Assembly (NCBI RefSeq): GCF_030013595.1
Contig: NZ_CP122768.1
Reading direction: 5' to 3' (one strand)
Origin: Escherichia coli
Lineage (GTDB): Bacteria > Pseudomonadota > Gammaproteobacteria > Enterobacterales > Enterobacteriaceae
DNA: 64,000 bases
In this document: positions 1-64,000 of the stretch, in pieces
How positions within the stretch are numbered: the stretch's first letter is position 1
Layout of the letters: each line of letters begins with the position of its first letter
The notes under the pieces: model-generated
What the model saw: only the letters and a program-made list of their open reading frames with translations
What the model was told of the DNA's origin: nothing
The model's database searches: none
Program-made: the position numbers and the translations under genes

Positions 1-54
1 ATGCAGGAAGCATAGATCCTTTGAGCGGAGTTTCTGATATCTGAGGAGTGCGAA

Positions 55-816
55 ATGCAATTGAGCAGCAGTGAACCTTGCGTGGTGATCCTGACCGAAA
101 AAGAGGTAGAGGTAAGCGTTAATAACCATGCTACGTTTACCCTTCCGAAAAACTACCTGGCCGCCTTCGCGTGCAACAATAACGTCATTGAACTCTCAAC
201 GTTAAATCACGTATTAATCACCCACATCAACCGTAACATCATCAACGATTATCTGTTGTTTTTAAATAAGAACTTAACCTGCGTAAAGCCCTGGTCGCGG
301 CTGGCTACCCCGGTTATCGCTTGTCATAGCCGTACACCGGAAGTGTTCCGGCTAGCCGCCAACCACAGCAAGCAGCAACCCAGCAAACCCTGCGAAGCGG
401 AGTTGACGCGCGCATTGCTTTTTACCGTATTGTCTAACTTTCTTGAGCAATCGCGGTTTATTGCCCTACTGATGTATATCTTACGCAGTAGCGTCCGTGA
501 CAGCGTCTGCCGCATTATTCAAAGCGATATTCAGCATTACTGGAATCTGCGAATTGTCGCCAGTTCGCTATGTTTAAGCCCCAGCCTGCTCAAAAAGAAA
601 TTAAAAAACGAAAATACCAGCTATAGCCAGATTGTCACAGAGTGTCGTATGCGTTACGCCGTACAGATGTTATTGATGGATAACAAAAATATCACTCAGG
701 TAGCGCAATTATGTGGCTATAGCAGCACGTCGTACTTTATCTCTGTTTTTAAGGCGTTTTACGGCCTGACACCGTTGAATTATCTCGCCAAACAGCGACA
801 AAAAGTGATGTGGTGA
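55..816 (+). CDS. envY: AraC-family transcriptional regulator EnvY
   Basis: 253-aa ORF with C-terminal AraC-type HTH; matches the porin thermoregulator EnvY from memory; lies just outside attL. Confidence 0.8.
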   Translation: MQLSSSEPCVVILTEKEVEVSVNNHATFTLPKNYLAAFACNNNVIELSTLNHVLITHINRNIINDYLLFLNKNLTCVKPWSRLATPVIACHSRTPEVFRLAANHSKQQPSKPCEAELTRALLFTVLSNFLEQSRFIALLMYILRSSVRDSVCRIIQSDIQHYWNLRIVASSLCLSPSLLKKKLKNENTSYSQIVTECRMRYAVQMLLMDNKNITQVAQLCGYSSTSYFISVFKAFYGLTPLNYLAKQRQKVMW

Positions 817-859
817 AGGGCAAAGCGGAAACGGATAAGACGGGGATAAATGAAGAAGA

Positions 860-906
860 AATGGCGCGCCCTGCAGGATTCGAACCTGCGGCCCACGACT
901 TAGAAG
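860..906. repeat. attL: 47-bp duplicate of the 3' end of tRNA-Arg argU
   Basis: Sequence aatggcgcgccctgcaggattcgaacctgcggcccacgacttagaag is identical to 46112-46158; it diverges immediately after. Confidence 0.85.
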
Positions 907-1328
907 TTCCTAGAACGACATTTTAAGTCAACAACTTACCGCGCCATCTCTGCGCTCACACGTCCCACTACCTCAAAACATGTAAAGCCTTGCAAGCCAT
1001 TGTGAGGCCTTATGTGTCTCAGTTTTGTCCCTCTTTTTTGTACCAAAAAACATAGCAATTGAGGATAAACCTCATGCTATTTTCGCTTATATGCCTCTAA
1101 AGGCATGGCGCTTAAATAGATAAAAACACCACAAAAGCATAAAAAACCACACAGTAAAACCGCAACATAAAACAATAACAGATAATTAAACCAAAAACAG
1201 ATAGCGCATTGTGATAATCATTCAATACTAAACAAAATATAAACAGTGGAGCAATATGTAATTGACTCATTAAGTTAGATATAAAAAATACATATTCAAT
1301 CATTAAAACGATTGAATGGAGAACTTTT

Positions 1329-2282
1329 ATGCGGGCGAAACTTCTGGGAATAGTCCTGACAACCCCTATTGCGATCAGCTCTTTTGCTTCTACCGAGACT
1401 TTATCGTTTACTCCTGACAACATAAATGCGGACATTAGTCTTGGAACTCTGAGCGGAAAAACAAAAGAGCGTGTTTATCTAGCCGAAGAAGGAGGCCGAA
1501 AAGTCAGTCAACTCGACTGGAAATTCAATAACGCTGCAATTATTAAAGGTGCAATTAATTGGGATTTGATGCCCCAGATATCTATCGGGGCTGCTGGCTG
1601 GACAACTCTCGGCAGCCGAGGTGGCAATATGGTCGATCAGGACTGGATGGATTCCAGTAACCCCGGAACCTGGACGGATGAAAGTAGACACCCTGATACA
1701 CAACTCAATTATGCCAACGAATTTGATCTGAATATCAAAGGCTGGCTCCTCAACGAACCCAATTACCGCCTGGGACTCATGGCCGGATATCAGGAAAGCC
1801 GTTATAGCTTTACAGCCAGAGGTGGTTCCTATATCTACAGTTCTGAGGAGGGATTCAGAGATGATATCGGCTCCTTCCCGAATGGAGAAAGAGCAATCGG
1901 CTACAAACAACGTTTTAAAATGCCCTACATTGGCTTGACTGGAAGTTATCGTTATGAAGATTTTGAGCTAGGTGGCACATTTAAATACAGCGGCTGGGTG
2001 GAAGCATCTGATAACGATGAGCACTATGACCCAGGAAAAAGAATCACTTATCGCAGTAAAGTCAAAGACCAAAATTACTATTCTGTTGCAGTCAATGCAG
2101 GTTATTACGTAACACCTAACGCAAAAGTTTATGTTGAAGGCGCATGGAATCGGGTTACGAATAAAAAAGGTAATACTTCACTTTATGATCACAATGATAA
2201 CACTTCAGACTACAGCAAAAATGGTGCAGGCATAGAAAACTATAACTTCATCACTACTGCTGGTCTTAAGTACACCTTTTAA
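1329..2282 (+). CDS. ompT: Outer membrane protease OmpT (omptin)
   Basis: 317-aa ORF with signal peptide and beta-barrel omptin sequence recognised from memory; prophage cargo as in DLP12. Confidence 0.9.
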   Translation: MRAKLLGIVLTTPIAISSFASTETLSFTPDNINADISLGTLSGKTKERVYLAEEGGRKVSQLDWKFNNAAIIKGAINWDLMPQISIGAAGWTTLGSRGGNMVDQDWMDSSNPGTWTDESRHPDTQLNYANEFDLNIKGWLLNEPNYRLGLMAGYQESRYSFTARGGSYIYSSEEGFRDDIGSFPNGERAIGYKQRFKMPYIGLTGSYRYEDFELGGTFKYSGWVEASDNDEHYDPGKRITYRSKVKDQNYYSVAVNAGYYVTPNAKVYVEGAWNRVTNKKGNTSLYDHNDNTSDYSKNGAGIENYNFITTAGLKYTF

Positions 2283-2301
2283 CGAAGTTAACCAGATTTT
2301 C

Positions 2302-2338
2302 TCCCCGGTGGTATTGTATAACCCCGGGGAATTTGTTT
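2302..2338 (+). terminator. Putative intrinsic terminator after ompT
   Basis: Hairpin tccccgg(14-nt loop)ccgggga followed by a T-rich tract atttgttt. Confidence 0.45.
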
Positions 2339-2468
2339 ACAGTTACAAGTAGACAATATCCACTAATTTTGTAAGCATTTAACCTATGTCATAACGTGTA
2401 ATCTCTTACCGCAACACAAGACCTCAATATATTCAAATTTTATCTTTATTCCGATATTCAGAGACACA

Positions 2469-3953
2469 ATGCGAAAAATAATTACTCATTTCAAAGTTGT
2501 TTTAACGTTACTTCTACCAGTAACCGTATCTGCCCAGCAGATACAGTGGCAATCCTGTATGGCCAGTCAATTCAACCACTGGTTTGGTGAGGAAAAACCG
2601 TCTCCTGACTTACTATGTGGTTATTTGTCTGTTCCATTAAAATATACAGACACAGGCGGAGATGCTTCTTATGAAAAAAAATCACAAGTCAAACTAGCGT
2701 TGACAAAATTGCCGGCAAAAAGCAAGCATAAAGGAAGTATCCTGATAATAAGTGGTGGTCCCGGGTTACCAGGCATAAATCCTTATATTAACTTTGACTG
2801 GCCAGTCACAAATCTTCGTGAGTCATGGGATATTATTGGATTTGATCCTCGAGGCGTCGGACAGTCCACTCCGACAATAAACTGCCGGCAATCAGATACA
2901 GAGACTCAGGAAAACATAACCGAAAAGCAACAAGTATTAAATAAAATTAATGCCTGTATCCATAATACCGGAGCCGAAGTCATTCGCCATATCGGCTCTA
3001 ACGAGGCTGTATACGATATTGATCGTATTAGGCAAGCCTTGGGGGATAAACAACTGACAGCCGTGGCGTATTCGTATGGAACTCAAATTGCAGCCTTATA
3101 TGCAGAACGTTTTCCCTACAACGTAAGATCTATCGTTCTTGATGGAGTCGTCGATATCGATGACCTGGAGGACAACTTCACATGGCAACTCAAACAGGCA
3201 CAGAGTTATCAGGAAACGTTTGATCGCTTTGCATCCTGGTGTGCGCGTACAAAAAGTTGCCCGCTTTCTTCAGACAGAGATAAGGCAATAACTCACTTCC
3301 ATGAGCTATTATCAAAATTACATCACAAACCTTTATTAGACAGTAAGGGAGAAAATATATCTTCAGGTGAACTCATATCATTAACAACAGACCTTCTGCT
3401 ATGGCGTTCATCATGGCCAACCCTTGCAACTGCCATACGCCAGTTCTCTCAGGGGATTGTCAGTAATGAAATTGAAACTGCGCTCAGTGCTCCGATAGCC
3501 TCAGAAGAGTCAAGCGATGCTTCGGGGGTAATCCTCTGTGTAGATCAGGGGGATGAGCAATTAACACCAGAAGAGCGAAAATCCCGAAAAGACGCTCTTG
3601 CGAATGCCTTCCCGGCTATTAACTTTGACAATGGACGTTCCGATTCACCTGATTTTTGTGAATTATGGCCAATACATAGCGACCTGAACAAAACTCGCCT
3701 GAAAAATACTGTTCTGCCCTCTGGTTTACTGTTTGTAGCACACAAATACGACCCAACAACGCCCTGGATTAATGCCCGTAAGATGGCAGAGAAATTTTCC
3801 AGCCCGTTACTAACAATAAATGGTGATGGGCATACATTAGCTCTCACCGGAGTTAATTTATGTGTAGATAAAGCAGTTGTACATCACCTGATCACTCCAC
3901 AAAAAATAGAAAATATATACTGCCCAGGAAATTCTGAAGCAGAAATACAATAA
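2469..3953 (+). CDS. Secreted alpha/beta-hydrolase fold peptidase (S33 / TAP-like)
   Basis: 494-aa ORF; N-terminal signal peptide; GGPG oxyanion-hole motif (ISGGPGLPG); Ser nucleophile motif AYSYG; occupies the position where K-12 DLP12 has appY. Confidence 0.7.
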   Translation: MRKIITHFKVVLTLLLPVTVSAQQIQWQSCMASQFNHWFGEEKPSPDLLCGYLSVPLKYTDTGGDASYEKKSQVKLALTKLPAKSKHKGSILIISGGPGLPGINPYINFDWPVTNLRESWDIIGFDPRGVGQSTPTINCRQSDTETQENITEKQQVLNKINACIHNTGAEVIRHIGSNEAVYDIDRIRQALGDKQLTAVAYSYGTQIAALYAERFPYNVRSIVLDGVVDIDDLEDNFTWQLKQAQSYQETFDRFASWCARTKSCPLSSDRDKAITHFHELLSKLHHKPLLDSKGENISSGELISLTTDLLLWRSSWPTLATAIRQFSQGIVSNEIETALSAPIASEESSDASGVILCVDQGDEQLTPEERKSRKDALANAFPAINFDNGRSDSPDFCELWPIHSDLNKTRLKNTVLPSGLLFVAHKYDPTTPWINARKMAEKFSSPLLTINGDGHTLALTGVNLCVDKAVVHHLITPQKIENIYCPGNSEAEIQ

Positions 3954-3973
3954 TTTCAAAATATTCCGCTATT

Positions 3974-4015
3974 TGCTCCCAATGCAAAACATATATTGCA
4001 TTGGGAGCATATTCA
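3974..4015 (+). terminator. Intrinsic terminator (perfect 14-bp stem)
   Basis: tgctcccaatgcaa / ttgcattgggagca inverted repeat with 8-nt loop, followed by a T-rich tract. Confidence 0.6.
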
Positions 4016-4136
4016 TATTTTTGTTATTCTTGTATGAAATCGTCTCATGTACACGGTCCTTTTTTCGCCGAAAACTGATATTACTTTAATCAAAAGTTGA
4101 CGTGCCAGATTCGAAGTAAATTTATAAAATATCAAA

Positions 4137-4442
4137 TCAATATACATTTTGCACCTTCGAGATAGTAATGGCTGTTACTGTAACATGGGTTACAAACAGC
4201 TTCATACCCAGAGCTACTGATGTATCAACACGATTCAACAATACCCGATATTTATTCCATGCCTCCAGCAACGATCTTTCTTCCTCCGTTGCGATTTCCA
4301 GATCTACAGCATCCTGCAGTGGCGCAATATACTCACTGAATTCCTGGATGTAGAACTGTGTGGTGACGGTCTTCCAGCCATTCGGCTCCTGCTGTATCGA
4401 AGCATACCAGGCTATTTCAATATCGCTATGCTGCGGCAGCAT
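4137..4442 (-). pseudogene. Tail fiber assembly gene remnant (tfaX-like)
   Basis: 101-aa ORF whose N-terminal ~40 aa aligns with the C-terminal region of the Tfa at 5222-5806 (APLQDAxDLEIATE..[18 protein letters not shown]) and then diverges. Confidence 0.6.
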
Positions 4443-4498
4443 TTAACCCCTTGTAATTCATCGCCATAATTGATTTAATTCACAAATAAAACTATAAC

Positions 4499-5167
4499 AT
4501 GGTGAAATTAATGAAAAAAAACACAGATGATGGGGCTAAAATTTACACACCACTTACCCTAAAGCTTTATGACTGGTGGGTTTTGGGAGTATCAAATCGG
4601 CTTGCATGGGGATGTCCTACAAAGGAACACCTTCTTCCACACTTTCTGGAACATTTAGGTAACAACCATCTGGATATTGGTGTTGGAACTGGGTTTTACC
4701 TTACTCACGTACCTGAGAGTAGTCTGATATCTTTAATGGATTTGAACGAAGCTAGCCTGAACGCGGCATCTACAAGGGCTGGGGAATCAAAAATTAAACA
4801 TAAAATTAGCCATGATGTTTTTGAACCTTATCCCGCGGCGTTACATGGTCAATTTGATTCCATTTCCATGTTTTACCTTCTTCACTGCCTGCCTGGAAAT
4901 ATATCTACAAAAAGCTGTGTAATACGCAATGCGGCGCAGGCCTTAACTGACGATGGAACTCTATACGGAGCCACAATTCTTGGCGATGGAGTTGTGCACA
5001 ATAGCTTCGGTCAAAAACTGATGCGCATTTACAATCAGAAAGGCATCTTTTCAAACACAAAAGATTCCGAAGAAGGCTTAACACATATACTCTCAGAGCA
5101 TTTCGAGAATGTTAAAACCAAGGTTCAAGGTACTGTAGTAATGTTTTCCGCTTCAGGGAAAAAATAG
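4499..5167 (+). CDS. Class I SAM-dependent methyltransferase (YbcY-like)
   Basis: 222-aa ORF with the glycine-rich SAM-binding motif DIGVGTG; same position as ybcY between tfa copies in DLP12. Confidence 0.7.
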   Translation: MVKLMKKNTDDGAKIYTPLTLKLYDWWVLGVSNRLAWGCPTKEHLLPHFLEHLGNNHLDIGVGTGFYLTHVPESSLISLMDLNEASLNAASTRAGESKIKHKISHDVFEPYPAALHGQFDSISMFYLLHCLPGNISTKSCVIRNAAQALTDDGTLYGATILGDGVVHNSFGQKLMRIYNQKGIFSNTKDSEEGLTHILSEHFENVKTKVQGTVVMFSASGKK

Positions 5168-5221
5168 CATCCAACCGCAGCACGTTCTTGCTTAAGACGT
5201 GCTGCGGCATAATCCCAATGA

Positions 5222-5806
5222 TTACTCCCTGACAGGGTTCGTAGGCCACTCAATATCAGGTGCAGTTGATGTATCAACACGGTTCAGCAACACCCGATAC
5301 TTTTTCCAGGCTTCCAGCAACGAGGTTTCTCCCTCCGTTGCGATTTCCAGATCTGCAGCATCCTGAAGTGGCGCAATATGCTCACTGGCTACCTGCATCA
5401 GGCTGTTTTTTGTTTCTTCCGCCTCCCGGATCCGGAACAGTTTTTCTGCTTCTGCATCTTTCACCCAGGTTGTGCCGTTCCACTTCTGAAACTCCCCTTC
5501 CGGGGATAACCAGGTGACATTTTCCGGTAATGAGCCGAGTTCAGAAATAAATAACGCGTCGCCGGAAGCCACGTCATAGACGGTTTTACCCCGATGGTCT
5601 TCAACGAGATGCCACGATGCCTCATCACTGTTGAAAACAGCCACAAAGCCAGCCGGAATATCTGGCGGTGCAATATCGGTACTGTTTGCTGGCAGACCTG
5701 TATGAGGCGGAATATATGCGTCACCTTCACCAATAAATTCATTAGTTCCGGCCAGCAGATTATAAATTTTTATGGTCCGTGGTTGTTCACTCATTCTGAA
5801 TGCCAT
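5222..5806 (-). CDS. tfa: Tail fiber assembly protein Tfa
   Basis: 194-aa ORF immediately downstream of stf; lambda Tfa-like sequence. Confidence 0.85.
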
Positions 5807-8800
5807 TATGCAAGCCTCACAATATAGTTAAATGCGATGTTTTTGACGGTGTTTTCCGCGTTACCAGCAGCGTTAACGGTGATGGTGTGTCCATGTGAGC
5901 CAATCGCAACCGAGTGCGTATGAGCACCAATACCGACAGTATGTGCGTGTGCACCTGCGCTTGCAGCAGTGCCGGACAGTGAGTGGGTATGTGCGCCAGC
6001 AGATGATGTTGCATAGTTTTGATTATGCACAACAGACAATCTTGTTGATGCACTACCAGCACCGGAGTTAGCACTAGCCGTGTTCACGTTGGCTAGTGAG
6101 TGTGTGTGTGCTCCAGCCGAGTTTGTAGAGCCGCTCACACTGTGTGTATGTGCCCCGGTGTTATTCGTAGATTTAGTGCCGTAATCAAACGACGATGTGG
6201 TTTTCGTACCCAAATCCGTACTTGATGCGCTGGCGCTGTGGGTGTGCGATTTAATGCCGTCCTGTTCCTGAGACAATACGGCACGACCACTGGCGGGCTT
6301 GCCCTTAATCGTCCAGCCACGCATATCAGGGATCACGCCTGACGGATAAGCAACTGCAAGTTTCGGGTATGCAGATTTGTCAAAAGTCTGCCCCTGCATC
6401 AGGGCATAACCAGACGGAACGGTATCTGATGGCCACGGAATTGGTGCGCCAACTGGGTAGCTTTCTGGTGGAAGATTTTTCGAGGTATAAACTTCTGCCC
6501 AGCCTTCCTCAAAACCATAGCCATCTCTTGAGGAACGGTAGAACAGACCTCCATTTCTGTAATGCGCCTTCATCTGCAGGGTCCGGCAACTTCCGACTCC
6601 GGTATAGAAGTTAACCAGAATATAGCTGTCGCCAGAGCGGGTGACATTGTAAGCGCCTGATTCGGCATTCCAGGGAACGCCACCATCCGCATCGGCATAT
6701 GTATCCGTTGCCCTTCTGGCAAAAGCAGCCACATGCGCGGCGGTTAAAGTAATATCTTTTGAACCATCAAACTCAACCCCAGAAACCAGTCTTGGCGTTT
6801 GCAGCTTTGTTGCTGTCAATGCGTTACCGTTCAGACTTGCAGACAGTTTGGTTCCAATAACCAGTTCGCCGGTTGCGTTATCAATAGCAAACGGTCTTAA
6901 TGTATTCCAGCCACCATAAACATCACCTTGATTGGTAAGCAGCAGGTAAGTTTTAGCGCCATCATTACGCCATAATGCCCCATACTCCCCACCTATCATT
7001 CGAATCTGATTACCACCACGCGCTACAATTTCGTCTGTGGCAAAAAGTTTTTTGCACGACAAGTTATCGTTAACGATTAACGAATGGGACTCATAAAAAC
7101 CACGCCCACTCTTAAAATCAAGGATAACGTCCGCCGCGATACATTCAGTCGCTGGAATTGTTGCCCCAAACTTATAGGTCGTATCATTAACAACGAGATC
7201 AGCACCAGGTGCGGATATTGACAGGCCATCTTCGATAAACGCAAAAACAGGGAAAGCAGCGCCATCAACATAGAACACAGAGCGCAAATCATCGCCCTTA
7301 TTACTCATCATTATTGAGTGGATGGCTCGTTCATTGTTTTGATATTGCCAGAACATTCCATAAGCATAACGCCCCCTGTCAGTCCAGCCACCAGGCATAA
7401 CAAATCCGTTAAACTCGCAGTTATTCATCGGATCGCCTGCGGTTCGCGTTGCCGTGGTGATAATGACCCTTGATGCCAGTTCGCTTACTGAGCCAGCAGA
7501 ACGCATAACAACAACAGGGTAATATTTTCCAGATGTTGCACCTGCAGGAGCGTTAACCCGCACATAACGCATACCACGCTTATCAGCAAAGTCTGTTTTA
7601 CTGACCGCGTTAATGTTGTTCAGGAAGCGTCCCTTATCGGGTATATCAGCGCCGTTCTGGTCTTTCTGCAGACGTTTCTCTGCATTGTCATAGGCTGATT
7701 TTACTGACTTTGGCGTTGCCGCCAGCGTTTCAGACGTACTGTTGGTCGCACTGCTGAGCTGTACTATCCCCTTTTTCGTCGTACTTGCATCCTCAAGCGC
7801 CACGGCGGATGCAATATCCTCTGCCCGTTTAGCTGCTGTCTCGGCGCGCGTTGCCGCGGATTCCGCCGTACTTTTGCTCTGTGCTGCCGCTGTCGCACTG
7901 CCAGCAGCCTCTGTCGCCTTCGTGGATGCCGTCGTGGCGCTGCCCTTCGCTGCTGACGCCTGTCTGGTCGCCTCATCTTTTGAAGCAGACGCAGATGATG
8001 CCGATGACGCCGCCGAACTGGCGGACGATGCCGCTGCCGTTTTTGAGGATTCTGCGCTGGTTTCCGACGCTTTCGCGTTCGTTTCGGATGTCTTCGCTGC
8101 GGATGCAGACCTCGCTGCTGCGCTGGCCTGTTCAGCGGCTTCGCCAGCCTTCGTTGTGGCTGTTGAAGCGGACAATGCAGCGCTTTCTGCCGATTTTCCG
8201 GCGGCGGTGGCACTGGCTGAGGCCTGCCCGGCACTTGTTGACGCTGCACTGGCAGACGACGCAGCCGCTGTTTTTGAGCCTGCCGCAGCTGAGGCGCTCT
8301 GTCCCGCTGCCGTTTCAGAAGACCTGGCGTTCGTCTCGGACGTTTTTGCCGCCTTCGCGGAATTTCCTGCCGCCGTTGCCGAGGAAGCTGCACTACTGGC
8401 GCTCGAGGCTGCGCTCGTTTCTGATGATTTTGCAGCCTCTTTTGAGGCCGCCGCATCCCGGGCCGAGGTCGCAGCTTCTGATGCCTTCGTGGTCGCGGTG
8501 GATGCAGATGTGGCTGCTGATTGTTGTGACGCTGAAGCATTCGTTTCTGACGTTTTCGCCGCACCGGCACTGGTGGCCGCCGCGCTTTTTGAGGACTCTG
8601 CAGCGGCAGCACTTTTTGATGCTTCAGTGGCCTTTGTTGATGCCGTTCCTGCGCTGGAAGACGCTGACTGAGCCGACGAAGCGGCCTGTCCGGCTGACGT
8701 GCTGGCTGCGCGTGCTGAGCCTGCAGCATCAGTCGCATGGGTTGCCGCCTCACGGGCAGATGTGCCGGCATCGCCGGCTGACTTCTTCGCGGCTGCCGTG

Positions 8801-9165
8801 TTCTGTGCCACCACGGACGCGTTACGCGCCACCTCTTCCACCATCAGCTCAAAACGGCGCAGTGCCTCCGGACGGGCATCATCCTCCGTCATGGCACCGA
8901 GAAAATCATTCAGCGTACCGGGTCGGGAATCTTCATACACTGTGATAGTCCCGGCATGTGACGGCGGGAATCCTTCCACCAACAGAATAACGCTGTACTG
9001 ACCGTACTCAACGTCCATACTGTAACGCCCGGCTTCATCCGGATTTTCTGAGGCCAGCGTGTTCACCACCACCGTGGTGCTGTTACGTTTTGCTTTCAGC
9101 TGGATTGTGCAGTTCTGTACCGGTTTTCCTGTGCCGTCTTTCAGTACACCTGAAATCTTTACTGC
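5806..9165 (-). CDS. stf: Side tail fiber protein Stf
   Basis: ~1120-aa ORF; lambda Stf-like N-terminus ([12 protein letters not shown]); long Ala/Ser/Thr-rich repeat region; C-terminal GAHTHS histidine repeats. Confidence 0.85.
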
Positions 9166-9178
9166 CATATTCACCCCA

Positions 9179-9206
9179 CAAAAAAGCCCGCCTGAACCGG
9201 CGGGCT
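9179..9206 (-). terminator. Intrinsic terminator downstream of lom
   Basis: Hairpin agcccgcc-tgaacc-ggcgggct followed by a U-run on the minus strand. Confidence 0.65.
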
Positions 9207-9232
9207 GTCATAACACTGTGTTACCTGGCTAA

Positions 9233-9832
9233 TCAGAATTTATAACCGACACCCACGATGAACCCGTCAGTGCGCCAGTCACCGCTGCCGGAGCCTTCAT
9301 AAGCGACGTCAACGGCCACGGATTCGGTCGGGTTAAACTGCACGCCAGCTCCCCACGCCAGAGACGTGTTGCTGTGGCGACCGTCATCACTTCCGGTCAG
9401 CACATCGTGCGTTTTCCCCTTGTTGTCAGTTACGCGGATATAATCTCCGGAGAAAGTCGACACACGGCTGTAAGCCATACCCGCCATCGCATACGCGCTG
9501 AACCATTCATTCACGCGCACAGACGGCCCCGCCATCACGCTGAACCAGCGGTTACGCACGGAATCTTCATGCCAGCGGGTATCGCTGTAATGCGTTTTTT
9601 GCTCATCTTCAGCGTTGGTATAACTGAATGACGTAATCAGCCCCAGCGTGTCCGTAAACTCATAACGGTATTTCACGTTAATCCCGTTCAGATTATCGCT
9701 GCCGGGAGCGTTCGTACGGGCATGAAGATACCCTGCGCTCAGTGTGGCCTGCTGCTCAGACGCCCATGCAGGCGCACCGGATACGGCCAGACAGATGGCT
9801 GCGGACAAAATGGCTGCACAAACTTTACGCAT
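9233..9832 (-). CDS. lom: Lom-like outer membrane protein (Ail/Lom family)
   Basis: 199-aa ORF with signal peptide; C-terminus YEGSGSGDWRTDGFIVGVGYKF as in lambda Lom. Confidence 0.85.
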   Translation of the reverse strand: MRKVCAAILSAAICLAVSGAPAWASEQQATLSAGYLHARTNAPGSDNLNGINVKYRYEFTDTLGLITSFSYTNAEDEQKTHYSDTRWHEDSVRNRWFSVMAGPSVRVNEWFSAYAMAGMAYSRVSTFSGDYIRVTDNKGKTHDVLTGSDDGRHSNTSLAWGAGVQFNPTESVAVDVAYEGSGSGDWRTDGFIVGVGYKF

Positions 9833-9899
9833 AATTACCTCTCGCTTTTCTGCAATAAAAAAGGCGCCATTTCTGGCGCCCGTATATGGGTTATAAAAT

Positions 9900-12800
9900 T
9901 CAGCTGATACTGATGCCTGCGGTGGCTTTCTTCATCACCACAACCAGCAAATCGCTGATACTTGCTGTGGGATACCAGTTATTTACCAGCCATGCTGACA
10001 CCGAAAACTCCAGTGTCATGTGACCGTGACCGGCAGGCATATCAATAACACCACTGTAAATCAGCGTATTATCCAGCGCGGTACGGTTATAAATTTCAGC
10101 ACCGTTTTTCCGTACTATCAGACGGCATGAGGAGTAAATATCAGTATGCTCTTTCTCATGTTTAGCGCCGCTGAATGCCACCGCCGGAATAACAATCTGC
10201 CGGTCAAACGGCTGATCGTCATAAACCCTGACGGTGATGGTCCCTGATGGCCACCGTTCCGGTGCACGGGAGTCCCGGGGGAAAGCTTTGCCCACTGTTT
10301 TAACGAGATCGCCTTCAATCTGGTTCGCGGACAGTTTTCCCAGAACCCGACAGTTCTCGTTAATCGTGACGTTGTTGAGCGTCCCGGAGTTCGCATTCAC
10401 GTTACCGCTGATATCGGCATTTTTCGCCGTCAGCCGCCCGTCCGGTGTCAGGGAAAATGCCGGTGGATTTCCGCCGCTGGTAATGGTGGGAGCCGTCAGG
10501 CGTTTCAGGAACACGTCGTTCATGAATATCTGATCGCCCTGACCAACAAACATCGGCTTTGTGTTGCCATTCGCAGGATTAATCATCGCAATCCGGTCAG
10601 CAGCCAGAAGCACCTGACTCTGCATACCTGCTGGCGTATTCTCAATACCGGCTCCGATACCCGCAATATAAAGGCGTCCGTCCTTCATCTGCTGCAGTTT
10701 CACGGCCCACATGCTGTTCAGGTTATTATTTGTATCAACCTGAACTTTCTGTATCTGCTGGATTGCCGCGCTCTGATTTTCCAGTTTCTTATTGACGGTC
10801 TGTGTGATTTCATTGCTGACATCCGTAATGGACGTCCTGATTTCAGCCAGGTCAGGCGCAAGCTGATCGTTATCAATCTGCGTCCACAGCTCCTGAGCCA
10901 GATGGGTTTTCCCTATCTCGCCTTTGAAAAAATCCAGATAGCCGGATGCGTCATCACTCGGCTGACCGACAGCCTCCACGAATGCCGATTTGCCAACAGT
11001 GTTCACACTGCGAACGTAAAAATAATAATCATGGCCCGGCTTAATATTGATACTGGCAGCTATCCAGTACAGCGCCGTACCAAGATAGCGCGCTGTGGTT
11101 TCAACCTGCCTGATATCCGCAATCCGCTTTTCCGAGAACCAGAACTCAAACTGTACCGTCGGATCATAAACGGCAAGATGCGGCGTGGCGGTTATCTGAA
11201 AATAGCCCGGCGTCAGCTCAATCCGCGACGGTGCTGCCGGTGCGGCAATCCGGAACGATACCGATGCCGGATCGCCCTGCTGTCCCCACGCATTTACCGC
11301 CCGGACTGTCAGCCTGTAGTTCCCCAGCGCCAGCTGCCTGAAGCGGTATGTGGTTTCCGTCGTCCGGGCCGTGCTGACCAGCCGCTCACTGCCGTCATCG
11401 GCGGCCACGGTCAGGCGAAGCATAAAGCTCACACCCTTCACCACCTTCGGCGTGTCCCAGCGCGCCAGCACCTGATACTCCCCACTGTCTGCGGTGACTT
11501 CTGCGGTCAGGTGCTGCACCGCTGGCGGCGTGACACCATTCACCGTGCCGCTCTGGTCGCCGTCAAAGTGCGCCCCGTTATCCACGATGGCTTCTTTCTC
11601 CGGTACATGCTGCACGGCAGTGATGGCATACGTGCCGTCATCGTTCTCACGGATACTCACACAGCGGAACAGGCGCTGGCGCAACGTCGGCAGCTTCAGC
11701 CCCCACACGCTGTATTCTGCAACGCCGTCAGGAACACGGCTCACTTTCACCTTCACACCGTCGGTGACGGACTGAACCTCCACGCTGACCGGATTGCCAC
11801 TTCCGTCAACCAGGCTTATCAGCGTGGTACCGGAGGATGGCAGCGTGATTTCACGGTCGAGCGTCAGCGTCCGGGTCTGGCTGTTCACCGCCAGCACGCG
11901 CCCGCCGGTGCTGATACCGGCATAGTCATCATCGCAGATTTCAATGACATCGCCCGGCACATGGCGAAGCCCTTCTGCGCCCACGCTGAAATCCACGGTC
12001 TGCGTTTCCAGCAGTTCCGTTTTAATCAGCCACAGCCCGGCGCGGTGTGCCTGCCCCCGGCTGGTACAGCCAAAGGCATCCATCTTCGTAACATTACGAC
12101 CGTAACGGGCAATGGCCTGCGTATCTTCAACAAGCTCTGTCGCCGTCTCCCAGCCGTTATCCGGGTCAATCCAGTTCACCTCAACGGCATTATGGCGGTC
12201 CTTCAGGGCGCTGAAGCTGTAGCGGAACGGCGCGCCATCATCCGGCATCACCACATTACTGCGGTTATAGGTCCACACCTTATCCGACGGTCGGTCCTGC
12301 ACGAACGTCAGCGTCTGCCCGTTCCATACCGGCATACAGCGCATCGCCGAGCAGAAATCGCTGAGCACATCCCACGCCTTACGTTGTGTGGTCAGCCAGG
12401 CATTACAGGTGATGCGCGGCTCCGTGCCGCCAAAACCGTCCGGCACCGACTGGTCGCAGTACTGGCCGATGACATACAGCGCCCATTTATCCACATCTGC
12501 CGCACCAAGACGTTTCCCCATGCCGTAGCGCGGATGGGTCAGCATATCCCACAGACACCAGGCCATGTTGTTGCTGTATGCTGGCTTAAACGTTCCATCC
12601 CAGATACCGCTGTATTGCCGCGTCTGCGGGTTATAGTTCGACGGCACCTGCAGAATGCGCCCGCGCAGATGATAATTACGGCTCACCTGCTGGCTGCCGA
12701 ACTGCTCCGAGTCCACCTGCACGCCGACCAGTGCCGTGTTCGGGTAGCACTGTTTCACATCTATAATTTCGGTGTATGACGACCAGAGCGTTTTGTTCTG

Positions 12801-13379
12801 CAGCTGGTCTGTGGTGCTGTCCGGCGTCATCCTGCGCATCCGGATACTGAACGGGCGCGGCGGCAGGTTATCCACCACCACCGAGGCCAGATACTGCGAG
12901 GTGGTTTTGCCCTTAATGGTGATGTCTTTTTCCGTCACCCAGCCACCGTTACGTTGTATCTGAACCAGCAGGCGGACTTCCGATGGATTCCTGTCACCCT
13001 TTGAGGTGGTTTCCACCAGTGCCTGCACACCGAAGGTAAAGCGCAGTCGGTCGATGTTTGCCGACGTGATGGCGCGGGTGATCGGCGTGTCGTATTTCAC
13101 TTCCGTACCCAGCACCGTCTCGGAGCCGGAGGATTCAAATCCCTCCGGCGGAGTCTGCTCCTGCTCACCAGCCCGGAACACCACCGTGACACCGGCGATG
13201 TTGGTATTCCCCTCACTGTCCAGCACCGGCGTACTGTTCAGCAGCACGCTTTTTAATCCATCCACCGGACCTTCAATCGGCCCTTCACTGATGGCATCAA
13301 TCACACTCAGCAACTGCGTGGATTTCAGGTTGTCCTTCGCTTCGCGCGGGGTATGCCCCTTACTGCTGCCTTTACCCAT
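9900..13379 (-). CDS. J: Tail tip / host specificity protein J
   Basis: 1159-aa ORF in lambda J position between I and lom. Confidence 0.9.
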
Positions 13380-13439
13380 TCGTCACGCTCCATAAACGAC
13401 AAAACCGCCCGCAGGCGGTTTCACATAAAACATTTTTCA

Positions 13440-14111
13440 TCAGCGACCAATCACCACAACCTGACCACCATCACCTTCATCTGCTGTGCTGATCTCCTGA
13501 GATACCACCCGCGACCCCACACGCATTTCACCGTACAGAACGGGCAGGACATTGCCCTGGGCAACCATATTATCCAGTGAAGAAAAATAGGTGTTCTGTT
13601 TGCCGTTATCCGTTGTCTGTGTGCGGGGGGTTTTGGGTTTAGGGGCCAGCATCTGCGCCACACCACCGAGCACCATACTGGCACCGAGAGAAAACAGGAT
13701 ACCGGTCATACCACCGGCCCCAATGGCTGCCCCCCATGCTGCAAGGGTGGCTCCGGCAGTAAAGAATGATCCGGCAATGGCGGCAGCCCCCAGAACAATC
13801 TGGAATACGCCCCCTGACTTGGCCCCGGCGACTCTGGGAACAATATGAATCACAGCGCCGTCAGGCAGAGTCTCATGTAACTGCGCCGTTAACCCGGACG
13901 TGCTGACGTCCCGCCCGGCAATCCGTACCTGATACCAGCCGTCGCTCAGTTTCTGACGAAACGCCGGGAGCTGTGTGGCCAGTGCGCGGATGGCTTCAGC
14001 CCCCGTTTTCACACGAAGGTCGATGCGGCGGCCAAATCGTTGCAAATCCCCGTAAAGGCAGATGCGTGCCATTCCCGGTGACGCCAGAGGGAGTGTGTGC
14101 GTCGCTGCCAT
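13440..14111 (-). CDS. I: Tail assembly protein I
   Basis: 223-aa ORF, lambda gpI-like; overlaps K by 103 nt as in lambda. Confidence 0.9.
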   Translation of the reverse strand: MAATHTLPLASPGMARICLYGDLQRFGRRIDLRVKTGAEAIRALATQLPAFRQKLSDGWYQVRIAGRDVSTSGLTAQLHETLPDGAVIHIVPRVAGAKSGGVFQIVLGAAAIAGSFFTAGATLAAWGAAIGAGGMTGILFSLGASMVLGGVAQMLAPKPKTPRTQTTDNGKQNTYFSSLDNMVAQGNVLPVLYGEMRVGSRVVSQEISTADEGDGGQVVVIGR

Positions 14112-14752
14112 TTGTCGGTGTACCTCTCTCGTTTGCTCAGTTGTTCAGGAATATGGTGCAGCAGCTCGCTGTCACCACAGTAAATGGCGGCATGATTCGG
14201 CACCGATGAACCAAAACAGCACAGCAGCACATCGCCCGGCTGCGCCGCTGACAACGGCACCTGATACAGCCCTGTGGCCTCCAGATTATCCAGATAGAGA
14301 TTCTGACCGTTACGCCACCAGTCATCCTCGCGATGAAAATCCGGCATCTCAATCCCCGCCAGATGGTAAGCATCCCGGAACAGCGTGTAACAGTCCGTCA
14401 CCCCGTGCTCAAAGCGCCGCCCGGTGAGATGCGGCACACAGCGGAACTTGTGAATCGCCCCCCGGCAGACCAGCCACCACGGCAAATCACTCTGCACCTG
14501 CAGCCGCCGGTCAGCCTCACTCAGCCAGGGCAGACCACCGGGATGACTGTGGACCAGTGCCACAATCTCACCCTGCATCTCTGCCTGCAGCCAGTCCTCC
14601 GGAGCCATCCGGAAATAATCCTCCGGCTCACCGGAAATATTCACGCAGGGAAAATATCTTTCCCCCTCCGGCGCTCTCACCACGAAGCCGCACGACTCCG
14701 CTGGCGCACATCGCCGGGCGTGCGCCAGAATCGCTGATTCTGTCTCTGTCAT
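14009..14752 (-). CDS. K: Tail assembly protein K (NlpC/P60 + JAB/MPN)
   Basis: Lambda gpK-like; HSHP motif; start placed at the ATG 4 nt after the L stop (the ORF track extends to 14794). Confidence 0.8.
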   Translation of the reverse strand: MTETESAILAHARRCAPAESCGFVVRAPEGERYFPCVNISGEPEDYFRMAPEDWLQAEMQGEIVALVHSHPGGLPWLSEADRRLQVQSDLPWWLVCRGAIHKFRCVPHLTGRRFEHGVTDCYTLFRDAYHLAGIEMPDFHREDDWWRNGQNLYLDNLEATGLYQVPLSAAQPGDVLLCCFGSSVPNHAAIYCGDSELLHHIPEQLSKRERYTDKWQRRTHSLWRHREWHASAFTGICNDLAAASTFV

Positions 14753-14756
14753 GGGA

Positions 14757-15455
14757 TTACTGCGAAAGTTTGTTAATGGAAAGGAAGCCGCCAAAGTTGC
14801 CGACGTTATTGCGAAACTTACAGCCGCTCAGGCATTTGCTGCATTTATCCTTCGTGATATCGGACGTCGGCTGGTCATATTCATCCGCGACTGCCGGACC
14901 GTGATAACCGCACTCATCACCGCGATAGGTCCAGGTGCAGGTGTTGGCCAGCATGATACGTCCCGGAAAAACAGCGCCATCCGTTTCCGTCGGCGTGGAC
15001 AGTACAAAGGAGGCACTCACCGCGCTCAGTTCGCTGCACTGCTCGATGCGCCAGCGGCTGATCACCTCCTGCTCCGGATCGGCGTCACTGTTTCCGTTGA
15101 CGAAGTTCACCGCATCCAGAAAACGGGCGTAAACCTTACGCCGGACCACCGTTCCGCCGACCAGACTCTGCAGATCTTCCGCCATCCCGGTGACCATACC
15201 GTACAGGTTAGAAACCGTCAGCGTGGGGCGCGTACTGGTGCCTTTGCCATTCAGTTCAAAACCACTCCCCTGAATGGGATACGGCTGATACTGTCGCCCC
15301 TGCCAGGTGACCGGCACACCTTTTTCGTTCTGCTCATTACAGAAAAAATAACGTTCTCCACCGACCTCTGTCAGGTCGATTTCCCAGAGCACCACGCTGG
15401 CCGACTGCTCCGCACGGGTGCATTCATTCAGTGTTTCCTGCCGGATATCCTGCAT
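14757..15455 (-). CDS. L: Minor tail protein L
   Basis: 232 aa, lambda gpL-like. Confidence 0.9.
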   Translation of the reverse strand: MQDIRQETLNECTRAEQSASVVLWEIDLTEVGGERYFFCNEQNEKGVPVTWQGRQYQPYPIQGSGFELNGKGTSTRPTLTVSNLYGMVTGMAEDLQSLVGGTVVRRKVYARFLDAVNFVNGNSDADPEQEVISRWRIEQCSELSAVSASFVLSTPTETDGAVFPGRIMLANTCTWTYRGDECGYHGPAVADEYDQPTSDITKDKCSKCLSGCKFRNNVGNFGGFLSINKLSQ

Positions 15456-15784
15456 CAGTTCACCACCTGTTCAAACTCTGCGCTGAACTCAACACGCAGC
15501 ATACTGACCCGCGACGACCATTTTGCGCAGGTCACCTTTATCTGCCGCCACTCATAAGGCGGCGTCCACAGAAAGGCTTTCCAGCCCCCGTGCTCTTCCA
15601 GAAACGACTCCAGTACCGTGGCCTCCTCACGGGGGACAGAAAGCGTCACGCTGTACGTTTTCAGGTTGGCATTCAGCCCGGCAGGCGCTCGCTGGGAATA
15701 GCCATCACCAAAGCGCACCTTTCTTACAGAAGGGGCCGAAGCCACATCCATACCGGGTTTCACTTTCCAGCGGAAGGTTTTCAT
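15455..15784 (-). CDS. M: Minor tail protein M
   Basis: 109 aa, lambda gpM-like. Confidence 0.9.
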   Translation of the reverse strand: MKTFRWKVKPGMDVASAPSVRKVRFGDGYSQRAPAGLNANLKTYSVTLSVPREEATVLESFLEEHGGWKAFLWTPPYEWRQIKVTCAKWSSRVSMLRVEFSAEFEQVVN

Positions 15785-18342
15785 CGTCCACCTCCGGAGA
15801 ACAGTCCACCATCACGCATCTGTGTCTGAATTTCATCACGGGCACCCTTGCGGGCCATGTCATACACCGCCTTCAGAGCAGCCGGACCTATCTGCCCGTT
15901 CGTGCCGTCGTTGTTAATCACCACATGGTTATTCTGCTCAAACGTCCCGGACGCCTGCGACCGGCTGTCAGCCAGACTGCCCGGTGTACCGACATAACCA
16001 CCGGTGGCATAGCCGCGCATCAGCCGGTAGAGATTCCCCACGCCAATCCGGCTGGTTGCCTCCTTTGTGAAGACAAATTCACCACGGTGAACAATCCCCG
16101 CTGGCTCATATTTGCCGCCGGTTCCCGTAAATCCTCCGGTTGCAAAATGGAATTTCGCCGCAGCGGCCTGAATGGCTGTACCGCCTGACGCGGATGCGCC
16201 GCCACCAACAGCCCCGCCAATAGCGCTGCCGATACTCCCGACAATCCCCACCATTGCCTGCTTAAGCAGAATTTCTGTCATCATGGACAGCACGGAACGG
16301 GTGAAGCTGCGCCAGTTCTGCTCACTGCCGGTCAGCATCGCCGCCATATTCTGTGCAATACCATCAAAGGTCTGCGTGGCTGCACTTTTTACCTGCGACA
16401 TACTGTCCGTGGCGCTCTCTTCCCACTCACTCCAGCCGGACTTCAGGCCTGCCATCCAGCTCCCGCGAAGCTGGTCTTCAGCCGCCCAGGTCTTTTTCTG
16501 CTCTGACATGACGTTATTCAGCGCCAGCGGATTATCGCCATACTGTTCCTTCAGGCGCTGTTCCGTGGCTTCCCGTTCTGCCTGCCGGTCAGTCAGCCCC
16601 CGGCTTTTCGCATCAATGGCGGCCCGTTTTGCCCGTTGCTGCTGTGCGAATTTATCCGCCTGCTGCGCCAGCGCGTTCAGGCGCTCCTGATACGTAACCT
16701 TGTCGCCAAGTGCAGCCAGCTGGAGTTTGTACTCCAGCGTCTCATCTTTATGCGCCAGCAGGGATTTCTCCTGTGCAGACAGCTGGCGACGTTGCGCCGC
16801 CTCCTCCAGTACCGCGAACTGACTCTCCGCCTTCCACAAATCCCGGCGCTGCTGGCTGATTTTCTCATTTGCTCCGGCATGCTTCTCCAGCGTCCGGAGT
16901 TCAGCCTGAAGCGTCAGCAGGGCAGCATGAGCACTGTCTTCCTGACGATCGCCCGCAGACACCTTCACGCCGGACTGTTTCGGCTTTTTCAGCGTCGCTT
17001 CATAGTCCTTTTTCGCCGCCGCCATCAGCGTGTTGTAATCTGCCTGCAGAATTTTCCCGTCCTTCAGTGCCTTGTTCAGTTCTTCCTGACGGGCGGTATA
17101 TTTCTCCAGCGGCGTCTGCAGCCGTTCGTAAGCTTTCTGCGCCTCTTCGGTATATTTCAGCCGTGACGCTTCAGTATCGCTCTGCTGCTGCGCATTTTTG
17201 TCCTGTTGACTCTGCTGTTCAGCCTTCTTTCTCGCGGCTTCAAGCGCAAGACGGGCCTTTTCACGATCATCCCAGTAACGCGCCCGCGCTTCATCGTTAA
17301 CAAAATAATCATCCTTGCGCAGACTCCAGATGTCGTCCGCTTTCTTAAACGCAGCCTCTGCCTTAATCAGCATCTCCTGAGCGGTATCAGGACGACCAAT
17401 ATCCAGCACCGCATCCCACATGGATTTGAATGCCCGCGCTGTCCTGTCTGCCCAGGTCTCCAGCGTACCCATGTTCTCTTTCAGGCGGCGGGTCTGGTCA
17501 TCAAACCCTTTCGTCGCGGCCTCGTTCGCCGCCTGCAATGCCCCGGCTTCATCGCCGGAACGCTGCAACTGAGCAACATACGCAATCTGCTCCGCCGTCA
17601 CGTTATGGAACTGGCGTGCCATCGCTGTCAGCCCTGACGTCGGGTCTGTGGTCAGCTTCCCGAAGGCTTCAGCGACCTTGTCCACCTCCACGCCGGATGC
17701 AGAGGAGAAACGCGCCACACTCTGGCTGATGGATGCAATCTGAGCCTCACCGCTTACTCCCGCCTTAACCAGTGCGCTGAGTGACTCGCTGGTCTGGTTA
17801 AACGTCAGCCCTGCCGCCTGCCCGGCTCTGGACAGGACCAGCATACGATCTGCCGTCAGACCCGACTGATTGCCGGAAAGGACCAGCGTTTTGTTGAAAT
17901 CGGACAGGGTTGAGTTGCCCTGATACCAGGCATACGCCAGCGCACCGGTCGCCACCGCCAGCGAGGTGGCCCCGACCATCGGCAGGGTGATCGCACCGGC
18001 AAGCCCCCTGAACATGGGGATCATCCCGCCGAAGGAGTCCTTCACCTGACCACCCTGTTGCAGCAGGATCAGCCACGGACTTTGCCCGCCTGCAAGCTGC
18101 GTGGCCACGTCGGTGAACTGCGCAGGCAGCATACGCATGGCAGCTTTATACTGCCCGACGGAAATCCCCGCTTTCTGTGCAGCCAGCGCCTGTCGGCTCA
18201 GCGACTGTTCAACGACTGCCGCTGTTTTTTTCGCATCACTTTCCGTACCGGAAAAATGACGCCTGACTCTGGCCATCTGCTCGTCAAATCTGGCCGCATC
18301 CAGACTTAAATCAACGACCAGATCGCCTACCGGTTCAGCCAT
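15781..18342 (-). CDS. H: Tail tape measure protein H
   Basis: 853 aa, lambda gpH length and sequence. Confidence 0.9.
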   Translation of the reverse strand: MAEPVGDLVVDLSLDAARFDEQMARVRRHFSGTESDAKKTAAVVEQSLSRQALAAQKAGISVGQYKAAMRMLPAQFTDVATQLAGGQSPWLILLQQGGQVKDSFGGMIPMFRGLAGAITLPMVGATSLAVATGALAYAWYQGNSTLSDFNKTLVLSGNQSGLTADRMLVLSRAGQAAGLTFNQTSESLSALVKAGVSGEAQIASISQSVARFSSASGVEVDKVAEAFGKLTTDPTSGLTAMARQFHNVTAEQIAYVAQLQRSGDEAGALQAANEAATKGFDDQTRRLKENMGTLETWADRTARAFKSMWDAVLDIGRPDTAQEMLIKAEAAFKKADDIWSLRKDDYFVNDEARARYWDDREKARLALEAARKKAEQQSQQDKNAQQQSDTEASRLKYTEEAQKAYERLQTPLEKYTARQEELNKALKDGKILQADYNTLMAAAKKDYEATLKKPKQSGVKVSAGDRQEDSAHAALLTLQAELRTLEKHAGANEKISQQRRDLWKAESQFAVLEEAAQRRQLSAQEKSLLAHKDETLEYKLQLAALGDKVTYQERLNALAQQADKFAQQQRAKRAAIDAKSRGLTDRQAEREATEQRLKEQYGDNPLALNNVMSEQKKTWAAEDQLRGSWMAGLKSGWSEWEESATDSMSQVKSAATQTFDGIAQNMAAMLTGSEQNWRSFTRSVLSMMTEILLKQAMVGIVGSIGSAIGGAVGGGASASGGTAIQAAAAKFHFATGGFTGTGGKYEPAGIVHRGEFVFTKEATSRIGVGNLYRLMRGYATGGYVGTPGSLADSRSQASGTFEQNNHVVINNDGTNGQIGPAALKAVYDMARKGARDEIQTQMRDGGLFSGGGR

Positions 18343-18769
18343 ACCGGACTCCTCCTGCGATCCCTTCTGATACTGTCATCAGCATTACGTCATCCTCCGT
18401 CATGTCCGCCACATCCGGGGAAACGGGGATAACTTCATTCACGTCCGGGCCAAAGCGGACGCCTCCGGCAAGCCCTGCCGCTTTCTGCATCAGCACATCA
18501 TCTTCAGGCTCTTCGTCAGCCTCACGCCGGTTCAGCAGACTGAAATCCAGCGGATGCATATCCGGATCGCTGAAAAACAGGCTGAGCACGGTGTACGTCA
18601 GCCCGGAAAAGTGCATATCCAGCAGAACATCATGAAAATAATGGGTACTGTAAAAGCGGTGCCAGTCGGCATACTCCGTGGATGACATCCCGGCAAGCAT
18701 GGCACGCCAGTCGGGTCGCCCCATCTCGCGCGCCAGTTTCAGGGCAAAGCTCAGCTCACCGTCGAACAC
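18335..18769 (-). CDS. T: Tail assembly chaperone T (expressed as G-T fusion by -1 frameshift)
   Basis: 144-aa ORF in the -1 frame overlapping the 3' end of G; slippery heptamer GGGAAAG on the minus strand at 18769-18775. Confidence 0.8.
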   Translation of the reverse strand: MFDGELSFALKLAREMGRPDWRAMLAGMSSTEYADWHRFYSTHYFHDVLLDMHFSGLTYTVLSLFFSDPDMHPLDFSLLNRREADEEPEDDVLMQKAAGLAGGVRFGPDVNEVIPVSPDVADMTEDDVMLMTVSEGIAGGVRYG

Positions 18770-19173
18770 TTTCCCGCAGAAACAGGCTCTGCAGGCCCGG
18801 CGTCCTCTGCCTGTTCAGGGGCATCATTCACCACAAACTCATACATACCGGACAGCCGGTACACCACGTTTTCAGCATGAGAAATTGCCTCTGTGGGCCA
18901 GGTGGTAAGCACTTCCTGCTCAATCTGTTTAACGGCTTCATTCATGGAAGGCTGCTTTGTCTTCTGCGGATGGTTATGCCACAGGGACATAGCCACCACA
19001 AAAGCACCGGTTCTGATGGCGTCTTCCACAGTAAACTTCCGGTTGCTGTCTGACTCCGCCTGTTCTGCCTGCCGTTTCATCAGGGCGAGATGCTCAATAC
19101 GCTGCAGGGCTGACAGTTCAGAAAGCGTGACGGTCACGCCGTTATGTTCAAATGATTCGGTTTTCAGGAACAT
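18751..19173 (-). CDS. G: Tail assembly chaperone G
   Basis: 140 aa, lambda gpG-like. Confidence 0.9.
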   Translation of the reverse strand: MFLKTESFEHNGVTVTLSELSALQRIEHLALMKRQAEQAESDSNRKFTVEDAIRTGAFVVAMSLWHNHPQKTKQPSMNEAVKQIEQEVLTTWPTEAISHAENVVYRLSGMYEFVVNDAPEQAEDAGPAEPVSAGKCSTVS

Positions 19174-19188
19174 CGCTGACTCTCCGGA

Positions 19189-19929
19189 TTAACTGTCGGT
19201 GACAGTGATTTCTGCAACCGCAGCAAGTTCACCATTACCGGATACAACCGGAATGTTGACCTTACCTGCAGCAACGCCTTTCACGGTGATGGTCATACCA
19301 CTGACCGACACGGTGGCTTTTGTTTTATCCGCAGACACCGCACGAAAGCTCTTGTCGGTTACGCCCTCCGGCTGGAAGGCCACGGTCAGCGTGGTGCTCT
19401 GCCCTTTCACCACCGAGGTGCTGGCAGGCGTCACGGTCATGCCGGTTGCCGCTGTTACCGTGCTGCGATCTTCTGCCATCGACGGACGTCCCACATTGGT
19501 GACTTTCACCGTGCGGGTGATCACTTCCTTCGCCGTCACCGCCTTACCGATACTGCTGACCCAGCCACGGAACACATCGACCGTGCCGTTCGGGAAGCGG
19601 ATTTTATAGGCACGGGTATCGCCTTCATTAAACCACGCCAGCAGCGCCTGCTGCCCCTGCTCTCCGGGCATCCACGCCAGCGTGAAGCTGGTATCTCCGG
19701 CAGATTTCTGCCCCTGCCCGGTCGCAGTCCAGTCTGCATCTTCATCATCGAGATAGCTGTCGTCATAGGACTCAGCGGTCAGTTCGCCGGGCGTCAGGTC
19801 TTTAACTTTTGCCAGACGCGACCAGTCAACGTCTGAAAGCGGATTCGCATAAGGGTCACCGCTCCCCTTATAAACCCACAGGGTGGTCCCGGCACCTTTC
19901 ACCGGCATTACAGGATTTGGTACAGGCAT
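19189..19929 (-). CDS. V: Major tail protein V
   Basis: 246 aa from MPVPNP; lambda gpV-like with C-terminal Ig-like domain. Confidence 0.9.
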
Positions 19930-19936
19930 AGCGTCC

Positions 19937-20332
19937 TCACATTTCATAGGTAATGACATAAGTCAGATCGGCTGAACTCCACAGGCCCGCATCATCGTCG
20001 CGCCGGTAGTCATAGCCGCTGGCCACCATACTGGTGATCAAATCTGACAGTGCCGGGATATCGCTCATCACCGGATAAATCCGGGACTCCATCCACGCAT
20101 CCAGCTCTGAATCCGGCACCTGAGCAGGCAGGAAAACTTCGATATGCAGCTCCGCCTGCCAGGTATCGCTGTCCAGCTCTTCGCCCGTGTATTCAGCGCC
20201 GGTGAGATAAACGGCAACTGCCGGAAAATCCGCCTCATCAAAAACAGCGGGGCGACCATCAAAAAACGTCGCCCCGGTGTCATGCTTCTCCAGTGCATCC
20301 AGTACGGCTGCACGGAGTTCAGTATGTTTCAT
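19937..20332 (-). CDS. U: Tail terminator protein U
   Basis: 131 aa, lambda gpU-like. Confidence 0.9.
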
Positions 20333-20907
20333 CGCTTTATTACCATCCTCAGTTGATGCTGCAGCGCATAGCCCAGCTCTTTCGGAAGACGTTCACGCCG
20401 TATCCGCTCAATATTTTGTTTAAACGCCGTGGTCAGCGGCACCGCCATCGGGATTTTCACCACATCAATGGGGTAACGGTTTTTCCCGGCCACACGCTGC
20501 ATGACATGCCACCGGCCATTTTTCAGTTGCTGAATAAACGCGCCGGGAATACGACGGTTTCCCACCACAAGCACGCTGCCGCCACCTTTCAGGGCTGAAC
20601 GCTGCCCCTTTTTACGACGCCTGCGTCGGGACAGGACAATCCGCGCGTTACCCAGCTTTATTACGGGCAAATCCCCCCGGTTAACCTTGATTCTGGCCTG
20701 CGGATTTTTGACCGTGGCCCTTTTCAGCCTGGCCCTTTCCTTTACCAGTTTCCGGCGTACCTTTGTCTCACGGGCAACCTGTGACGCCGACTGCGATATC
20801 GCGGATGAAGCAACGCGGTTAATGGCCATTGCGGCGGCACCGGGCACCGCCGTTCTGCTGATACGGCTGAGGTTTTCAACGGCCTGCTCAAGACCTTTTA
20901 TGGCCAT
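20329..20907 (-). CDS. Z: Tail completion protein Z
   Basis: 192 aa, lambda gpZ-like. Confidence 0.9.
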   Translation of the reverse strand: MAIKGLEQAVENLSRISRTAVPGAAAMAINRVASSAISQSASQVARETKVRRKLVKERARLKRATVKNPQARIKVNRGDLPVIKLGNARIVLSRRRRRKKGQRSALKGGGSVLVVGNRRIPGAFIQQLKNGRWHVMQRVAGKNRYPIDVVKIPMAVPLTTAFKQNIERIRRERLPKELGYALQHQLRMVIKR

Positions 20908-20918
20908 ACATCCCCCTT

Positions 20919-21272
20919 TCAGCGGCGACGGTTAACGGCAGGCGGTACGCCCCGCCCAAGCCAGAGATGACAGCTTCCGCCATCATCCGGCGAAATCCGG
21001 TCCACCCAGAAGTTTTCCTCGCCGATGGTCAGTGTGTCTCCACGCCGCAGCTGCCGCACATCATCAGTCCGGACAAACAGGGACGGGCTGGAGCCTTCAA
21101 CGCGCACCCCCTGTCCGGCATAGCTGATATTTTCAGGGTCATCAAAAACACCACGTATCACAGCACCGGACAGCTCACCGGATGTCATGGTGGCTGACGT
21201 TCCCATGTACCCGCGTATCGTTTCATCGGCGCGGGCAATGGCAGCATCGAACAGGTTATCGGAATCAGCCAC
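20919..21272 (-). CDS. FII: Head-tail joining protein FII
   Basis: 117 aa, lambda gpFII-like. Confidence 0.9.
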   Translation of the reverse strand: MADSDNLFDAAIARADETIRGYMGTSATMTSGELSGAVIRGVFDDPENISYAGQGVRVEGSSPSLFVRTDDVRQLRRGDTLTIGEENFWVDRISPDDGGSCHLWLGRGVPPAVNRRR

Positions 21273-21283
21273 AGCGCCTCCCG

Positions 21284-21679
21284 TTATTGCATTCTGGCCA
21301 GGCCATGTTCTGTCATTTCGGCTGCCACACCGGCAGAGACACGAAACGCCGTTCCCGGCAGCACAAATGCCACAGGCTCATCCCGCGTGGCGTGAAGTGC
21401 ATCAGTATGCAGCGTCACCAGTGCCACGACCGTGACCAGAGCAGCCGTATCAATCACGGTATCCGGCTGCGCTGATACCACCTCATTTTCATGCCCGGTC
21501 AGCGCATTTTCCGGGCTGACAGATGTGTCCTGACCGGCAGCGTCATCCGTGTCATCAAGCTCCTCTTCCAGCTCTGCCACACGGAGTGCCAGTTCTTCTT
21601 TCGTCCCCGTCAGGCTGACATCACGGTTCAGTTGCTCACCCAGCACCTGAAGACGGGCAATCAGTTCATCTTTCGTCAT
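21284..21679 (-). CDS. FI: DNA packaging protein FI
   Basis: 131 aa from MTKDELIARL; lambda gpFI-like. Confidence 0.85.
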   Translation of the reverse strand: MTKDELIARLQVLGEQLNRDVSLTGTKEELALRVAELEEELDDTDDAAGQDTSVSPENALTGHENEVVSAQPDTVIDTAALVTVVALVTLHTDALHATRDEPVAFVLPGTAFRVSAGVAAEMTEHGLARMQ

Positions 21680-21720
21680 GGACTCCTCCACAGAGAGAAA
21701 ATGGCCCCGAAGGGCCATGA

Positions 21721-22746
21721 TTACGCCAGTTGTACGGACACGAACGCATCAGGGTCAGCCAGCAGCATCAGCGGTGCTGACTGAATCATGGTGAACTCAC
21801 GCGCCGGATCGCCGGTGGTCACCCAGTTTTTCGGGTAGCGGGCAGAGGCGTTAATACCTTCGCGCTGTGCGTCCGCATCCTGAATGCAGCCATAGGTGCG
21901 CAGACCGCGTGCCTGAGTGTTCCCCAGCACCATCGTGTTGTCCGGAAGGAAGTTCTTTTTGACGTCGTTTTCCACATACTGTCCGGAATACACGACGATC
22001 GCCGTATCGCCATACATCCCCTTATAGGACACCGCTTCGCCCAGGTCTTTTACCGCTGTCTCCAGCTCGGAATTAGAGCCGCGACGGGTATCCAGCTTCT
22101 CCCTGACGGCTTTGAAGGAACGGAACAGCGCCCAGCCTTTCGGATCAAACACGATGATATTCACCACACCGCTGGCGTTCAGCGCGTAGGCTTCGATATC
22201 GTCGGTCGGGTCATACGTGGACTTGTCACGCTTGCTCCACTCCGTACCGCCGGACTGCGTGATGTTGTTCGCCACACTGCGGCCCATATCCACTTCAACC
22301 GGATCGAAGGCTTCACCGGTCATGGTGTATTTGCCCTTAAGCACGGCAGAAACTGCCTGCATCTCTTCGACCTGAGCAATGGCCAGCTCTTCGTCTCGCA
22401 TGTTCTGCAGGATGATGCGACGGCGGCGGTAAGCCGGGTCCGCCAGATTCTGTGGATCTTCATCCGGCAGGCGACGCAGGGTCATCTGCGGATTCACCTC
22501 ATGCTTGGGTTTGACATATCCCGGTGTAAATTCAGAGGTGGAGCCGCCACGGGAGCGGATAACCTCACCGGAAACAATCGGCGAAACGTACAGCGCCATG
22601 TTTACCAGTCCCGGAATTTGTGAGAGATAGACTTTCTCCGTGGTGAAGGGATAGCTCTCACGGAAAAAGAGACGCAGAAACAGCGGATCAAACTTAAATT
22701 TCTTCTCATTTGCCGCCAGCAGCTGGGCGGTTGTGTACATCGACAT
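21721..22746 (-). CDS. E: Major capsid protein E
   Basis: 341 aa from MSMYTTAQLL; lambda gpE-like. Confidence 0.9.
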   Translation of the reverse strand: MSMYTTAQLLAANEKKFKFDPLFLRLFFRESYPFTTEKVYLSQIPGLVNMALYVSPIVSGEVIRSRGGSTSEFTPGYVKPKHEVNPQMTLRRLPDEDPQNLADPAYRRRRIILQNMRDEELAIAQVEEMQAVSAVLKGKYTMTGEAFDPVEVDMGRSVANNITQSGGTEWSKRDKSTYDPTDDIEAYALNASGVVNIIVFDPKGWALFRSFKAVREKLDTRRGSNSELETAVKDLGEAVSYKGMYGDTAIVVYSGQYVENDVKKNFLPDNTMVLGNTQARGLRTYGCIQDADAQREGINASARYPKNWVTTGDPAREFTMIQSAPLMLLADPDAFVSVQLA

Positions 22747-22801
22747 AAAAAAATCCCGTAAAAAAAGCCGCACAGGCGGCCTTTAGTGATGAAGGGTAAG
22801 G

Positions 22802-23134
22802 TTAAACGATGCTGATTGCCGTTCCGGCAAACGCGGTCCGTTTTTTCGTCTCGTCGATGGCAGCCTCCGGCCAGAGCACATCCTCATAACGGAACGTGCC
22901 GGACTTGTAGTACGTCAGCGTGGTGCTGGTCTGGTCAGCATCAACCGCCAGAATGCCAACGGCAGCACCGTCGGTGGTGCCATCCCACGCAACCAGCTTA
23001 CGGGTGGAGGTATCCAGCATCAGCGGGGTCATTGCAGGCGCTTTCGCACTCAATCCGCCGGGCGCGGTTGCCGTATGTGCCGGGTCACTGTTGCCCAGCG
23101 GCTGGTAATGGGTAAAGGTTTCTTTGCTCGTCAT
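22802..23134 (-). CDS. D: Capsid decoration protein D
   Basis: 110 aa from MTSKETF; lambda gpD-like. Confidence 0.9.
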
Positions 23135-23143
23135 AAACATCCC

Positions 23144-24443
23144 TTACACTGGTGTGTTCAGCAAATCGTTAACGGCATCAGATGCCGGGTTACCTGCAGC
23201 CAGCGGTGCCGGTGCCCCCTGCATCAGACGATCCAGCGCAGTGTCACTGCGCGCCTGTGCACTCTGTGGTGCAGCTGCCAGAATGCGGCGGGCCGTTTCC
23301 ACGGTCATACCGGGGGTTTCGGCCAGCACGCGTGCCTGTTCTTCACGTCCGTGAGCCTCCTCACAGTTGAGGATCCCCATAATGCGACTGTTTTCTGCCG
23401 CAACCGCTGCGGTGATCTGCGCGTTTACGTCCGGCTGCGCCGCGCTGGCGTTCTCGCCCTCCGTCGCTTGCACCACGCCAGTAACGTCAGCCTGCGAAGC
23501 AGTGGCTGAAACAGTTGTTGATTGAGTCTCTTTGGTCATTCGCCCTCCTGAGAGACGGGATTTACGTGCATCCAGTGCATCACGCATGACGGTGATCGCA
23601 TCGGTACTGTTAACAAGTTCATCAGCCAGTCCGGCATCAATGGCCTCCTGACCGCTGTACACTGCAGCCTCGGTATCCAGCACAGCCTGCACAGACAGGC
23701 CGGTATATGCCGACACCTTCTGTGCAAACATCCGGCGGGTTGCATCCATCCGGGACTGCAGTGTTTCCCGGACATCATCCGGTAGATGGCTGTAGGGGTT
23801 GCCATCCACCTTATGGCTGCCGCTGTAAATCAGCGTGATTTCCACGCCCTGTTTCTCCAGCGCAGCGCCGTAATTACTGTGAGCCATCATGACGCCGATG
23901 GAGCCTGTCCGGGCGGTCTGCGTGACCAGACGCCGGGAGGCGGCACTGGCAAGCAGCTGACCTGCGCTGCAGTTCATGTCATTGGCCAGCGCCCATACCG
24001 GCTTTATGTCACGCACACGGGCGATGATGTCAGCGCAGTCAAATGCCCCCGCCACCATTCCGCCTGGCGTATCCATATCGAGCAGAATGCCGTCCACCAT
24101 CGGGTCACTGGCAGCCTGTTGCAGACGGGCGATAATGCCGTTGTAACCGGTCATTCCCGAATACGGCTGCAGCGCCCGCGTCCGACTGACCAGCGTACCG
24201 GACACCGGCAGCACGGCGATGCCGTTCATGACCTGATAACTGCGGGCCTGTCGTGGTCCGTCATCATCACCGGATAACGCCAGCGCCGCGGGTGCCTCTC
24301 CGGCAGTCAGGCTGTCGCCGGATACTGCATCCGTCAGGCGGCTGATCCCAAGCTGGCCTGCAAGCGCACAAAAGAAAACCCGCGCATAGGCGGGTTCAAG
24401 CATCAGCGGCTCATTAAAAGCCATGCTGGCAATATGCGGGAGA

Positions 24444-24463
<20 letters not shown>
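23144..24463 (-). CDS. C: Head maturation protease C with in-frame scaffold Nu3 in the 3' part
   Basis: 439 aa from a GTG start (VTAELRNLPHIASMAF); overlaps the B stop by 20 nt; lambda gpC-like. Confidence 0.85.
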
Positions 24464-28144
<3,681 letters not shown>

Positions 28145-28170
<26 letters not shown>

Positions 28171-28690
28171 TCAGCAACCCCGGTATCAGTTCATCCAGCG
28201 CGGCTGCTTTGTTCATGGCTTTGATGATATCCCGTTTCAGGAAATCAACATGTCGGTTTTCCAGTTCCGGAAAACGCCGCTGCACCGACAGGGGGATCCC
28301 GTCGAGAATACTGGCAATTTCACCTGCGATCCGCGACAGCACGAAAGTACAGAATGCGGTTTCCACCACTTCAGCGGAGTCTCTGGCATTCTTCAGTTCC
28401 TGTGCGTCGGCCTGCGCACGCGTAAGTCGATGGCGTTCGTACTCAATAGTCCCTGGCTGGAGATCTGTCTCGCTGGCCTGCCGCAGTTCTTCAACTTCCC
28501 GGCGCAGCTTTTCGTTCTCAATTTCAGCATCCCTTTCGGCATACCATTTTATAACGGCGGCAGAGTCATAAAGCACCTCATTACCCTTGCCACCGCCTCG
28601 CAGAACGGGCATTCCCTGTTCCTGCCAGTTCTGAATGGTACGGATACTCGCACCGAAAATGTCAGCCAGCTGCTTTTTGTTGACTTCCAT
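28145..28690 (-). CDS. nu1: Terminase small subunit Nu1
   Basis: 181 aa, MEVNKKQLADIFGASIRTIQNWQEQGMP as in lambda Nu1. Confidence 0.9.
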
Positions 28691-28867
28691 TGTTCATTCC
28701 ACGGACAAAAACAGAGAAAGGAAACGACAAAGGCCAAAAAGCCCGTTTTCAGCACCTGTCGTTTCCTTTCTTTTCAGGGGGTATTTTAAATAAAAACATT
28801 AAGTTACGACGAAGAAGAACGGAAACACCTTAAACCGGAAAATTTTCATAAATAGCGAAAACCCGCG

Positions 28868-28879
28868 AGGTCGCCGCCC
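28868..28879. other. cosN cohesive-end site within the cos region
   Basis: aggtcgccgccc is the reverse complement of the lambda 12-nt cohesive end GGGCGGCGACCT; the flanking ~190 bp match the lambda cosB region as recalled. Confidence 0.75.
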
Positions 28880-29078
28880 CGTAACCTGTCGGATCGCCGG
28901 AAAGGACCCGCAAAATGATAATAATTATCATCTACATGTCACAACGTGCATCTACGCCATCAAACCACGTCAAATAATCAATTATGACGCAGGTATCGTA
29001 TTAATTGATCCGCATCAACTTAACGTAAAAACAACTTCAGACAATACAAATCAGCGACACTGAATACGGGGCAACCTC

Positions 29079-29273
29079 ATGTCAACGAAGAACAGAACCC
29101 GCAGAACAACAACCCGCAACATCCGCTTTCCTAACCAAATGATTGAACAAATTAACATCGCTCTTGATCAAAAAGGGTCCGGGAATTTCTCAGCCTGGGT
29201 CATTGAAGCCTGCCGTCGGAGGCTAACGTCAGAAAAGAGAGCATATACATCAATTAAAAGTGATGAAGAATGA
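29079..29273 (+). CDS. YlcI-like small protein
   Basis: 64-aa ORF resembling DLP12 ylcI. Confidence 0.6.
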   Translation: MSTKNRTRRTTTRNIRFPNQMIEQINIALDQKGSGNFSAWVIEACRRRLTSEKRAYTSIKSDEE

Positions 29274-29437
29274 ACATCCCGCGTTCTTCCCTCCGAACAG
29301 GACGATATTGTAAATTCACTTAATTACGAGGGCATTGCAGTAATTGAGTTGCAGTTTTACCACTTTCCTGACAGTGACAGACTGCGTGTTGGCTCTGTCA
29401 CAGGTTAAGTAGTTTGAATGATTAGCAGTTATGGTGA

Positions 29438-29644
29438 TCAGTCAACCACCAGGGAATAATCCTTCATATTATTATCGTGCTTCACCAACGCTGCCTCAAT
29501 TGCCCTGAATGCTTCCAGAGACACCTTATGTTCTATACATGCAATTACAACATCAGGGTAACTCATAGAAATGGTGCTATTAAGCATATTTTTTACACGA
29601 ATCAGATCCACGGAGGGATCATCAGCAGATTGTTCTTTATTCAT
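29438..29644 (-). CDS. YbcW-like small protein
   Basis: 68-aa ORF resembling DLP12 ybcW. Confidence 0.6.
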
Positions 29645-29887
29645 TTTGTCGCTCCATGCGCTTGCTCTTCATCTAGCGGTTAAAATATTACTTCAAATCT
29701 TTCTGTATGAAGATTTGAGCACGTTGGCCTTACATACATCTGTCGGTTGTATTTCCCTCCAGAATGCCAGCAGGACCGCACTTTGTTACACAACCAATAC
29801 TATTAATTGAAAACATTCCTAATATTTGACATAAATCATCAACAAAACACAAAGAGGTCAGACCAGATTGAAACGATAAAAACGATA

Positions 29888-30340
29888 ATGCAAACTACGC
29901 GCCCTCGTATCACATGGAAGGTTTTACCAATGGCTCAGGTTGCCATTTTTAAAGAAATATTCGATCAAGTGCGAAAAGATTTAAACTGTGAATTGTTTTA
30001 TTCTGAACTAAAACGTCACAATGTCTCACATTATATTTACTATCTAGCCACAGATAATATTCACATTGTGTTAGAAAACGATAACACTGTGTTAATAAAA
30101 GGACTTAAAAAGGTTGTAAATGTTAAATTCTCAAGAAATACGCATCTTATAGAAACGTCCTTTGATAGGTTGAAATCAAGAGAAATCACATTTCAGCAAT
30201 ACAGGGAAAATCTTGCTAAAGCAGGAGTTTTCCGATGGGTTACAAATATCCACGAACATAAAAGATATTACTATACCTTTGATAATTCATTACTATTTAC
30301 TGAGAGCATTCAGAACACTACACAAATCTTTCCACGCTAA
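29888..30340 (+). CDS. YbcV-like protein
   Basis: 150 aa from ATG at 29888 ([12 protein letters not shown]); DLP12 ybcV-like. Confidence 0.65.
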
Positions 30341-30630
30341 ATCATAACGTCCGGTTTCTTCCGTGTCAGCACCGGGGCGTTGGCATAATGCAATACGTGT
30401 ACGCGCTAAACCCTGTGTGCATCGTTTTTAATTATTCCCGGACACTCCCGCAGAGAAGTTCCCCGTCAGGGCTGTGGACATAGTTAATCCGGGAATACAA
30501 TGACGATTCATCGCACCTGACATACATTAATAAATATTAACAATATGAAATTTCAACTCATTGTTTAGGGTTTGTTTAATTTTCTACACATACGATTCTG
30601 CGAACTTCAAAAAGCATCGGGAATAACACC

Positions 30631-30924
30631 ATGAAAAAAATGCTACTCGCTACTGCGCTGGCCCTGCTTATTACAGGATGTGCTCAACAGACGTTTACTG
30701 TTCAAAACAAACAGACAGCAGTAGCACCAAAGGAAACCATCACCCATCATTTCTTCGTTTCTGGAATTGGGCAGAAGAAAACTGTCGATGCAGCCAAAAT
30801 TTGTGGCGGCGCAGAAAATGTTGTTAAAACAGAAACCCAGCAAACATTCGTAAATGGATTGCTCGGTTTTATTACTTTAGGCATTTATACTCCGCTGGAA
30901 GCGCGTGTGTATTGCTCAAAATAA
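30631..30924 (+). CDS. bor: Bor lipoprotein (serum resistance)
   Basis: 97 aa with lipobox LITGC; Bor-like sequence; opposite strand to the lysis genes. Confidence 0.85.
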   Translation: MKKMLLATALALLITGCAQQTFTVQNKQTAVAPKETITHHFFVSGIGQKKTVDAAKICGGAENVVKTETQQTFVNGLLGFITLGIYTPLEARVYCSK

Positions 30925-30955
30925 TTGCATGAGTTGCCCATCGATATGGTCAGCT

Positions 30956-31429
30956 CTATCTGCACTGCTCATTAATATACTTCTGGGTTCCTTCCAGTTG
31001 TTTTTGCATAGTGATCAGCCTCTCTCTGAGGGTGAAATAATCCCGTTCAGCGGTGTCTGCCAGTCGGGGGGAGGCTGCATTATCCACGCCGGAGGCCGTG
31101 GTGGCTTCACGCACTGACTGACAGACTGCTTTGATGTGCAACCGACGACGACCAGCGGCAACATCATCACGCAGAGCATCATTTTCAGCTTTCGCATCAG
31201 CTAACTCCTTCGTGTATTTTGCATCGAGCGCAGCAACATCACGCTGACGCATCTGCATGTCAGTAATTGCCGCGTTCGCTAGCTTCAGTTCTCTGGCATT
31301 TTTGTCGCGCTGGGCTTTGTAGGCGATTGCGTTATCACGGTAATGATTGACCGCCCATGACAGGCTGACGATGATGCAGATAATCAGAGCGGATATAATC
31401 GCGGTTACTCTGCTCACTGTTGCCCCCAC
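30956..31429 (-). CDS. rz: Spanin inner-membrane subunit Rz
   Basis: 157 aa with N-terminal TM segment and coiled coil; overlaps the endolysin 3' end. Confidence 0.8.
31015..31197 (-). CDS. rz1: Spanin outer-membrane lipoprotein Rz1, embedded in Rz
   Basis: 60-aa ORF in the +1 frame inside Rz; lipobox VVGC; proline-rich. Confidence 0.7.
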
Positions 31430-31911
31430 AAACAGACTTCACGCTCAATCTCACGACGAGTCATCAGGCCTTTCCATTGCTTACCGCCAGCGTATGTCCA
31501 GCGACGCAGCTGATCACATGCGCCTTTGATATCGCCCTGGTTTATTTTGCGAAGAAGCGTCGATGTTCTAAAATTGCCAGCACCCACATTGTAAACGAAT
31601 GAGTAAAGAGCGCCGCGCGTTGTTTCCGGTATATCGACTTTGATATACGGGTTAATTTGTCTGGCGACAGTGGCAAGGTCTTTATTCAAGAGTGCTTTGC
31701 ATTCTGCTTTGGTATACGTTTTACCGAGCATGATGTCTTTTCCGGTGTGTCCGTGACATACAGTCCATACACCAACAATATCTTTGTATGGTATGTAGCT
31801 GACACCTTCCAGACCATCGTTACCACTTGGGCCAGTGATTAACACTGATGCTATAGCAATTGCTCCGCCACCAATAGCAGCAGCAACGGCTTTTCGTAAT
31901 GATGGAGGCAT
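31414..31911 (-). CDS. SAR endolysin (lysozyme, phage-21 R type)
   Basis: 165 aa; Gly/Ala-rich weakly hydrophobic N-terminal SAR segment; E..D..T lysozyme catalytic pattern. Confidence 0.85.
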
Positions 31912-32126
31912 TATTCACCTCTCGCAGCCTTGCGCTTATCTTCTTTAATCTTGAAATAAAGGTTTGTCAGGTACGTCAGCAGGCCAAATACCAGGCTACC
32001 CAGCACACCTATTGCTGCCCACTGTGAGGGAGTGACTTTATCGAGCAGCTGTAAAAACCAGTAACCGGCACTACCTGCTGAGGTGCCATAGGCGACTCCA
32101 GTTGTTAACTTATCCATGAATTTCAT
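31911..32126 (-). CDS. Pinholin (S21-like holin)
   Basis: 71 aa from [23 protein letters not shown]; two TM segments; phage-21 pinholin-like. Confidence 0.8.
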
Positions 32127-32713
32127 AACCCCACCTCGCAGACAAAGCGGGTGTAAATTGAGGGAATACAACGTATCGCAAAAAAGCAGAAACGTAACTG
32201 ACTCCGAGTCAGTGAATAACTCAGGTATTGAGTTATCAGCTAATATCGAGACTCAAAAAATGGAAAAACCAGCTCGACGGCGGGTTTAAGCTGTGTGACG
32301 AAGTAACCACTCTTAACAGCATAACCAATTTTTTACGTACGTAAACCACTGAATGATATTTATGAGAATGCTACCGAGTGTTCAAAACATCACCACAAAT
32401 ACATAAGAAAACCTCAACAAATAACCAATAAATAATTTCCAGTGTTATTTTTAGCCGGTTTAAATTAAACAGACGAATTATAGAACCACCATAAATAACA
32501 GCCATTAATATAAATTAGCTAATAGATTTATTTTTGTTCAAATAAGAGCCATAAATAGGTTTCGATAGAAAAAGTTCAGATAAAAATAGAGATCTACTTC
32601 ACAAATTAAATGAGAAACTAAAACTTACATCTTGAAATAATCACATTGATTAGATGAATATTTATCGCGCAGTGACATCATTTTTTAATAATAGTTCAAA
32701 AAAAGGGCTCACG

Positions 32714-33811
32714 ATGAAAAAATTAACAGTGGCAATTTCTGCTGTAGCTGCATCAGTACTGATGGCGATGTCTGCTCAGGCAGCTGAAATTTATAATAAA
32801 GACAGTAACAAGCTGGATCTGTACGGGAAAGTTAATGCCAAGCACTACTTTTCCTCTAACGATGCAGATGATGGTGATACTACTTATGTTCGTCTGGGCT
32901 TCAAAGGCGAAACCCAAATCAACGATCAGCTGACTGGTTTCGGTCAGTGGGAATATGAATTCAAAGGCAACCGCGCTGAATCTCAAGGTTCCTCCAAAGA
33001 CAAAACCCGTCTTGCATTTGCAGGCCTGAAATTCGGTGACTACGGCTCAATCGATTACGGCCGTAACTACGGTGTAGCATACGACATCGGTGCGTGGACT
33101 GACGTTCTGCCAGAATTCGGTGGCGATACCTGGACCCAAACAGATGTGTTCATGACTGGTCGCACCACTGGTGTTGCAACCTATCGTAACAACGACTTCT
33201 TTGGTCTGGTTGATGGTCTGAACTTTGCTGCTCAGTACCAAGGCAAAAACGATCGTAGCGATTTCGATAACTACACCGAAGGTAACGGTGATGGCTTCGG
33301 TTTCTCTGCTACCTATGAATACGAAGGATTCGGTATCGGTGCAACTTATGCGAAATCTGATCGTACCGACACTCAAGTTAATGCAGGGAAAGTTCTTCCT
33401 GAAGTATTTGCTTCCGGTAAAAATGCAGAAGTTTGGGCCGCAGGTCTGAAATATGACGCTAACAACATTTACCTGGCCACTACCTATTCTGAAACCCAGA
33501 ATATGACTGTATTTGCTGATCACTTCGTTGCTAATAAAGCTCAAAACTTCGAAGCTGTTGCACAATATCAGTTCGATTTCGGTCTGCGTCCGTCCGTTGC
33601 TTACCTGCAATCTAAAGGTAAGGATCTTGGAGTATGGGGCGATCAGGACTTAGTCAAATATGTTGATGTAGGTGCAACCTATTACTTCAACAAAAATATG
33701 TCTACTTTCGTTGATTACAAAATCAACCTGCTTGACAAAAATGACTTCACTAAAGCACTCGGTGTAAGCACTGATGACATCGTTGCTGTAGGTCTGGTTT
33801 ACCAGTTCTAA
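32714..33811 (+). CDS. nmpC: Outer membrane porin NmpC (OmpD-like), intact
   Basis: 365 aa from [11 protein letters not shown]; general porin sequence ending in F; lies between Q and the lysis genes on the opposite strand, as in DLP12. Confidence 0.9.
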
Positions 33812-33820
33812 TCTGATTAC

Positions 33821-33861
33821 GAAAAAGATATGTTGCGGGAGGCGTTGCCTCCCCAACATAT
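33821..33861 (-). terminator. Candidate tR' late terminator downstream of Q
   Basis: Long hairpin atatgttgcgggagg..cctccccaacatat followed by a U-run on the minus strand, ~150 nt after the Q stop. Confidence 0.5.
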
Positions 33862-33948
33862 AAGTGGCTCCCTCAAGCCACTTCCTTTAGGAGCACAACC
33901 TTGCTTCTAACTATATAAACCTTCTGTTATATATTACCCTTTATTTTT

Positions 33949-33974
33949 GGGGGCGTTGCAACGCCCCATTTTTA
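33949..33974 (+). terminator. Intrinsic terminator downstream of nmpC
   Basis: Perfect palindrome ggggcgttgcaacgcccc followed by ttttt. Confidence 0.65.
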
Positions 33975-34000
33975 ATAACTTTCAGTAAACAATTGGCATA

Positions 34001-34384
34001 TTAATTAGAGTTATTAACAACGATATCCATCTCTAACCGGATATCTAATGCCATTAACATCCCTTCAATTATGCCCTCAGCCTTCTGTAACCTTTTCCCG
34101 ATATAACCATCAGAGCAGCAATGCTTACCTGCCAGTGACATGAATGTCATACCGACTACATAATAATCTACTAATAAATCGTGCAAATCGCTGTTGTTCT
34201 TTTTCAGACGGGCCATGCACCCGCAAATAATCATCGCGTCATCGTCACAACATTGCGGGCGAGATTTTACTTTTGAAGGAATTAATCCCTTAAAACCGGC
34301 GGCAATGGACGACCAGGTCACATCTTCATGATTATTAGCCGCCCACGCTCCCCAACGTTCAAGAACCATCTGAATATCACGCAT
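34001..34384 (-). CDS. Late antiterminator Q (phage-21 / DLP12 QuuD type)
   Basis: 127 aa from [18 protein letters not shown]; Cys-rich Q-like sequence. Confidence 0.85.
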
Positions 34385-34401
34385 TAACTTTCTCCACAAA
34401 A

Positions 34402-35397
34402 TCAGGCCAGCACACCAATCGCCAGTGCGCGATCGATAAAACGAAATATCAGCTCCAGCTGGGAGCCATACTTCTCTTCAAATGCCACGGTATCCGCATG
34501 CAGTTCGTCGTGGTGTTTTCTGCACAAAGGCAACACAAAAAGGTCATGCGCTTTTGTACCCATTCCACCCTGACCATGGCCTATCAGATGATGCGGATCA
34601 TCAGCTGGCTTTCCACAACATGCACACGGCTGTGTCTTAACCCAGCGCGTGTACTTTTCATTAACCCAGCGGCGACGTTTTGGGCGTAACATAAAAGACT
34701 CCGGCGACTCCGGATCCACTTTCAGCGCCAGCACCTTTTTCGCCTTATCCTGGATGATGCTGGTGGCAGGAACCGAAGGCACAAGGTCACTTTCCCGGGT
34801 AACAGACGGCACAACAGGCTTCGGTAATCTCAGTGCCTTACGGGCTGCACTTTCCGGTAAGGCATCCGCCAGATCATTACGAATCAGCCACCAGCACAGT
34901 TCCGGCATTGTCACAACGTGACTGTCATCAAAACCGAGATCCCGACGCACAACAGACAACACCCAGCGGGCACAGTTATCCGTTGCCATTGATTCCAGCC
35001 GTTCCGTGAACTGATCGCGCAGCTGGTTATCGCAGTGCCAGCACAGACGGATTGCACCCGGAGCGTGTCGCATTGTGGTCATGTTCTCGCTGTGCCAGTC
35101 GGAATGAGGCCACTGGCAGCCTTTTTCACGAAGTAACCAGCTTTCAAGACATTCCACGCCACCAGCACGACGGATCACTGCCTCATTGCGGAACACGGCC
35201 CGAACGGCAGGATCATCCGCCAGCGGTTGTGATGCCGCCGGAACGGCACCACTGGCGAAAGATGAATAACGCTCCGGCTCAGGCTCCAGCAGGACACGCC
35301 CCTGCATAAACAGGGGCATCAGCTCTGAACCTGGCCTGAACAATACGATCCCCATACGCGGGGCAATTTCAGGGGTCAGTAGTGCTCTCACGGTCAC
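34402..35397 (-). CDS. DUF968 / NinG-like protein with HNH-type Cys-His motif
   Basis: C-terminal [25 protein letters not shown] motif; GTG start at 35397 (alternative ATG further in). Confidence 0.65.
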
Positions 35398-35398
35398 C

Positions 35399-36208
35399 TC
35401 AATGAACGGTATCGAGCAGCTTTAACAGCTCAGGGAATCGGGATTCGAAGAAATGCGGCTGTGTCTCGCGCGGATTTGCGGGACTGGTGATGTTCTTGCC
35501 GAACATGCAACCTTTCGCTGTCAGCGACCAGAATTTTTTGATGTTGTTAATCGCTGTACGGCTGTATCGTTCGCGCTGCTCGACGATCCCCAGTTTCACC
35601 ATCTGGTGATATGCCTGATTAGCCGTCAGGCGTATACCATACTGTTTCAGCAGTGCACTCAGTGACAGTGTCGGGCGACTTGAGCCATCGTGTGCATCAG
35701 CAGGAGCATCAATGGCATAGCGCGGTGCCAGATTCGGTAAGCCAACAGCCTCCTGGAGTTTCTGACAGGCACCAAGCACTGAAGAGTTAGACAGGTTTAA
35801 CTCCCGGCGCATAAAGTCCAGCAGGATCACGCCAGCCTGCATCTTGTCAGCAGCCTGTCCGGATAATTTTTCCGGTGCGCTGGTTACCATATCGAAAGTA
35901 CGGATCACCTTCAGATGGAATGACGGGCTGATCCACATTGCATAGGCATACACCAGTTCCTTGCAGACATACGTTCCCCGTTCATTTCCCCCATGAATCA
36001 CACTCACCGGGTCAACACCCAAATTCTGGGTGTTGGTCAATTCATGAACAAGCTCAACAGTTTGTTGGCTGGAAAGAAACTTTCCCGGCTCCTTGGTTCT
36101 GGCATTTGCACCAGATGCTACTGCTGCGCGATGCAGATCGTTCAGGCTGTAACGCCCATAAGCATCACGACGAACTTCAATACCATCAATGACCATCAGA
36201 TTATTCAT
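35399..36208 (-). CDS. KilA-N domain protein (antirepressor-like)
   Basis: N-terminal KilA-N-like region (MNNLMVIDGIEVRRDAYGRYSLNDLHRAA). Confidence 0.7.
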   Translation of the reverse strand: MNNLMVIDGIEVRRDAYGRYSLNDLHRAAVASGANARTKEPGKFLSSQQTVELVHELTNTQNLGVDPVSVIHGGNERGTYVCKELVYAYAMWISPSFHLKVIRTFDMVTSAPEKLSGQAADKMQAGVILLDFMRRELNLSNSSVLGACQKLQEAVGLPNLAPRYAIDAPADAHDGSSRPTLSLSALLKQYGIRLTANQAYHQMVKLGIVEQRERYSRTAINNIKKFWSLTAKGCMFGKNITSPANPRETQPHFFESRFPELLKLLDTVH

Positions 36209-36227
36209 ACTTCGTTTCTCCTCTTGA

Positions 36228-36617
36228 TCAGGCGGCTGCACCCGCCGTTTTCTCGTACTTACTGATAGTGATCTCGACCTTCCCTTTCGGGATAACCGGT
36301 CCCCACTCCACCAGCATTCTTTTCACCTGACTGTCGTCTTCCCACACACCCGCATGGGTCAGGGCGTCAAACAGCGCCTTGTTATAGTTGTCCAGATCGC
36401 GGATCCGGTTATCCGGAGGAAACAACACGATCTCCACTGAAGCAGGTGCCGACGTTGGTTTCGGCAGACGACGTAACTGCTCAACTATTGCTGCGCACGC
36501 CGCGCTCTGGAATTTGCGCCCCGCTGCGCTTATCAGACTCTTACCAGCAAACGCCCCTTTGTTGGGGTGTCGCCAGTACGTGTTCACGCTGGGCGGGAAA
36601 GGCAAGATCAGCTTCAT
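36228..36617 (-). CDS. rusA: Holliday junction resolvase RusA
   Basis: 129 aa, RusA-like sequence with conserved acidic residues. Confidence 0.85.
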   Translation of the reverse strand: MKLILPFPPSVNTYWRHPNKGAFAGKSLISAAGRKFQSAACAAIVEQLRRLPKPTSAPASVEIVLFPPDNRIRDLDNYNKALFDALTHAGVWEDDSQVKRMLVEWGPVIPKGKVEITISKYEKTAGAAA

Positions 36618-36940
36618 ACTTTCAGGCCCCTCTCATGTAACCAGTGGGCTGCACGCAGCCTGGCGTTTTCCTCACCGGCAAGCAGTGCGCGGATAATCCC
36701 GACCGCCTCGCTGTCGTCGTCCTTCACCGCGGTATGAAGAGTTATCCCCCGGGCCACGCCACGCTTTATCGTGATGACGCCTTTTTTCTCCAGTGCGCGA
36801 AGATGCTCCACCGCTGCATTCACCGAACGGTATCCCAGCATGGTTGCCACCTCCTGATTGGTTGGCGGAAAGCCACGTTCTTGCTGGTAAGAAATCAGCA
36901 TATCCAGCACCTGCTGCTGGCATTGAGTTAACGTCGTCAT
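36614..36940 (-). CDS. LexA N-terminal DNA-binding-domain-like protein (no peptidase domain)
   Basis: 108 aa; resembles the LexA winged-HTH domain (QQQVLDMLISYQQERGFPPTNQEVATMLGYRSVNAAVEHLRALEKKGVI). Confidence 0.6.
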   Translation of the reverse strand: MTTLTQCQQQVLDMLISYQQERGFPPTNQEVATMLGYRSVNAAVEHLRALEKKGVITIKRGVARGITLHTAVKDDDSEAVGIIRALLAGEENARLRAAHWLHERGLKV

Positions 36941-37590
36941 GCCGCCATCTCCCTGACCAGTTTTTCCGCCTGCTGGCGAACCTGCGCCAGAAAGGCCTCA
37001 CCACATGCCTCAAGTTCATCGCGCCCGATGTAGCTGATTGCCGGTCCCTTCCAGGTCTTGTCGAAAACAGCAATAGCACCAGCGAAGAAAGCGCCTGTCG
37101 GCACCTGCTTCTCGTCCTTCGGGATAAACCAGGCTGGCAGTTCAAAACCAATACGCCCGCGAATAAAAGCAATATGGTCTGCATCTTCCGGCCACCACAC
37201 TTCGCTGGTGGCAGCTTTGATCAGGAAAACATAGCGCCCGCCTTTATCACGCATGGCACTGGCATGCTTCATGATGTAACGCATGCCGGTGATGTATTGC
37301 CCCTCATGCTGACTGGCGCGGCTGTACGGGGGATTACCAAAGGCAGCACCTTTAAGCTCCGCAAGACGTTCTGACCAGTCATGCGCCAGCGCGTTGTCTT
37401 CCGCAGTGTAATACGCGGCGCATTTGGCGTTATCACCATCAGTAAACAGATCCAGAACAAACGGGCCAAACAGGGTGTTAATTCCCCAGAAAATGTTGTC
37501 CGGCGTGCGCCACTGATCGCCCACTTCCTTCAGTTCATGGGCTGGTTTGTTCCGCAGCTCCACCAGCGCCTGGCAATATTTATTACTCAT
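36937..37590 (-). CDS. Phage N6-adenine DNA methyltransferase (Dam-like)
   Basis: 217 aa from MSNKYCQ; phage Dam-family features (NPPY motif); no adjacent restriction gene. Confidence 0.7.
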   Translation of the reverse strand: MSNKYCQALVELRNKPAHELKEVGDQWRTPDNIFWGINTLFGPFVLDLFTDGDNAKCAAYYTAEDNALAHDWSERLAELKGAAFGNPPYSRASQHEGQYITGMRYIMKHASAMRDKGGRYVFLIKAATSEVWWPEDADHIAFIRGRIGFELPAWFIPKDEKQVPTGAFFAGAIAVFDKTWKGPAISYIGRDELEACGEAFLAQVRQQAEKLVREMAA

Positions 37591-38078
37591 TAAGCCCCCA
37601 CGTAATTCCCTGACAGATACCACTCTTCACCCGATGCAGCGCGCTTGCTGCTTTTCCGTAAACACCGCTCACGACGCGCAAGAAAATTGTTTCGCTCTTG
37701 CTGGGAGTGGCTTTCACGGAATGCCGCCATCCACACCGTTGCAGCACGACGGTATAAGCCCCTGGACTCCAGTTCTTCCGCCTGGCGGGTCAGGCACAAA
37801 ATAACCCGGGGATCGTTAGTGCCGACATAGAAATTGCGCACAGGTCTGGATTCACGAACTGGTTGCGGTTCCGGCTCCTGCGGTATCTCAGTCAGCCGCG
37901 GGAAATGTCTGCGTGTATCCCCTTCACAACGGTGAGCCACACGCCCACTCTGACGTAACTTGCTTGCTGACTGCAGAACGCGCTGTCGTGAGTAACCTGC
38001 AAAAGCATCCGCAATGTCTCCGGAAGTACACCCCGGATGGGCTTCAATGAATTTCTGAACGTCATTCAAAAGACTCAT
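37590..38078 (-). CDS. Hypothetical nin-region protein
   Basis: 162 aa from ATG at 38078; directly follows the replication initiator; no Walker motif. Confidence 0.5.
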   Translation of the reverse strand: MSLLNDVQKFIEAHPGCTSGDIADAFAGYSRQRVLQSASKLRQSGRVAHRCEGDTRRHFPRLTEIPQEPEPQPVRESRPVRNFYVGTNDPRVILCLTRQAEELESRGLYRRAATVWMAAFRESHSQQERNNFLARRERCLRKSSKRAASGEEWYLSGNYVGA

Positions 38079-38080
38079 GA

Positions 38081-39022
38081 TCACCCCCTGAATCCTGCCG
38101 GGATCTGGCTGTAGTCCACGTTGTCGTAACTGGCTTTGAAGTACGGGTCTTCGCGTTTTTCGGTGTACGTGCTGACGGACGGCGATAAGCGCAGGGAAAG
38201 CTCATCCCATTTTTCCCGCAGCTTCGACGGGCTGAGCACGTTACGGCACCAGAACGGATCGCGACTGACGCGGCTGTACATCTCGCAGATTTGTTTATGA
38301 GTACGACCATCCTGCACACACATCAGGCGAATTTCGTTTGCCCAGGCTGTCCAGTTCGGTTCTTTGGGACGAACCACCTCGCCGTCACATTCGGCGGCAT
38401 GCTCGTACAGGGCGATGATTTTTTTCCAGAGCCACTGTGCGCAGGTCAAATCATCCTGCGTCCCCCACTGGCGCTTTTTAGGGCTGAATACAACCGCATC
38501 AGGATGGCGAGTTAAAAAATCCTGTTCAGCCGTCTGCGTGTCCGGTTGCGAAGAGTCCGGACGAGAAGGTTTTTTATCTGACGGATCATGTTTTGATTTT
38601 ACTGACGGATCCCCGCCAGATTCTGACGGGTGAAAACCCGCTTTTTTGCCAGATTTCGACGCATCAAATTTTGACGGGTCAGATTTTGATGCGTCAGATT
38701 TTGACGGGTCAGAATCTGACAGTTGAGAAAATGCCGCTGCCTGAAGCTTCGCAACGTTAAGCTGATAAACATTCGACGCATTGCGGTTACCCTGGCGACG
38801 CGCCTTACGCGTTAACCAGCCTTCTGCTTCCAGCCGTGCGATAGCCGTTCTGACGGTACTCATCCCCGCGCCAATCTGGCGGGCAATGGTTTCAATCGAT
38901 GGCCAGCACACACCTTCGTCATTACTGAAATCAGCCAGGCGGGCCATAATTGCCACGCTGGATAATTTCATGCCTGACGCTGCGCAACCATCCCATACAT
39001 AGCCGGTTAATTTAGTGCTCAT
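38081..39022 (-). CDS. Replication initiator protein (O-like)
   Basis: 313 aa; N-terminal HTH; repeat-encoded linker (DPSKSDASKSDPSKFDASKS) spanning the iterons. Confidence 0.75.
   Translation of the reverse strand: MSTKLTGYVWDGCAASGMKLSSVAIMARLADFSNDEGVCWPSIETIARQIGAGMSTVRTAIARLEAEGWLTRKARRQGNRNASNVYQLNVAKLQAAAFSQLSDSDPSKSDASKSDPSKFDASKSGKKAGFHPSESGGDPSVKSKHDPSDKKPSRPDSSQPDTQTAEQDFLTRHPDAVVFSPKKRQWGTQDDLTCAQWLWKKIIALYEHAAECDGEVVRPKEPNWTAWANEIRLMCVQDGRTHKQICEMYSRVSRDPFWCRNVLSPSKLREKWDELSLRLSPSVSTYTEKREDPYFKASYDNVDYSQIPAGFRG
38575..38725. repeat. Replication origin iterons inside the initiator gene
   Basis: Tandem and inverted copies of ATTTTGACGGGTCAGA / ATTTTGATGCGTCAGA. Confidence 0.7.
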
Positions 39023-39031
39023 GACCGACCT

Positions 39032-39370
39032 CTATTTCCCTGAATTTACGACGAAACTGTTCGAGCGGACTGAAGCACTCATGCTCATAGCCTTCGCGGA
39101 GGTAGATAACCCGTTGTGTTTCCGGTTCCCAACGAATGACTCTGACGGGCACTCCGTAGTGATCTTTGAACCAGCGGTTAACTTGTCGCAAAGGACTGTC
39201 TCCTTCTGCCGGTTGAAATCCCCCACAGCCCACTCTGCAAAGCTGTGGGTTACAATTTCCCTGTCACCTGGTACATTCACTGCATAGCAATATTCCACCT
39301 TCGCTTTTCCACCCGGTACAGGAAGCGCAATCAGTTGCGAGCGACGGTAGTGTGTTGTTAAACTGTTCAT
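39032..39370 (-). CDS. YmfM-like protein
   Basis: 112-aa ORF between the YmfL-like gene and the replication gene; the C-terminal half is low-complexity and overlaps an alternative ORF. Confidence 0.45.
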
Positions 39371-39936
39371 GCGTTAGTTTCTCCACAACCAGAAGCAATC
39401 GACGCCACGACGCCCGGAGCTGCACACTCGCGGGCGTCATTACTTTCTGAAATGCAAAAGATTTTGTAGACCAGTGCTGCATGCTCCTGCAGCTTCGAAA
39501 TTGAGAGATACAGCTCGTCGTTAATTGCTGTCTTCTCATGCGGTTCCACTACACCGTCTTCGATTGCTGAACGAATCTGTTTTGAATAACTGCCGATCTG
39601 TTCAATGACTTCCAGCAGACGCTGGTTAATATCGGCGTTGTCCACATCCTCGACGTCAGGAAGCGACACAAAGACGCCATTTGCAGACTGCGCCACAGCA
39701 TCAGCAATGAAGTGAGTGCCACCAGCACGCTGTAAAACCATTGCCCATCCCAGCGGGAAAATCTGATCGCCATCTGCACGAAGGCGGTTGAATAAAGCGT
39801 TTTCTGTTACATCGAGCCAGTCAGCCGCTTCAGCGTAACCACCCGGCAACGCCGCGATAGTTTTTCTGACAGCTTTCACGTACCACTCAGGCTGTTTTTC
39901 TATTTTCCAGTGATGCTTACCCACGATTAGCCTCAT
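39367..39936 (-). CDS. YmfL-like early regulatory protein (cII position)
   Basis: 189-aa ORF immediately downstream of cro. Confidence 0.55.
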
Positions 39937-39967
39937 CGTTCTGTGGTTAAAAATTGAAAGTGTTCTG

Positions 39968-40168
39968 CTAATCTTTCGGATAGATATCCGGTCTTAAGTC
40001 AGATTTCGTAATTGCACCTGACGTGCATTGCTCAAGTTTTTTAGCCAGCACAAAACTGGCTTTTTTATAGCCATTGAAAACCAGCCGTAAGTAGCCAGGA
40101 GTTGAGCCAACTTTTCCGGCCAACTCGCCCTGCTGTTCTTTGGTTAAAGAGTCCCAATACGCTTTCAT
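39968..40168 (-). CDS. cro: Cro-like repressor
   Basis: 66 aa from ATG at 40168, divergent from cI across the operator region. Confidence 0.7.
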   Translation of the reverse strand: MKAYWDSLTKEQQGELAGKVGSTPGYLRLVFNGYKKASFVLAKKLEQCTSGAITKSDLRPDIYPKD

Positions 40169-40171
40169 ACA

Positions 40172-40243
40172 ATATGTACCTCCGGTGTACATATTACATG
40201 ATTGAAATGAACCTTCAAGACACTTGTACCTTAACGGTACAAG
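40172..40243. promoter_or_regulatory. OR operator region (pR / pRM) with two palindromic operators
   Basis: atatgtac-N7-gtacatat at 40172-40194 and cttgtacc-ttaac-ggtacaag at 40223-40243, between the divergent cro and cI starts. Confidence 0.7.
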
Positions 40244-40258
40244 GGTTTTAATTTCGTT

Positions 40259-40933
40259 ATGAAAACAATCCATGACATCCGGCGGTCTAACGCCCGAAAA
40301 CTGAGAGATGGTGTTGGAGGGAATTCTTCCTTTGCCACTATGATTGATCGCGAGCCAACCCAGACCAGCAGGTTTATGGGAGATGGTGCTACTAAAAATA
40401 TCGGTGACAGCATGGCACGACACATCGAAAAATGTTTCGACCTGCCTGTCGGATGGCTCGATCAAGAACACCAGACAACGAACATCACAAAAAAACCTGA
40501 TGTTTCAATCACTAATAAACAAATCACATTAGTCCCTGTCATATCATGGGTACAGGCCGGAGCATGGAAAGAAGTTGGATATTCTGAGGTTGATTTGAGC
40601 ACAGCAGAAACGTATCCCTGCCCTGTACCCTGTGGGGAAATGACTTATATCTTGCGGGTGATAGGTGATTCAATGATTGATGAGTACCGCCCGGGAGACA
40701 TGATTTTTGTCGATCCTGAAGTACCTGCCTGCCACGGTGACGACGTTATTGCATTGATGCACGATACAGGTGAAACCACCTTCAAAAGGTTGATAGAAGA
40801 TGGGACACAGCGTTATCTCAAAGCGTTAAACCCAAACTGGCCTGAGCCTTACATTAAGATCAACGGTAATTGCTCTATAATTGGAACTGTGATTTTCTCA
40901 GGAAAACCAAGAAGATACAAAATCAAAGCCTAA
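40259..40933 (+). CDS. cI: CI-like repressor (LexA-like S24 peptidase family, e14 YmfK type)
   Basis: 224 aa; N-terminal HTH and C-terminal S24 autopeptidase domain (VIGDSM Ser motif). Confidence 0.85.
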   Translation: MKTIHDIRRSNARKLRDGVGGNSSFATMIDREPTQTSRFMGDGATKNIGDSMARHIEKCFDLPVGWLDQEHQTTNITKKPDVSITNKQITLVPVISWVQAGAWKEVGYSEVDLSTAETYPCPVPCGEMTYILRVIGDSMIDEYRPGDMIFVDPEVPACHGDDVIALMHDTGETTFKRLIEDGTQRYLKALNPNWPEPYIKINGNCSIIGTVIFSGKPRRYKIKA

Positions 40934-40945
40934 TCAATGTTTATG

Positions 40946-40969
40946 AACCTGCTTCGGCAGGTTTTTTTA
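40946..40969 (+). terminator. Intrinsic terminator after cI
   Basis: Hairpin aacctgc-ttcg-gcaggtt followed by ttttttt. Confidence 0.75.
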
Positions 40970-40972
40970 TAC

Positions 40973-41000
40973 TTGACAATGTACCCACGAGATACATAAT
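40973..41000 (+). promoter_or_regulatory. Candidate pL-like sigma70 promoter with operator-like TGTACCC repeats
   Basis: TTGACA, 16-nt spacer, CATAAT; two direct copies of AATGTACCCA overlapping it. Confidence 0.45.
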
Positions 41001-41083
41001 GTACCCAAGAGAAACAACAAACAGGCAGGACGCCCACGAAGTAGCCGCCTGGGGCATATGAAGTCCAGGATGATTCGTTAGCA

Positions 41084-41108
41084 ACAAAAAAGCGCCCTAC
41101 AGGACGCT
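41084..41108 (-). terminator. Intrinsic terminator downstream of the immunity-region gene
   Basis: Hairpin agcgccct-ac-aggacgct with a U-run on the minus strand. Confidence 0.5.
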
Positions 41109-41147
41109 TAGCTCTTTAACAATCTGGATATCCACAACAGTAGTAAT

Positions 41148-41639
41148 CTACAGATTGCCGTTAAGTTTTCTGGACAACTCCTCAATGGATGGAGGCGATA
41201 CGTAATCCGGATTTTTATTCATCAGAAACTTATTTTCACAGTGGAGGCACCTGCTTTTATGAAAAAGCTCATCTTCGCTAACCGGGAATGGTTGAAGTAT
41301 CGATACTATCTTTTGTCCAAAACATTTTGGGCAAAGATGCATGGTTATGCTGCCACCGTTCACGATTACCTCCTTCGAGTATACAAAAGTACCCGACTCA
41401 AGTTGGTTAAGGATATAGCCTTCCGTCTGAGCCTCAAAGTTTTCGAATTCTGCAATTTTAGCTTTGAGAGAAGCATTTATTTCTTGATAAGAGCCCACCA
41501 GTTCAACGAGAGACACGCATTCGCGCTGAATAGACGCAAGCTTTGAGTTCAGCTCACCAATAGCCGCATTTACTTCAGCTTGAGTTTTTGCCTCGTTCAT
41601 TAGTTTTGCAATCTGGGCTGTTTCACGAATAGCCGTCAT
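41148..41639 (-). CDS. Coiled-coil / zinc-ribbon protein of unknown function (rex-equivalent position)
   Basis: 163 aa from ATG at 41639; predicted N-terminal coiled coil; C-terminal CPKC..CLHC; opposite strand to cI and the early operon. Confidence 0.6.
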   Translation of the reverse strand: MTAIRETAQIAKLMNEAKTQAEVNAAIGELNSKLASIQRECVSLVELVGSYQEINASLKAKIAEFENFEAQTEGYILNQLESGTFVYSKEVIVNGGSITMHLCPKCFGQKIVSILQPFPVSEDELFHKSRCLHCENKFLMNKNPDYVSPPSIEELSRKLNGNL

Positions 41640-41677
41640 TGCTGCCGTTAATTCAGCGATCACATTGAATACTCTTA

Positions 41678-41723
41678 TTGTTGTTGGGGATATCCAGATT
41701 AACCGAATCCTTGTTGTTGGGGA
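41678..41723. repeat. Two 13-bp direct repeats TTGTTGTTGGGGA, 33 bp apart
   Basis: Exact copies at 41678-41690 and 41711-41723, 39-85 bp upstream of the start codon at 41639. Confidence 0.8.
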
Positions 41724-41950
41724 ATAACCAGGTCCACCTCGCCTGATGTGGCTAAAAGCAGGCACATAACAGCTAAGTATTTTCAACCAGAGAGAATCCT
41801 TAGCGTTGTGGTGAATGCGGCTCAGCGCACGCGGGTTAAGGTTGAGGCTGACAGTCGACCTTCTGTGGATACCCACCCGCCTGGTGTGCAACCTTCGCCA
41901 GGCACCGGGAGGCACCCGGCACCACAACTTTATGCTGTGTGTAGTCCTGG

Positions 41951-41996
41951 CGGTACCAGTTTGTACCCTTGCTTCCGGCTGGTACCGTCCTTTTTT
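41951..41996 (+). terminator. Intrinsic terminator in the early leader (tL-like)
   Basis: 9-bp stem cggtaccag / ctggtaccg with 19-nt loop, followed by tttttt; the stem contains operator-like GGTACC/TGTACC motifs. Confidence 0.55.
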
Positions 41997-42085
41997 GCAA
42001 AACAGAGAAGAGCATCACCGGACGACGGGCTCATAACCCAATCCATCCGGGCGGCTGCCACCGCAGGTGTTCTTCTCTGTTTTGT
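41997..42085 (+). ncRNA. Long stem-loop element in the early-operon 5' leader
   Basis: 13-bp perfect inverted repeat aaaacagagaaga / tcttctctgtttt (41999-42011, 42071-42083), extendable with G-U pairs, enclosing a 59-nt GC-rich interior; 49 nt upstream of the yfdP-like start. Confidence 0.4.
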
Positions 42086-42133
42086 GGAGAAACCAACCGA
42101 CCTTGCAGGGTCGATATGATGAGGAGCAGCAAA

Positions 42134-42496
42134 ATGGCTAGCGAACGCAGTACTGATGTGCAGGCATTTATCGGGGAGCTGGACGGCGGCGTATTTGAAA
42201 CCAAAATCGGCGCAGTTCTCAGTGAGGTCGCTTCCGGTGTGATGAACACGAAAACCAAAGGGAAGGTCTCACTCAATCTGGAAATCGAACCGTTTGATGA
42301 GAACCGTGTGAAAATCAAACACAAACTCTCATATGTTCGCCCAACTAACCGCGGGAAAATTTCCGAAGAAGACACCACCGAAACGCCGATGTATGTCAAT
42401 CGCGGTGGTCGCCTGACTATTCTGCAGGAAGACCAGGGACAATTACTGACTCTTGCCGGTGAACCTGACGGAAAACTCCGCGCAGCAGGTCGTTAA
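42134..42496 (+). CDS. YfdP-like early protein
   Basis: 120 aa from ATG at 42134 with AGGAG RBS; CPS-53 yfdP-like. Confidence 0.75.
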   Translation: MASERSTDVQAFIGELDGGVFETKIGAVLSEVASGVMNTKTKGKVSLNLEIEPFDENRVKIKHKLSYVRPTNRGKISEEDTTETPMYVNRGGRLTILQEDQGQLLTLAGEPDGKLRAAGR

Positions 42497-42561
42497 TATC
42501 GTTCGTAATAAACTGATTATTTATCTCATCACTGAATATCTTTATATAGTGAGGACTTATT

Positions 42562-43386
42562 ATGTCTCAGAACTTAGACGCAACCGCAATTAATCAAATC
42601 CATGCCCTTATTTCTGCTCAGAGTGTTAATGAAATTATCAGTAAGATTGGTGCCGATGCTGTGGCATTGCCTGAGAATTTCCGCATTCATGATCTGGAAA
42701 AATTTAATTTAAATCGCTTCCGTTTCCGTGGTGCACTTTCCACTGCCAGCATCGATGATTTTACCCGTTATTCTAAAGATCTTGCAGATGAAGGCACCCG
42801 CTGCTTTATCGATGCCGATAATATGCGTGCCGTCAGTGTGCTTAACCTGGGTACTATTGATGAGCCAGGTCACGCAGATAACACTGCCACTCTCAAACTG
42901 AAAAAGACAGCACCGTTCTCTGCTCTGTTGTCTGTTAACGGCGAGCGTAACTCCCAGAAGTCACTGGCAGAATGGATCGAAGACTGGGCCGACTACCTTG
43001 TGGGCTTTGATGCTAATGGTGACGCCATTCAAGCAACAAAAGCGGCTGCGGCAGTCCGTAAAATCACGATTGAAGCAAACCATACCGCTGATTTTGAAGA
43101 TAATGACTTCAGCGGCAAACGCTCCCTGATGGAGTCTGTCGAAGCGAAGACCAAAGACATTATGCCAGTGGCATTTGAATTTAAATGCGTTCCGTTTGAA
43201 GGTCTGAAAGAACGTCCGTTTAAATTACGCCTCAGCATTATCACTGGCGATCGTCCTGTACTGGTTCTGCGCATTATTCAGCTGGAAGCGGTGCAGGAAG
43301 AAATGGCTAACGAATTTCGTGATCTGCTTGTTGAGAAATTCAAAGACAGCAAAGTAGAAACCTTTATTGGTACTTTCACCGCCTGA
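42562..43386 (+). CDS. YfdQ-like protein (DUF2303)
   Basis: 274-aa ORF, CPS-53 yfdQ-like. Confidence 0.8.
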
Positions 43387-43513
43387 TTTCATTACTGCAA
43401 ATGCCCCTGCGGGGGCATTTATGGAAACGTAATTAACTCAATAATCACCGGATGGTGAGGGCTTCCTTTTACCAGAATTCAGCGCGGTGCAGTGCATATA
43501 CGTGGAGAACAAA

Positions 43514-44050
43514 ATGTCATTTATTAAAACTTTTTCCGGGAAGCATTTTTATTATGACAAGATAAATAAAGACGACATCGATATTAACGATATCGCGGTT
43601 TCCCTTTCAAATATCTGTCGCTTTGCCGGTCATCTTTCGCACTTCTACAGCGTCGCCCAACATGCGGTTCTTTGCAGCCAGCTGGTGCCGCAGGAATTTG
43701 CTTTTGAAGCGTTAATGCATGATGCAACAGAAGCGTATTGCCAGGACATTCCCGCACCACTGAAACGCCTTCTTCCTGACTATAAACGGATGGAAGAAAA
43801 AATAGACGCCGTAATCCGTGAGAAATACGGGTTACCCCCAGTTATGAGTACACCCGTGAAATATGCCGATCTCATCATGCTGGCAACCGAACGCCGCGAT
43901 CTCGGGCTTGATGATGGCTCTTTCTGGCCTGTACTGGAAGGCATCCCGGCAACAGAGATGTTCAACGTGATTCCACTGGCACCGGGTCATGCCTACGGGA
44001 TGTTTATGGAACGTTTTAACGATTTATCGGAGTTACGCAAATGCGCATGA
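43514..44050 (+). CDS. HD-domain phosphohydrolase (YfdR-like)
   Basis: 178 aa from MSFIKTF; HD motif (ALMHDATEAY). Confidence 0.8.
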   Translation: MSFIKTFSGKHFYYDKINKDDIDINDIAVSLSNICRFAGHLSHFYSVAQHAVLCSQLVPQEFAFEALMHDATEAYCQDIPAPLKRLLPDYKRMEEKIDAVIREKYGLPPVMSTPVKYADLIMLATERRDLGLDDGSFWPVLEGIPATEMFNVIPLAPGHAYGMFMERFNDLSELRKCA

Positions 44051-44403
44051 ATGTTTTCGAAATGGAAGGGTTTCTTCGCGGGAAATGTGTACCGCGAGAT
44101 CTGAAAGTGAACGAAACAAATGCTGAGTACCTGTTACGTAAATTCGACGCGCTTGAAGCTAAATGTGCGGCACTGGAAAACAAAATAATACCAGTGTCAG
44201 CTGAACTGCCACCAGCAAATGAAAGTGTTCTGTTATTTGATGCTAACGGAGAAGGCTGGCTGATTGGCTGGCGTTCTCTCTGGTACACCTGGGGACAAAA
44301 AGAAACCGGAGAATGGCAGTGGACATTTCAGGTCGGGGACCTTGAAAACGTCAATATCACTCACTGGGCAGTAATGCCAAAAGCACCGGAGGCTGGAGCA
44401 TAA
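44041..44403 (+). CDS. YfdS-like protein with C-terminal DUF551
   Basis: 120-aa ORF overlapping the yfdR-like stop. Confidence 0.7.
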   Translation: MRMNVFEMEGFLRGKCVPRDLKVNETNAEYLLRKFDALEAKCAALENKIIPVSAELPPANESVLLFDANGEGWLIGWRSLWYTWGQKETGEWQWTFQVGDLENVNITHWAVMPKAPEAGA

Positions 44404-44708
44404 TGACCACATTTACCAATAAAGAACTGATTAAAGAAATCAAAGAACGAATCAGCAGCCTAGAGGTTCGAGACGATATTGAGCGCCGTGCTTATGAAAT
44501 CGCACTCGTATCTCTGGAAGTAGAGCCAGATGAACGCGAAGCCTATGAATTATTCATGGAAAAGCGTTTCGGTGACTTAGTAGATCGTCGGAGAGTAAAA
44601 AACGGCGATAACGAATACATGGCATGGGATATGACTCTCGGTTGGATCGTCTGGCAGCAACGAGCTGGTATCCATTTTTCAACAATGACACAGCAAGAGG
44701 TGAAATAA
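44403..44708 (+). CDS. YfdT-like protein
   Basis: 101-aa ORF. Confidence 0.7.
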   Translation: MTTFTNKELIKEIKERISSLEVRDDIERRAYEIALVSLEVEPDEREAYELFMEKRFGDLVDRRRVKNGDNEYMAWDMTLGWIVWQQRAGIHFSTMTQQEVK

Positions 44709-45079
44709 TGGAGCCATACAGCCTCACACTCGATGAGGCCTGTCAGTTTCTTAAGATATCCAGACCAACCGCCACCAACTGGATACGAACAGGCCGCCTA
44801 CAGGCAACACGTAAAGATCCAACCAAGCCAAAATCTCCTTACCTCACAACACGGCAAGCTTGCATTGCGGCGCTTCAGTCTCCGCTGCATACTGTCCAGG
44901 TGAGCGCGGGTGATGGCATAACAGAGGAAAGAAAATGTCACTCTTCCGCAGAAATGAAATATGGTATGCCTCGTATTCGCTCCCGGGCGGGAAACGAATT
45001 AAGGAATCTCTTGGCACAAAGGACAAGCGGCAAGCTCAGGAGTTGCACGACAAGCGAAAAGCAGAACTCTGGCGAGTAG
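44708..45079 (+). CDS. xis: Putative excisionase (Xis)
   Basis: ATG at 44708 overlapping the upstream stop (TAATG); N-terminal HTH-like region ([31 protein letters not shown]); overlaps the int start out of frame; the 3' end is uncertain. Confidence 0.5.
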
Positions 45080-46098
45080 AAAAGCTAGGGGATTTACCTG
45101 ATGTCACTTTTGAAGAGGCCTGCCTAAGATGGCTTGAGGAAAAAGCTGATAAAAAATCTCTCGATTCAGATAAAAGCCGGATTGAGTTCTGGCTTGAACA
45201 TTTTGAGGGTATAAGGCTTAAAGATATCTCGGAGGCAAAGATTTACTCTGCTGTAAGCAGAATGCATAACAGAAAGACGAAAGAAATATGGAAACAGAAA
45301 GTTCAGGCCGCCATCAGGAAAGGTAAAGAACCGCCTGTTTATGAACCAAAGCCAGTATCAACTCAGACAAAGGCAAAGCATCTTGCCATGATAAAGGCCA
45401 TTCTCCGTGCTGCAGAACGCGACTGGAAGTGGCTGGAAAAAGCGCCTGTCATCAAGATACCAGCGGTCAGAAACAAGCGAGTCAGATGGCTGGAAAAGGA
45501 GGAAGCAAAACGCCTTATTGATGAGTGCCCCGAACCACTGAAATCTGTCGTCAAGTTTGCGCTGGCAACTGGTCTGAGAAAGTCGAACATCATAAATCTG
45601 GAATGGCAACAAATCGACATGCAGCGACGAGTTGCCTGGGTGAATCCAGAAGAGAGCAAATCAAACCGCGCCATTGGTGTGGCGCTGAACGATACCGCCT
45701 GTAAAGTGTTGCGTGATCAAATAGGCAAGCATCACAAATGGGTGTTTGTACATACCAAGGCGGCTAAGCGAGCAGATGGAACATCAACGCCTGCGGTCAG
45801 GAAGATGCGCATCGACAGCAAGACATCATGGCTATCAGCTTGTCGTCGTGCAGGAATTGAAGATTTCCGTTTCCATGACCTCAGACACACCTGGGCAAGC
45901 TGGCTGATCCAGTCAGGCGTCCCATTATCTGTGCTTCAGGAAATGGGCGGATGGGAGTCCATAGAAATGGTTCGTAGGTATGCTCACCTTGCGCCTAATC
46001 ATTTGACAGAGCATGCAAGGAAAATAGACGACATTTTTGGTGATAATGTCCCAAATATGTCCCACTGTGGAATTATGGAGGATATAAAGAAGGCGTAA
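44935..46098 (+). CDS. int: Tyrosine integrase (DLP12 IntD type)
   Basis: 387 aa; C-terminal catalytic region with HDLRHT..Y; ends 16 bp from argU. Confidence 0.9.
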
Positions 46099-46113
46099 CT
46101 GATTGAATTGTAA

Positions 46114-46190
46114 TGGCGCGCCCTGCAGGATTCGAACCTGCGGCCCACGACTTAGAAGGTCGTTGCTCTATCCAACTGAGCTAAGGGCGC
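46114..46190 (-). tRNA. argU: tRNA-Arg (UCU) argU
   Basis: Reverse complement gcgcccttagctcagttggatagagcaacgaccttctaagtcgtgggccgcaggttcgaatcctgcagggcgcgcca is a cloverleaf with anticodon TCT and terminal CCA. Confidence 0.9.
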
Positions 46191-46432
46191 GTTGATACCG
46201 CAATGCGGTGTAATCGCGTGAATTATACGGTCAACCCTTGCTGAGTCAATGGCTTTTGATCTGGTTGCTGAACAAGTGAACGACCGCGTCTGATTTTCTG
46301 ATTTATTTCGCTATAGCGGCAAACAAACGTACATCGCTGCGCGTCTGAATCAAGAAAACTCGTATTTTCATGTATCAAAGTACAATTTCCCGCCCTAACG
46401 GAAAATTGTCCGATCCAATGAGACTGGTAACT

Positions 46433-47065
46433 ATGAAACCAACGTCGGTGATCATTATGGATACTCATCCTATCATCAGAATGTCTATTGAAGTTCTGTT
46501 GCAAAAAAACAATGAATTGCAAATTGTCCTGAAAACGGATGATTATCGCATAACCATCGATTATCTCCGAACCCGTCCTGTTGATTTAATCATTATGGAT
46601 ATAGACTTGCCCGGAACAGACGGTTTTACCTTCCTGAAAAGGATCAAACAAATCCAGAGCACAGTGAAAGTATTATTTTTATCATCGAAATCAGAATGCT
46701 TTTATGCTGGCAGAGCGATACAAGCTGGTGCTAACGGTTTTGTCAGTAAATGCAATGATCAGAATGATATTTTTCACGCCGTTCAGATGATCCTCTCCGG
46801 ATACACTTTTTTTCCCAGCGAAACGCTCAACTATATAAAAAGCAATAAATGCAGTACGAATAGTTCAACGGTCACGGTGCTATCTAATCGTGAAGTGACC
46901 ATATTACGTTATCTGGTTAGCGGATTATCCAATAAAGAAATTGCCGATAAGTTATTACTTAGCAATAAAACAGTTAGTGCGCATAAATCTAATATTTATG
47001 GCAAGCTAGGTTTGCATTCAATTGTAGAGCTTATCGACTACGCCAAATTATATGAATTAATATAA
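46433..47065 (+). CDS. fimZ: Response regulator FimZ (LuxR-family)
   Basis: 210 aa from MKPTSVIIMD; receiver domain plus LuxR HTH. Confidence 0.85.
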   Translation: MKPTSVIIMDTHPIIRMSIEVLLQKNNELQIVLKTDDYRITIDYLRTRPVDLIIMDIDLPGTDGFTFLKRIKQIQSTVKVLFLSSKSECFYAGRAIQAGANGFVSKCNDQNDIFHAVQMILSGYTFFPSETLNYIKSNKCSTNSSTVTVLSNREVTILRYLVSGLSNKEIADKLLLSNKTVSAHKSNIYGKLGLHSIVELIDYAKLYELI

Positions 47066-47067
47066 TA

Positions 47068-47583
47068 TTAATTGTAATTGATCATAAATATCGCATCCGC
47101 TTTCGCCACACCTGGCTGAACACCGCTGGCTAACGCTCGATAATTGGCAAAAAAGTTTAGTGTGACATTGCCATTTGCATCTACTTCCTCAGTCGGACTC
47201 GCCTCCCCCAGTGCGAGCCGGGAGCGATCGCTATTACGTAATTCGATGGCGACGGTTTGTGCCATTGCGGGATCATCCAGAGCCAGCAGGTTGGCATCAG
47301 ATGCCGGCGTTCCCGTAAATAAAATCGCAACTGAACCCGGAGGACATCCCTCCAGCCGCAGGCTAAAAGGGACGAGTGCCGTGGTATCGCCAGCGCTCAG
47401 TAATTGTGTCGTAGGCCATCTGCCTAAATCTACCGTCTTATCCTTATCCGCTGTGTTTACGGTACAGGAGAAATCAACAACGTTACCGTGCAAATTGATA
47501 TTAATCGTTCCTAAAGGGTCAACTGCCCATCCACTGGAACTCCACAGTAGCCCGCAGAAACAGCTAAAGAGTACTCTTCTCAT
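47068..47583 (-). CDS. sfmF: Fimbrial minor subunit SfmF
   Basis: 171 aa from MRRVLFSCF; fimbrial subunit. Confidence 0.8.
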   Translation of the reverse strand: MRRVLFSCFCGLLWSSSGWAVDPLGTININLHGNVVDFSCTVNTADKDKTVDLGRWPTTQLLSAGDTTALVPFSLRLEGCPPGSVAILFTGTPASDANLLALDDPAMAQTVAIELRNSDRSRLALGEASPTEEVDANGNVTLNFFANYRALASGVQPGVAKADAIFMINYN

Positions 47584-47593
47584 TCTCCGTACC

Positions 47594-48601
47594 TCATTGA
47601 TAATCGACGCGTAAATACCCCAGCGCGCTAAACGGCCCTTCGGTCGGTTTTTGACCGGTAATACTGATAGGCCAGGCGCGAAGTGTGACATTGGCTGCCG
47701 CAGCTGCATCCAGACGGAAAGGAATAACGCTATTGAGATCGTTAGGCGTGATCGGCGTATCGTTCTGATCGGCCACAATAAAACCTAAATCCTGATTGTC
47801 CGACACCATCGCCTGACCAGAAACGGCACTGGCTTCCAGACGCATTGTTAAATAAGCCTGCGCAGCAACATTCGTACATTTGATCGCAATGCTCTTGGTT
47901 TGCGGCATGACACCAGCTGGTCGATTCCCCGGCCCTGCCGCACTAAATAACGATGCGCCGATATCACCAAAATCAAATTCAACAATTTGCCCGGCATTTA
48001 ATTCGCAGTTTTGCGGTACTTCAACCCGGCCACCAAAACTAATGGTATAAACAGGTGTAACCAACGGATCGTTAGGCGTTGATGTCACATACACGGTAAA
48101 CATCACCTGTCTGGGGATCTCCACCATGTTAATAAAGGGACGAATAACCTTTAAACGAAATATCAAACGAGAATCCATCACCCCGAACGGAAGGTTTTGC
48201 GAAACGTTAGGATCTGTTCCCATACGGATATAATTTTGCGGGGGAAACTGAATATCCATCACGCTATCAACCAGACTCATCGCACCTAATAGATAATCAT
48301 TTAATTGCATATATTTATAATTATCGATAGTTTCCTGAACAATAAAGTTGGTGACATAACTACGGTATGTATAATTCACCAGCGTGCCGGGTGGACAAAT
48401 TGCTGACACACCTACCCAGCCGGATTTTTCCGGTAAAACAACAATCTGGCCTGGCTGGTTATTGGTGCTATTAAAGACATTTGAGAGATCATAGTGTTCA
48501 TCTTCTGCTACGCCAGTACTATTTGCACAAACAGTAGCCCAGGATATGTTTGCCAGACACAAACATGCCATTGCCAATAATAATCTGCAGATTATCTTCA
48601 T
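47594..48601 (-). CDS. sfmH: Fimbrial adhesin-like protein SfmH
   Basis: 335-aa ORF with signal peptide. Confidence 0.8.
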   Translation of the reverse strand: MKIICRLLLAMACLCLANISWATVCANSTGVAEDEHYDLSNVFNSTNNQPGQIVVLPEKSGWVGVSAICPPGTLVNYTYRSYVTNFIVQETIDNYKYMQLNDYLLGAMSLVDSVMDIQFPPQNYIRMGTDPNVSQNLPFGVMDSRLIFRLKVIRPFINMVEIPRQVMFTVYVTSTPNDPLVTPVYTISFGGRVEVPQNCELNAGQIVEFDFGDIGASLFSAAGPGNRPAGVMPQTKSIAIKCTNVAAQAYLTMRLEASAVSGQAMVSDNQDLGFIVADQNDTPITPNDLNSVIPFRLDAAAAANVTLRAWPISITGQKPTEGPFSALGYLRVDYQ

Positions 48602-48613
48602 TGATAATTTCCT

Positions 48614-51223
48614 TTATGAGCCAGAATGTGTGCAAACTGCCGAAATAACAGTGACGGCTTGCTGTAAGCTTTGCTTCGGCAATACATAGTGCGCAATGCA
48701 GCGTGAGTTCGCGCCGTCTCCCCACTGAACCAGTAATTCACCAGACAATGGCGCACCACTTAAATAAACTTGCCCGTCATCACCCACCATACTGGTTATT
48801 CCGGTACTGTTTTCCCGTACCAGTGATCCAAACGGCACCGGTTTTCCGCCCTGGGTAACGGTAATGAGCGCCCGCACGCCTATGCGGGTATCAAAATTGG
48901 CACGAACCAACGCGCCTTGCGTCGGCACAACACTGCTAATATTTTTTTCAACATCGATGGAATTCCCCATCGTATTGGTATCAAGCGCGATACGGTTATA
49001 CCGATAAACCGTGGCATACGGCATCACCGCATAGCCGCGCCAGTCGGTTAAAATGCCAGTTTGATTTTCAATGCGTACACCGCCTGCGCCAGGCGCTTTA
49101 ATCAAAACATTGGTATCCCCTAAAGGCTGGCTCAGCGTTATGCCATTTTCATGTCCGACCACACCGCCAGACAGCTGCCAGTTAACGTCATGTTGATCGC
49201 GGTCGTAGTTATACCCGACCCCCAGCGTACCGTAAGCGGCCTGCCAGTTTGCCGTAGCGCTGCCCGTATACCCATTATTCGAGGTATCGCCCTGGCTTAC
49301 GTGATAACTCAGGTTGTGGCCTTCCAGTAAGGTCCCACCTACACCTGCCAGCCAGCTATTTTGCCCGTTGCTGTTACGGTTGGCGTTAAAGGAGGCATAA
49401 GCGCGGTCGAGCGCATTTTCCCGGGTGTAGCGACGTTTGGTCAAAACATTGAAAGGCACTGAAACATTAAGTCCGACAATACGTTCGTTATCGGGGATCC
49501 CTACAGATTCATTCCACGAAAATGAGAGCGAATAACTGATGCCAACCCAGCTGCTGGTATACCCCACCTGATACCACGTATCTGAATCCGAAGTATTCCA
49601 GTATTTTTGATGGGTACCAGAAATATAAAGCGAGCCAAAGTCATTAAGTGATTGTGAAATATTTAACTGCAAACGGTCTTTACGGCTAAAGCGTAAATTG
49701 TGGTAATTCACGATTATCGGTTCATCGCGATACTCACCGTCATAATCGTAATCATATTCGTACCCCTCCATACGACGATACGCAACATCATCAAGGGTAT
49801 AAAAACCTTGTGTCGAATAGCGGTAACCCATTAACTGAAAATTGGTGCCGAAAGTGTTCATTGATTTCGCATAGAGGAAGCGAATAGAATCCCCCTCATG
49901 ACGACTATCGTCGGCTAACTGACTGCGCGCATGGGTCACATCCAGAGATACCGCCCCCCAGTTTCCGAGATTGCGCCCCAGCCCTAATAAAAAGGCGGTG
50001 TAATTGGCAGATAATTGCGTCCCGCCGTAGGCAGTAAATTCCTGTGGTAAACCGCCGAGTGCCGTGCCCTGAAAAAAGAAAGGTGATGATTGCTGACTAT
50101 TACCGCTACGAAAATCGCCCGCCGTCAGGTCAAATTTGAAACGCCCTTCGCGTTGTAAAATTGGCACTGTTGAATACGGAATCGTGTAATTCTGCTGATT
50201 GCCATCGCGCTCGTCGATGGTGACATCCAGATCGCCATTTGAAGATGTCGGGTGCAAATCTGTAATTTCAAAAGCGCCGGGGGAAACATAGCTTTGATAG
50301 ATAATAAAACCATTTTGCCGAATCGTTAGCTGGGCCGCCGTACGGGCAATCCCACGTACCGTTGGGGCAAACCCTTGCTGGCTATCAGGATACATATTAT
50401 CGGAAGAATAAAGCCGTACACCTCGAAATCCGACGCCATCGAAAATATCACTCCCTGTATTACCGTCTCCCATTACCAGTTCACTTTTCAGCGGAATAAT
50501 GGCGCGCTGTACCCAGGTGCCAATATTATTCCACTGTTCTGAATGATATCCATTTCCGCGAAAATAGTTCCAGGAACCATTGTTGCGTAAACGCCACGGG
50601 CCAATATTAATCCCGCTGAGTTCACTAAAAAAATAGCTATCGTTACCATTACCTCTGTTACCGGTGAAATTATAGTTCAGGAGTAAAGCAGGAATACCTT
50701 CATCCCACTCTTCAGGCGGAATGTAACCGTGAGCGCTACTCAACAACGCTATCTGAGGAATAGTGATGTTCAGGCGCATCGCTGCAAAATCAAAGTTAAT
50801 TGTGGCATCAGGTACAGCTTTCAGTAAATTGATGCATTTATTATTTTGCTGCTGGGCTAACTCAGGGAATGCACTGCTATTAAGGCCAATTCGTTCAAGG
50901 AGTGCCTGGTTAAAACAAGGCATTAACCCACCTGATTTATCACCTGTATTTACTGTCGTCGATTCAAATACGATATCCTGTGAACCAATGAACTCATCAT
51001 TACGCCAGAGATCCACCCGATACACGCCCGCAGGTTGATGATTACCTCTCTCAAAGCGCGATAAATCAGCAACGGATGTGCCATTCTCTAATAAAAATGC
51101 CGGGTTGAAATAACTTTCCGCATAGCTTAAAAAGGAGGGTAAAATGGCAAGAGATGAATAACAAATTCCGGCCAGACACCAGGTATACCTCTGCGGAATA
51201 TCCGTAGTAGTGGGTATTTTCAT
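48614..51223 (-). CDS. sfmD: Fimbrial usher SfmD
   Basis: 869-aa outer membrane usher. Confidence 0.9.
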
Positions 51224-51253
51224 AATTAGCTCTGATATTGTCAGATGATTCGG

Positions 51254-51946
51254 TTAGTTTAAGTTCACTTCTCTGACCGGGGTTACTGAACCATAATCAT
51301 TAACGGTCTGAAATTTCAGCTTTCCCTGCACTCCTGAGGGTAAGGGAATTTGTGAATTAACTCTGGGTGCAGCCATAGCATTCCCCAGTTTTTGGCTGCC
51401 CACTTGCAAGTTAACCAGGGTGACATAAAAAGGTGATGGATTATGAACATTGATATAGTTAGCGGATCGCGAAAACTTGAGTGTGTCCGGCGCTTCTGCG
51501 GGTAATTCTTGTAATTGAATTGGACGGAGAAATAATTTCATGCGCGATAAAATCGCCAGTTGCAAAACATTCCTGCCGTTCAATGCATTTTTATCTACCG
51601 AAGGGATCGTCTTAACATTCATCCAGAACAGAGACTCACGATCTGCCGCCAGCGGTGGACCGGTGTAAATAATACGCAAAGTATTTTCGCTTTTGGGTTC
51701 ACTAACAAACAGTGGCGGTGTAATGATGAATGACTTTTCTTTTACACCGCTGCTGTTTTCAATCCATGAATTGACCAGAAAGCGCTCATTGGTATGGCTA
51801 TTTCTAATCCATACCGCAGTCTGTTTAGCATCAGCGGGATAAATAATACGCGTGGCACCTAATGCGATCCCTCCGGCAGCATGGGCGCTGGTCGAAATGA
51901 TTAAATAAAATATAATGAGCATCAATAACTTTATTTTAGTCATCAT
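51254..51946 (-). CDS. sfmC: Fimbrial periplasmic chaperone SfmC
   Basis: 230-aa PapD-like chaperone. Confidence 0.9.
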
Positions 51947-52164
51947 AGTTAATACGCCTTGTGTATTCCTGACGGCAAAAATAAGGAGTATAAAGAAATG
52001 ATTGCTTTGGTTTCTTACAACACATCATTCCCTTTTCATTTAATAAAGCGGCATGATACAAAGTGAGCGTGATTTCGATTACATTGACACCATACCGCTT
52101 CAGACAACCGGTACATTACTTCGTTATAAGACGTGATATATAATTCAAAACTACGTAGTTTTGA

Positions 52165-52707
52165 TTATTCGTATCTCATAATAAAAGTCGCGTCAGCATT
52201 TGCTTGCCCTGCTGATGCACTTGTACCGGTGCCTTTATAACGTGCAGAAAAATGAAGAACGTTGGTCCCGGGGATCAAGTTCTGGTTGGTTGAGAAGCTA
52301 TTCCCATCAGGTTTGAGAATTGCGGATGTATTATCAAGTATTTCAATACCGACACCCGTTGCTGTTGTTGTATTAGTACTGGATGCAATGGCCAATAAAT
52401 TATCATTGATTGCATCCGCCTGACCAGAAAATGCAACGGCAGCATTAGCGGCAACGACAGGATCGCAGTCGTTCAACTGTATAGTGAATGGAATTAATGC
52501 AGAGGTATTACCAACAGCATTGAAAATATCGGTACGATATTGACCGAGTGTGACAACCTGGTCTGCCGAGTCAGTATTCACTGAACAGGCAGCATTCACC
52601 AGTTCGCCTTCAAAGTGAATTGTACCGCCATCTACAACGGCAGCATAACTACCCGTAGCGGCGAATAGTGCGGCGGCCAGCGCAGACGAAATAAATCTTA
52701 ATTTCAT
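52165..52707 (-). CDS. sfmA: Fimbrial major subunit SfmA
   Basis: 180 aa from [16 protein letters not shown]. Confidence 0.85.
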
Positions 52708-53177
52708 ATATATTCCTTCAATCTCATTTATCGACTCCACATCCGTATATAACCGATTACTTTATTTAAGACACTGATAGTAGTAAATTCCTTTTTATCC
52801 TCTAAGAATGTCTTAATTGAAAATATGCACTCTATTCTAAAAAATAGAGAGCCCCGTTAGATGAATACTTCCGCGCAAAATATATTCAACACAAATATAG
52901 ACCTGAAGCGGTAAATTACCAGGCTGAAAATTCTTTTTATATTGTCAGGTATTTCTTAAATTATCTTAATCCTTTGACAAGGAAATAAGTCAGTTCCAGA
53001 TTTACAACGCCATCATGGACGAAAAATGAAGCTTTCAATCTCAGCGACAGTGCGCCTCACCTTCGCACGAGGTCGCTTCACGCGATAAATCTGAAACGAA
53101 ACCTGACAGCGCGCCCCGCTTCTGACAAAATAGGCGCATCCCCTTCGACCTACGTAACAGATGGAATCCTCTCTCTG

Positions 53178-54044
53178 ATGGCAGCAAAGATTATTGACGG
53201 TAAAACGATTGCGCAGCAGGTGCGCTCTGAAGTTGCTCAAAAAGTTCAGGCGCGTATTGCAGCCGGACTGCGGGCACCAGGACTGGCCGTTGTGCTGGTG
53301 GGTAGTAACCCTGCATCGCAAATTTATGTCGCAAGCAAACGCAAGGCTTGTGAAGAAGTCGGGTTCGTCTCCCGCTCTTACGACCTCCCGGAAACCACCA
53401 GCGAAGCGGAGCTGCTGGAGCTTATCGATACGCTGAATGCCGACAACACCATCGATGGCATTCTGGTTCAACTGCCGTTACCGGCGGGTATTGATAACGT
53501 CAAAGTGCTGGAACGAATTCACCCGGACAAAGACGTAGACGGTTTCCATCCTTATAACGTCGGTCGCCTGTGCCAGCGCGCGCCGCGTCTGCGTCCCTGC
53601 ACCCCGCGCGGTATTGTCACGCTGCTTGAGCGTTACAACATTGATACCTTCGGCCTCAACGCCGTGGTGATTGGCGCATCGAATATCGTTGGCCGCCCGA
53701 TGAGCATGGAACTGCTACTGGCAGGTTGCACCACCACCGTGACTCACCGTTTCACTAAAAATCTGCGTCACCACGTAGAAAATGCCGATCTATTGATCGT
53801 TGCCGTCGGTAAGCCAGGCTTTATTCCCGGTGACTGGATCAAAGAAGGCGCAATTGTGATTGATGTCGGCATCAACCGTCTGGAAAATGGCAAGGTTGTG
53901 GGCGACGTCGTGTTTGAAGACGCGGCTAAACGCGCCTCATACATTACGCCTGTTCCCGGCGGCGTTGGCCCGATGACGGTTGCCACGCTGATTGAAAACA
54001 CGCTACAGGCGTGCGTTGAATATCATGATCCACAGGGTGAGTAA
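53178..54044 (+). CDS. folD: Bifunctional methylenetetrahydrofolate dehydrogenase / cyclohydrolase FolD
   Basis: 288 aa, [19 protein letters not shown]. Confidence 0.95.
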
Positions 54045-54045
54045 C

Positions 54046-54258
54046 ATGGCGACATTTTCTTTAGGTAAACATCCGCACGTTGAGCTGTGCGACTTGCTGA
54101 AACTGGAAGGCTGGAGCGAAAGCGGCGCGCAGGCGAAAATCGCGATTGCCGAAGGCCAGGTGAAAGTCGACGGTGCGGTTGAAACGCGCAAACGCTGCAA
54201 AATCGTTGCCGGGCAGACAGTGAGTTTTGCAGGTCACAGCGTACAGGTTGTTGCCTGA
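54046..54258 (+). CDS. ybcJ: S4-domain RNA-binding protein YbcJ
   Basis: 70 aa from MATFSLGKHPHVEL. Confidence 0.85.
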   Translation: MATFSLGKHPHVELCDLLKLEGWSESGAQAKIAIAEGQVKVDGAVETRKRCKIVAGQTVSFAGHSVQVVA

Positions 54259-54365
54259 TCCCTTTCCCGGCCTGTAACAACAGGCCGGTTCTCTTTTCAG
54301 ACTTTTGCCCTCTACGCCCCGTTCATCCATGCTGATAGCATCGACATTTTGCCGAAGCGACCATC

Positions 54366-54887
54366 ATGCCAACCGTTATTACGCACGCCGCCGTTCCCCT
54401 TTGCATTGGTTTAGGGTTGGGTTCGAAAGTCATCCCTCCGCGCCTGTTATTTGCCGGAATCATCCTGGCGATGCTGCCCGATGCCGACGTCTTGTCGTTT
54501 AAATTTGGCGTTGCTTACGGCAATGTTTTTGGTCATCGCGGGTTTACCCATTCGCTGGTGTTTGCGTTTGTTGTCCCGCTGTTATGTGTGCTGATTGGAC
54601 GTCGATGGTTCAGGGCTGGGCTGATTCGCTGCTGGCTGTTTTTAACCGTCTCGTTGTTATCGCACAGCTTGCTGGATTCGGTAACCACTGGCGGTAAAGG
54701 GGTTGGCTGGCTGTGGCCGTGGTCAGATGAACGCTTTTTCGCTCCCTGGCAGGTGATTAAAGTCGCGCCGTTTGCATTGTCTCGTTACAGCACACCGTAC
54801 GGGCATCAGGTGATAATTTCTGAATTGATGTGGGTGTGGTTGCCGGGGATGCTACTGATAGGAATGTTGTGGTGGCTCAGACGATAA
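54366..54887 (+). CDS. ybcI: Inner membrane protein YbcI
   Basis: 173-aa hydrophobic ORF. Confidence 0.75.
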   Translation: MPTVITHAAVPLCIGLGLGSKVIPPRLLFAGIILAMLPDADVLSFKFGVAYGNVFGHRGFTHSLVFAFVVPLLCVLIGRRWFRAGLIRCWLFLTVSLLSHSLLDSVTTGGKGVGWLWPWSDERFFAPWQVIKVAPFALSRYSTPYGHQVIISELMWVWLPGMLLIGMLWWLRR

Positions 54888-54922
54888 CCGGATGCGAAAA
54901 CTCGCATCCGGCAATAGCGCAA

Positions 54923-56308
54923 TTACTTACGACGCCAGGTGGTCCCTTGCGGGCCATCTTCCAGCACGATCCCCATCTCGTTAAGACGGTCACGCGCCGC
55001 ATCTGCCGCCGCCCAGTCTTTCGCTTTACGGGCATCCAGACGCTGTTGAATTAACGCTTCAATCTCAGCCACTTCGCTGTCGTCTGCCTGCGCGCCGCTT
55101 TGCAGGAACGCTTCCGGTTCTTGCTCCAGCAGGCCCAATACGGCGGAAAGTTTACGCAGATGAGACGCCATCGCGTTTGCCGCTGCCATATCTTCTGCTT
55201 TCAGACGGTTTACTTCACGCGCCATATCAAACAGTACGGAATAGGCTTCCGGGGTGTTGAAATCGTCGTCCATCGCTTCAATAAAGCGCGCTTCAAACGC
55301 TTCGCCACCCGCAGGCGCAACGGTTTTATCTGTGCCGCGCAGCGCAGTGTAGAGACGCTCCAGCGCCGCACGCGCCTGCTTCAGGTTCTCTTCGCTGTAG
55401 TTCAGCTGGCTGCGATAGTGGCCCGACATCAGGAAATAACGCACGGTTTCCGCGTCGTAGTATTTCAGCACATCGCGCACGGTAAAGAAGTTACCCAGCG
55501 ATTTGGACATCTTCTCGCGGTCAACCATCACCATTCCGGAATGCATCCAGTAGTTCACATACTGACCATCATGGGCACAGGTGGACTGAGCGATTTCGTT
55601 TTCGTGGTGTGGGAACATCAGGTCAGAACCGCCGCCGTGGATATCAAAGTGGTTACCCAGCTGCTTGCAGTTCATTGCCGAACATTCAATGTGCCAGCCT
55701 GGACGGCCCGGGCCCCACGGCGACGGCCAGCTCGGTTCGCCCTCTTTCGACATCTTCCACAGAACGAAATCCATCGGGTTGCGTTTGTCGTCGACCACGT
55801 CAACGCGCGCGCCTGCCTGCAGCTGGTCGAGATCCTGACGCGACAGCACGCCATATGTCGGATCGGTCGGTACGTCAAACATCACGTCGCCGTTGTCCGC
55901 CACATAAGCGTGACCTTTGGCGATCAGTTGTTCAGTGAGTTCAATAATTTCTGCGATATGGTGCGTCGCGCGCGGCTCCATATCCGGGCGCAGAATGTTC
56001 AAAGCATCAAAATCTTTGTGCATTTCGGCGATCATGCGATCCACCAGCGCCACAAAGCTTTCGCCATTTTCATTGGCGCGTTTGATGATTTTGTCGTCGA
56101 TATCAGTAATGTTGCGCACATACTTCAGCTTATAGCCGAGGAAACGCAGATAGCGCGCAACCACGTCAAAGGCAACAAAGGTACGCCCGTGACCGATATG
56201 ACAGAGATCGTAAACGGTGATTCCACACACGTACATGCCGACTTCCCCGGCGTGAATAGGCTTAAATTCCTCTTTTTGGCGTGTCAGAGTATTGAAGATT
56301 TTTAGCAT
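54923..56308 (-). CDS. cysS: Cysteine--tRNA ligase CysS
   Basis: 461 aa with HIGH and KMSKS motifs. Confidence 0.95.
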
Positions 56309-56481
56309 CGAAGATTCCGTTTAGACATGTGTGGGTAATTGAGTTGCGTATAATACCCATATTTCCCGCGCGAATCAGCATACATTGCGTGATGATCCGA
56401 TCGTGCGGTTATGCTATAACACCACCCTATGTATGACCCGAACCGGGTTGAAGCACCAATCAAACGGAACAGGATGCAAAA

Positions 56482-56976
56482 ATGGTTACTTTCCACACCA
56501 ATCACGGCGATATTGTCATCAAAACTTTTGACGATAAAGCACCTGAAACAGTTAAAAACTTCCTGGACTACTGCCGCGAAGGTTTTTACAACAACACCAT
56601 TTTCCACCGTGTAATCAACGGCTTTATGATTCAGGGCGGCGGTTTTGAGCCGGGCATGAAGCAAAAAACCACCAAAGACCCGATCAAAAACGAAGCCAAC
56701 AACGGTCTGAAAAATACCCGTGGTACGCTGGCAATGGCCCGTACTCAGGCACCGCACTCTGCAACTGCACAGTTCTTCATCAACGTGGTTGATAACGACT
56801 TCCTGAACTTCTCTGGCGAAAGCCTGCAAGGTTGGGGTTACTGCGTGTTTGCTGAAGTGGTTGAAGGCATGGACGTGGTAGACAAAATCAAAGGTGTTGC
56901 AACCGGTCGTAGCGGTATGCACCAGGACGTGCCAAAAGAAGACGTTATCATTGAAAGCGTGACCGTTAGCGAGTAA
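56482..56976 (+). CDS. ppiB: Peptidyl-prolyl cis-trans isomerase B
   Basis: 164-aa cyclophilin. Confidence 0.95.
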
Positions 56977-56978
56977 TC

Positions 56979-57701
56979 GTGGCGACACTCTTTATTGCAG
57001 ATCTTCATCTCTGCGCGGAAGAACCGGCGATCACCGCCGGTTTTCTGCGTTTTTTAGCGGGGGAAGCCCGCAAGGCCGACGCGCTGTATATTCTTGGCGA
57101 TCTGTTTGAAGCGTGGATTGGCGACGACGATCCCAACCCACTCCATCGCCAGATGGCGGCAGCGATCAAAGCGGTGTCCGATTCCGGTGTTCCCTGTTAT
57201 TTCATTCATGGCAACCGTGATTTTCTGCTCGGCAAACGCTTTGCCCGTGAAAGCGGCATGACGTTATTGCCGGAAGAAAAGGTGCTCGAACTGTATGGTC
57301 GCCGGGTGTTGATTATGCATGGCGACACGCTGTGCACCGATGACGCCGGTTATCAGGCTTTTCGCGCCAAAGTCCACAAACCCTGGCTGCAAACGCTATT
57401 CCTCGCCCTGCCGTTGTTTGTGCGCAAACGCATTGCCGCGCGAATGCGAGCGAACAGCAAAGAAGCCAACAGCAGTAAATCGCTGGCGATCATGGCCGTT
57501 AACCAAAACGCGGTGGTCAGTGCGATGGAAAAACATCAGGTGCAATGGCTGATTCACGGGCATACCCATCGCCCGGCAGTACATGAACTTATCGCCAATC
57601 AGCAACCTGCTTTCCGCGTCGTGCTGGGTGCCTGGCATACTGAAGGTTCAATGGTGAAAGTCACGGCAGATGACGTTGAGCTGATTCATTTTCCGTTTTA
57701 A
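56979..57701 (+). CDS. lpxH: UDP-2,3-diacylglucosamine hydrolase LpxH
   Basis: 240 aa, GTG start, metallophosphoesterase motifs. Confidence 0.9.
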
Positions 57702-57817
57702 ATACCCGCAACTTTGCTGATTTCACAGCCACGCAACCGTTTTCCTTGCTCTCTTTCCGTGCTATTCTCTGTGCCCTCTAAAGCCGAGAGTTGTGCACCA
57801 CAGGAGTTTTAAGACGC

Positions 57818-58327
57818 ATGTCTTCCCGCAATAATCCGGCGCGTGTCGCCATCGTGATGGGGTCCAAAAGCGACTGGGCTACCATGCAGTTCGCCGCCGA
57901 AATCTTCGAAATCCTGAATGTCCCACACCACGTTGAAGTGGTTTCTGCTCACCGCACCCCCGATAAACTGTTCAGCTTCGCCGAAAGTGCCGAAGAGAAC
58001 GGTTATCAGGTGATTATTGCGGGCGCAGGCGGCGCAGCGCACCTGCCAGGCATGATTGCCGCCAAAACGCTGGTGCCAGTGCTGGGCGTGCCAGTACAGA
58101 GCGCCGCACTGAGCGGTGTCGATAGCCTCTACTCCATCGTACAAATGCCGCGCGGCATTCCGGTGGGTACGCTGGCGATTGGTAAAGCTGGCGCGGCAAA
58201 CGCGGCGTTACTGGCAGCACAAATTCTTGCGACTCATGATAAAGAACTGCACCAGCGTCTGAATGACTGGCGCAAAGCCCAGACTGACGAAGTGCTGGAA
58301 AACCCAGACCCGCGAGGTGCGGCATGA
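57818..58327 (+). CDS. purE: N5-carboxyaminoimidazole ribonucleotide mutase PurE
   Basis: 169 aa from [16 protein letters not shown]. Confidence 0.95.
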
Positions 58328-59391
58328 AACAGGTTTGCGTCCTCGGTAACGGGCAGTTAGGCCGTATGCTGCGCCAGGCAGGCGAACCGTTAGGCATTGC
58401 TGTCTGGCCAGTCGGGCTGGACGCTGAACCGGCGGCGGTGCCTTTTCAACAAAGCGTGATTACCGCTGAGATCGAACGCTGGCCGGAAACCGCATTAACC
58501 CGCGAGCTGGCGCGCCATCCGGCCTTTGTGAACCGCGATGTATTCCCGATTATTGCTGACCGTCTGACTCAGAAGCAGCTTTTCGACAAGCTTCACCTAC
58601 CGACCGCACCGTGGCAGTTACTTGCCGATCGCAGCGAGTGGCCTGCGGTGTTTGATCGTTTAGGTGAGCTGGCGATTGTTAAGCGTCGCACTGGTGGCTA
58701 TGACGGACGCGGTCAATGGCGTTTACGCGCCGATGAAACCGAACAGTTACCGGCTGAATCCTACGGCGAATGTATTGTCGAGCAGGGCATAAACTTCTCT
58801 GGTGAAGTGTCGCTGGTTGGCGCGCGCGGCTTTGATGGCAGCACCGTGTTTTATCCGCTGACGCATAACCTGCATCAGGACGGTATTTTACGCACCAGCG
58901 TCGCTTTCCCGCAGGCCAACGCGCAGCAACAGGCACAAGCTGAAGAGATGTTGTCGGCGATTATGCAGGAGCTGGGCTATGTGGGCGTGATGGCGATGGA
59001 GTGTTTTGTCACCCCGCAAGGTCTGCTGATCAACGAACTGGCTCCGCGTGTGCATAACAGCGGTCACTGGACACAAAACGGTGCCAGCATCAGCCAGTTT
59101 GAGCTGCATCTGCGGGCGATTACCGATCTGCCGTTACCGCAACCGGTAGTGAATAGCCCGTCGGTGATGATCAACCTGATTGGTAGCGATGTGAATTATG
59201 ACTGGCTGAAACTGCCGCTGGTGCATCTGCACTGGTACGACAAAGAAGTCCGTCCGGGCCGTAAAGTGGGGCATCTGAATTTAACCGACAGCGACACATC
59301 GCGTCTGACCGCGACGCTGGAAGCCTTAATCCCGCTGCTGCCGCCGGAGTATGCCAGTGGCGTGATTTGGGCGCAGAGTAAGTTCAGTTAA
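58324..59391 (+). CDS. purK: N5-carboxyaminoimidazole ribonucleotide synthase PurK
   Basis: 355-aa ATP-grasp protein, overlaps the purE stop. Confidence 0.95.
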
Positions 59392-59414
59392 CCTGGTGCT
59401 CATATTCTTGCCGG

Positions 59415-59520
59415 ATTCGGCGTGAACGCCTTATCCGGCTTACCGCTCCGGTACCCATTGTAGGCCTGATAAGACGCGTCAAGCGTCGCATCAGGCATGG
59501 TGCGCCGATTGCCGGATGCT
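59415..59520. repeat. REP (repetitive extragenic palindromic) elements
   Basis: gcctgataagacgcgtcaagcgtcgcatcaggc and a related gccggat..atccggc palindrome between purK and the carbamate kinase gene. Confidence 0.7.
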
Positions 59521-59527
59521 CTCATCA

Positions 59528-60421
59528 CTACAGCGAAATACAGGTCCCCGCTTCGCCCGCCAGCGTCTCTTCAATCCGCGATAACGCCCCAATCCACGCA
59601 GGTTTGCCACGGCTTCTGACATAGCCACTCACCGCCATTACCTTCGGCCCCATCGAACCATCGGCTTTGGCAAATGGCGCTAACTCATCCGGTGTGGCAT
59701 GGCGAATGGCACGTTGCTGCGGCGTTCCCCAGTTTTCATATACCGCATCAGCATCGGTGAGGATCACCAGCCCATCGGCATTAATCTGCTCGGCGAGCAA
59801 CGCAGCGGCGAGATCTTTATCAATCACTGCTTCACTCCCTGCTCCGTCATCCGTCACAGGCACACCGCCGCCGCCACTGCAAATCACCACATGCCCCTCT
59901 TTGAGCAACAACTCGATGGCTTCGCTGTCGAGAATTTTACGCGGTTGCGGAGACGCCACCACCCGGCGCAAATATTTACCATCACGTTTCATCTGCCAGC
60001 CGTAAGCCGCTTCCAGTGCCTTTTGTTCTTCTGGCTGATAAACCGGACCGATAAACTTCTCTGGCTGCAAAAACGCCGGATCATCAGGCGAAACCTCAAT
60101 GCGCGTCAGCACCGTCGTCACGGGCGGCATCTGCGGCTGTGCGCTCAAGCTCTGCGCCAGCATATAGCCAATCATCCCCTGGCTTTCCGCCACCAGCACA
60201 TCCAGCGGATACGGTTCTACCTCTTTCCACGCCAGATTCTGTAACGCCAGCAGCCCCACCTGCGGCCCGTTGCCGTGAACAATCGCCAGCCGATAAGAAC
60301 GGGCCAGGCGCGCCAGCGCAGGTACAGCGCTGGCGATATTGCGATATTGATTTTCTGCCGTCAGCGCCTCACCGCGCTGAAGCAAGGCATTGCCCCCAAG
60401 AGCCACAACCAGTGTTTTCAT
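59528..60421 (-). CDS. ybcF: Carbamate kinase-like protein (YbcF / ArcC family)
   Basis: 297-aa amino-acid-kinase-fold ORF. Confidence 0.85.
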
Positions 60422-61233
60422 GGTTTTCCTTGTAATAATTGTTGACCAAGCCAGAACCCCAGCAGCGTATCTGCCCCTGACGTATGCCCCAGCGCCAGCA
60501 GCGAATCAATCGCAACAGCGGTACGTTTCGGGCAACTCAGAGCATGGACAAAGTGCAGGAGTGGCGAGGCGAAATATCCTTGCGCGGCATAACGTAAATA
60601 ACTGACGCTCACCGCTGTGGTAACGAGTTGAAGATTGTCGGAACAGGCAAAAAACTGGCGACCGGAGCGCGTATCTAAAGCGCCATAATACCAGGCCGCC
60701 AGCAGCATTCCGCTCAGCGTGTCATCATGACTTGGCGTTAATCCCGGACCTTTACCCAGCCAGTGCCGCCAGTCGGTCTTAACGCCATTGAGCGCGGCCT
60801 GAAAACAGTGACGAAACTGGCGTAATTCAGCAGGAAGCGGATCGCCTGCCGCCAACGCCAGTGGCCCGAAAAGCCCGGTTTCCTCCGCGCGTTGCATCCA
60901 TGCCGCTGCAAGCGGTTGAGGATGCGCAGGCGGCGTAATACGCAGCAAACAATAACGCTGTGGCTGTTTAACCGTGAAACGTCCGAGGCGAATCCCTTGA
61001 GCCACAACCTGTGGTCGTTCATTGCCGCATAATCCACCGCATAACGCATCGAATTGCGCGCGGCGAAGCACCCATCCTCCGGGGCCGAAACCACTACCCT
61101 GACGATGCAGCGTTAACAGTTCGCCGCTTTCCGTCATCAGGTTAATCGCCCGCCGCCACACTCCCGCTAACCGCCAGGACTGGCGATAATTCGGTGCGCT
61201 ACTACTGGCAAGCAGAGGATGGATGATCGTCAT
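60418..61233 (-). CDS. ylbF: YlbF (DUF2877 family)
   Basis: 271 aa from ATG at 61233 ([11 protein letters not shown]). Confidence 0.7.
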
Positions 61234-61243
61234 TGCGCGTTCC

Positions 61244-62503
61244 TCAACCAATCCCCATGCTTTCAGCCAGTGCTTCCAGCGCCTGTTCAAAGCACGCCAG
61301 CGGTGCCCGCACAGTGCCTGCGCCAATCTGCCCGATCCCCGCCTCTTTATGGGCGATACCGGTATTGATGAGTGGCGTAATGCCGGTTTCTACCACGCGA
61401 CGAATATCCAGCCCCAGGCACGCGCCCTGAAAATCCCAGCTTGGGATCTGCAACTGCATATTGCGTTCAAGGTAAATTTCCGCCATCTCTTCAGATACCG
61501 CTCTGGCCGCTTCCATGCCACCCGCACCGACAAAGCGCGTTACGCCAGGCGCTGCGATCATTGCCGCACCTCCGATACCAAAGGTTTCGGTAATTGCGCT
61601 ATCGCCCATATCCGGGTTCGCCTGCTCCTGCGAGAAGCCGGTGAAAAACAGACCTTGGGGAGTGTTTACAGGCGCAGTAAACCAGCGTTCGCCCAGCCCG
61701 CTGACCCGAATCCCGAACATATTGCCGTTGCGGGTCATAGCCGTGACGATGCTGCCTGCGCGGATCATCGCACCAGCATCCATCGCCGCCTTGCAGTAAG
61801 CCATCGCGAGGTTGAGGAAGAACTGATCGGTCACGCTGAGGAAATCCATCACTTCCGCGATGTGCTGTTTATCATGATCGAGGCGAGCAATTTGTGGGGC
61901 CAGCGCACGCATTAACAGTGCTGAGGAAGCAATATTGCGTTGATGGAACTCATCGCCCATGGTAATGCCCTGCGCCATCATCGCGGTAAGATCGATACCG
62001 TGCTCCATGCGCCCCAGCGCCGCGCTTAATACTGGCATTAACACATCGCGCATCCAGCGATGGCGAGTCAGGACATCTTCGCCGTAAGCGCCAAAACGCA
62101 TCACTTTGCCGATACCTTCGTTGAGGTTGCAGTACGCCCGGTTGCCGTCGGTCACGTTCTCGACCACCAGCATCGGCATACTGGCAGAAGTAATGCCGCC
62201 CATTGGCCCGACAGCATTCACATGGTGACAAGGAATGAAGTTCACTTCCCCCTGCTCCAGCATTGCCAGCGCCTGCGCTTCATCTTTCGCCCAGCCTTCA
62301 AACAGACATGCGCCCACACATGCCCCTTTCATGGGTCCGGTCATCTCCTGCCAGCGCATTGGCGGCCCGGCGTGAAGCAGTGTTTTGCCCTCGTTTAGTT
62401 CGCTGATAAGTGAAGAAGCCGGTTGCACATCCAGCCAGTGTGGACGAGCGCGACGAATTTGTTCGATAACCGCAGCATTGGCTTGCGCCACTGATGTAAA
62501 CAT
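61244..62503 (-). CDS. ylbE: YlbE (DUF1116 family), intact
   Basis: Single 419-aa ORF. Confidence 0.75.
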
Positions 62504-62512
62504 GGGAACCCC

Positions 62513-64000
62513 TTATTGCAAACGTTCTAATAAACGAGCCAGTTTTTTATTGCCGCCGGCGACTGGCGACCATTGGTAATGCACTACCGGTTTGCTGGCG
62601 CTTTGTAGCTCCAGCGCAAAGCTGCGTAATCCAATGTTAATCACGGCGACGTTTTCCAGTAATGACGGTGTATGTGGCTGTGCGGCAGGCGAGAGCGGAT
62701 GAATTAACGCTGCCGCCAGCAAGGTGGCTTCCGGTAGCGAACTCACGACCACAATCCCCGCATCTTCCAGCGTGGCGATTTGCTGCGAGCGGCATTGCGG
62801 GTCACGTTCGGTACCTGTCACCGTGGCAATGGCGTACAGCGGTTGGCTGTCTGAACGCGCGGCACAGGCTTTTTGCCAGGCGCTCACCAGCGAGGCAGCA
62901 GGATCGGCGGTCGCGCCGAAGCCAATCACGACATCAAGCAGCAACACGCGCACTTGCGGTTTAGCGCCGAGATCGGCAATTAACTGGTTGCGTAAGGTTG
63001 GGTCGATCATCGGATGGGGACGCCCGACGGTGTAGAAATCATCGCCGAGGTCAATGATCTGGTGACCATCGGCGTCCAGCATCATGCCGTGATGATGGGT
63101 ATCGTCGGCTTCCACGCCAAGGTGTCCGGCAAGTAATCCCGCCGCTTCGGCAGCCAGCGTACCGCCGGTATACAAACCGCAAATAAATCCGCTGCTGGCA
63201 GGCGTTATCGCGTTACGTCGCGCCGAGACGCGTGAAAGCAGGCAAGCCAGGCGTGCGGCCTCATCCAGCGAGGAGGCAAACCAGACATTCTCGTCGCGGG
63301 CCACCGCCGGGGTATAACCTAAAAACAGCGCCACCGTCGGTTTGCCAGTTGCTTTCATGGCATTAACAATTTTCAGACGCACAGCTTCGGCAGGTGGTTT
63401 TGAAACAAATGCCAGCACTTCGCTTTTCGCGTCGGCGCTTAACATTTCCAGCGCCGTTAGCGCACTGATGCCGCCCACTTCACGGCTGAGGTCGCGCCCG
63501 CCAAGACCAATCGCGTGAGTAATTCCCTCCTCTGCCAGCGCAATCTGTGAGCACAGCTCCTGAATCCCGGTACCGGAAGCGCCAATGACGCCAATGTTGC
63601 CTTCCGGCATCACGTTAGCAAAAGCCAGCGGCGTGGCGGCAATCATCGACGTACCGCAGTCCGGCCCCATCACCAGCAAGCCTTTATCGCGTGCGCGGGT
63701 TTTGAGTTGGATTTCATCTTCCAGCGTGACGTTATCGGAGAACATCATCACGTTGAGGTTGCGATCCAGCGCCTGATTCGCCAGCTCCGCCGCATACTCG
63801 CCAGCCACTGAAATCAGCGCCAGACTGGCATCGGGTAATTTCTGACAGGCACTGTCCCAGCGACGCACCTGCGTCAACGCCTGGCTGCTGCCTGAACCCT
63901 GCGCCAGTTGTTTTAGCGCCTCTTCAAGCTGTTGCATAATCGCCTGCGCGATCCCCGCATCCGCCGCTTCGCTACGAATTGCCACGCAAATATCGTTCGG
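62513..64000 (-). CDS. fdrA: FdrA (CoA-binding, succinyl-CoA-synthetase-alpha-like), 5' end beyond window
   Basis: ORF continues to the window edge; FdrA-like; N-terminus missing. Confidence 0.8.
   Translation of the reverse strand, partial: PNDICVAIRSEAADAGIAQAIMQQLEEALKQLAQGSGSSQALTQVRRWDSACQKLPDASLALISVAGEYAAELANQALDRNLNVMMFSDNVTLEDEIQLKTRARDKGLLVMGPDCGTSMIAATPLAFANVMPEGNIGVIGASGTGIQELCSQIALAEEGITHAIGLGGRDLSREVGGISALTALEMLSADAKSEVLAFVSKPPAEAVRLKIVNAMKATGKPTVALFLGYTPAVARDENVWFASSLDEAARLACLLSRVSARRNAITPASSGFICGLYTGGTLAAEAAGLLAGHLGVEADDTHHHGMMLDADGHQIIDLGDDFYTVGRPHPMIDPTLRNQLIADLGAKPQVRVLLLDVVIGFGATADPAASLVSAWQKACAARSDSQPLYAIATVTGTERDPQCRSQQIATLEDAGIVVVSSLPEATLLAAALIHPLSPAAQPHTPSLLENVAVINIGLRSFALELQSASKPVVHYQWSPVAGGNKKLARLLERLQ

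Follow-up and report, generated by a model that had tools for sequence, protein, structure and literature searches.

Terminated-leader RNAs are familiar from lambdoid operons, the lambda 6S RNA (PR'-tR') and the StxS RNA of Stx phages being examples, and the boxA sequences of rrn operons and nut sites have a known role with Nus factors. Among prophage-borne small RNAs, STnc100 has 11 transcribed copies in EDL933, one of which was confirmed by Northern blot (PMC5331693), while PasD depends on Hfq and has partners identified by RIL-seq (PMC8550237); a relationship between PasD and STnc100 has also been stated (bioRxiv 10.64898/2026.05.13.724894). The current analysis concerns a 64,000-nucleotide stretch of Escherichia coli DNA (contig NZ_CP122768.1 of assembly GCF_030013595.1), referred to here as the window, and an RNA of this kind within the early leader of a prophage. 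Based upon sequence and structure comparisons, we assign positions 41772-41996 to the STnc100/PasD prophage sRNA superfamily as a promoter-less, divergent "type 2" member. From 5' to 3', the type-2 element is made up of a hairpin, a pseudoknotted core of 123 nt, a GU-rich linker and an intrinsic terminator (Table 1).

The prophage is lambdoid, belongs to the SfV/SfIV/SfII/ST64B/e14 group and adjoins a tRNA-Arg(UCU) gene at 46117-46190, and the plus strand of the window is its leftward direction. The operator overlapping the PL candidate has the same form, TGTACC-N5-GGTACA, as two OR operators (40175-40191 and 40225-40241), and in Ayreon, which has the same immunity region, a terminator and a promoter are annotated at the equivalent place. 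Transcription from PL would begin at about 41007. The yfdP-like gene, assigned by phrog_204 (E = 1e-49), is the first plus-strand gene past PL and the first of the early-left operon. With PL at 40973-41000 and the yfdP-like ATG at 42134, the structured region at 41740-42133 is the distal third of an untranslated, modular PL leader of ~1.13 kb, its structured modules lying ~0.8-1.1 kb into that leader. The initial annotation, which described a leader upstream of the early operon, was right as to an untranslated leader, but the region is not promoter-proximal and PL, ~0.8 kb upstream, had been missed. GC content is 0.53-0.585 across 41700-42100, compared with 0.41-0.44 on the side facing cI (41100-41800) and 0.37-0.43 beyond, at 42400-42800, and the recommended RNA folding, performed on 41760-42140, gave -163 kcal/mol (z = -6.3), with 0/100 shuffles equally stable. 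The remark that no N-like antiterminator ORF is present also holds: among 20 early ORFs scanned against PHROG, which include CI, Cro-like, CII-like, O-like and Q-like proteins, no N-like protein was found, and between PL and the moron there is only a 7-codon ORF. A search for an N gene and nut sites, named beforehand as findings that would speak against the initial proposal, did not find N and yielded an rrn-type boxA at 41111-41122.

Table 1. Positions of the features of the early-left leader and its surroundings (coordinates of the window).
Feature	Position	Strand	Remarks
Q-like protein	34001-34399	minus	sole PHROG antitermination match among 20 early ORFs
cI-like repressor	40259-40933		
cI terminator	40945-40964		
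PL candidate	40973-41000	+	TTGACA-16-CATAAT, 11/12 consensus; directly after cI terminator
PL operator TGTACCCACGAGATACA	40980-40996		overlaps PL; form TGTACC-N5-GGTACA
Element A, conserved structured RNA at 5' end of PL transcripts	41013-41084	+	model R2, 88.9 bits
Hairpin 5' of boxA	41090-41109		
rrn-type boxA GCUCUUUAACAA / GCTCTTTAACAA	41111-41122	+	unique in window, 0.01 expected by chance
Moron	41148-41639	minus	phrog_1244; between PL and yfdP-like gene
5' hairpin	41772-41804	+	directly 5' of core; arms GCUAAGUAUUUUC / GAGAAUCCUUAGC; inverted repeat, z = -4.6
Type-2 STnc100/PasD-family core	41806-41928	+	123 nt, five helices, pseudoknotted
Core helix P1	41805-41813 with 41920-41928	+	
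Pseudoknot	41838-41844 with 41889-41895	+	AAGGUUG with P4 loop CAACCUU
Core helix P4	41879-41886 with 41896-41903	+	
Core helix P5	41905-41909 with 41915-41919	+	
20-nt motif CCGGGAGGCACCCGGCACCA	41905-41924	+	
GU-rich linker UUUAUGCUGUGUGUAGUCCU	41929-41948	+	single-stranded (unpaired in fold)
Intrinsic terminator	41949-41996	+	11-bp GC-rich stem, 19-nt loop, U6 tract
Module C, long hairpin with internal branches	41998-42084	+	-51 kcal/mol, z = -6.5 alone
Small hairpin CGACCUUGCAGGGUCG	42099-42114	+	just 5' of yfdP-like ribosome-binding site; from fold
yfdP-like ribosome-binding site and start	42121-42136	+	Shine-Dalgarno GAGGAG 42121-42126, ATG 42134

The one relevant Rfam match in the region was STnc100 (RF02076), whose full model aligned to 41775-41998 at 40.3 bits (E = 5e-6). 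The Rfam covariance search suggested in the initial annotation therefore returned a match, albeit one under the gathering score of 47. With the same model, the ST64B copy scored 35.1 bits, and the four canonical members tested scored 50-132 bits, at or over the gathering score. Our own covariance model, R1, was built from 22 cluster representatives of loci fetched by the exact 20-mer CCGGGAGGCACCCGGCACCA; it scores the window copy, which was included among them, at 82.9 bits and finds this as the single copy in the window. The 20-mer is present in >120 IMG/VR prophage loci among the matches listed, and the hairpin just 5' of it is very variable in sequence and always self-complementary. Helices P1, P2, P4 and P5 are common to the 46 distinct members taken into the R1 alignment, in which 82.9% of cells pair and covariation reaches 0.324, compared with 0.129 in shuffles (0/500) and at most 0.127 in slid controls; distant members exhibit compensatory changes even in P1, P2 and P5. 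A pseudoknot, which is not part of the Rfam structure, joins the segment right after P2 to the P4 loop. Across the family its strands pair better with each other than with those of other members (mean 6.5 bp vs 4.7 bp; permutations 0/20000), and compensatory changes were found in 7/7 of its pairs. G-U pairs are frequent, which ties the structure to one strand and thus indicates a plus-strand RNA. On either side of the core, the place of the 5' hairpin is taken in ST64B by another hairpin (GAUAAGAGUU...AACUCUUAUC), and the linker motif GCUGUGUG(U/A)AGUC is kept in ST64B, e14 and L240.

Two subtypes are evident within the family. Most canonical (type 1) members have a TTGAC(A/C/T)-type -35 sequence and, ~17 nt on, a -10-like hexamer just upstream of P1 (both recognized by eye), a promoter that would put the start a few nucleotides before P1, and most have an A/U-rich linker and then a terminator 3' of the element. 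Their context is the late region, with Q-like genes of three PHROG families 180-260 nt upstream and either a holin gene (~290 nt) or morons downstream, for instance one for a 653-residue protein of PHROG family 143, to which no function is assigned. From this promoter-RNA-terminator arrangement in a late-region context, canonical members are self-contained sRNA genes, in accord with the published EDL933 and PasD data. We rejected the idea that canonical STnc100 is a PR' leader analogous to 6S, since terminator-like hairpins with U-tracts, preceded in one locus by a promoter-like stretch, separate Q from the element's own promoter; it looks instead like a moron-like unit downstream of tR'. The type-2 form also occurs in SfIV, SfV, ST64B, e14 and a small number of IMG/VR loci. 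In the SfIV, ST64B and e14 leaders, as well as in locus L115, its place is between cI and the early-left genes, and two other type-2 loci have different neighbours. A promoter scan found no sigma-70 promoter-like site near 41700-41810. The best candidate by eye upstream of the core, CTGATG-16-CATAAC, lacks the key final T, and with no acceptable -35/-10 pair upstream, an own promoter for the window copy was rejected. Likewise, upstream of the type-2 relatives L092, L115, L030, L029, L025 and L008 there are hairpins or, in one locus, a terminator, and not a promoter.

Immediately downstream of the linker, the plus-strand intrinsic terminator reported in the initial annotation at 41951-41996 is indeed present, with GGCGGUACCAG (41949-41959) pairing with CUGGUACCGUC (41979-41989) ahead of U6 at 41991-41996. 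A simple terminator scanner missed the site because of its 19-nt loop, a feature that may also make termination weak. In ST64B, e14, L240 and IMG/VR variants, the hairpin and U-tract are kept in place and the stem sequences differ, that of ST64B being GUCGGCGUC.../...GACGCCGAC. The GTAC-containing stem of the terminator resembles operator half-sites, but it was rejected as an operator for lack of a fit to TGTACC-N5-GGTACA. Module C follows, with arms at 41998-42021 and 42061-42084 (24 nt, 83% complementary) that contain the 13-bp perfect core CAAAACAGAGAAG/CUUCUCUGUUUUG. Both the extended hairpin built on a 13-bp perfect inverted repeat and its 49-nt distance from the yfdP-like start are as first described, the hairpin ending at 42084. 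Module C has no Rfam match. Its outer stem exhibits compensatory changes (GAGAAG/CUUCUC, GAAAAG/CUUUUC, GACAAG/CUUGUC), and its inner hairpins vary as pairs (GCGG/CCGC vs GCUG/CAGC) around a conserved GGGCUCAUAACCCAAUCCA. Structural conservation in homologous prophages, the test named at the outset, is therefore found for this part of the leader, where terminator and module C are kept with compensatory changes. The module C stem can extend over the terminator U-tract to ~26 bp (41991-42091), which in the predicted fold would be long enough for RNase III and provides a putative site for it. In ST64B and L240, UGGCGGU..ACCGCCA stands at the place of the small hairpin. Altogether, we regard 41998-42114 as a conserved structure in its own right within the 5' UTR of the yfdP-like gene, and a riboregulator role for the downstream hairpin is possible. 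ST64B-type variants have a strong Shine-Dalgarno sequence and start codon within an enlarged terminator loop, which the window does not, and the frame that begins there continues across module C and ends at the yfdP Shine-Dalgarno sequence.

The conservation of the flanks does not extend to what lies between them. Among phages with the same flanks (linker or terminator, long hairpin and yfdP), a similar closing stem, GUUGUGGU...ACCACAAC, encloses at least four further interiors that are unrelated to one another, as seen for example in Ayreon, phiSTEC1575, mEp460 and the Stx2c phages. R1 scores the phiSTEC1575 interior at 21 bits, a weak relative, and does not recognize the Ayreon interior. Judging from these comparisons, the STnc100-like domain is one cassette among several alternatives, and because interiors are swapped between the same flanks, the early-left operon cannot depend on this domain for its expression.

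Two further elements occupy the promoter-proximal part of the leader. Element A starts ~10-25 nt past the PL -10 element. Its 17-mer core was found in >120 IMG/VR loci among the matches listed, and BLAST located the element in 51 phage records; the promoters that precede it have several different operator types, and carriers include SfV, SfII, SfIV, ST64B, ZF40, YeP1-3, mEp237, SPN3UB and SEN34, as well as e14 and phages of Klebsiella and Aeromonas. RNAalifold identified compensatory changes in 9/15 pairs. Searches with R2 detected one copy per phage, with L192 as a single weak exception, and no copy in the PR operon. No Rfam family matches this widespread, unannotated RNA either. The boxA matches the rrn sequence, which we take to be UGCUCUUUAACAA; the motif was found in 34/309 fetched loci and lies ~26 nt past element A in the four that were checked. 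By analogy with rrn and nut boxA sequences, the long untranslated leader may be shielded from Rho by Nus factors; the boxA alone does not account for how polymerase passes an intrinsic terminator.

Based upon these features, we consider it probable (roughly 0.6) that PL transcripts are partly terminated and release an Hfq-type sRNA, with the rest reading through. Of the interpretations offered initially, the best match is a small RNA with its 3' end at the terminator, given the STnc100/PasD member just upstream, and a put-like RNA is not supported. Upon loss of the CI-type repressor, PL would fire and RNA polymerase would cross element A, boxA and the antisense of the minus-strand moron before making the core. 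A fraction of complexes, set by the efficiency of termination, would then stop at 41991-41996 and release the RNA, perhaps with processing, and the stable 3' product, comprising the core, terminator hairpin and U-tail, would have the architecture of an Hfq-class sRNA that might bind Hfq and act on targets. The remaining complexes would read through, such that yfdP through xis and int would be expressed, and the long hairpin could act on the read-through mRNA, e.g. as an RNase III site or by occlusion of the ribosome-binding site. Evidence from e14 bears upon the second branch. In an SOS-derepressed hupAB mutant, xisE rose 34-fold and ymfJ 41-fold (PMC2634741). These genes lie downstream and upstream of the terminator, respectively, and their rise to similar levels indicates that read-through occurs. 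Several features argue against the sRNA reading, namely the score under the Rfam threshold, a P2 unlike the canonical one, the exchange of the interior in sister phages, the possibly weak terminator with its 19-nt loop and the lack of convincing target complementarity in the early region. In addition, a pseudoknotted junction and the 20-nt motif, which is common to nearly all members found (the loci having been fetched by that exact motif), would be unusual for a base-pairing sRNA and suggest a specific binding partner.

In an unlikely alternative, the pseudoknotted core would act in cis by sensing or binding a protein, RNA polymerase or a small ligand and would thereby control passage through the terminator 20 nt downstream, as an attenuator or a gate resembling a riboswitch for the genes from yfdP to int. 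A complex fold, a near-universal 20-nt motif and a covarying pseudoknot are features of aptamers as well, the core is directly 5' of the conserved terminator in every variant, and in the window CGCCAGG, the 3' strand of P4, could pair with CCUGGCG at the terminator base. Yet this pairing is not kept in ST64B and has no equivalent in the one canonical member inspected (L096), the canonical linkers are long, A/U-rich and sRNA-like, and sister phages have unrelated interiors. A broader version, which we regard as similarly doubtful, would have the STnc100 fold as an aptamer-like domain binding a host factor or ligand and forming, together with the terminator, a checkpoint in an N-independent, RNA-based control of the early-left operon. 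Its other parts would be element A and the rrn-type boxA, with element A possibly belonging to a new class of RNA that antiterminates in cis or loads factors. It is also conceivable, if rather improbable, that the element is an independent sRNA gene with a weak promoter of its own, expressed in the lysogen like canonical STnc100/PasD and residing as a moron within the PL leader. Most canonical members are self-contained promoter-RNA-terminator units and the block from ~41735 onward is conserved with e14, in accord with such a gene. The missing -35/-10 pair and the upstream hairpins or terminator of the six type-2 relatives checked speak against it, as does the K-12 record, in which Reg-Seq detected a transcription start for the e14 intE-xisE-ymfH unit only with gentamicin and in 1/2 replicates (PMC12133099), i.e. 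under one stress condition.

The HK022 put-like antitermination RNA proposed initially, which makes RNA polymerase terminator-resistant in cis, is very improbable here. It would suit a phage with no N gene, an element placed shortly before a terminator that polymerase has to get past and the read-through seen in e14. However, a BLAST search with the HK022 putL sequence, reconstructed from a published primer, returned 21 records, including HK022, HK75, O276, APC_JM3.2, phiEt88, HK639 and a few further relatives among Salmonella, Enterobacter and Pantoea phages, none of which was of the SfV, ST64B or e14 type. Short strings shared with put (GGGUUCAG, CAGGAUGA) are structurally inconsistent, and homology was rejected. 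Moreover, the fold differs, the element is ~800 nt from the promoter, R1 finds no second core copy in the PR operon, the interior is not conserved among sister phages with the same terminator, and canonical relatives evidently terminate, accumulating as short RNAs (PMC5331693). Least probable of all is that the region encodes a YmfH homologue or a leader peptide. A 123-codon ORF is open at 41748-42119, its e14 counterpart is annotated as ymfH in K-12, and in ST64B and L197 the enlarged terminator loop carries the Shine-Dalgarno sequence, start codon and frame described above. On the other hand, the translations of the window ORF and e14 ymfH are set apart by an internal frameshift, the homologous leaders of Ayreon and phiSTEC1575 lack the long ORF, and variable columns in the long hairpin fall 8/11/9 over codon positions, i.e. 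with no codon periodicity. For these reasons, and because the helices exhibit compensatory and G-U changes, we judge the region non-coding. In the window, the 41748-42119 frame also has no Shine-Dalgarno sequence or start codon, and ymfH of K-12 appears to be a spurious ORF lying over this RNA. The original description of ~390 bp of GC-rich, structured, non-coding DNA consequently stands.

A known RNA family, seen here as a new subtype and in a new context, therefore largely accounts for the region, together with a conserved 5'-UTR structure. The subtype is one that escapes annotation, being under the Rfam threshold and, in K-12, annotated as a protein gene, and its covarying pseudoknot and 20-nt motif raise the question of the RNA's binding partner. 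The N-less lambdoid early-left leader of SfV, SfIV, ST64B and e14 is now mapped as a chain of conserved RNA modules, in the order element A, boxA, a swappable stem-closed cassette, terminator and long hairpin. The put reading finds no support, and the more novel lead is this wider architecture. The e14 copy is slightly decayed, having lost one P5-loop base, with one P5 pair broken and yfdP-yfdT deleted, and it makes N-independent terminator passage directly testable in K-12.

When compared with the described systems, the leader exhibits partial parallels to several. Like HK022 putL/putR, it contains a structured RNA in the early leader of an N-less lambdoid phage, although put has two stems as opposed to a five-helix pseudoknot, and the present element is neither promoter-proximal nor duplicated. 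Element A does have a put-like position, but its sequence is unrelated and it has no PR copy. With the immunity RNAs C4 of P1/P7 and CI of P4 (Rfam C4, RF01695), the element shares the form of a leader-embedded stable RNA closed by a GGUG...CACC-type stem. Unlike these, it has no Rfam C4 match (none in the window at E up to 10), and the early region contains no complementary target sites of at least 10 nt, only chance-level 9-mers, for which reasons self-targeting of the C4/CI type was rejected. Genuine C4/isrK copies exist elsewhere in related phages. The lambda nutL site and the RNase III hairpin of the N leader likewise combine a boxA with a long duplex just 5' of the first early-left gene; here, in contrast, there is no N protein, no boxB was recognized and the boxA is rrn-type and outside 41740-42133. 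The closest relatives are STnc100 and PasD, with which the element shares P1, P4, P5, the 5' UGGUGAAU and 3' ACCGGGAGGCACCCGGCACCA motifs, the pseudoknot, a prophage-borne location and a downstream linker and intrinsic terminator, the latter 20 nt past P1. It differs from them in its P2 (GCGGCUCAGCGCACGC, compared with the canonical CCCCCUGUGCGGAGGGG), its score under the Rfam gathering threshold, the lack of its own promoter and its position in a PL leader between cI and the early-left genes, whereas canonical copies lie between Q/tR' and the lysis genes. Finally, lambda 6S and StxS derive from a late promoter under Q control, unlike the present element, which has PL as its promoter, no known antiterminator protein and a conserved complex fold; in common with them, it would yield a short RNA from a stop at the first terminator of an otherwise read-through operon.

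The closing stem GUUGUGGU...ACCACAAC in the leader of the early-left promoter candidate PL is common to different phages and encloses at least five unrelated interiors; it behaves like a cassette swap site. A second module, termed element A, forms the 5' extreme of the PL transcripts. It was found in 51 phage records, whose hosts include Escherichia, Shigella, Salmonella, Klebsiella, Yersinia, Pectobacterium, Pantoea and Aeromonas, and the matches listed also comprise more than 120 IMG/VR loci. Compensatory changes occur in 9 of its 15 pairs, and the promoters located 5' of it carry several different operator types. Rfam has no family for element A, and the PR operon is without a copy. At some loci, element A precedes an ORF whose product starts with an arginine-rich segment (MNAAQRRKAYRK...).

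Element A is followed by a hairpin and an rrn-type boxA, GCUCUUUAACAA, which occurs once in the window against a chance expectation of 0.01. Of the 309 loci fetched, 34 contained this boxA, and it lay ~26 nt 3' of element A in all four that were checked. By analogy with the boxA elements of rrn and nut, it may confer Nus-dependent anti-Rho protection on the long untranslated PL leader.

Coordinates of leader modules and other features in the window and in related loci
Feature	Location	Strand	Remark
Element A, structured RNA	window 41013-41084	+	~70 nt; core ACGCCCACGAAGUAGCC
Hairpin, then boxA	window 41090-41122	+	
Direct repeat TTGTTGTTGGGG	window 41672-41722		two copies 33 nt apart; directly upstream of moron start (41639)
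Repetitive stretch, O-like replication gene	window 38647-38721		encodes DPSKSDASKSDPSKFDASKS
Full-length IS009 RNA (RF02111)	window 5265-5463	-	225.7 bits
Swap-site counterparts of window 41805-41928	Ayreon (L234) 3370-3490; phiSTEC1575 (L233) 3368-3489; variants L240, L197		
C4 antisense RNA, isrK, a1b1 target modules	phiSTEC1575 835-1036; Ayreon 914-1115	-	PR-side region
ymfH (b1142)	e14 of K-12 (L124) 3383-3694		
Enlarged terminator loop with its reading frame	ST64B (L002) 5160-5353; L197; L240		
Ayreon PL-leader module	Ayreon 3125-3302		

In e14, the K-12 gene ymfH covers the STnc100-like core, which has a 1-nt deletion in its P5 loop, together with the terminator and the long hairpin; the ymfH ORF looks spurious. 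In ST64B and the variants L197 and L240, the enlarged terminator loop contains a strong Shine-Dalgarno sequence (AGGAGG) with GTG or ATG. The frame opened there spans the long hairpin, and its end coincides with the yfdP Shine-Dalgarno sequence. Since the T-tract is 5 or 6 long, the frame of this ORF differs among phages.

Elsewhere in the window, the direct repeat TTGTTGTTGGGG may be a regulatory site of the minus-strand moron, and the stretch within the replication gene probably contains the origin iterons. miRNA matches to both strands of the latter were spurious. The genuine C4 antisense RNA, isrK and a1b1 target modules of phiSTEC1575 and Ayreon have no counterparts in the window.

In the Ayreon, Stx2c, mEp460 and cdtI phages, element A is replaced by a different GC-rich PL-proximal module, which shares ~78% identity with the sequence between tRNA-Ile (trnI) and ban in phages P1 and P7 (P1 NC_005856 71010-71194).

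Follow-up and report, generated by a model that had tools for sequence, protein, structure and literature searches.

An intact yfdP-yfdT early module behind a predicted repressor-controlled promoter region in a complete lambdoid prophage of Escherichia coli

Comparison with K-12 identified the five consecutive early genes shown here as a complete and expressible copy of the known yfdP-yfdQ-yfdR-yfdS-yfdT module, carried by a complete lambdoid prophage, and we think it quite probable that this known module sits in a pL-type operon and acts in host take-over through the binding of DnaA by YfdR. The prophage occupies positions 856-46112 of the window, by which we mean the whole 64-kb stretch of DNA that was analysed, and it is collinear with PhiR49_1, a phage that has been isolated; over the early 9.9 kb the two are 99.1% identical (Table 1). 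A preliminary description had matched the genes to the CPS-53 yfdP-yfdT cluster by order and approximate size, a match that proved closer than claimed, as the protein lengths are identical and the identities range from 97.0 to 99.4%. Global alignment with the equally long MG1655 proteins gave 118/120 identical residues for YfdP (98.3%), 270/274 for YfdQ (98.5%), 177/178 for YfdR (99.4%), 119/120 for YfdS (99.2%) and 98/101 for YfdT (97.0%), so that the pairwise alignment with K-12 yfdPQRST, which the description had proposed as a check, found strong similarity. The DNA from 42115 to 44770 aligns without gaps to NC_000913 2473585-2476240 (97.7% over 2,656 bp, far beyond chance), and in a 99.9%-identical strain RefSeq names the five genes yfdP, yfdQ, yfdR, "phage protein" and yfdT.

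Table 1. Features of the early-left region, with positions in the window.
Feature	Positions	Strand	Details
CI-type repressor (YmfK-like, LexA/S24 peptidase domain)	40259-40933	+	Pfam Peptidase_S24, E=1.5e-26; RefSeq "ymfK LexA family protein"
pL-like promoter	40973-41016	+	TTGACA-16-CATAAT, 11/12; promoter scan
STnc100-like prophage sRNA / leader segment	41775-41998	+	ends in hairpin + U6
long RNA hairpin, yfdP leader	41997-42085	+	18-bp stem, branched apex; just upstream of yfdP
yfdP	42134-42496	+	120 aa; first operon gene; phrog_204, E=1e-49; PF27127 among precomputed matches
yfdQ	42562-43386	+	274 aa; DUF2303 family; PF10065, E=4.9e-92; phrog_210
yfdR	43514-44050	+	178 aa; HD-domain 5'-deoxynucleotidase; phrog_318, E=5e-110
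yfdS	44041-44403	+	120 aa; short N-terminal segment and DUF551 domain; phrog_583
Chi site within yfdS	44209-44216	-	one of six in virion top-strand orientation
yfdT	44403-44708	+	101 aa; without defined domain; phrog_660
P22-type excisionase xis	44708-45079	+	phrog_2907, E=1.1e-45, 116/117 positions; HTH_17
tyrosine integrase, IntD/P22 type	44935-46098	+	last operon gene; Pfam Phage_integrase, E=5.5e-47; RefSeq intD
tRNA-Arg(UCU) argU	46114-46190	-	ARAGORN, Rfam tRNA; attachment site, prophage right end

The module is already known, because it is frequent in E. coli genomes (1,935 of 5,426 complete genomes, ~36%) and in many sequenced phages; its genes have names in RefSeq, there is published work on it in K-12, and a 2025 lambdoid survey discusses it, so that our finding mostly confirms textbook-level annotation. 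The details that are new are the coupling of yfdP and yfdQ across unrelated phages, the independence of yfdR, and a covarying leader hairpin.

The K-12 prophage CPS-53 (KplE1) shares these five genes, with order, orientation and lengths unchanged, and its early-right genes yfdM/N/O also match the window (37324-38789), but it lacks the intervening 3.3 kb (38790-42114) that hold the initiator N-terminus, a cII-like gene, cro, cI, pL, a moron and the structured leader. K-12 fuses window position 38789 straight to 42115, with only TA microhomology at the junction. There the module is followed by torI and attR at argW, whereas in the window it leads into the P22-type xis-int at argU, and K-12 ypdJ is a 5' remnant of the P22-type xis. 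CPS-53 is a deletion derivative of such a prophage, and the prophage described here shows its form before loss of the immunity region. The K-12 locus, a cluster without promoter region in a heavily deleted prophage, whose deletion has no replication phenotype (Noguchi and Katayama, 2016, PMC4776307), might imply that these genes are decaying, functionless cryptic-prophage DNA. We regard that as very improbable: none of the five ORFs is truncated here, and the prophage that carries them is collinear with a phage that has been isolated; thousands of genomes, and plaque-forming phages such as SfV, SfIV, mEp460, cdtI and Kati, keep the module at 95% conservation or more; and in phages of Vibrio, Xanthomonas and Acinetobacter the yfdP-yfdQ pair persists at identities as low as ~35-40%.

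The spacings along yfdP-yfdQ-yfdR-yfdS-yfdT-xis are 65, 127, -10, -1 and -1 nt, and this tight spacing and overlap indicate that yfdP to xis form one operon. Each of the five module genes is preceded by a Shine-Dalgarno-like sequence, and no plus-strand terminator beyond chance expectation was predicted inside the module. The excisionase gene is translationally coupled to yfdT, starting at its stop codon, and overlaps int by 145 nt. For yfdR, a longer GTG ORF starting at 43487 is also possible.

Upstream lies a repressor gene whose PhiR49_1 counterpart is annotated cI, followed by a pL-like promoter that is overlapped by two 17-bp operator-like sites in direct repeat (40980-40996 and 41000-41016). 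The motif TGTAC-N8-TACA occurs exactly in the 64-kb window only at 40175, 40225 and 40980, with one mismatch at 41000, and these sites sit on both sides of cI. This arrangement suggests that pL controls the module. The leader between pL and yfdP is 1.1 kb long and holds an antisense moron and a terminator-like hairpin, so that either read-through or another promoter would be required.

Two structured elements were found in this leader. The first, ending in a hairpin with z=-3.7, matched the Rfam family STnc100 (RF02076) over the full model length with 40.3 bits (E=2.7e-6), under the gathering score of 47, and the homologous stretch of ST64B also matched STnc100 (35.1 bits). The second is the long hairpin directly before yfdP, with a predicted dG of -51.1 kcal/mol and z=-6.5, the stem of which was 99.4% paired across 43 distinct sequences, with compensatory changes at four pairs. 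Of 113 contigs with its apical motif, 97 encode a YfdP homologue immediately downstream, and the apex occurs only once in the window. The put sites of HK022 were considered as a model for this hairpin and set aside, blastn-short having found no similarity anywhere in HK022. In phages without an N-type antiterminator, the hairpin might serve as a new kind of element for read-through or processing.

The module would then be the promoter-proximal part of an early-left operon running on into xis and int. In a lysogen the CI-type repressor should hold it off, and SOS-induced repressor cleavage, or infection, would allow transcription from pL through the structured leader into yfdP and on to int. 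YfdR, together with YfdQ and YfdS or YfdT, would be expected to lower initiation at oriC, and the natural role seems most likely to be host take-over by blocking DnaA-dependent recruitment of DnaB at oriC. The early-right genes comprise an O-like initiator, regulators, a methylase, RusA, an HNH/DUF968 protein and Q; this O-like/DnaD-like initiator is the only replication gene in the prophage, with no helicase or loader, so that such a block may spare host replication proteins for the phage.

The preliminary description had mentioned a report that YfdR binds DnaA and inhibits chromosomal initiation when over-expressed. Such a report exists, but in it YfdR alone was insufficient for inhibition: with the K-12 genes, multicopy yfdQ and yfdR plus either yfdS or yfdT inhibited oriC initiation, and YfdR bound DnaA domain I at Phe46, the docking residue of DiaA and DnaB (Noguchi and Katayama, 2016, PMC4776307). 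From their 97-99% identity to the K-12 proteins, we infer that YfdR of this prophage would likewise bind DnaA and that its yfdQ and yfdR with yfdS or yfdT would inhibit initiation at oriC. No DnaA boxes were found in the region from 40 to 46 kb, so any effect would be protein-mediated, and titration of DnaA by this DNA was ruled out on the same ground. The Phe46 (Phe49) patch of DnaA domain I is also the target of B. subtilis SirA and of DiaA, and lambda P is likewise a phage protein able to inhibit host initiation (PMC4776307), but lambda P binds domain III and is itself a helicase loader, whereas YfdR is an HD phosphohydrolase. Neither sequence nor fold relates YfdR to lambda P, SirA or DiaA/Dps, and unlike them it needs YfdQ and YfdS or YfdT in vivo.

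YfdR resembles the YfbR-like HD 5'-deoxynucleotidases, including YfbR and Atu1052 (PDB 2gz4; YfdR residues 18-175, E=3.7e-14), in its HD fold and H...HD...D metal-binding motif; it has H50 and H69-D70, and its residues 117-118 are a conserved "AD" that lines up with Atu1052. YfbR itself is only distantly related, and YfdR falls under the curated cut-offs of Pfam PF12917 (YfbR-like, 24.1 vs 25.9 bits), PF13023 (16.8 vs 22.5) and NCBIfam NF003009 (19.9 vs 122); it belongs to a phage-specific branch (phrog_318) and not to the YfbR equivalog. It is possible, though we think it the weaker explanation, that YfdR is mainly a nucleotide-pool or anti-defence enzyme acting on dNMPs or another phosphorylated nucleotide, and that over-expression alone accounts for the binding of DnaA and the inhibition of initiation. 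Members of the HD phosphohydrolase family are common in lytic and jumbo phages of Bacillus, Caulobacter, Pseudomonas and Rhizobium, which are unrelated and have no yfdP or yfdQ, and YfdR homologues were found in 324 records, mostly of phages without the pair; the catalytic H...HD motif is kept in YfdR, and the PHROG label is "deoxyribonucleoside 5' monophosphate phosphatase". The K-12 phenotype came from multicopy plasmids only, a yfdQRST deletion was without effect, and the authors allow that an artefact is possible (PMC4776307). [quoted passage not shown] Inhibition further depended on yfdQ and on yfdS or yfdT, a requirement not expected of a simple pool effect, and PADLOC gave no matches for any of the six proteins; an NCBIfam scan returned only weak YfbR and excisionase matches. 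Host take-over through DnaA is therefore the reading we prefer, and because the module here has kept its promoter, which is predicted to be under repressor control, and the phage is nearly the same as one that has been isolated, this prophage is a better system than K-12 multicopy plasmids in which to ask whether the YfdR-DnaA interaction is relevant at native expression.

The genes yfdP and yfdQ behave as a unit. Homologues were located by tblastn on phage records and by contig look-ups. There are 184 phage records for yfdP and 180 for yfdQ, with the same taxon counts, and the two were adjacent wherever inspected. The pair is conserved from lambdoid prophages to phages of Vibrio, Xanthomonas, Thalassomonas and Acinetobacter, and it keeps company with phage genes for recombination and replication, often ERF, YqaJ and SSB. 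YfdQ covers nearly all of PF10065 (residues 7-272 on model positions 2-269 of 269), a family for which we counted 1,467 clusters at 50% identity (E<=0.001). The pair could form a phage complex of a new kind that acts on DNA, perhaps by modulating the initiation of replication or replication that depends on recombination, with the hairpin before it as a new read-through or processing element, a suggestion that we make only tentatively; the same prophage could help to address the role of this widely conserved pair.

A narrower proposal, that yfdP-yfdQ, with or without yfdR, provides an unrecognised recombination or DNA-end function that replaces Red/RecET or interfaces with host RecBCD, appears unlikely. 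The pair does sit at the genome position of a Rec module; it shares one operon with an ERF annealing protein, a YqaJ exonuclease and SSB in Vibrio 44E38.1, Thalassomonas BA3 and Xanthomonas Alcala phages, and in Burkholderia phage JC1 it lies four genes from RecT and YqaJ. [quoted passage not shown] This structure is ~40% identical to the YfdQ of the window and 98.9% identical to a protein of Xanthomonas phage MET23-P3; we found no paper describing it. No PDB entry contains the YfdP homologue of MET23-P3, and none is nearly identical to the capsid protein of this group of phages, which makes a virion reconstruction an unlikely source of 9o7m. YfdQ showed neither sequence nor fold similarity to known phage annealing proteins (RecT/Redbeta, ERF, Rad52-like), and its fold resembled nothing in the libraries searched (to 2026-04-08, with 9o7m absent). 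Since the pair coexists with complete Rec modules, including that of ArgO145 (Zheng et al., 2025, PMC12315714), it is not their replacement, and in phage LLS, which has the cluster, RecBCD nevertheless enhances growth and the genome is Chi-rich (PMC12315714). The early region of the prophage is itself Chi-enriched. YfdQ as a cryptic recombinase was considered and rejected on these grounds.

The earlier statement that the early region has no Red or RecET genes is borne out: all ORFs from cI to int are accounted for, and none is an annealing protein, exonuclease, SSB or anti-RecBCD gene, leaving the nin-region RusA resolvase as the only recombination-related gene among those on the early-right side. 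Chi sites number six in the active and two in the inactive orientation, all in the 16.8-kb early/lysis half, where 0.28 would be expected and 0 of 500 shuffles reached six, and the 28-kb late half has none; the density in the host flank is similar (5 in 17.8 kb). Lambdoid phages of the "no Rec module / high Chi" class typically have at least 8 active and at most 6 inactive Chi sites, concentrated near the right end (Zheng et al., 2025, PMC12315714). Those of the LLS type (LLS gp37-39, ST64B sb35-37, phiNP) have yfdP-yfdQ-yfdR directly after cI/pL, as here, and likewise carry no SSAP, exonuclease or anti-RecBCD genes and are Chi-enriched toward the right arm; among them, the comparison of the structured leader covered ST64B and phiNP, both of which share it with this prophage. 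The prophage fits this class only in part, however, with six active Chi sites against the typical eight or more. Its lambda-like late region has none, which gives it the look of a mosaic in which an early arm of the LLS type is joined to a late arm free of Chi. Protein identity to the LLS type is only 55-68%.

Mosaicism is also evident within the module. The early-left operons of PhiR49_1, SfV (orf28-32), SfIV, mEp460, cdtI and Stx2c phages carry the whole module at 95.5-99.8% identity, and in many phages of this group yfdT and/or the DUF551 half of yfdS are swapped for Ea22/EaE-type genes. The DUF551 match of YfdS lies at the cut-off (PF04448, E=2.9e-4, 22.1 bits vs 22), and YfdT had no DUF551 match even at E<=10. 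Shared sequence as an explanation for the interchangeability of YfdS and YfdT was discarded, since it came to just a non-significant Trp-rich match (E=0.31). The break-points fall at query positions 2077, 2292 and 2428, that is, after yfdR, within yfdS and after yfdS. The module is composite, with yfdP-yfdQ as a tightly coupled pair and yfdR as an independent add-on, and yfdS and yfdT are variable small genes of the exo-xis-region type.

Pairwise protein alignment against CPS-53 of E. coli K-12 MG1655 confirmed the module as the yfdP-yfdQ-yfdR-yfdS-yfdT cluster, which the preliminary description had recognized from gene order and approximate size. Its coordinates were exact, all five protein lengths were equal to those of the K-12 counterparts, and identities ranged from 97.0 to 99.4%. 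The DNA of window 42115-44770 aligned with K-12 2473585-2476240 at 97.7% identity over 2,656 bp, ungapped, an agreement that, judged from these alignments, cannot be chance; RefSeq gene names in a 99.9%-identical strain also agree with the yfd names. The module had been described before and is very widespread: of 5,426 complete genomes of E. coli, 1,935 carry 80% or more of it, and parts of it match 436 phage records, in 38 of which the match spans no less than 80% of the module.

The element bearing the module is a complete lambdoid prophage, integrated at the tRNA-Arg(UCU) gene argU (46114-46190), which is the DLP12 site, and adjoining fimZ and the sfm fimbrial genes. It is collinear over window ~856-46112 with the sequenced phage PhiR49_1 (45,270 bp), which is 99.1% identical across the early 9.9 kb and 99.8% across the module. 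Overlaps of 10, 1 and 1 nt join successive genes from yfdR through xis, every gene has a Shine-Dalgarno sequence, and the whole is one early-left operon. The excisionase gene, which overlaps int by 145 nt, is full length here, whereas RefSeq marks only a 66-nt pseudogene fragment in the 99.9%-identical strain, and in PhiR49_1 it is unannotated.

Features of the early region, in gene order along the window + strand, and operons with the yfdP-yfdQ pair in other phages
Feature	Sequence	Position	Strand	Remarks
Replication module	window	37590-39022	-	O-like/DnaD-like initiator, 313 aa, then PerC-like activator (YfdN)
cro-like gene	window		-	before cI
Operator-like 17-bp sites	window	40175-40191, 40225-40241, 40980-40996, 41000-41016		TGTACC-N5-GGTACA type; both sides of cI
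cI-like S24 repressor	window	40259-40933	+	
Leader	window			1.2 kb, between cI and yfdP
phrog_1244 gene	window	41148-41663	-	171 aa; coiled-coil N-terminus, four-cysteine CxxC...CxxC C-terminus
STnc100-like prophage sRNA segment	window	41775-41998	+	full-length match; ends in hairpin plus U6
Long RNA hairpin	window	41997-42085	+	49 nt upstream of yfdP; dG -51 kcal/mol, z -6.5
yfdP	window	42134-42496	+	120 aa; 98.3% identity to K-12 protein
yfdQ	window	42562-43386	+	274 aa; 98.5%
yfdR	window	43514-44050	+	178 aa; 99.4%
yfdS	window	44041-44403	+	120 aa; 99.2%
yfdT	window	44403-44708	+	101 aa; 97.0%
P22-type excisionase (xis)	window	44708-45079	+	123 aa, full length; phrog_2907, 116/117 positions
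int	window	44935-46098	+	last in order, after xis
YfdP-YfdQ with ERF and YqaJ (plus RNase T, SSB)	Vibrio phage 44E38.1	1896-6883		
YfdP-YfdQ with ERF and YqaJ (plus RNase T, SSB)	Xanthomonas phage Alcala	22570-28097		
YfdP-YfdQ with ERF and YqaJ (plus RNase T, SSB)	Thalassomonas phage BA3	2510-6252		

Unlike CPS-53, the window shows the yfd cluster in its original, regulated setting. In K-12, yfdM/N/O correspond to window 37324-38789 and yfdP-ypdJ to window 42115-44770, and these two blocks, separated in the window, abut at a junction with TA microhomology only, which indicates that CPS-53 is a deletion derivative that has lost 3.3 kb. The deletion is clean, with window 38790-42114 missing near NC_000913 2473585, and it removed the 5' part of the O-like initiator gene, the DUF4222 gene, the cII-like gene, cro and cI, together with the early-left promoter (pL) region, the phrog_1244 gene and the structured leader. 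Because the initiator N-terminus is deleted, K-12 yfdO is a truncated initiator gene. At the right end only the first 62 nt of xis have K-12 homology, and K-12 ypdJ is what is left of the 5' end of this gene.

A terminator-like hairpin lies directly 3' of the cI stop codon and is followed by a near-consensus sigma-70-like promoter, TTGACA-16-CATAAT (40973-41000), the only strong one in the region, which is overlapped by two 19-nt direct repeats and by the left pair of operator-like sites; the other pair lies between cro and cI. Exact TGTAC-N8-TACA occurs in the 64 kb only at 40175, 40225 and 40980, and the site at 41000 has one mismatch. The sites flanking cI are arranged as OR and OL operators would be, suggesting that the operon is off in the lysogen and on when the LexA-like repressor is cleaved.

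The leader contains several elements in addition to the promoter. The phrog_1244 gene, between pL and yfdP, looks like a moron and possibly has an exclusion function; it had no PADLOC match, is flanked by 26-nt inverted repeats (41121-41146 and 41675-41700, 85% complementary), and has no counterpart gene at this position in ST64B and phiNP, two lambdoid phages with a related cluster. The STnc100 match is sub-threshold (40.3 bits against a gathering score of 47). The homologous stretch of ST64B also matches STnc100; RefSeq records this segment as a "frameshifted hypothetical protein". The long hairpin ahead of yfdP is kept in ST64B and phiNP, although YfdP is only ~60% identical there. Its apical motif was found in at least 120 viral contigs, with a YfdP homologue ~85 nt downstream in 97 of the 113 that had enough flank. 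Across 43 distinct sequences, pairing in the 18-bp stem reached 99.4% (slid controls, 37-62%), and compensatory changes at four stem pairs filled 36 cells against 10.7 in shuffles, with 0 of 500 shuffles reaching 36; the apex is invariant because it was the search pattern. The hairpin had no Rfam counterpart (no family at E≤1). The phage has no recognizable N gene, and the hairpin may serve for RNase III cleavage or for read-through. HK022 is the classic phage with RNA-based antitermination, and the hairpin showed no sequence similarity to it.

Every ORF from cI to int was accounted for. The early-right operon encodes a cII-like activator, a DUF4222 protein, an O-like/DnaD-like initiator, a PerC-like activator (YfdN), a methylase, a LexA-like repressor, RusA, a KilA-N regulator, an HNH/DUF968 protein and Q. 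RusA is the only recombination-related gene in the two early operons; the proposed absence of Red and RecET genes held. The replication module appears to comprise just the initiator and the PerC-like activator. No helicase or helicase loader of the P, DnaC or DnaB type was found among the early-right genes, so these functions must be supplied by the host. According to a 2025 survey of lambdoid phages, early-left operons often contain a yfdP/yfdQ/HD-phosphatase cluster, and LLS, ST64B and phiNP carry it without a recombination module; its authors considered a hidden recombination system unlikely because phage ArgO145 has both (PMC12315714).

Published work on YfdR bears out the preliminary description. 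[quoted passage not shown] No DnaA boxes were found in window 40-46 kb, as would fit an effect exerted through proteins. The sequence itself shows intact ORFs, the YfdR HD motif (H50, H69-D70), the operon structure and the operators flanking the repressor. Induction from pL might express a host take-over function, in which DnaA-dependent DnaB recruitment would be blocked at oriC; a phage that supplies an initiator and nothing more would profit from this. As the main alternative to this take-over, the real role of YfdR may be nucleotide hydrolysis, with DnaA binding incidental; the HD motif is present, and deletion of the cluster had no phenotype, the authors of that study noting that the effect might be an over-expression artefact (PMC4776307).

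The module itself is composite. In tblastn searches of 50,697 phage records, YfdQ matched 184 and YfdP 180, with nearly equal counts per host genus, and yfdP lay directly before yfdQ wherever inspected: in Thalassomonas BA3, Vibrio 44E38.1, Xanthomonas Alcala, Acinetobacter fJoAci01, TL-2011c and four metagenomic contexts (YfdQ identity 38-39%). YfdR homologues occurred in 324 records, most without the pair, in phages of Bacillus, Caulobacter, Pseudomonas, Rhizobium and others, and DNA-level similarity to the module ends after yfdR, mid-yfdS or after yfdS. These counts and break-points indicate that yfdP-yfdQ is a coupled pair and yfdR a separate add-on; yfdS and yfdT are variable small genes of the lambda exo-xis region type.

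In three non-lambdoid lineages the pair shares an operon with an ERF annealing protein, a YqaJ exonuclease and SSB, and Burkholderia phage JC1, whose DUF2303 protein has been reported as virion-associated, has RecT and YqaJ near the pair. The only solved YfdQ relative found by sequence is PDB 9o7m ("YfdQ Protein", 36 chains), a protein of a Xanthomonas phage group (98.9% to MET23-P3); YfdP is not among its chains, it seems not to represent a virion reconstruction, it is absent from the fold libraries, and no paper on it was found in the searchable literature. In short, members of the YfdQ family build a large assembly and keep company with DNA-transaction genes. The family showed no known recombinase fold, and a role of the pair as a replacement for annealing proteins was rejected since it co-occurs with them.

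The survey also predicted that phages without a recombination module are rich in Chi (PMC12315714). Chi (GCTGGTGG) occurs in prophage 856-46112 six times on the virion top strand and twice on the other, although six is below the at least eight typical of the no-Rec class and adjoining host DNA has a similar density. All eight, within window 34759-44216, lie in the 16.8-kb early/lysis half (expectation 0.28, with 0 of 500 shuffles reaching six), and the 28-kb lambda-like late half has zero despite its higher G+C content. The same uneven pattern was seen in PhiR49_1, which suggests a mosaic of a Chi-rich, LLS-like early arm and a Chi-free, lambda-like late arm.

Follow-up and report, generated by a model that had tools for sequence, protein, structure and literature searches.

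For the ylbE locus of Escherichia coli the closest described system is the oxamic transcarbamylase (OXTCase) of strain K-12, the enzyme made up of AllF, AllG and AllH. The purified K-12 proteins interconvert oxamate plus carbamoyl phosphate and oxalurate plus inorganic phosphate, with Km values of 1.3 mM for carbamoyl phosphate and 36.9 mM for oxamate (Kim & Kim 2024, PMC11326118). In the same work mutants lacking allF or allG formed no oxamate from allantoin, and the mutant lacking allH yielded 1.2 mM as compared to 17.7 mM in the wild type. Complementation of the allG mutant with the single gene did not restore oxamate, and an allFGH triple mutant was fully rescued only when all three genes were supplied together. 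The three genes form one operon with allK (PMC11326118), whose product functions as a catabolic carbamate kinase (PMC9843812, PMC11326118). In Pfam the family PF06545, earlier called DUF1116, now bears the name "Oxamate carbamoyltransferase subunit AllG".

Under the name ylbE the gene for AllG has been described as a pseudogene of K-12. Older annotations carried it in pseudogene fragments, e.g., one of 252 nucleotides, and a resequencing study reported two changes, 547,694 A>G and 547,831 +G, which turn the annotated pseudogene into an open reading frame (PMC5460176). The frameshift, absent from all other E. coli, has been judged a probable sequencing error, a suspicion also raised by UniProt and CanOE (PMC3364942). 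Corrections have been announced for the record U00096.3, and EcoGene curators as well as two groups have regarded the differences as errors in U00096.2 (PMC3531124). In another paper the differences at gene nucleotides 114 (silent) and 253 are described as known variations of MG1655 stocks (PMC4404585). For strain NCM3722, finally, a frameshift mutation is on record which, when compared with the MG1655 reference, "restored an intact ancestral gene".

The locus was analysed in a window of E. coli DNA, by which the whole stretch of 64,000 nucleotides is meant. According to the list of open reading frames of this window, ylbE is a single uninterrupted frame with an ATG start, 419 codons and a TGA stop (Table 1). 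At the base composition of the window (GC 51%, stop probability 0.043 per codon) the number of frames this long that chance would yield in six frames of 64 kb is about 6e-5. The protein matched PF06545 with an E-value of 1.4e-97 and 325.8 bits (cut-off 27) over profile positions 1-215 of 215, so that the gathering score was exceeded over the full domain. Both results bear out an earlier note on this DNA, which had read ylbE as one intact frame of 419 amino acids and had not given the strand. A search of NCBIfam returned no model matching YlbE or YlbF. Two independent genomes carry an identical allele, with 100% identity across the gene, and the ylbE annotated in strain HCP5S3_I2 is likewise 100% identical at the DNA level. 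The feature is almost certainly the ordinary intact chromosomal ylbE (allG), the second gene of the allF-allG-allH-allK operon in the E. coli allantoin regulon, and its intact frame is the normal state for MG1655 as for practically every E. coli. It is an already known, ordinary gene, and nothing in the ylbE of the window is novel.

Table 1. Features of the ylbE locus, with positions counted from the first base of the window
Feature	Position	Strand	Evidence or remark
fdrA (allF), 3' 1488 nt (495 codons and stop)	62513..64000	-	CoA_binding and Ligase_CoA (Pfam), SCS-alpha-like; 5' 180 nt beyond the window end
ylbE (allG) CDS	61244..62503	-	open reading frame; PF06545; 417/419 amino acids identical to MG1655 YlbE
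Gene nt 114, G, third base of codon 38 (GAG)	62390..62390	-	second difference between old and current K-12 records
GGGGG homopolymer, gene nt 252-256 (CCCCC on + strand)	62248..62252	-	site of the historical K-12 "frameshift"
ylbF (allH) CDS, 271 aa	60418..61233	-	PF11392 AllH, E=1.4e-29; MG1655 ylbF of the same length with 3 amino acid differences
ybcF (allK), catabolic carbamate kinase, 297 aa	59528..60421	-	NF006926 equivalog, 620 bits, cut-off 416

The genes allF, allG, allH and allK are all open, with allF cut by the window end, and they stand in the order of the operon. The FdrA portion scored 899.8 bits with the NCBIfam model NF004760 and covers model positions 61-555 of 555. An open reading frame of 490 amino acids with a GTG start (62513-63985, minus strand) arises only from the cut at the end of the window, as the fdrA frame is open to base 64000. 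ylbE starts 9 nt after the stop of fdrA, ylbF starts 10 nt after the stop of ylbE, and the start of ybcF overlaps the stop of ylbF (ATGA); junctions as tight as these are consistent with one operon. The four genes share 96.8-98.2% nucleotide identity with MG1655, with the greatest divergence in the fdrA portion (96.8%, 14 amino acid changes in 495 residues). The promoter of the operon lies upstream of fdrA and outside the window, and in a promoter and terminator scan of positions 59200-64000 the hits were outnumbered by those in shuffled controls and allowed no interpretation. The genes allE-allC-allD are located beyond the window; in HCP5S3_I2 they stand directly upstream of the operon in divergent orientation, as in K-12. 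The convergent spacer between ybcF and purK (59391-59527) contains REP-like palindromic units (GCCTGATGCGACGCTTGACGCGTCTTATCAGGCCTAC). It measures about 136 bp in the lineage of the window (136 bp in HCP5S3_I2) as compared to 194 bp in MG1655, with fewer repeat units.

In the current MG1655 reference, NC_000913.3, ylbE (b4572, YP_009029994.1) is located at 548357..549616 as a 1260-bp coding sequence for 419 amino acids and is given without a pseudogene flag. Alignment of the window gene with this sequence yielded 23 substitutions and no indels over 1260 nt (98.17% identity), with start and stop alike. As many as 21 of the 23 substitutions are synonymous, which indicates purifying selection. 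The two proteins are identical in 417 of 419 amino acids; the window has methionine 81 and histidine 168 where MG1655 has isoleucine and arginine, and both changes (I81M and R168H) look conservative. Length, start, stop and frame are those of MG1655 YlbE/AllG (UniProt P77129), and the gene order fdrA-ylbE-ylbF-ybcF is the same and likewise adjoins purK/purE. The window protein is thus a colinear and near-identical orthologue of the characterised K-12 AllG. The run of five G at gene nucleotides 252-256 and the G at nucleotide 114 are present in both sequences. The earlier note had taken ylbE for a frameshifted pseudogene in the MG1655 reference and had named the same intact frame in MG1655 as the observation that would speak against this. 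The alignment gave exactly this observation, and for NC_000913.3 the pseudogene label has to be given up.

The source of the label can be seen in the record of the K-12 strain W3110. In the RefSeq entry NC_007779.1 (547581-548839) ylbE is still a "frameshifted" coding sequence of 1259 bp, and it differs from version 3 of MG1655 at two places only, an A at nucleotide 114 and GGGG in place of GGGGG. The same two changes have been reported in the literature relative to the old MG1655 reference. The state of ylbE in that reference (U00096.2 / NC_000913.2) was deduced from the papers cited above with the W3110 record as a proxy, complemented by a simulated deletion. When one G was removed in silico from the run of five, either in the window gene or in version 3 of MG1655, the protein ended in ...LEQGK, codon 87 being a stop. 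The old K-12 "pseudogene" allele (U00096.2 according to the papers, and the W3110 record) is the same locus, otherwise identical to MG1655 version 3, which carries four G, an A at nucleotide 114 and a stop at codon 87, whereas the window has five G and a G at nucleotide 114. Neither the window nor the current MG1655 sequence belongs to this frameshifted allele of 1259 bp; the W3110 record does. There is very little doubt that "frameshifted pseudogene" describes a property of the older MG1655 record, one G short in the homopolymer and with an A at nucleotide 114. The label is accurate for the reference before 2013 and for the present record of W3110, and not for the present MG1655 reference.

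The shorter run of four G might alternatively be a real polymorphism of some K-12 sublines, W3110 or the clone originally sequenced, which arose by slippage in the run of five and switches ylbE on or off between stocks. The W3110 record lends some weight to this idea, as there the missing G is linked with the A at nucleotide 114, and such a linked substitution is atypical of a simple homopolymer miscall. The restoration described for NCM3722 relative to the MG1655 reference points in the same direction, and so does the wording "genetic variations in MG1655 stock cultures" in PMC4404585. Against it stand the view of the EcoGene curators and of two groups, for whom the differences were errors of U00096.2, and the suspicion of a sequencing error voiced by UniProt and CanOE. 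We regard a real polymorphism of this kind as unlikely, and its existence would leave the assessment of the window as it is. The farther-reaching proposal that the run of five G is a slippage hot spot by which certain sublines of K-12 lose oxamic transcarbamylase, with the four G and A114 of the W3110 type being real and the old pseudogene a true laboratory polymorphism, is more doubtful still.

Of the complete E. coli genomes, 5426 in number, 5420 have a match to ylbE, and at least 80% of the gene is covered in 5417. Exactly 1260 bp were spanned in 59 of 60 hits sampled evenly down the ranking. Ungapped matches of 1260 bp were also obtained for the K-12 derivatives MG1655_TMP32XR2, MG1655p and NEB5-alpha. 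As the intact frame occurs in about 99.8% of the genomes, intactness of ylbE is uninformative on the strain background. That MG1655 truly carries a frameshifted ylbE, so that an intact frame would diagnose a non-MG1655 background, is very improbable. The fragments of the older annotations, the flag "frameshifted" still attached to W3110 and the fact that the window is indeed non-K-12 by SNPs would fit such a view, but it is contradicted by the intact coding sequence in NC_000913.3, by the ungapped matches of the three K-12 derivatives, by papers which ascribe the frameshift to an error of the reference or to variation between stocks, and by the near-universal occurrence of the intact frame. 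The step taken in the earlier note from an intact ylbE to a non-MG1655 background hence fails as an inference, since 5417 of 5426 genomes hold the gene, while the conclusion itself was correct, as seen from the 23 nucleotide differences in ylbE and from the core sequence around the operon.

The flanking core blocks share 96.6-98.7% identity with MG1655. The background of the window is non-K-12 as judged by SNP divergence and prophage content, and not by the frame of ylbE. The window is 99.98% identical to its closest complete genome, HCP5S3_I2, an isolate from pig faeces (UK; NZ_CM149870.1), with 2 mismatches in 8757 bp (positions 55244-64000) and 3 in 14065 bp (positions 46332-60396).

A large lambdoid prophage occupies the argU site at about 900-46190 of the window, with the tRNA-Arg(tct) gene at 46114-46190 on the minus strand and an intD-like integrase adjoining. 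To judge from the matching annotation of HCP5S3_I2, it includes head and tail genes. The cryptic prophage DLP12 of K-12 matches it only in pieces (1-2286, 4213-5660, 27863-34419 and from 44840 onward). An nmpC-like porin frame of 385 amino acids (32654-33811, plus strand) is uninterrupted in the prophage of the window, whereas nmpC of MG1655 is split by IS5B. Unlike ylbE, nmpC would be a valid pseudogene marker for the distinction of K-12 from non-K-12 strains. In HCP5S3_I2 a block of about 13 kb, corresponding to positions 33229-46348, is inverted between two copies of ISVsa5 (IS10-like) which split the porin gene; in the window this block is free of insertion sequences and not inverted, so that the DNA must stem from a close relative of HCP5S3_I2 and not from that assembly.

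With regard to structure, a single-sequence AlphaFold model of YlbE had a pLDDT of 41.7 and was unusable. A model from an alignment of 12 sequences, composed of plasmid-borne homologues and the sequence of PDB entry 3CLQ, reached a pLDDT of 89.9 and a pTM of 0.91. The entry 3CLQ is the sole solved member of PF06545, a structural genomics deposition of 2008 from Enterococcus faecalis V583 with 44-46% identity and no function assigned by the depositors. The predicted YlbE structure has the fold of this protein. With the classical transcarbamylases (ATCase PyrB, OTCase ArgI/ArgF, YgeW) the enzyme shares the type of reaction, i.e., carbamoyl transfer between phosphate and an amine or amide; the OTCase_N and OTCase_C domains or their fold were not found in YlbE. 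The modelled fold supports what has been published on the enzyme, namely that it has no relationship to ATCase and OTCase. Residues invariant across the 12 homologues include histidine 44, glycine 46, proline 47, the pair glycine 183-aspartate 184, histidine 187, arginine 189, the pair asparagine 259-glycine 260, and the triplet glycine 300-aspartate 301-serine 302. Residues 81 and 168, which differ from K-12, are not in conserved columns.

By analogy to the K-12 system, AllG of the window would assemble with AllF (FdrA) and AllH (YlbF) into oxamic transcarbamylase and would be an obligatory subunit of it. The complex would phosphorolyse oxalurate to oxamate and carbamoyl phosphate, AllK would then convert carbamoyl phosphate and ADP to ATP, NH3 and CO2, and AllFGH and AllK together would complete the anaerobic recovery of nitrogen from allantoin. 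From the protein identity of 99.5% and the 21 of 23 synonymous substitutions we infer that the AllG allele with methionine 81 and histidine 168 is functional. That the gene is open here but decaying or non-functional, through one of these two differences from the characterised K-12 protein or through absent expression, is hardly credible in view of the synonymous substitutions, the position of both residues outside the columns conserved among the 12 homologues and in the comparison with 3CLQ, the intactness of all four operon genes and the occurrence of the identical allele in two other genomes.

Clusters encoding DUF2877, FdrA, DUF1116 and carbamate kinase proteins were also observed elsewhere, as yahE-yahF-yahG...yahI in K-12 (seen on F128) and on many conjugative IncF and other plasmids. 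They have the same set of three proteins plus a carbamate kinase gene as allFGHK, which suggests the same chemistry, in which an N-carbamoyl compound is phosphorolysed and the product passes to carbamate kinase. Their DUF1116 proteins share 45-51% identity with YlbE and extend about 55 residues further at the N-terminus. Their neighbours differ from those of the allantoin operon and include a cysteine hydrolase, a ring-opening amidohydrolase, an amidohydrolase (deaminase) of the YahJ type, and nucleobase/cytosine permeases; with such different neighbours the substrates are probably different as well. More distant DUF1116 proteins (27-38% identity) were seen in Methylocystis, Azospirillum, Paraburkholderia and Variovorax. 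These distant genes had neither FdrA nor DUF2877 beside them in the stretches examined, which were taken from incomplete PLSDB gene tables. The Azospirillum gene adjoins hpxZ (oxalurate catabolism), an amidase and an operon resembling that of xanthine dehydrogenase.

The ylbE "pseudogene" goes back to the MG1655 reference before 2013 and is unfit as a strain marker, and the additional G in ylbE has been repeatedly re-reported as a mutation in resequencing studies (e.g., PMC5460176). For the gene, now allG, a function is backed by experiment, since it encodes one part of an unusual transcarbamylase with three subunits which is unrelated to ATCase and OTCase. We know of no paralogous DUF2877-FdrA-DUF1116-carbamate kinase cluster that has been characterised; these clusters may encode AllFGH-like phosphorolytic transcarbamylases which act on other N-carbamoyl compounds.
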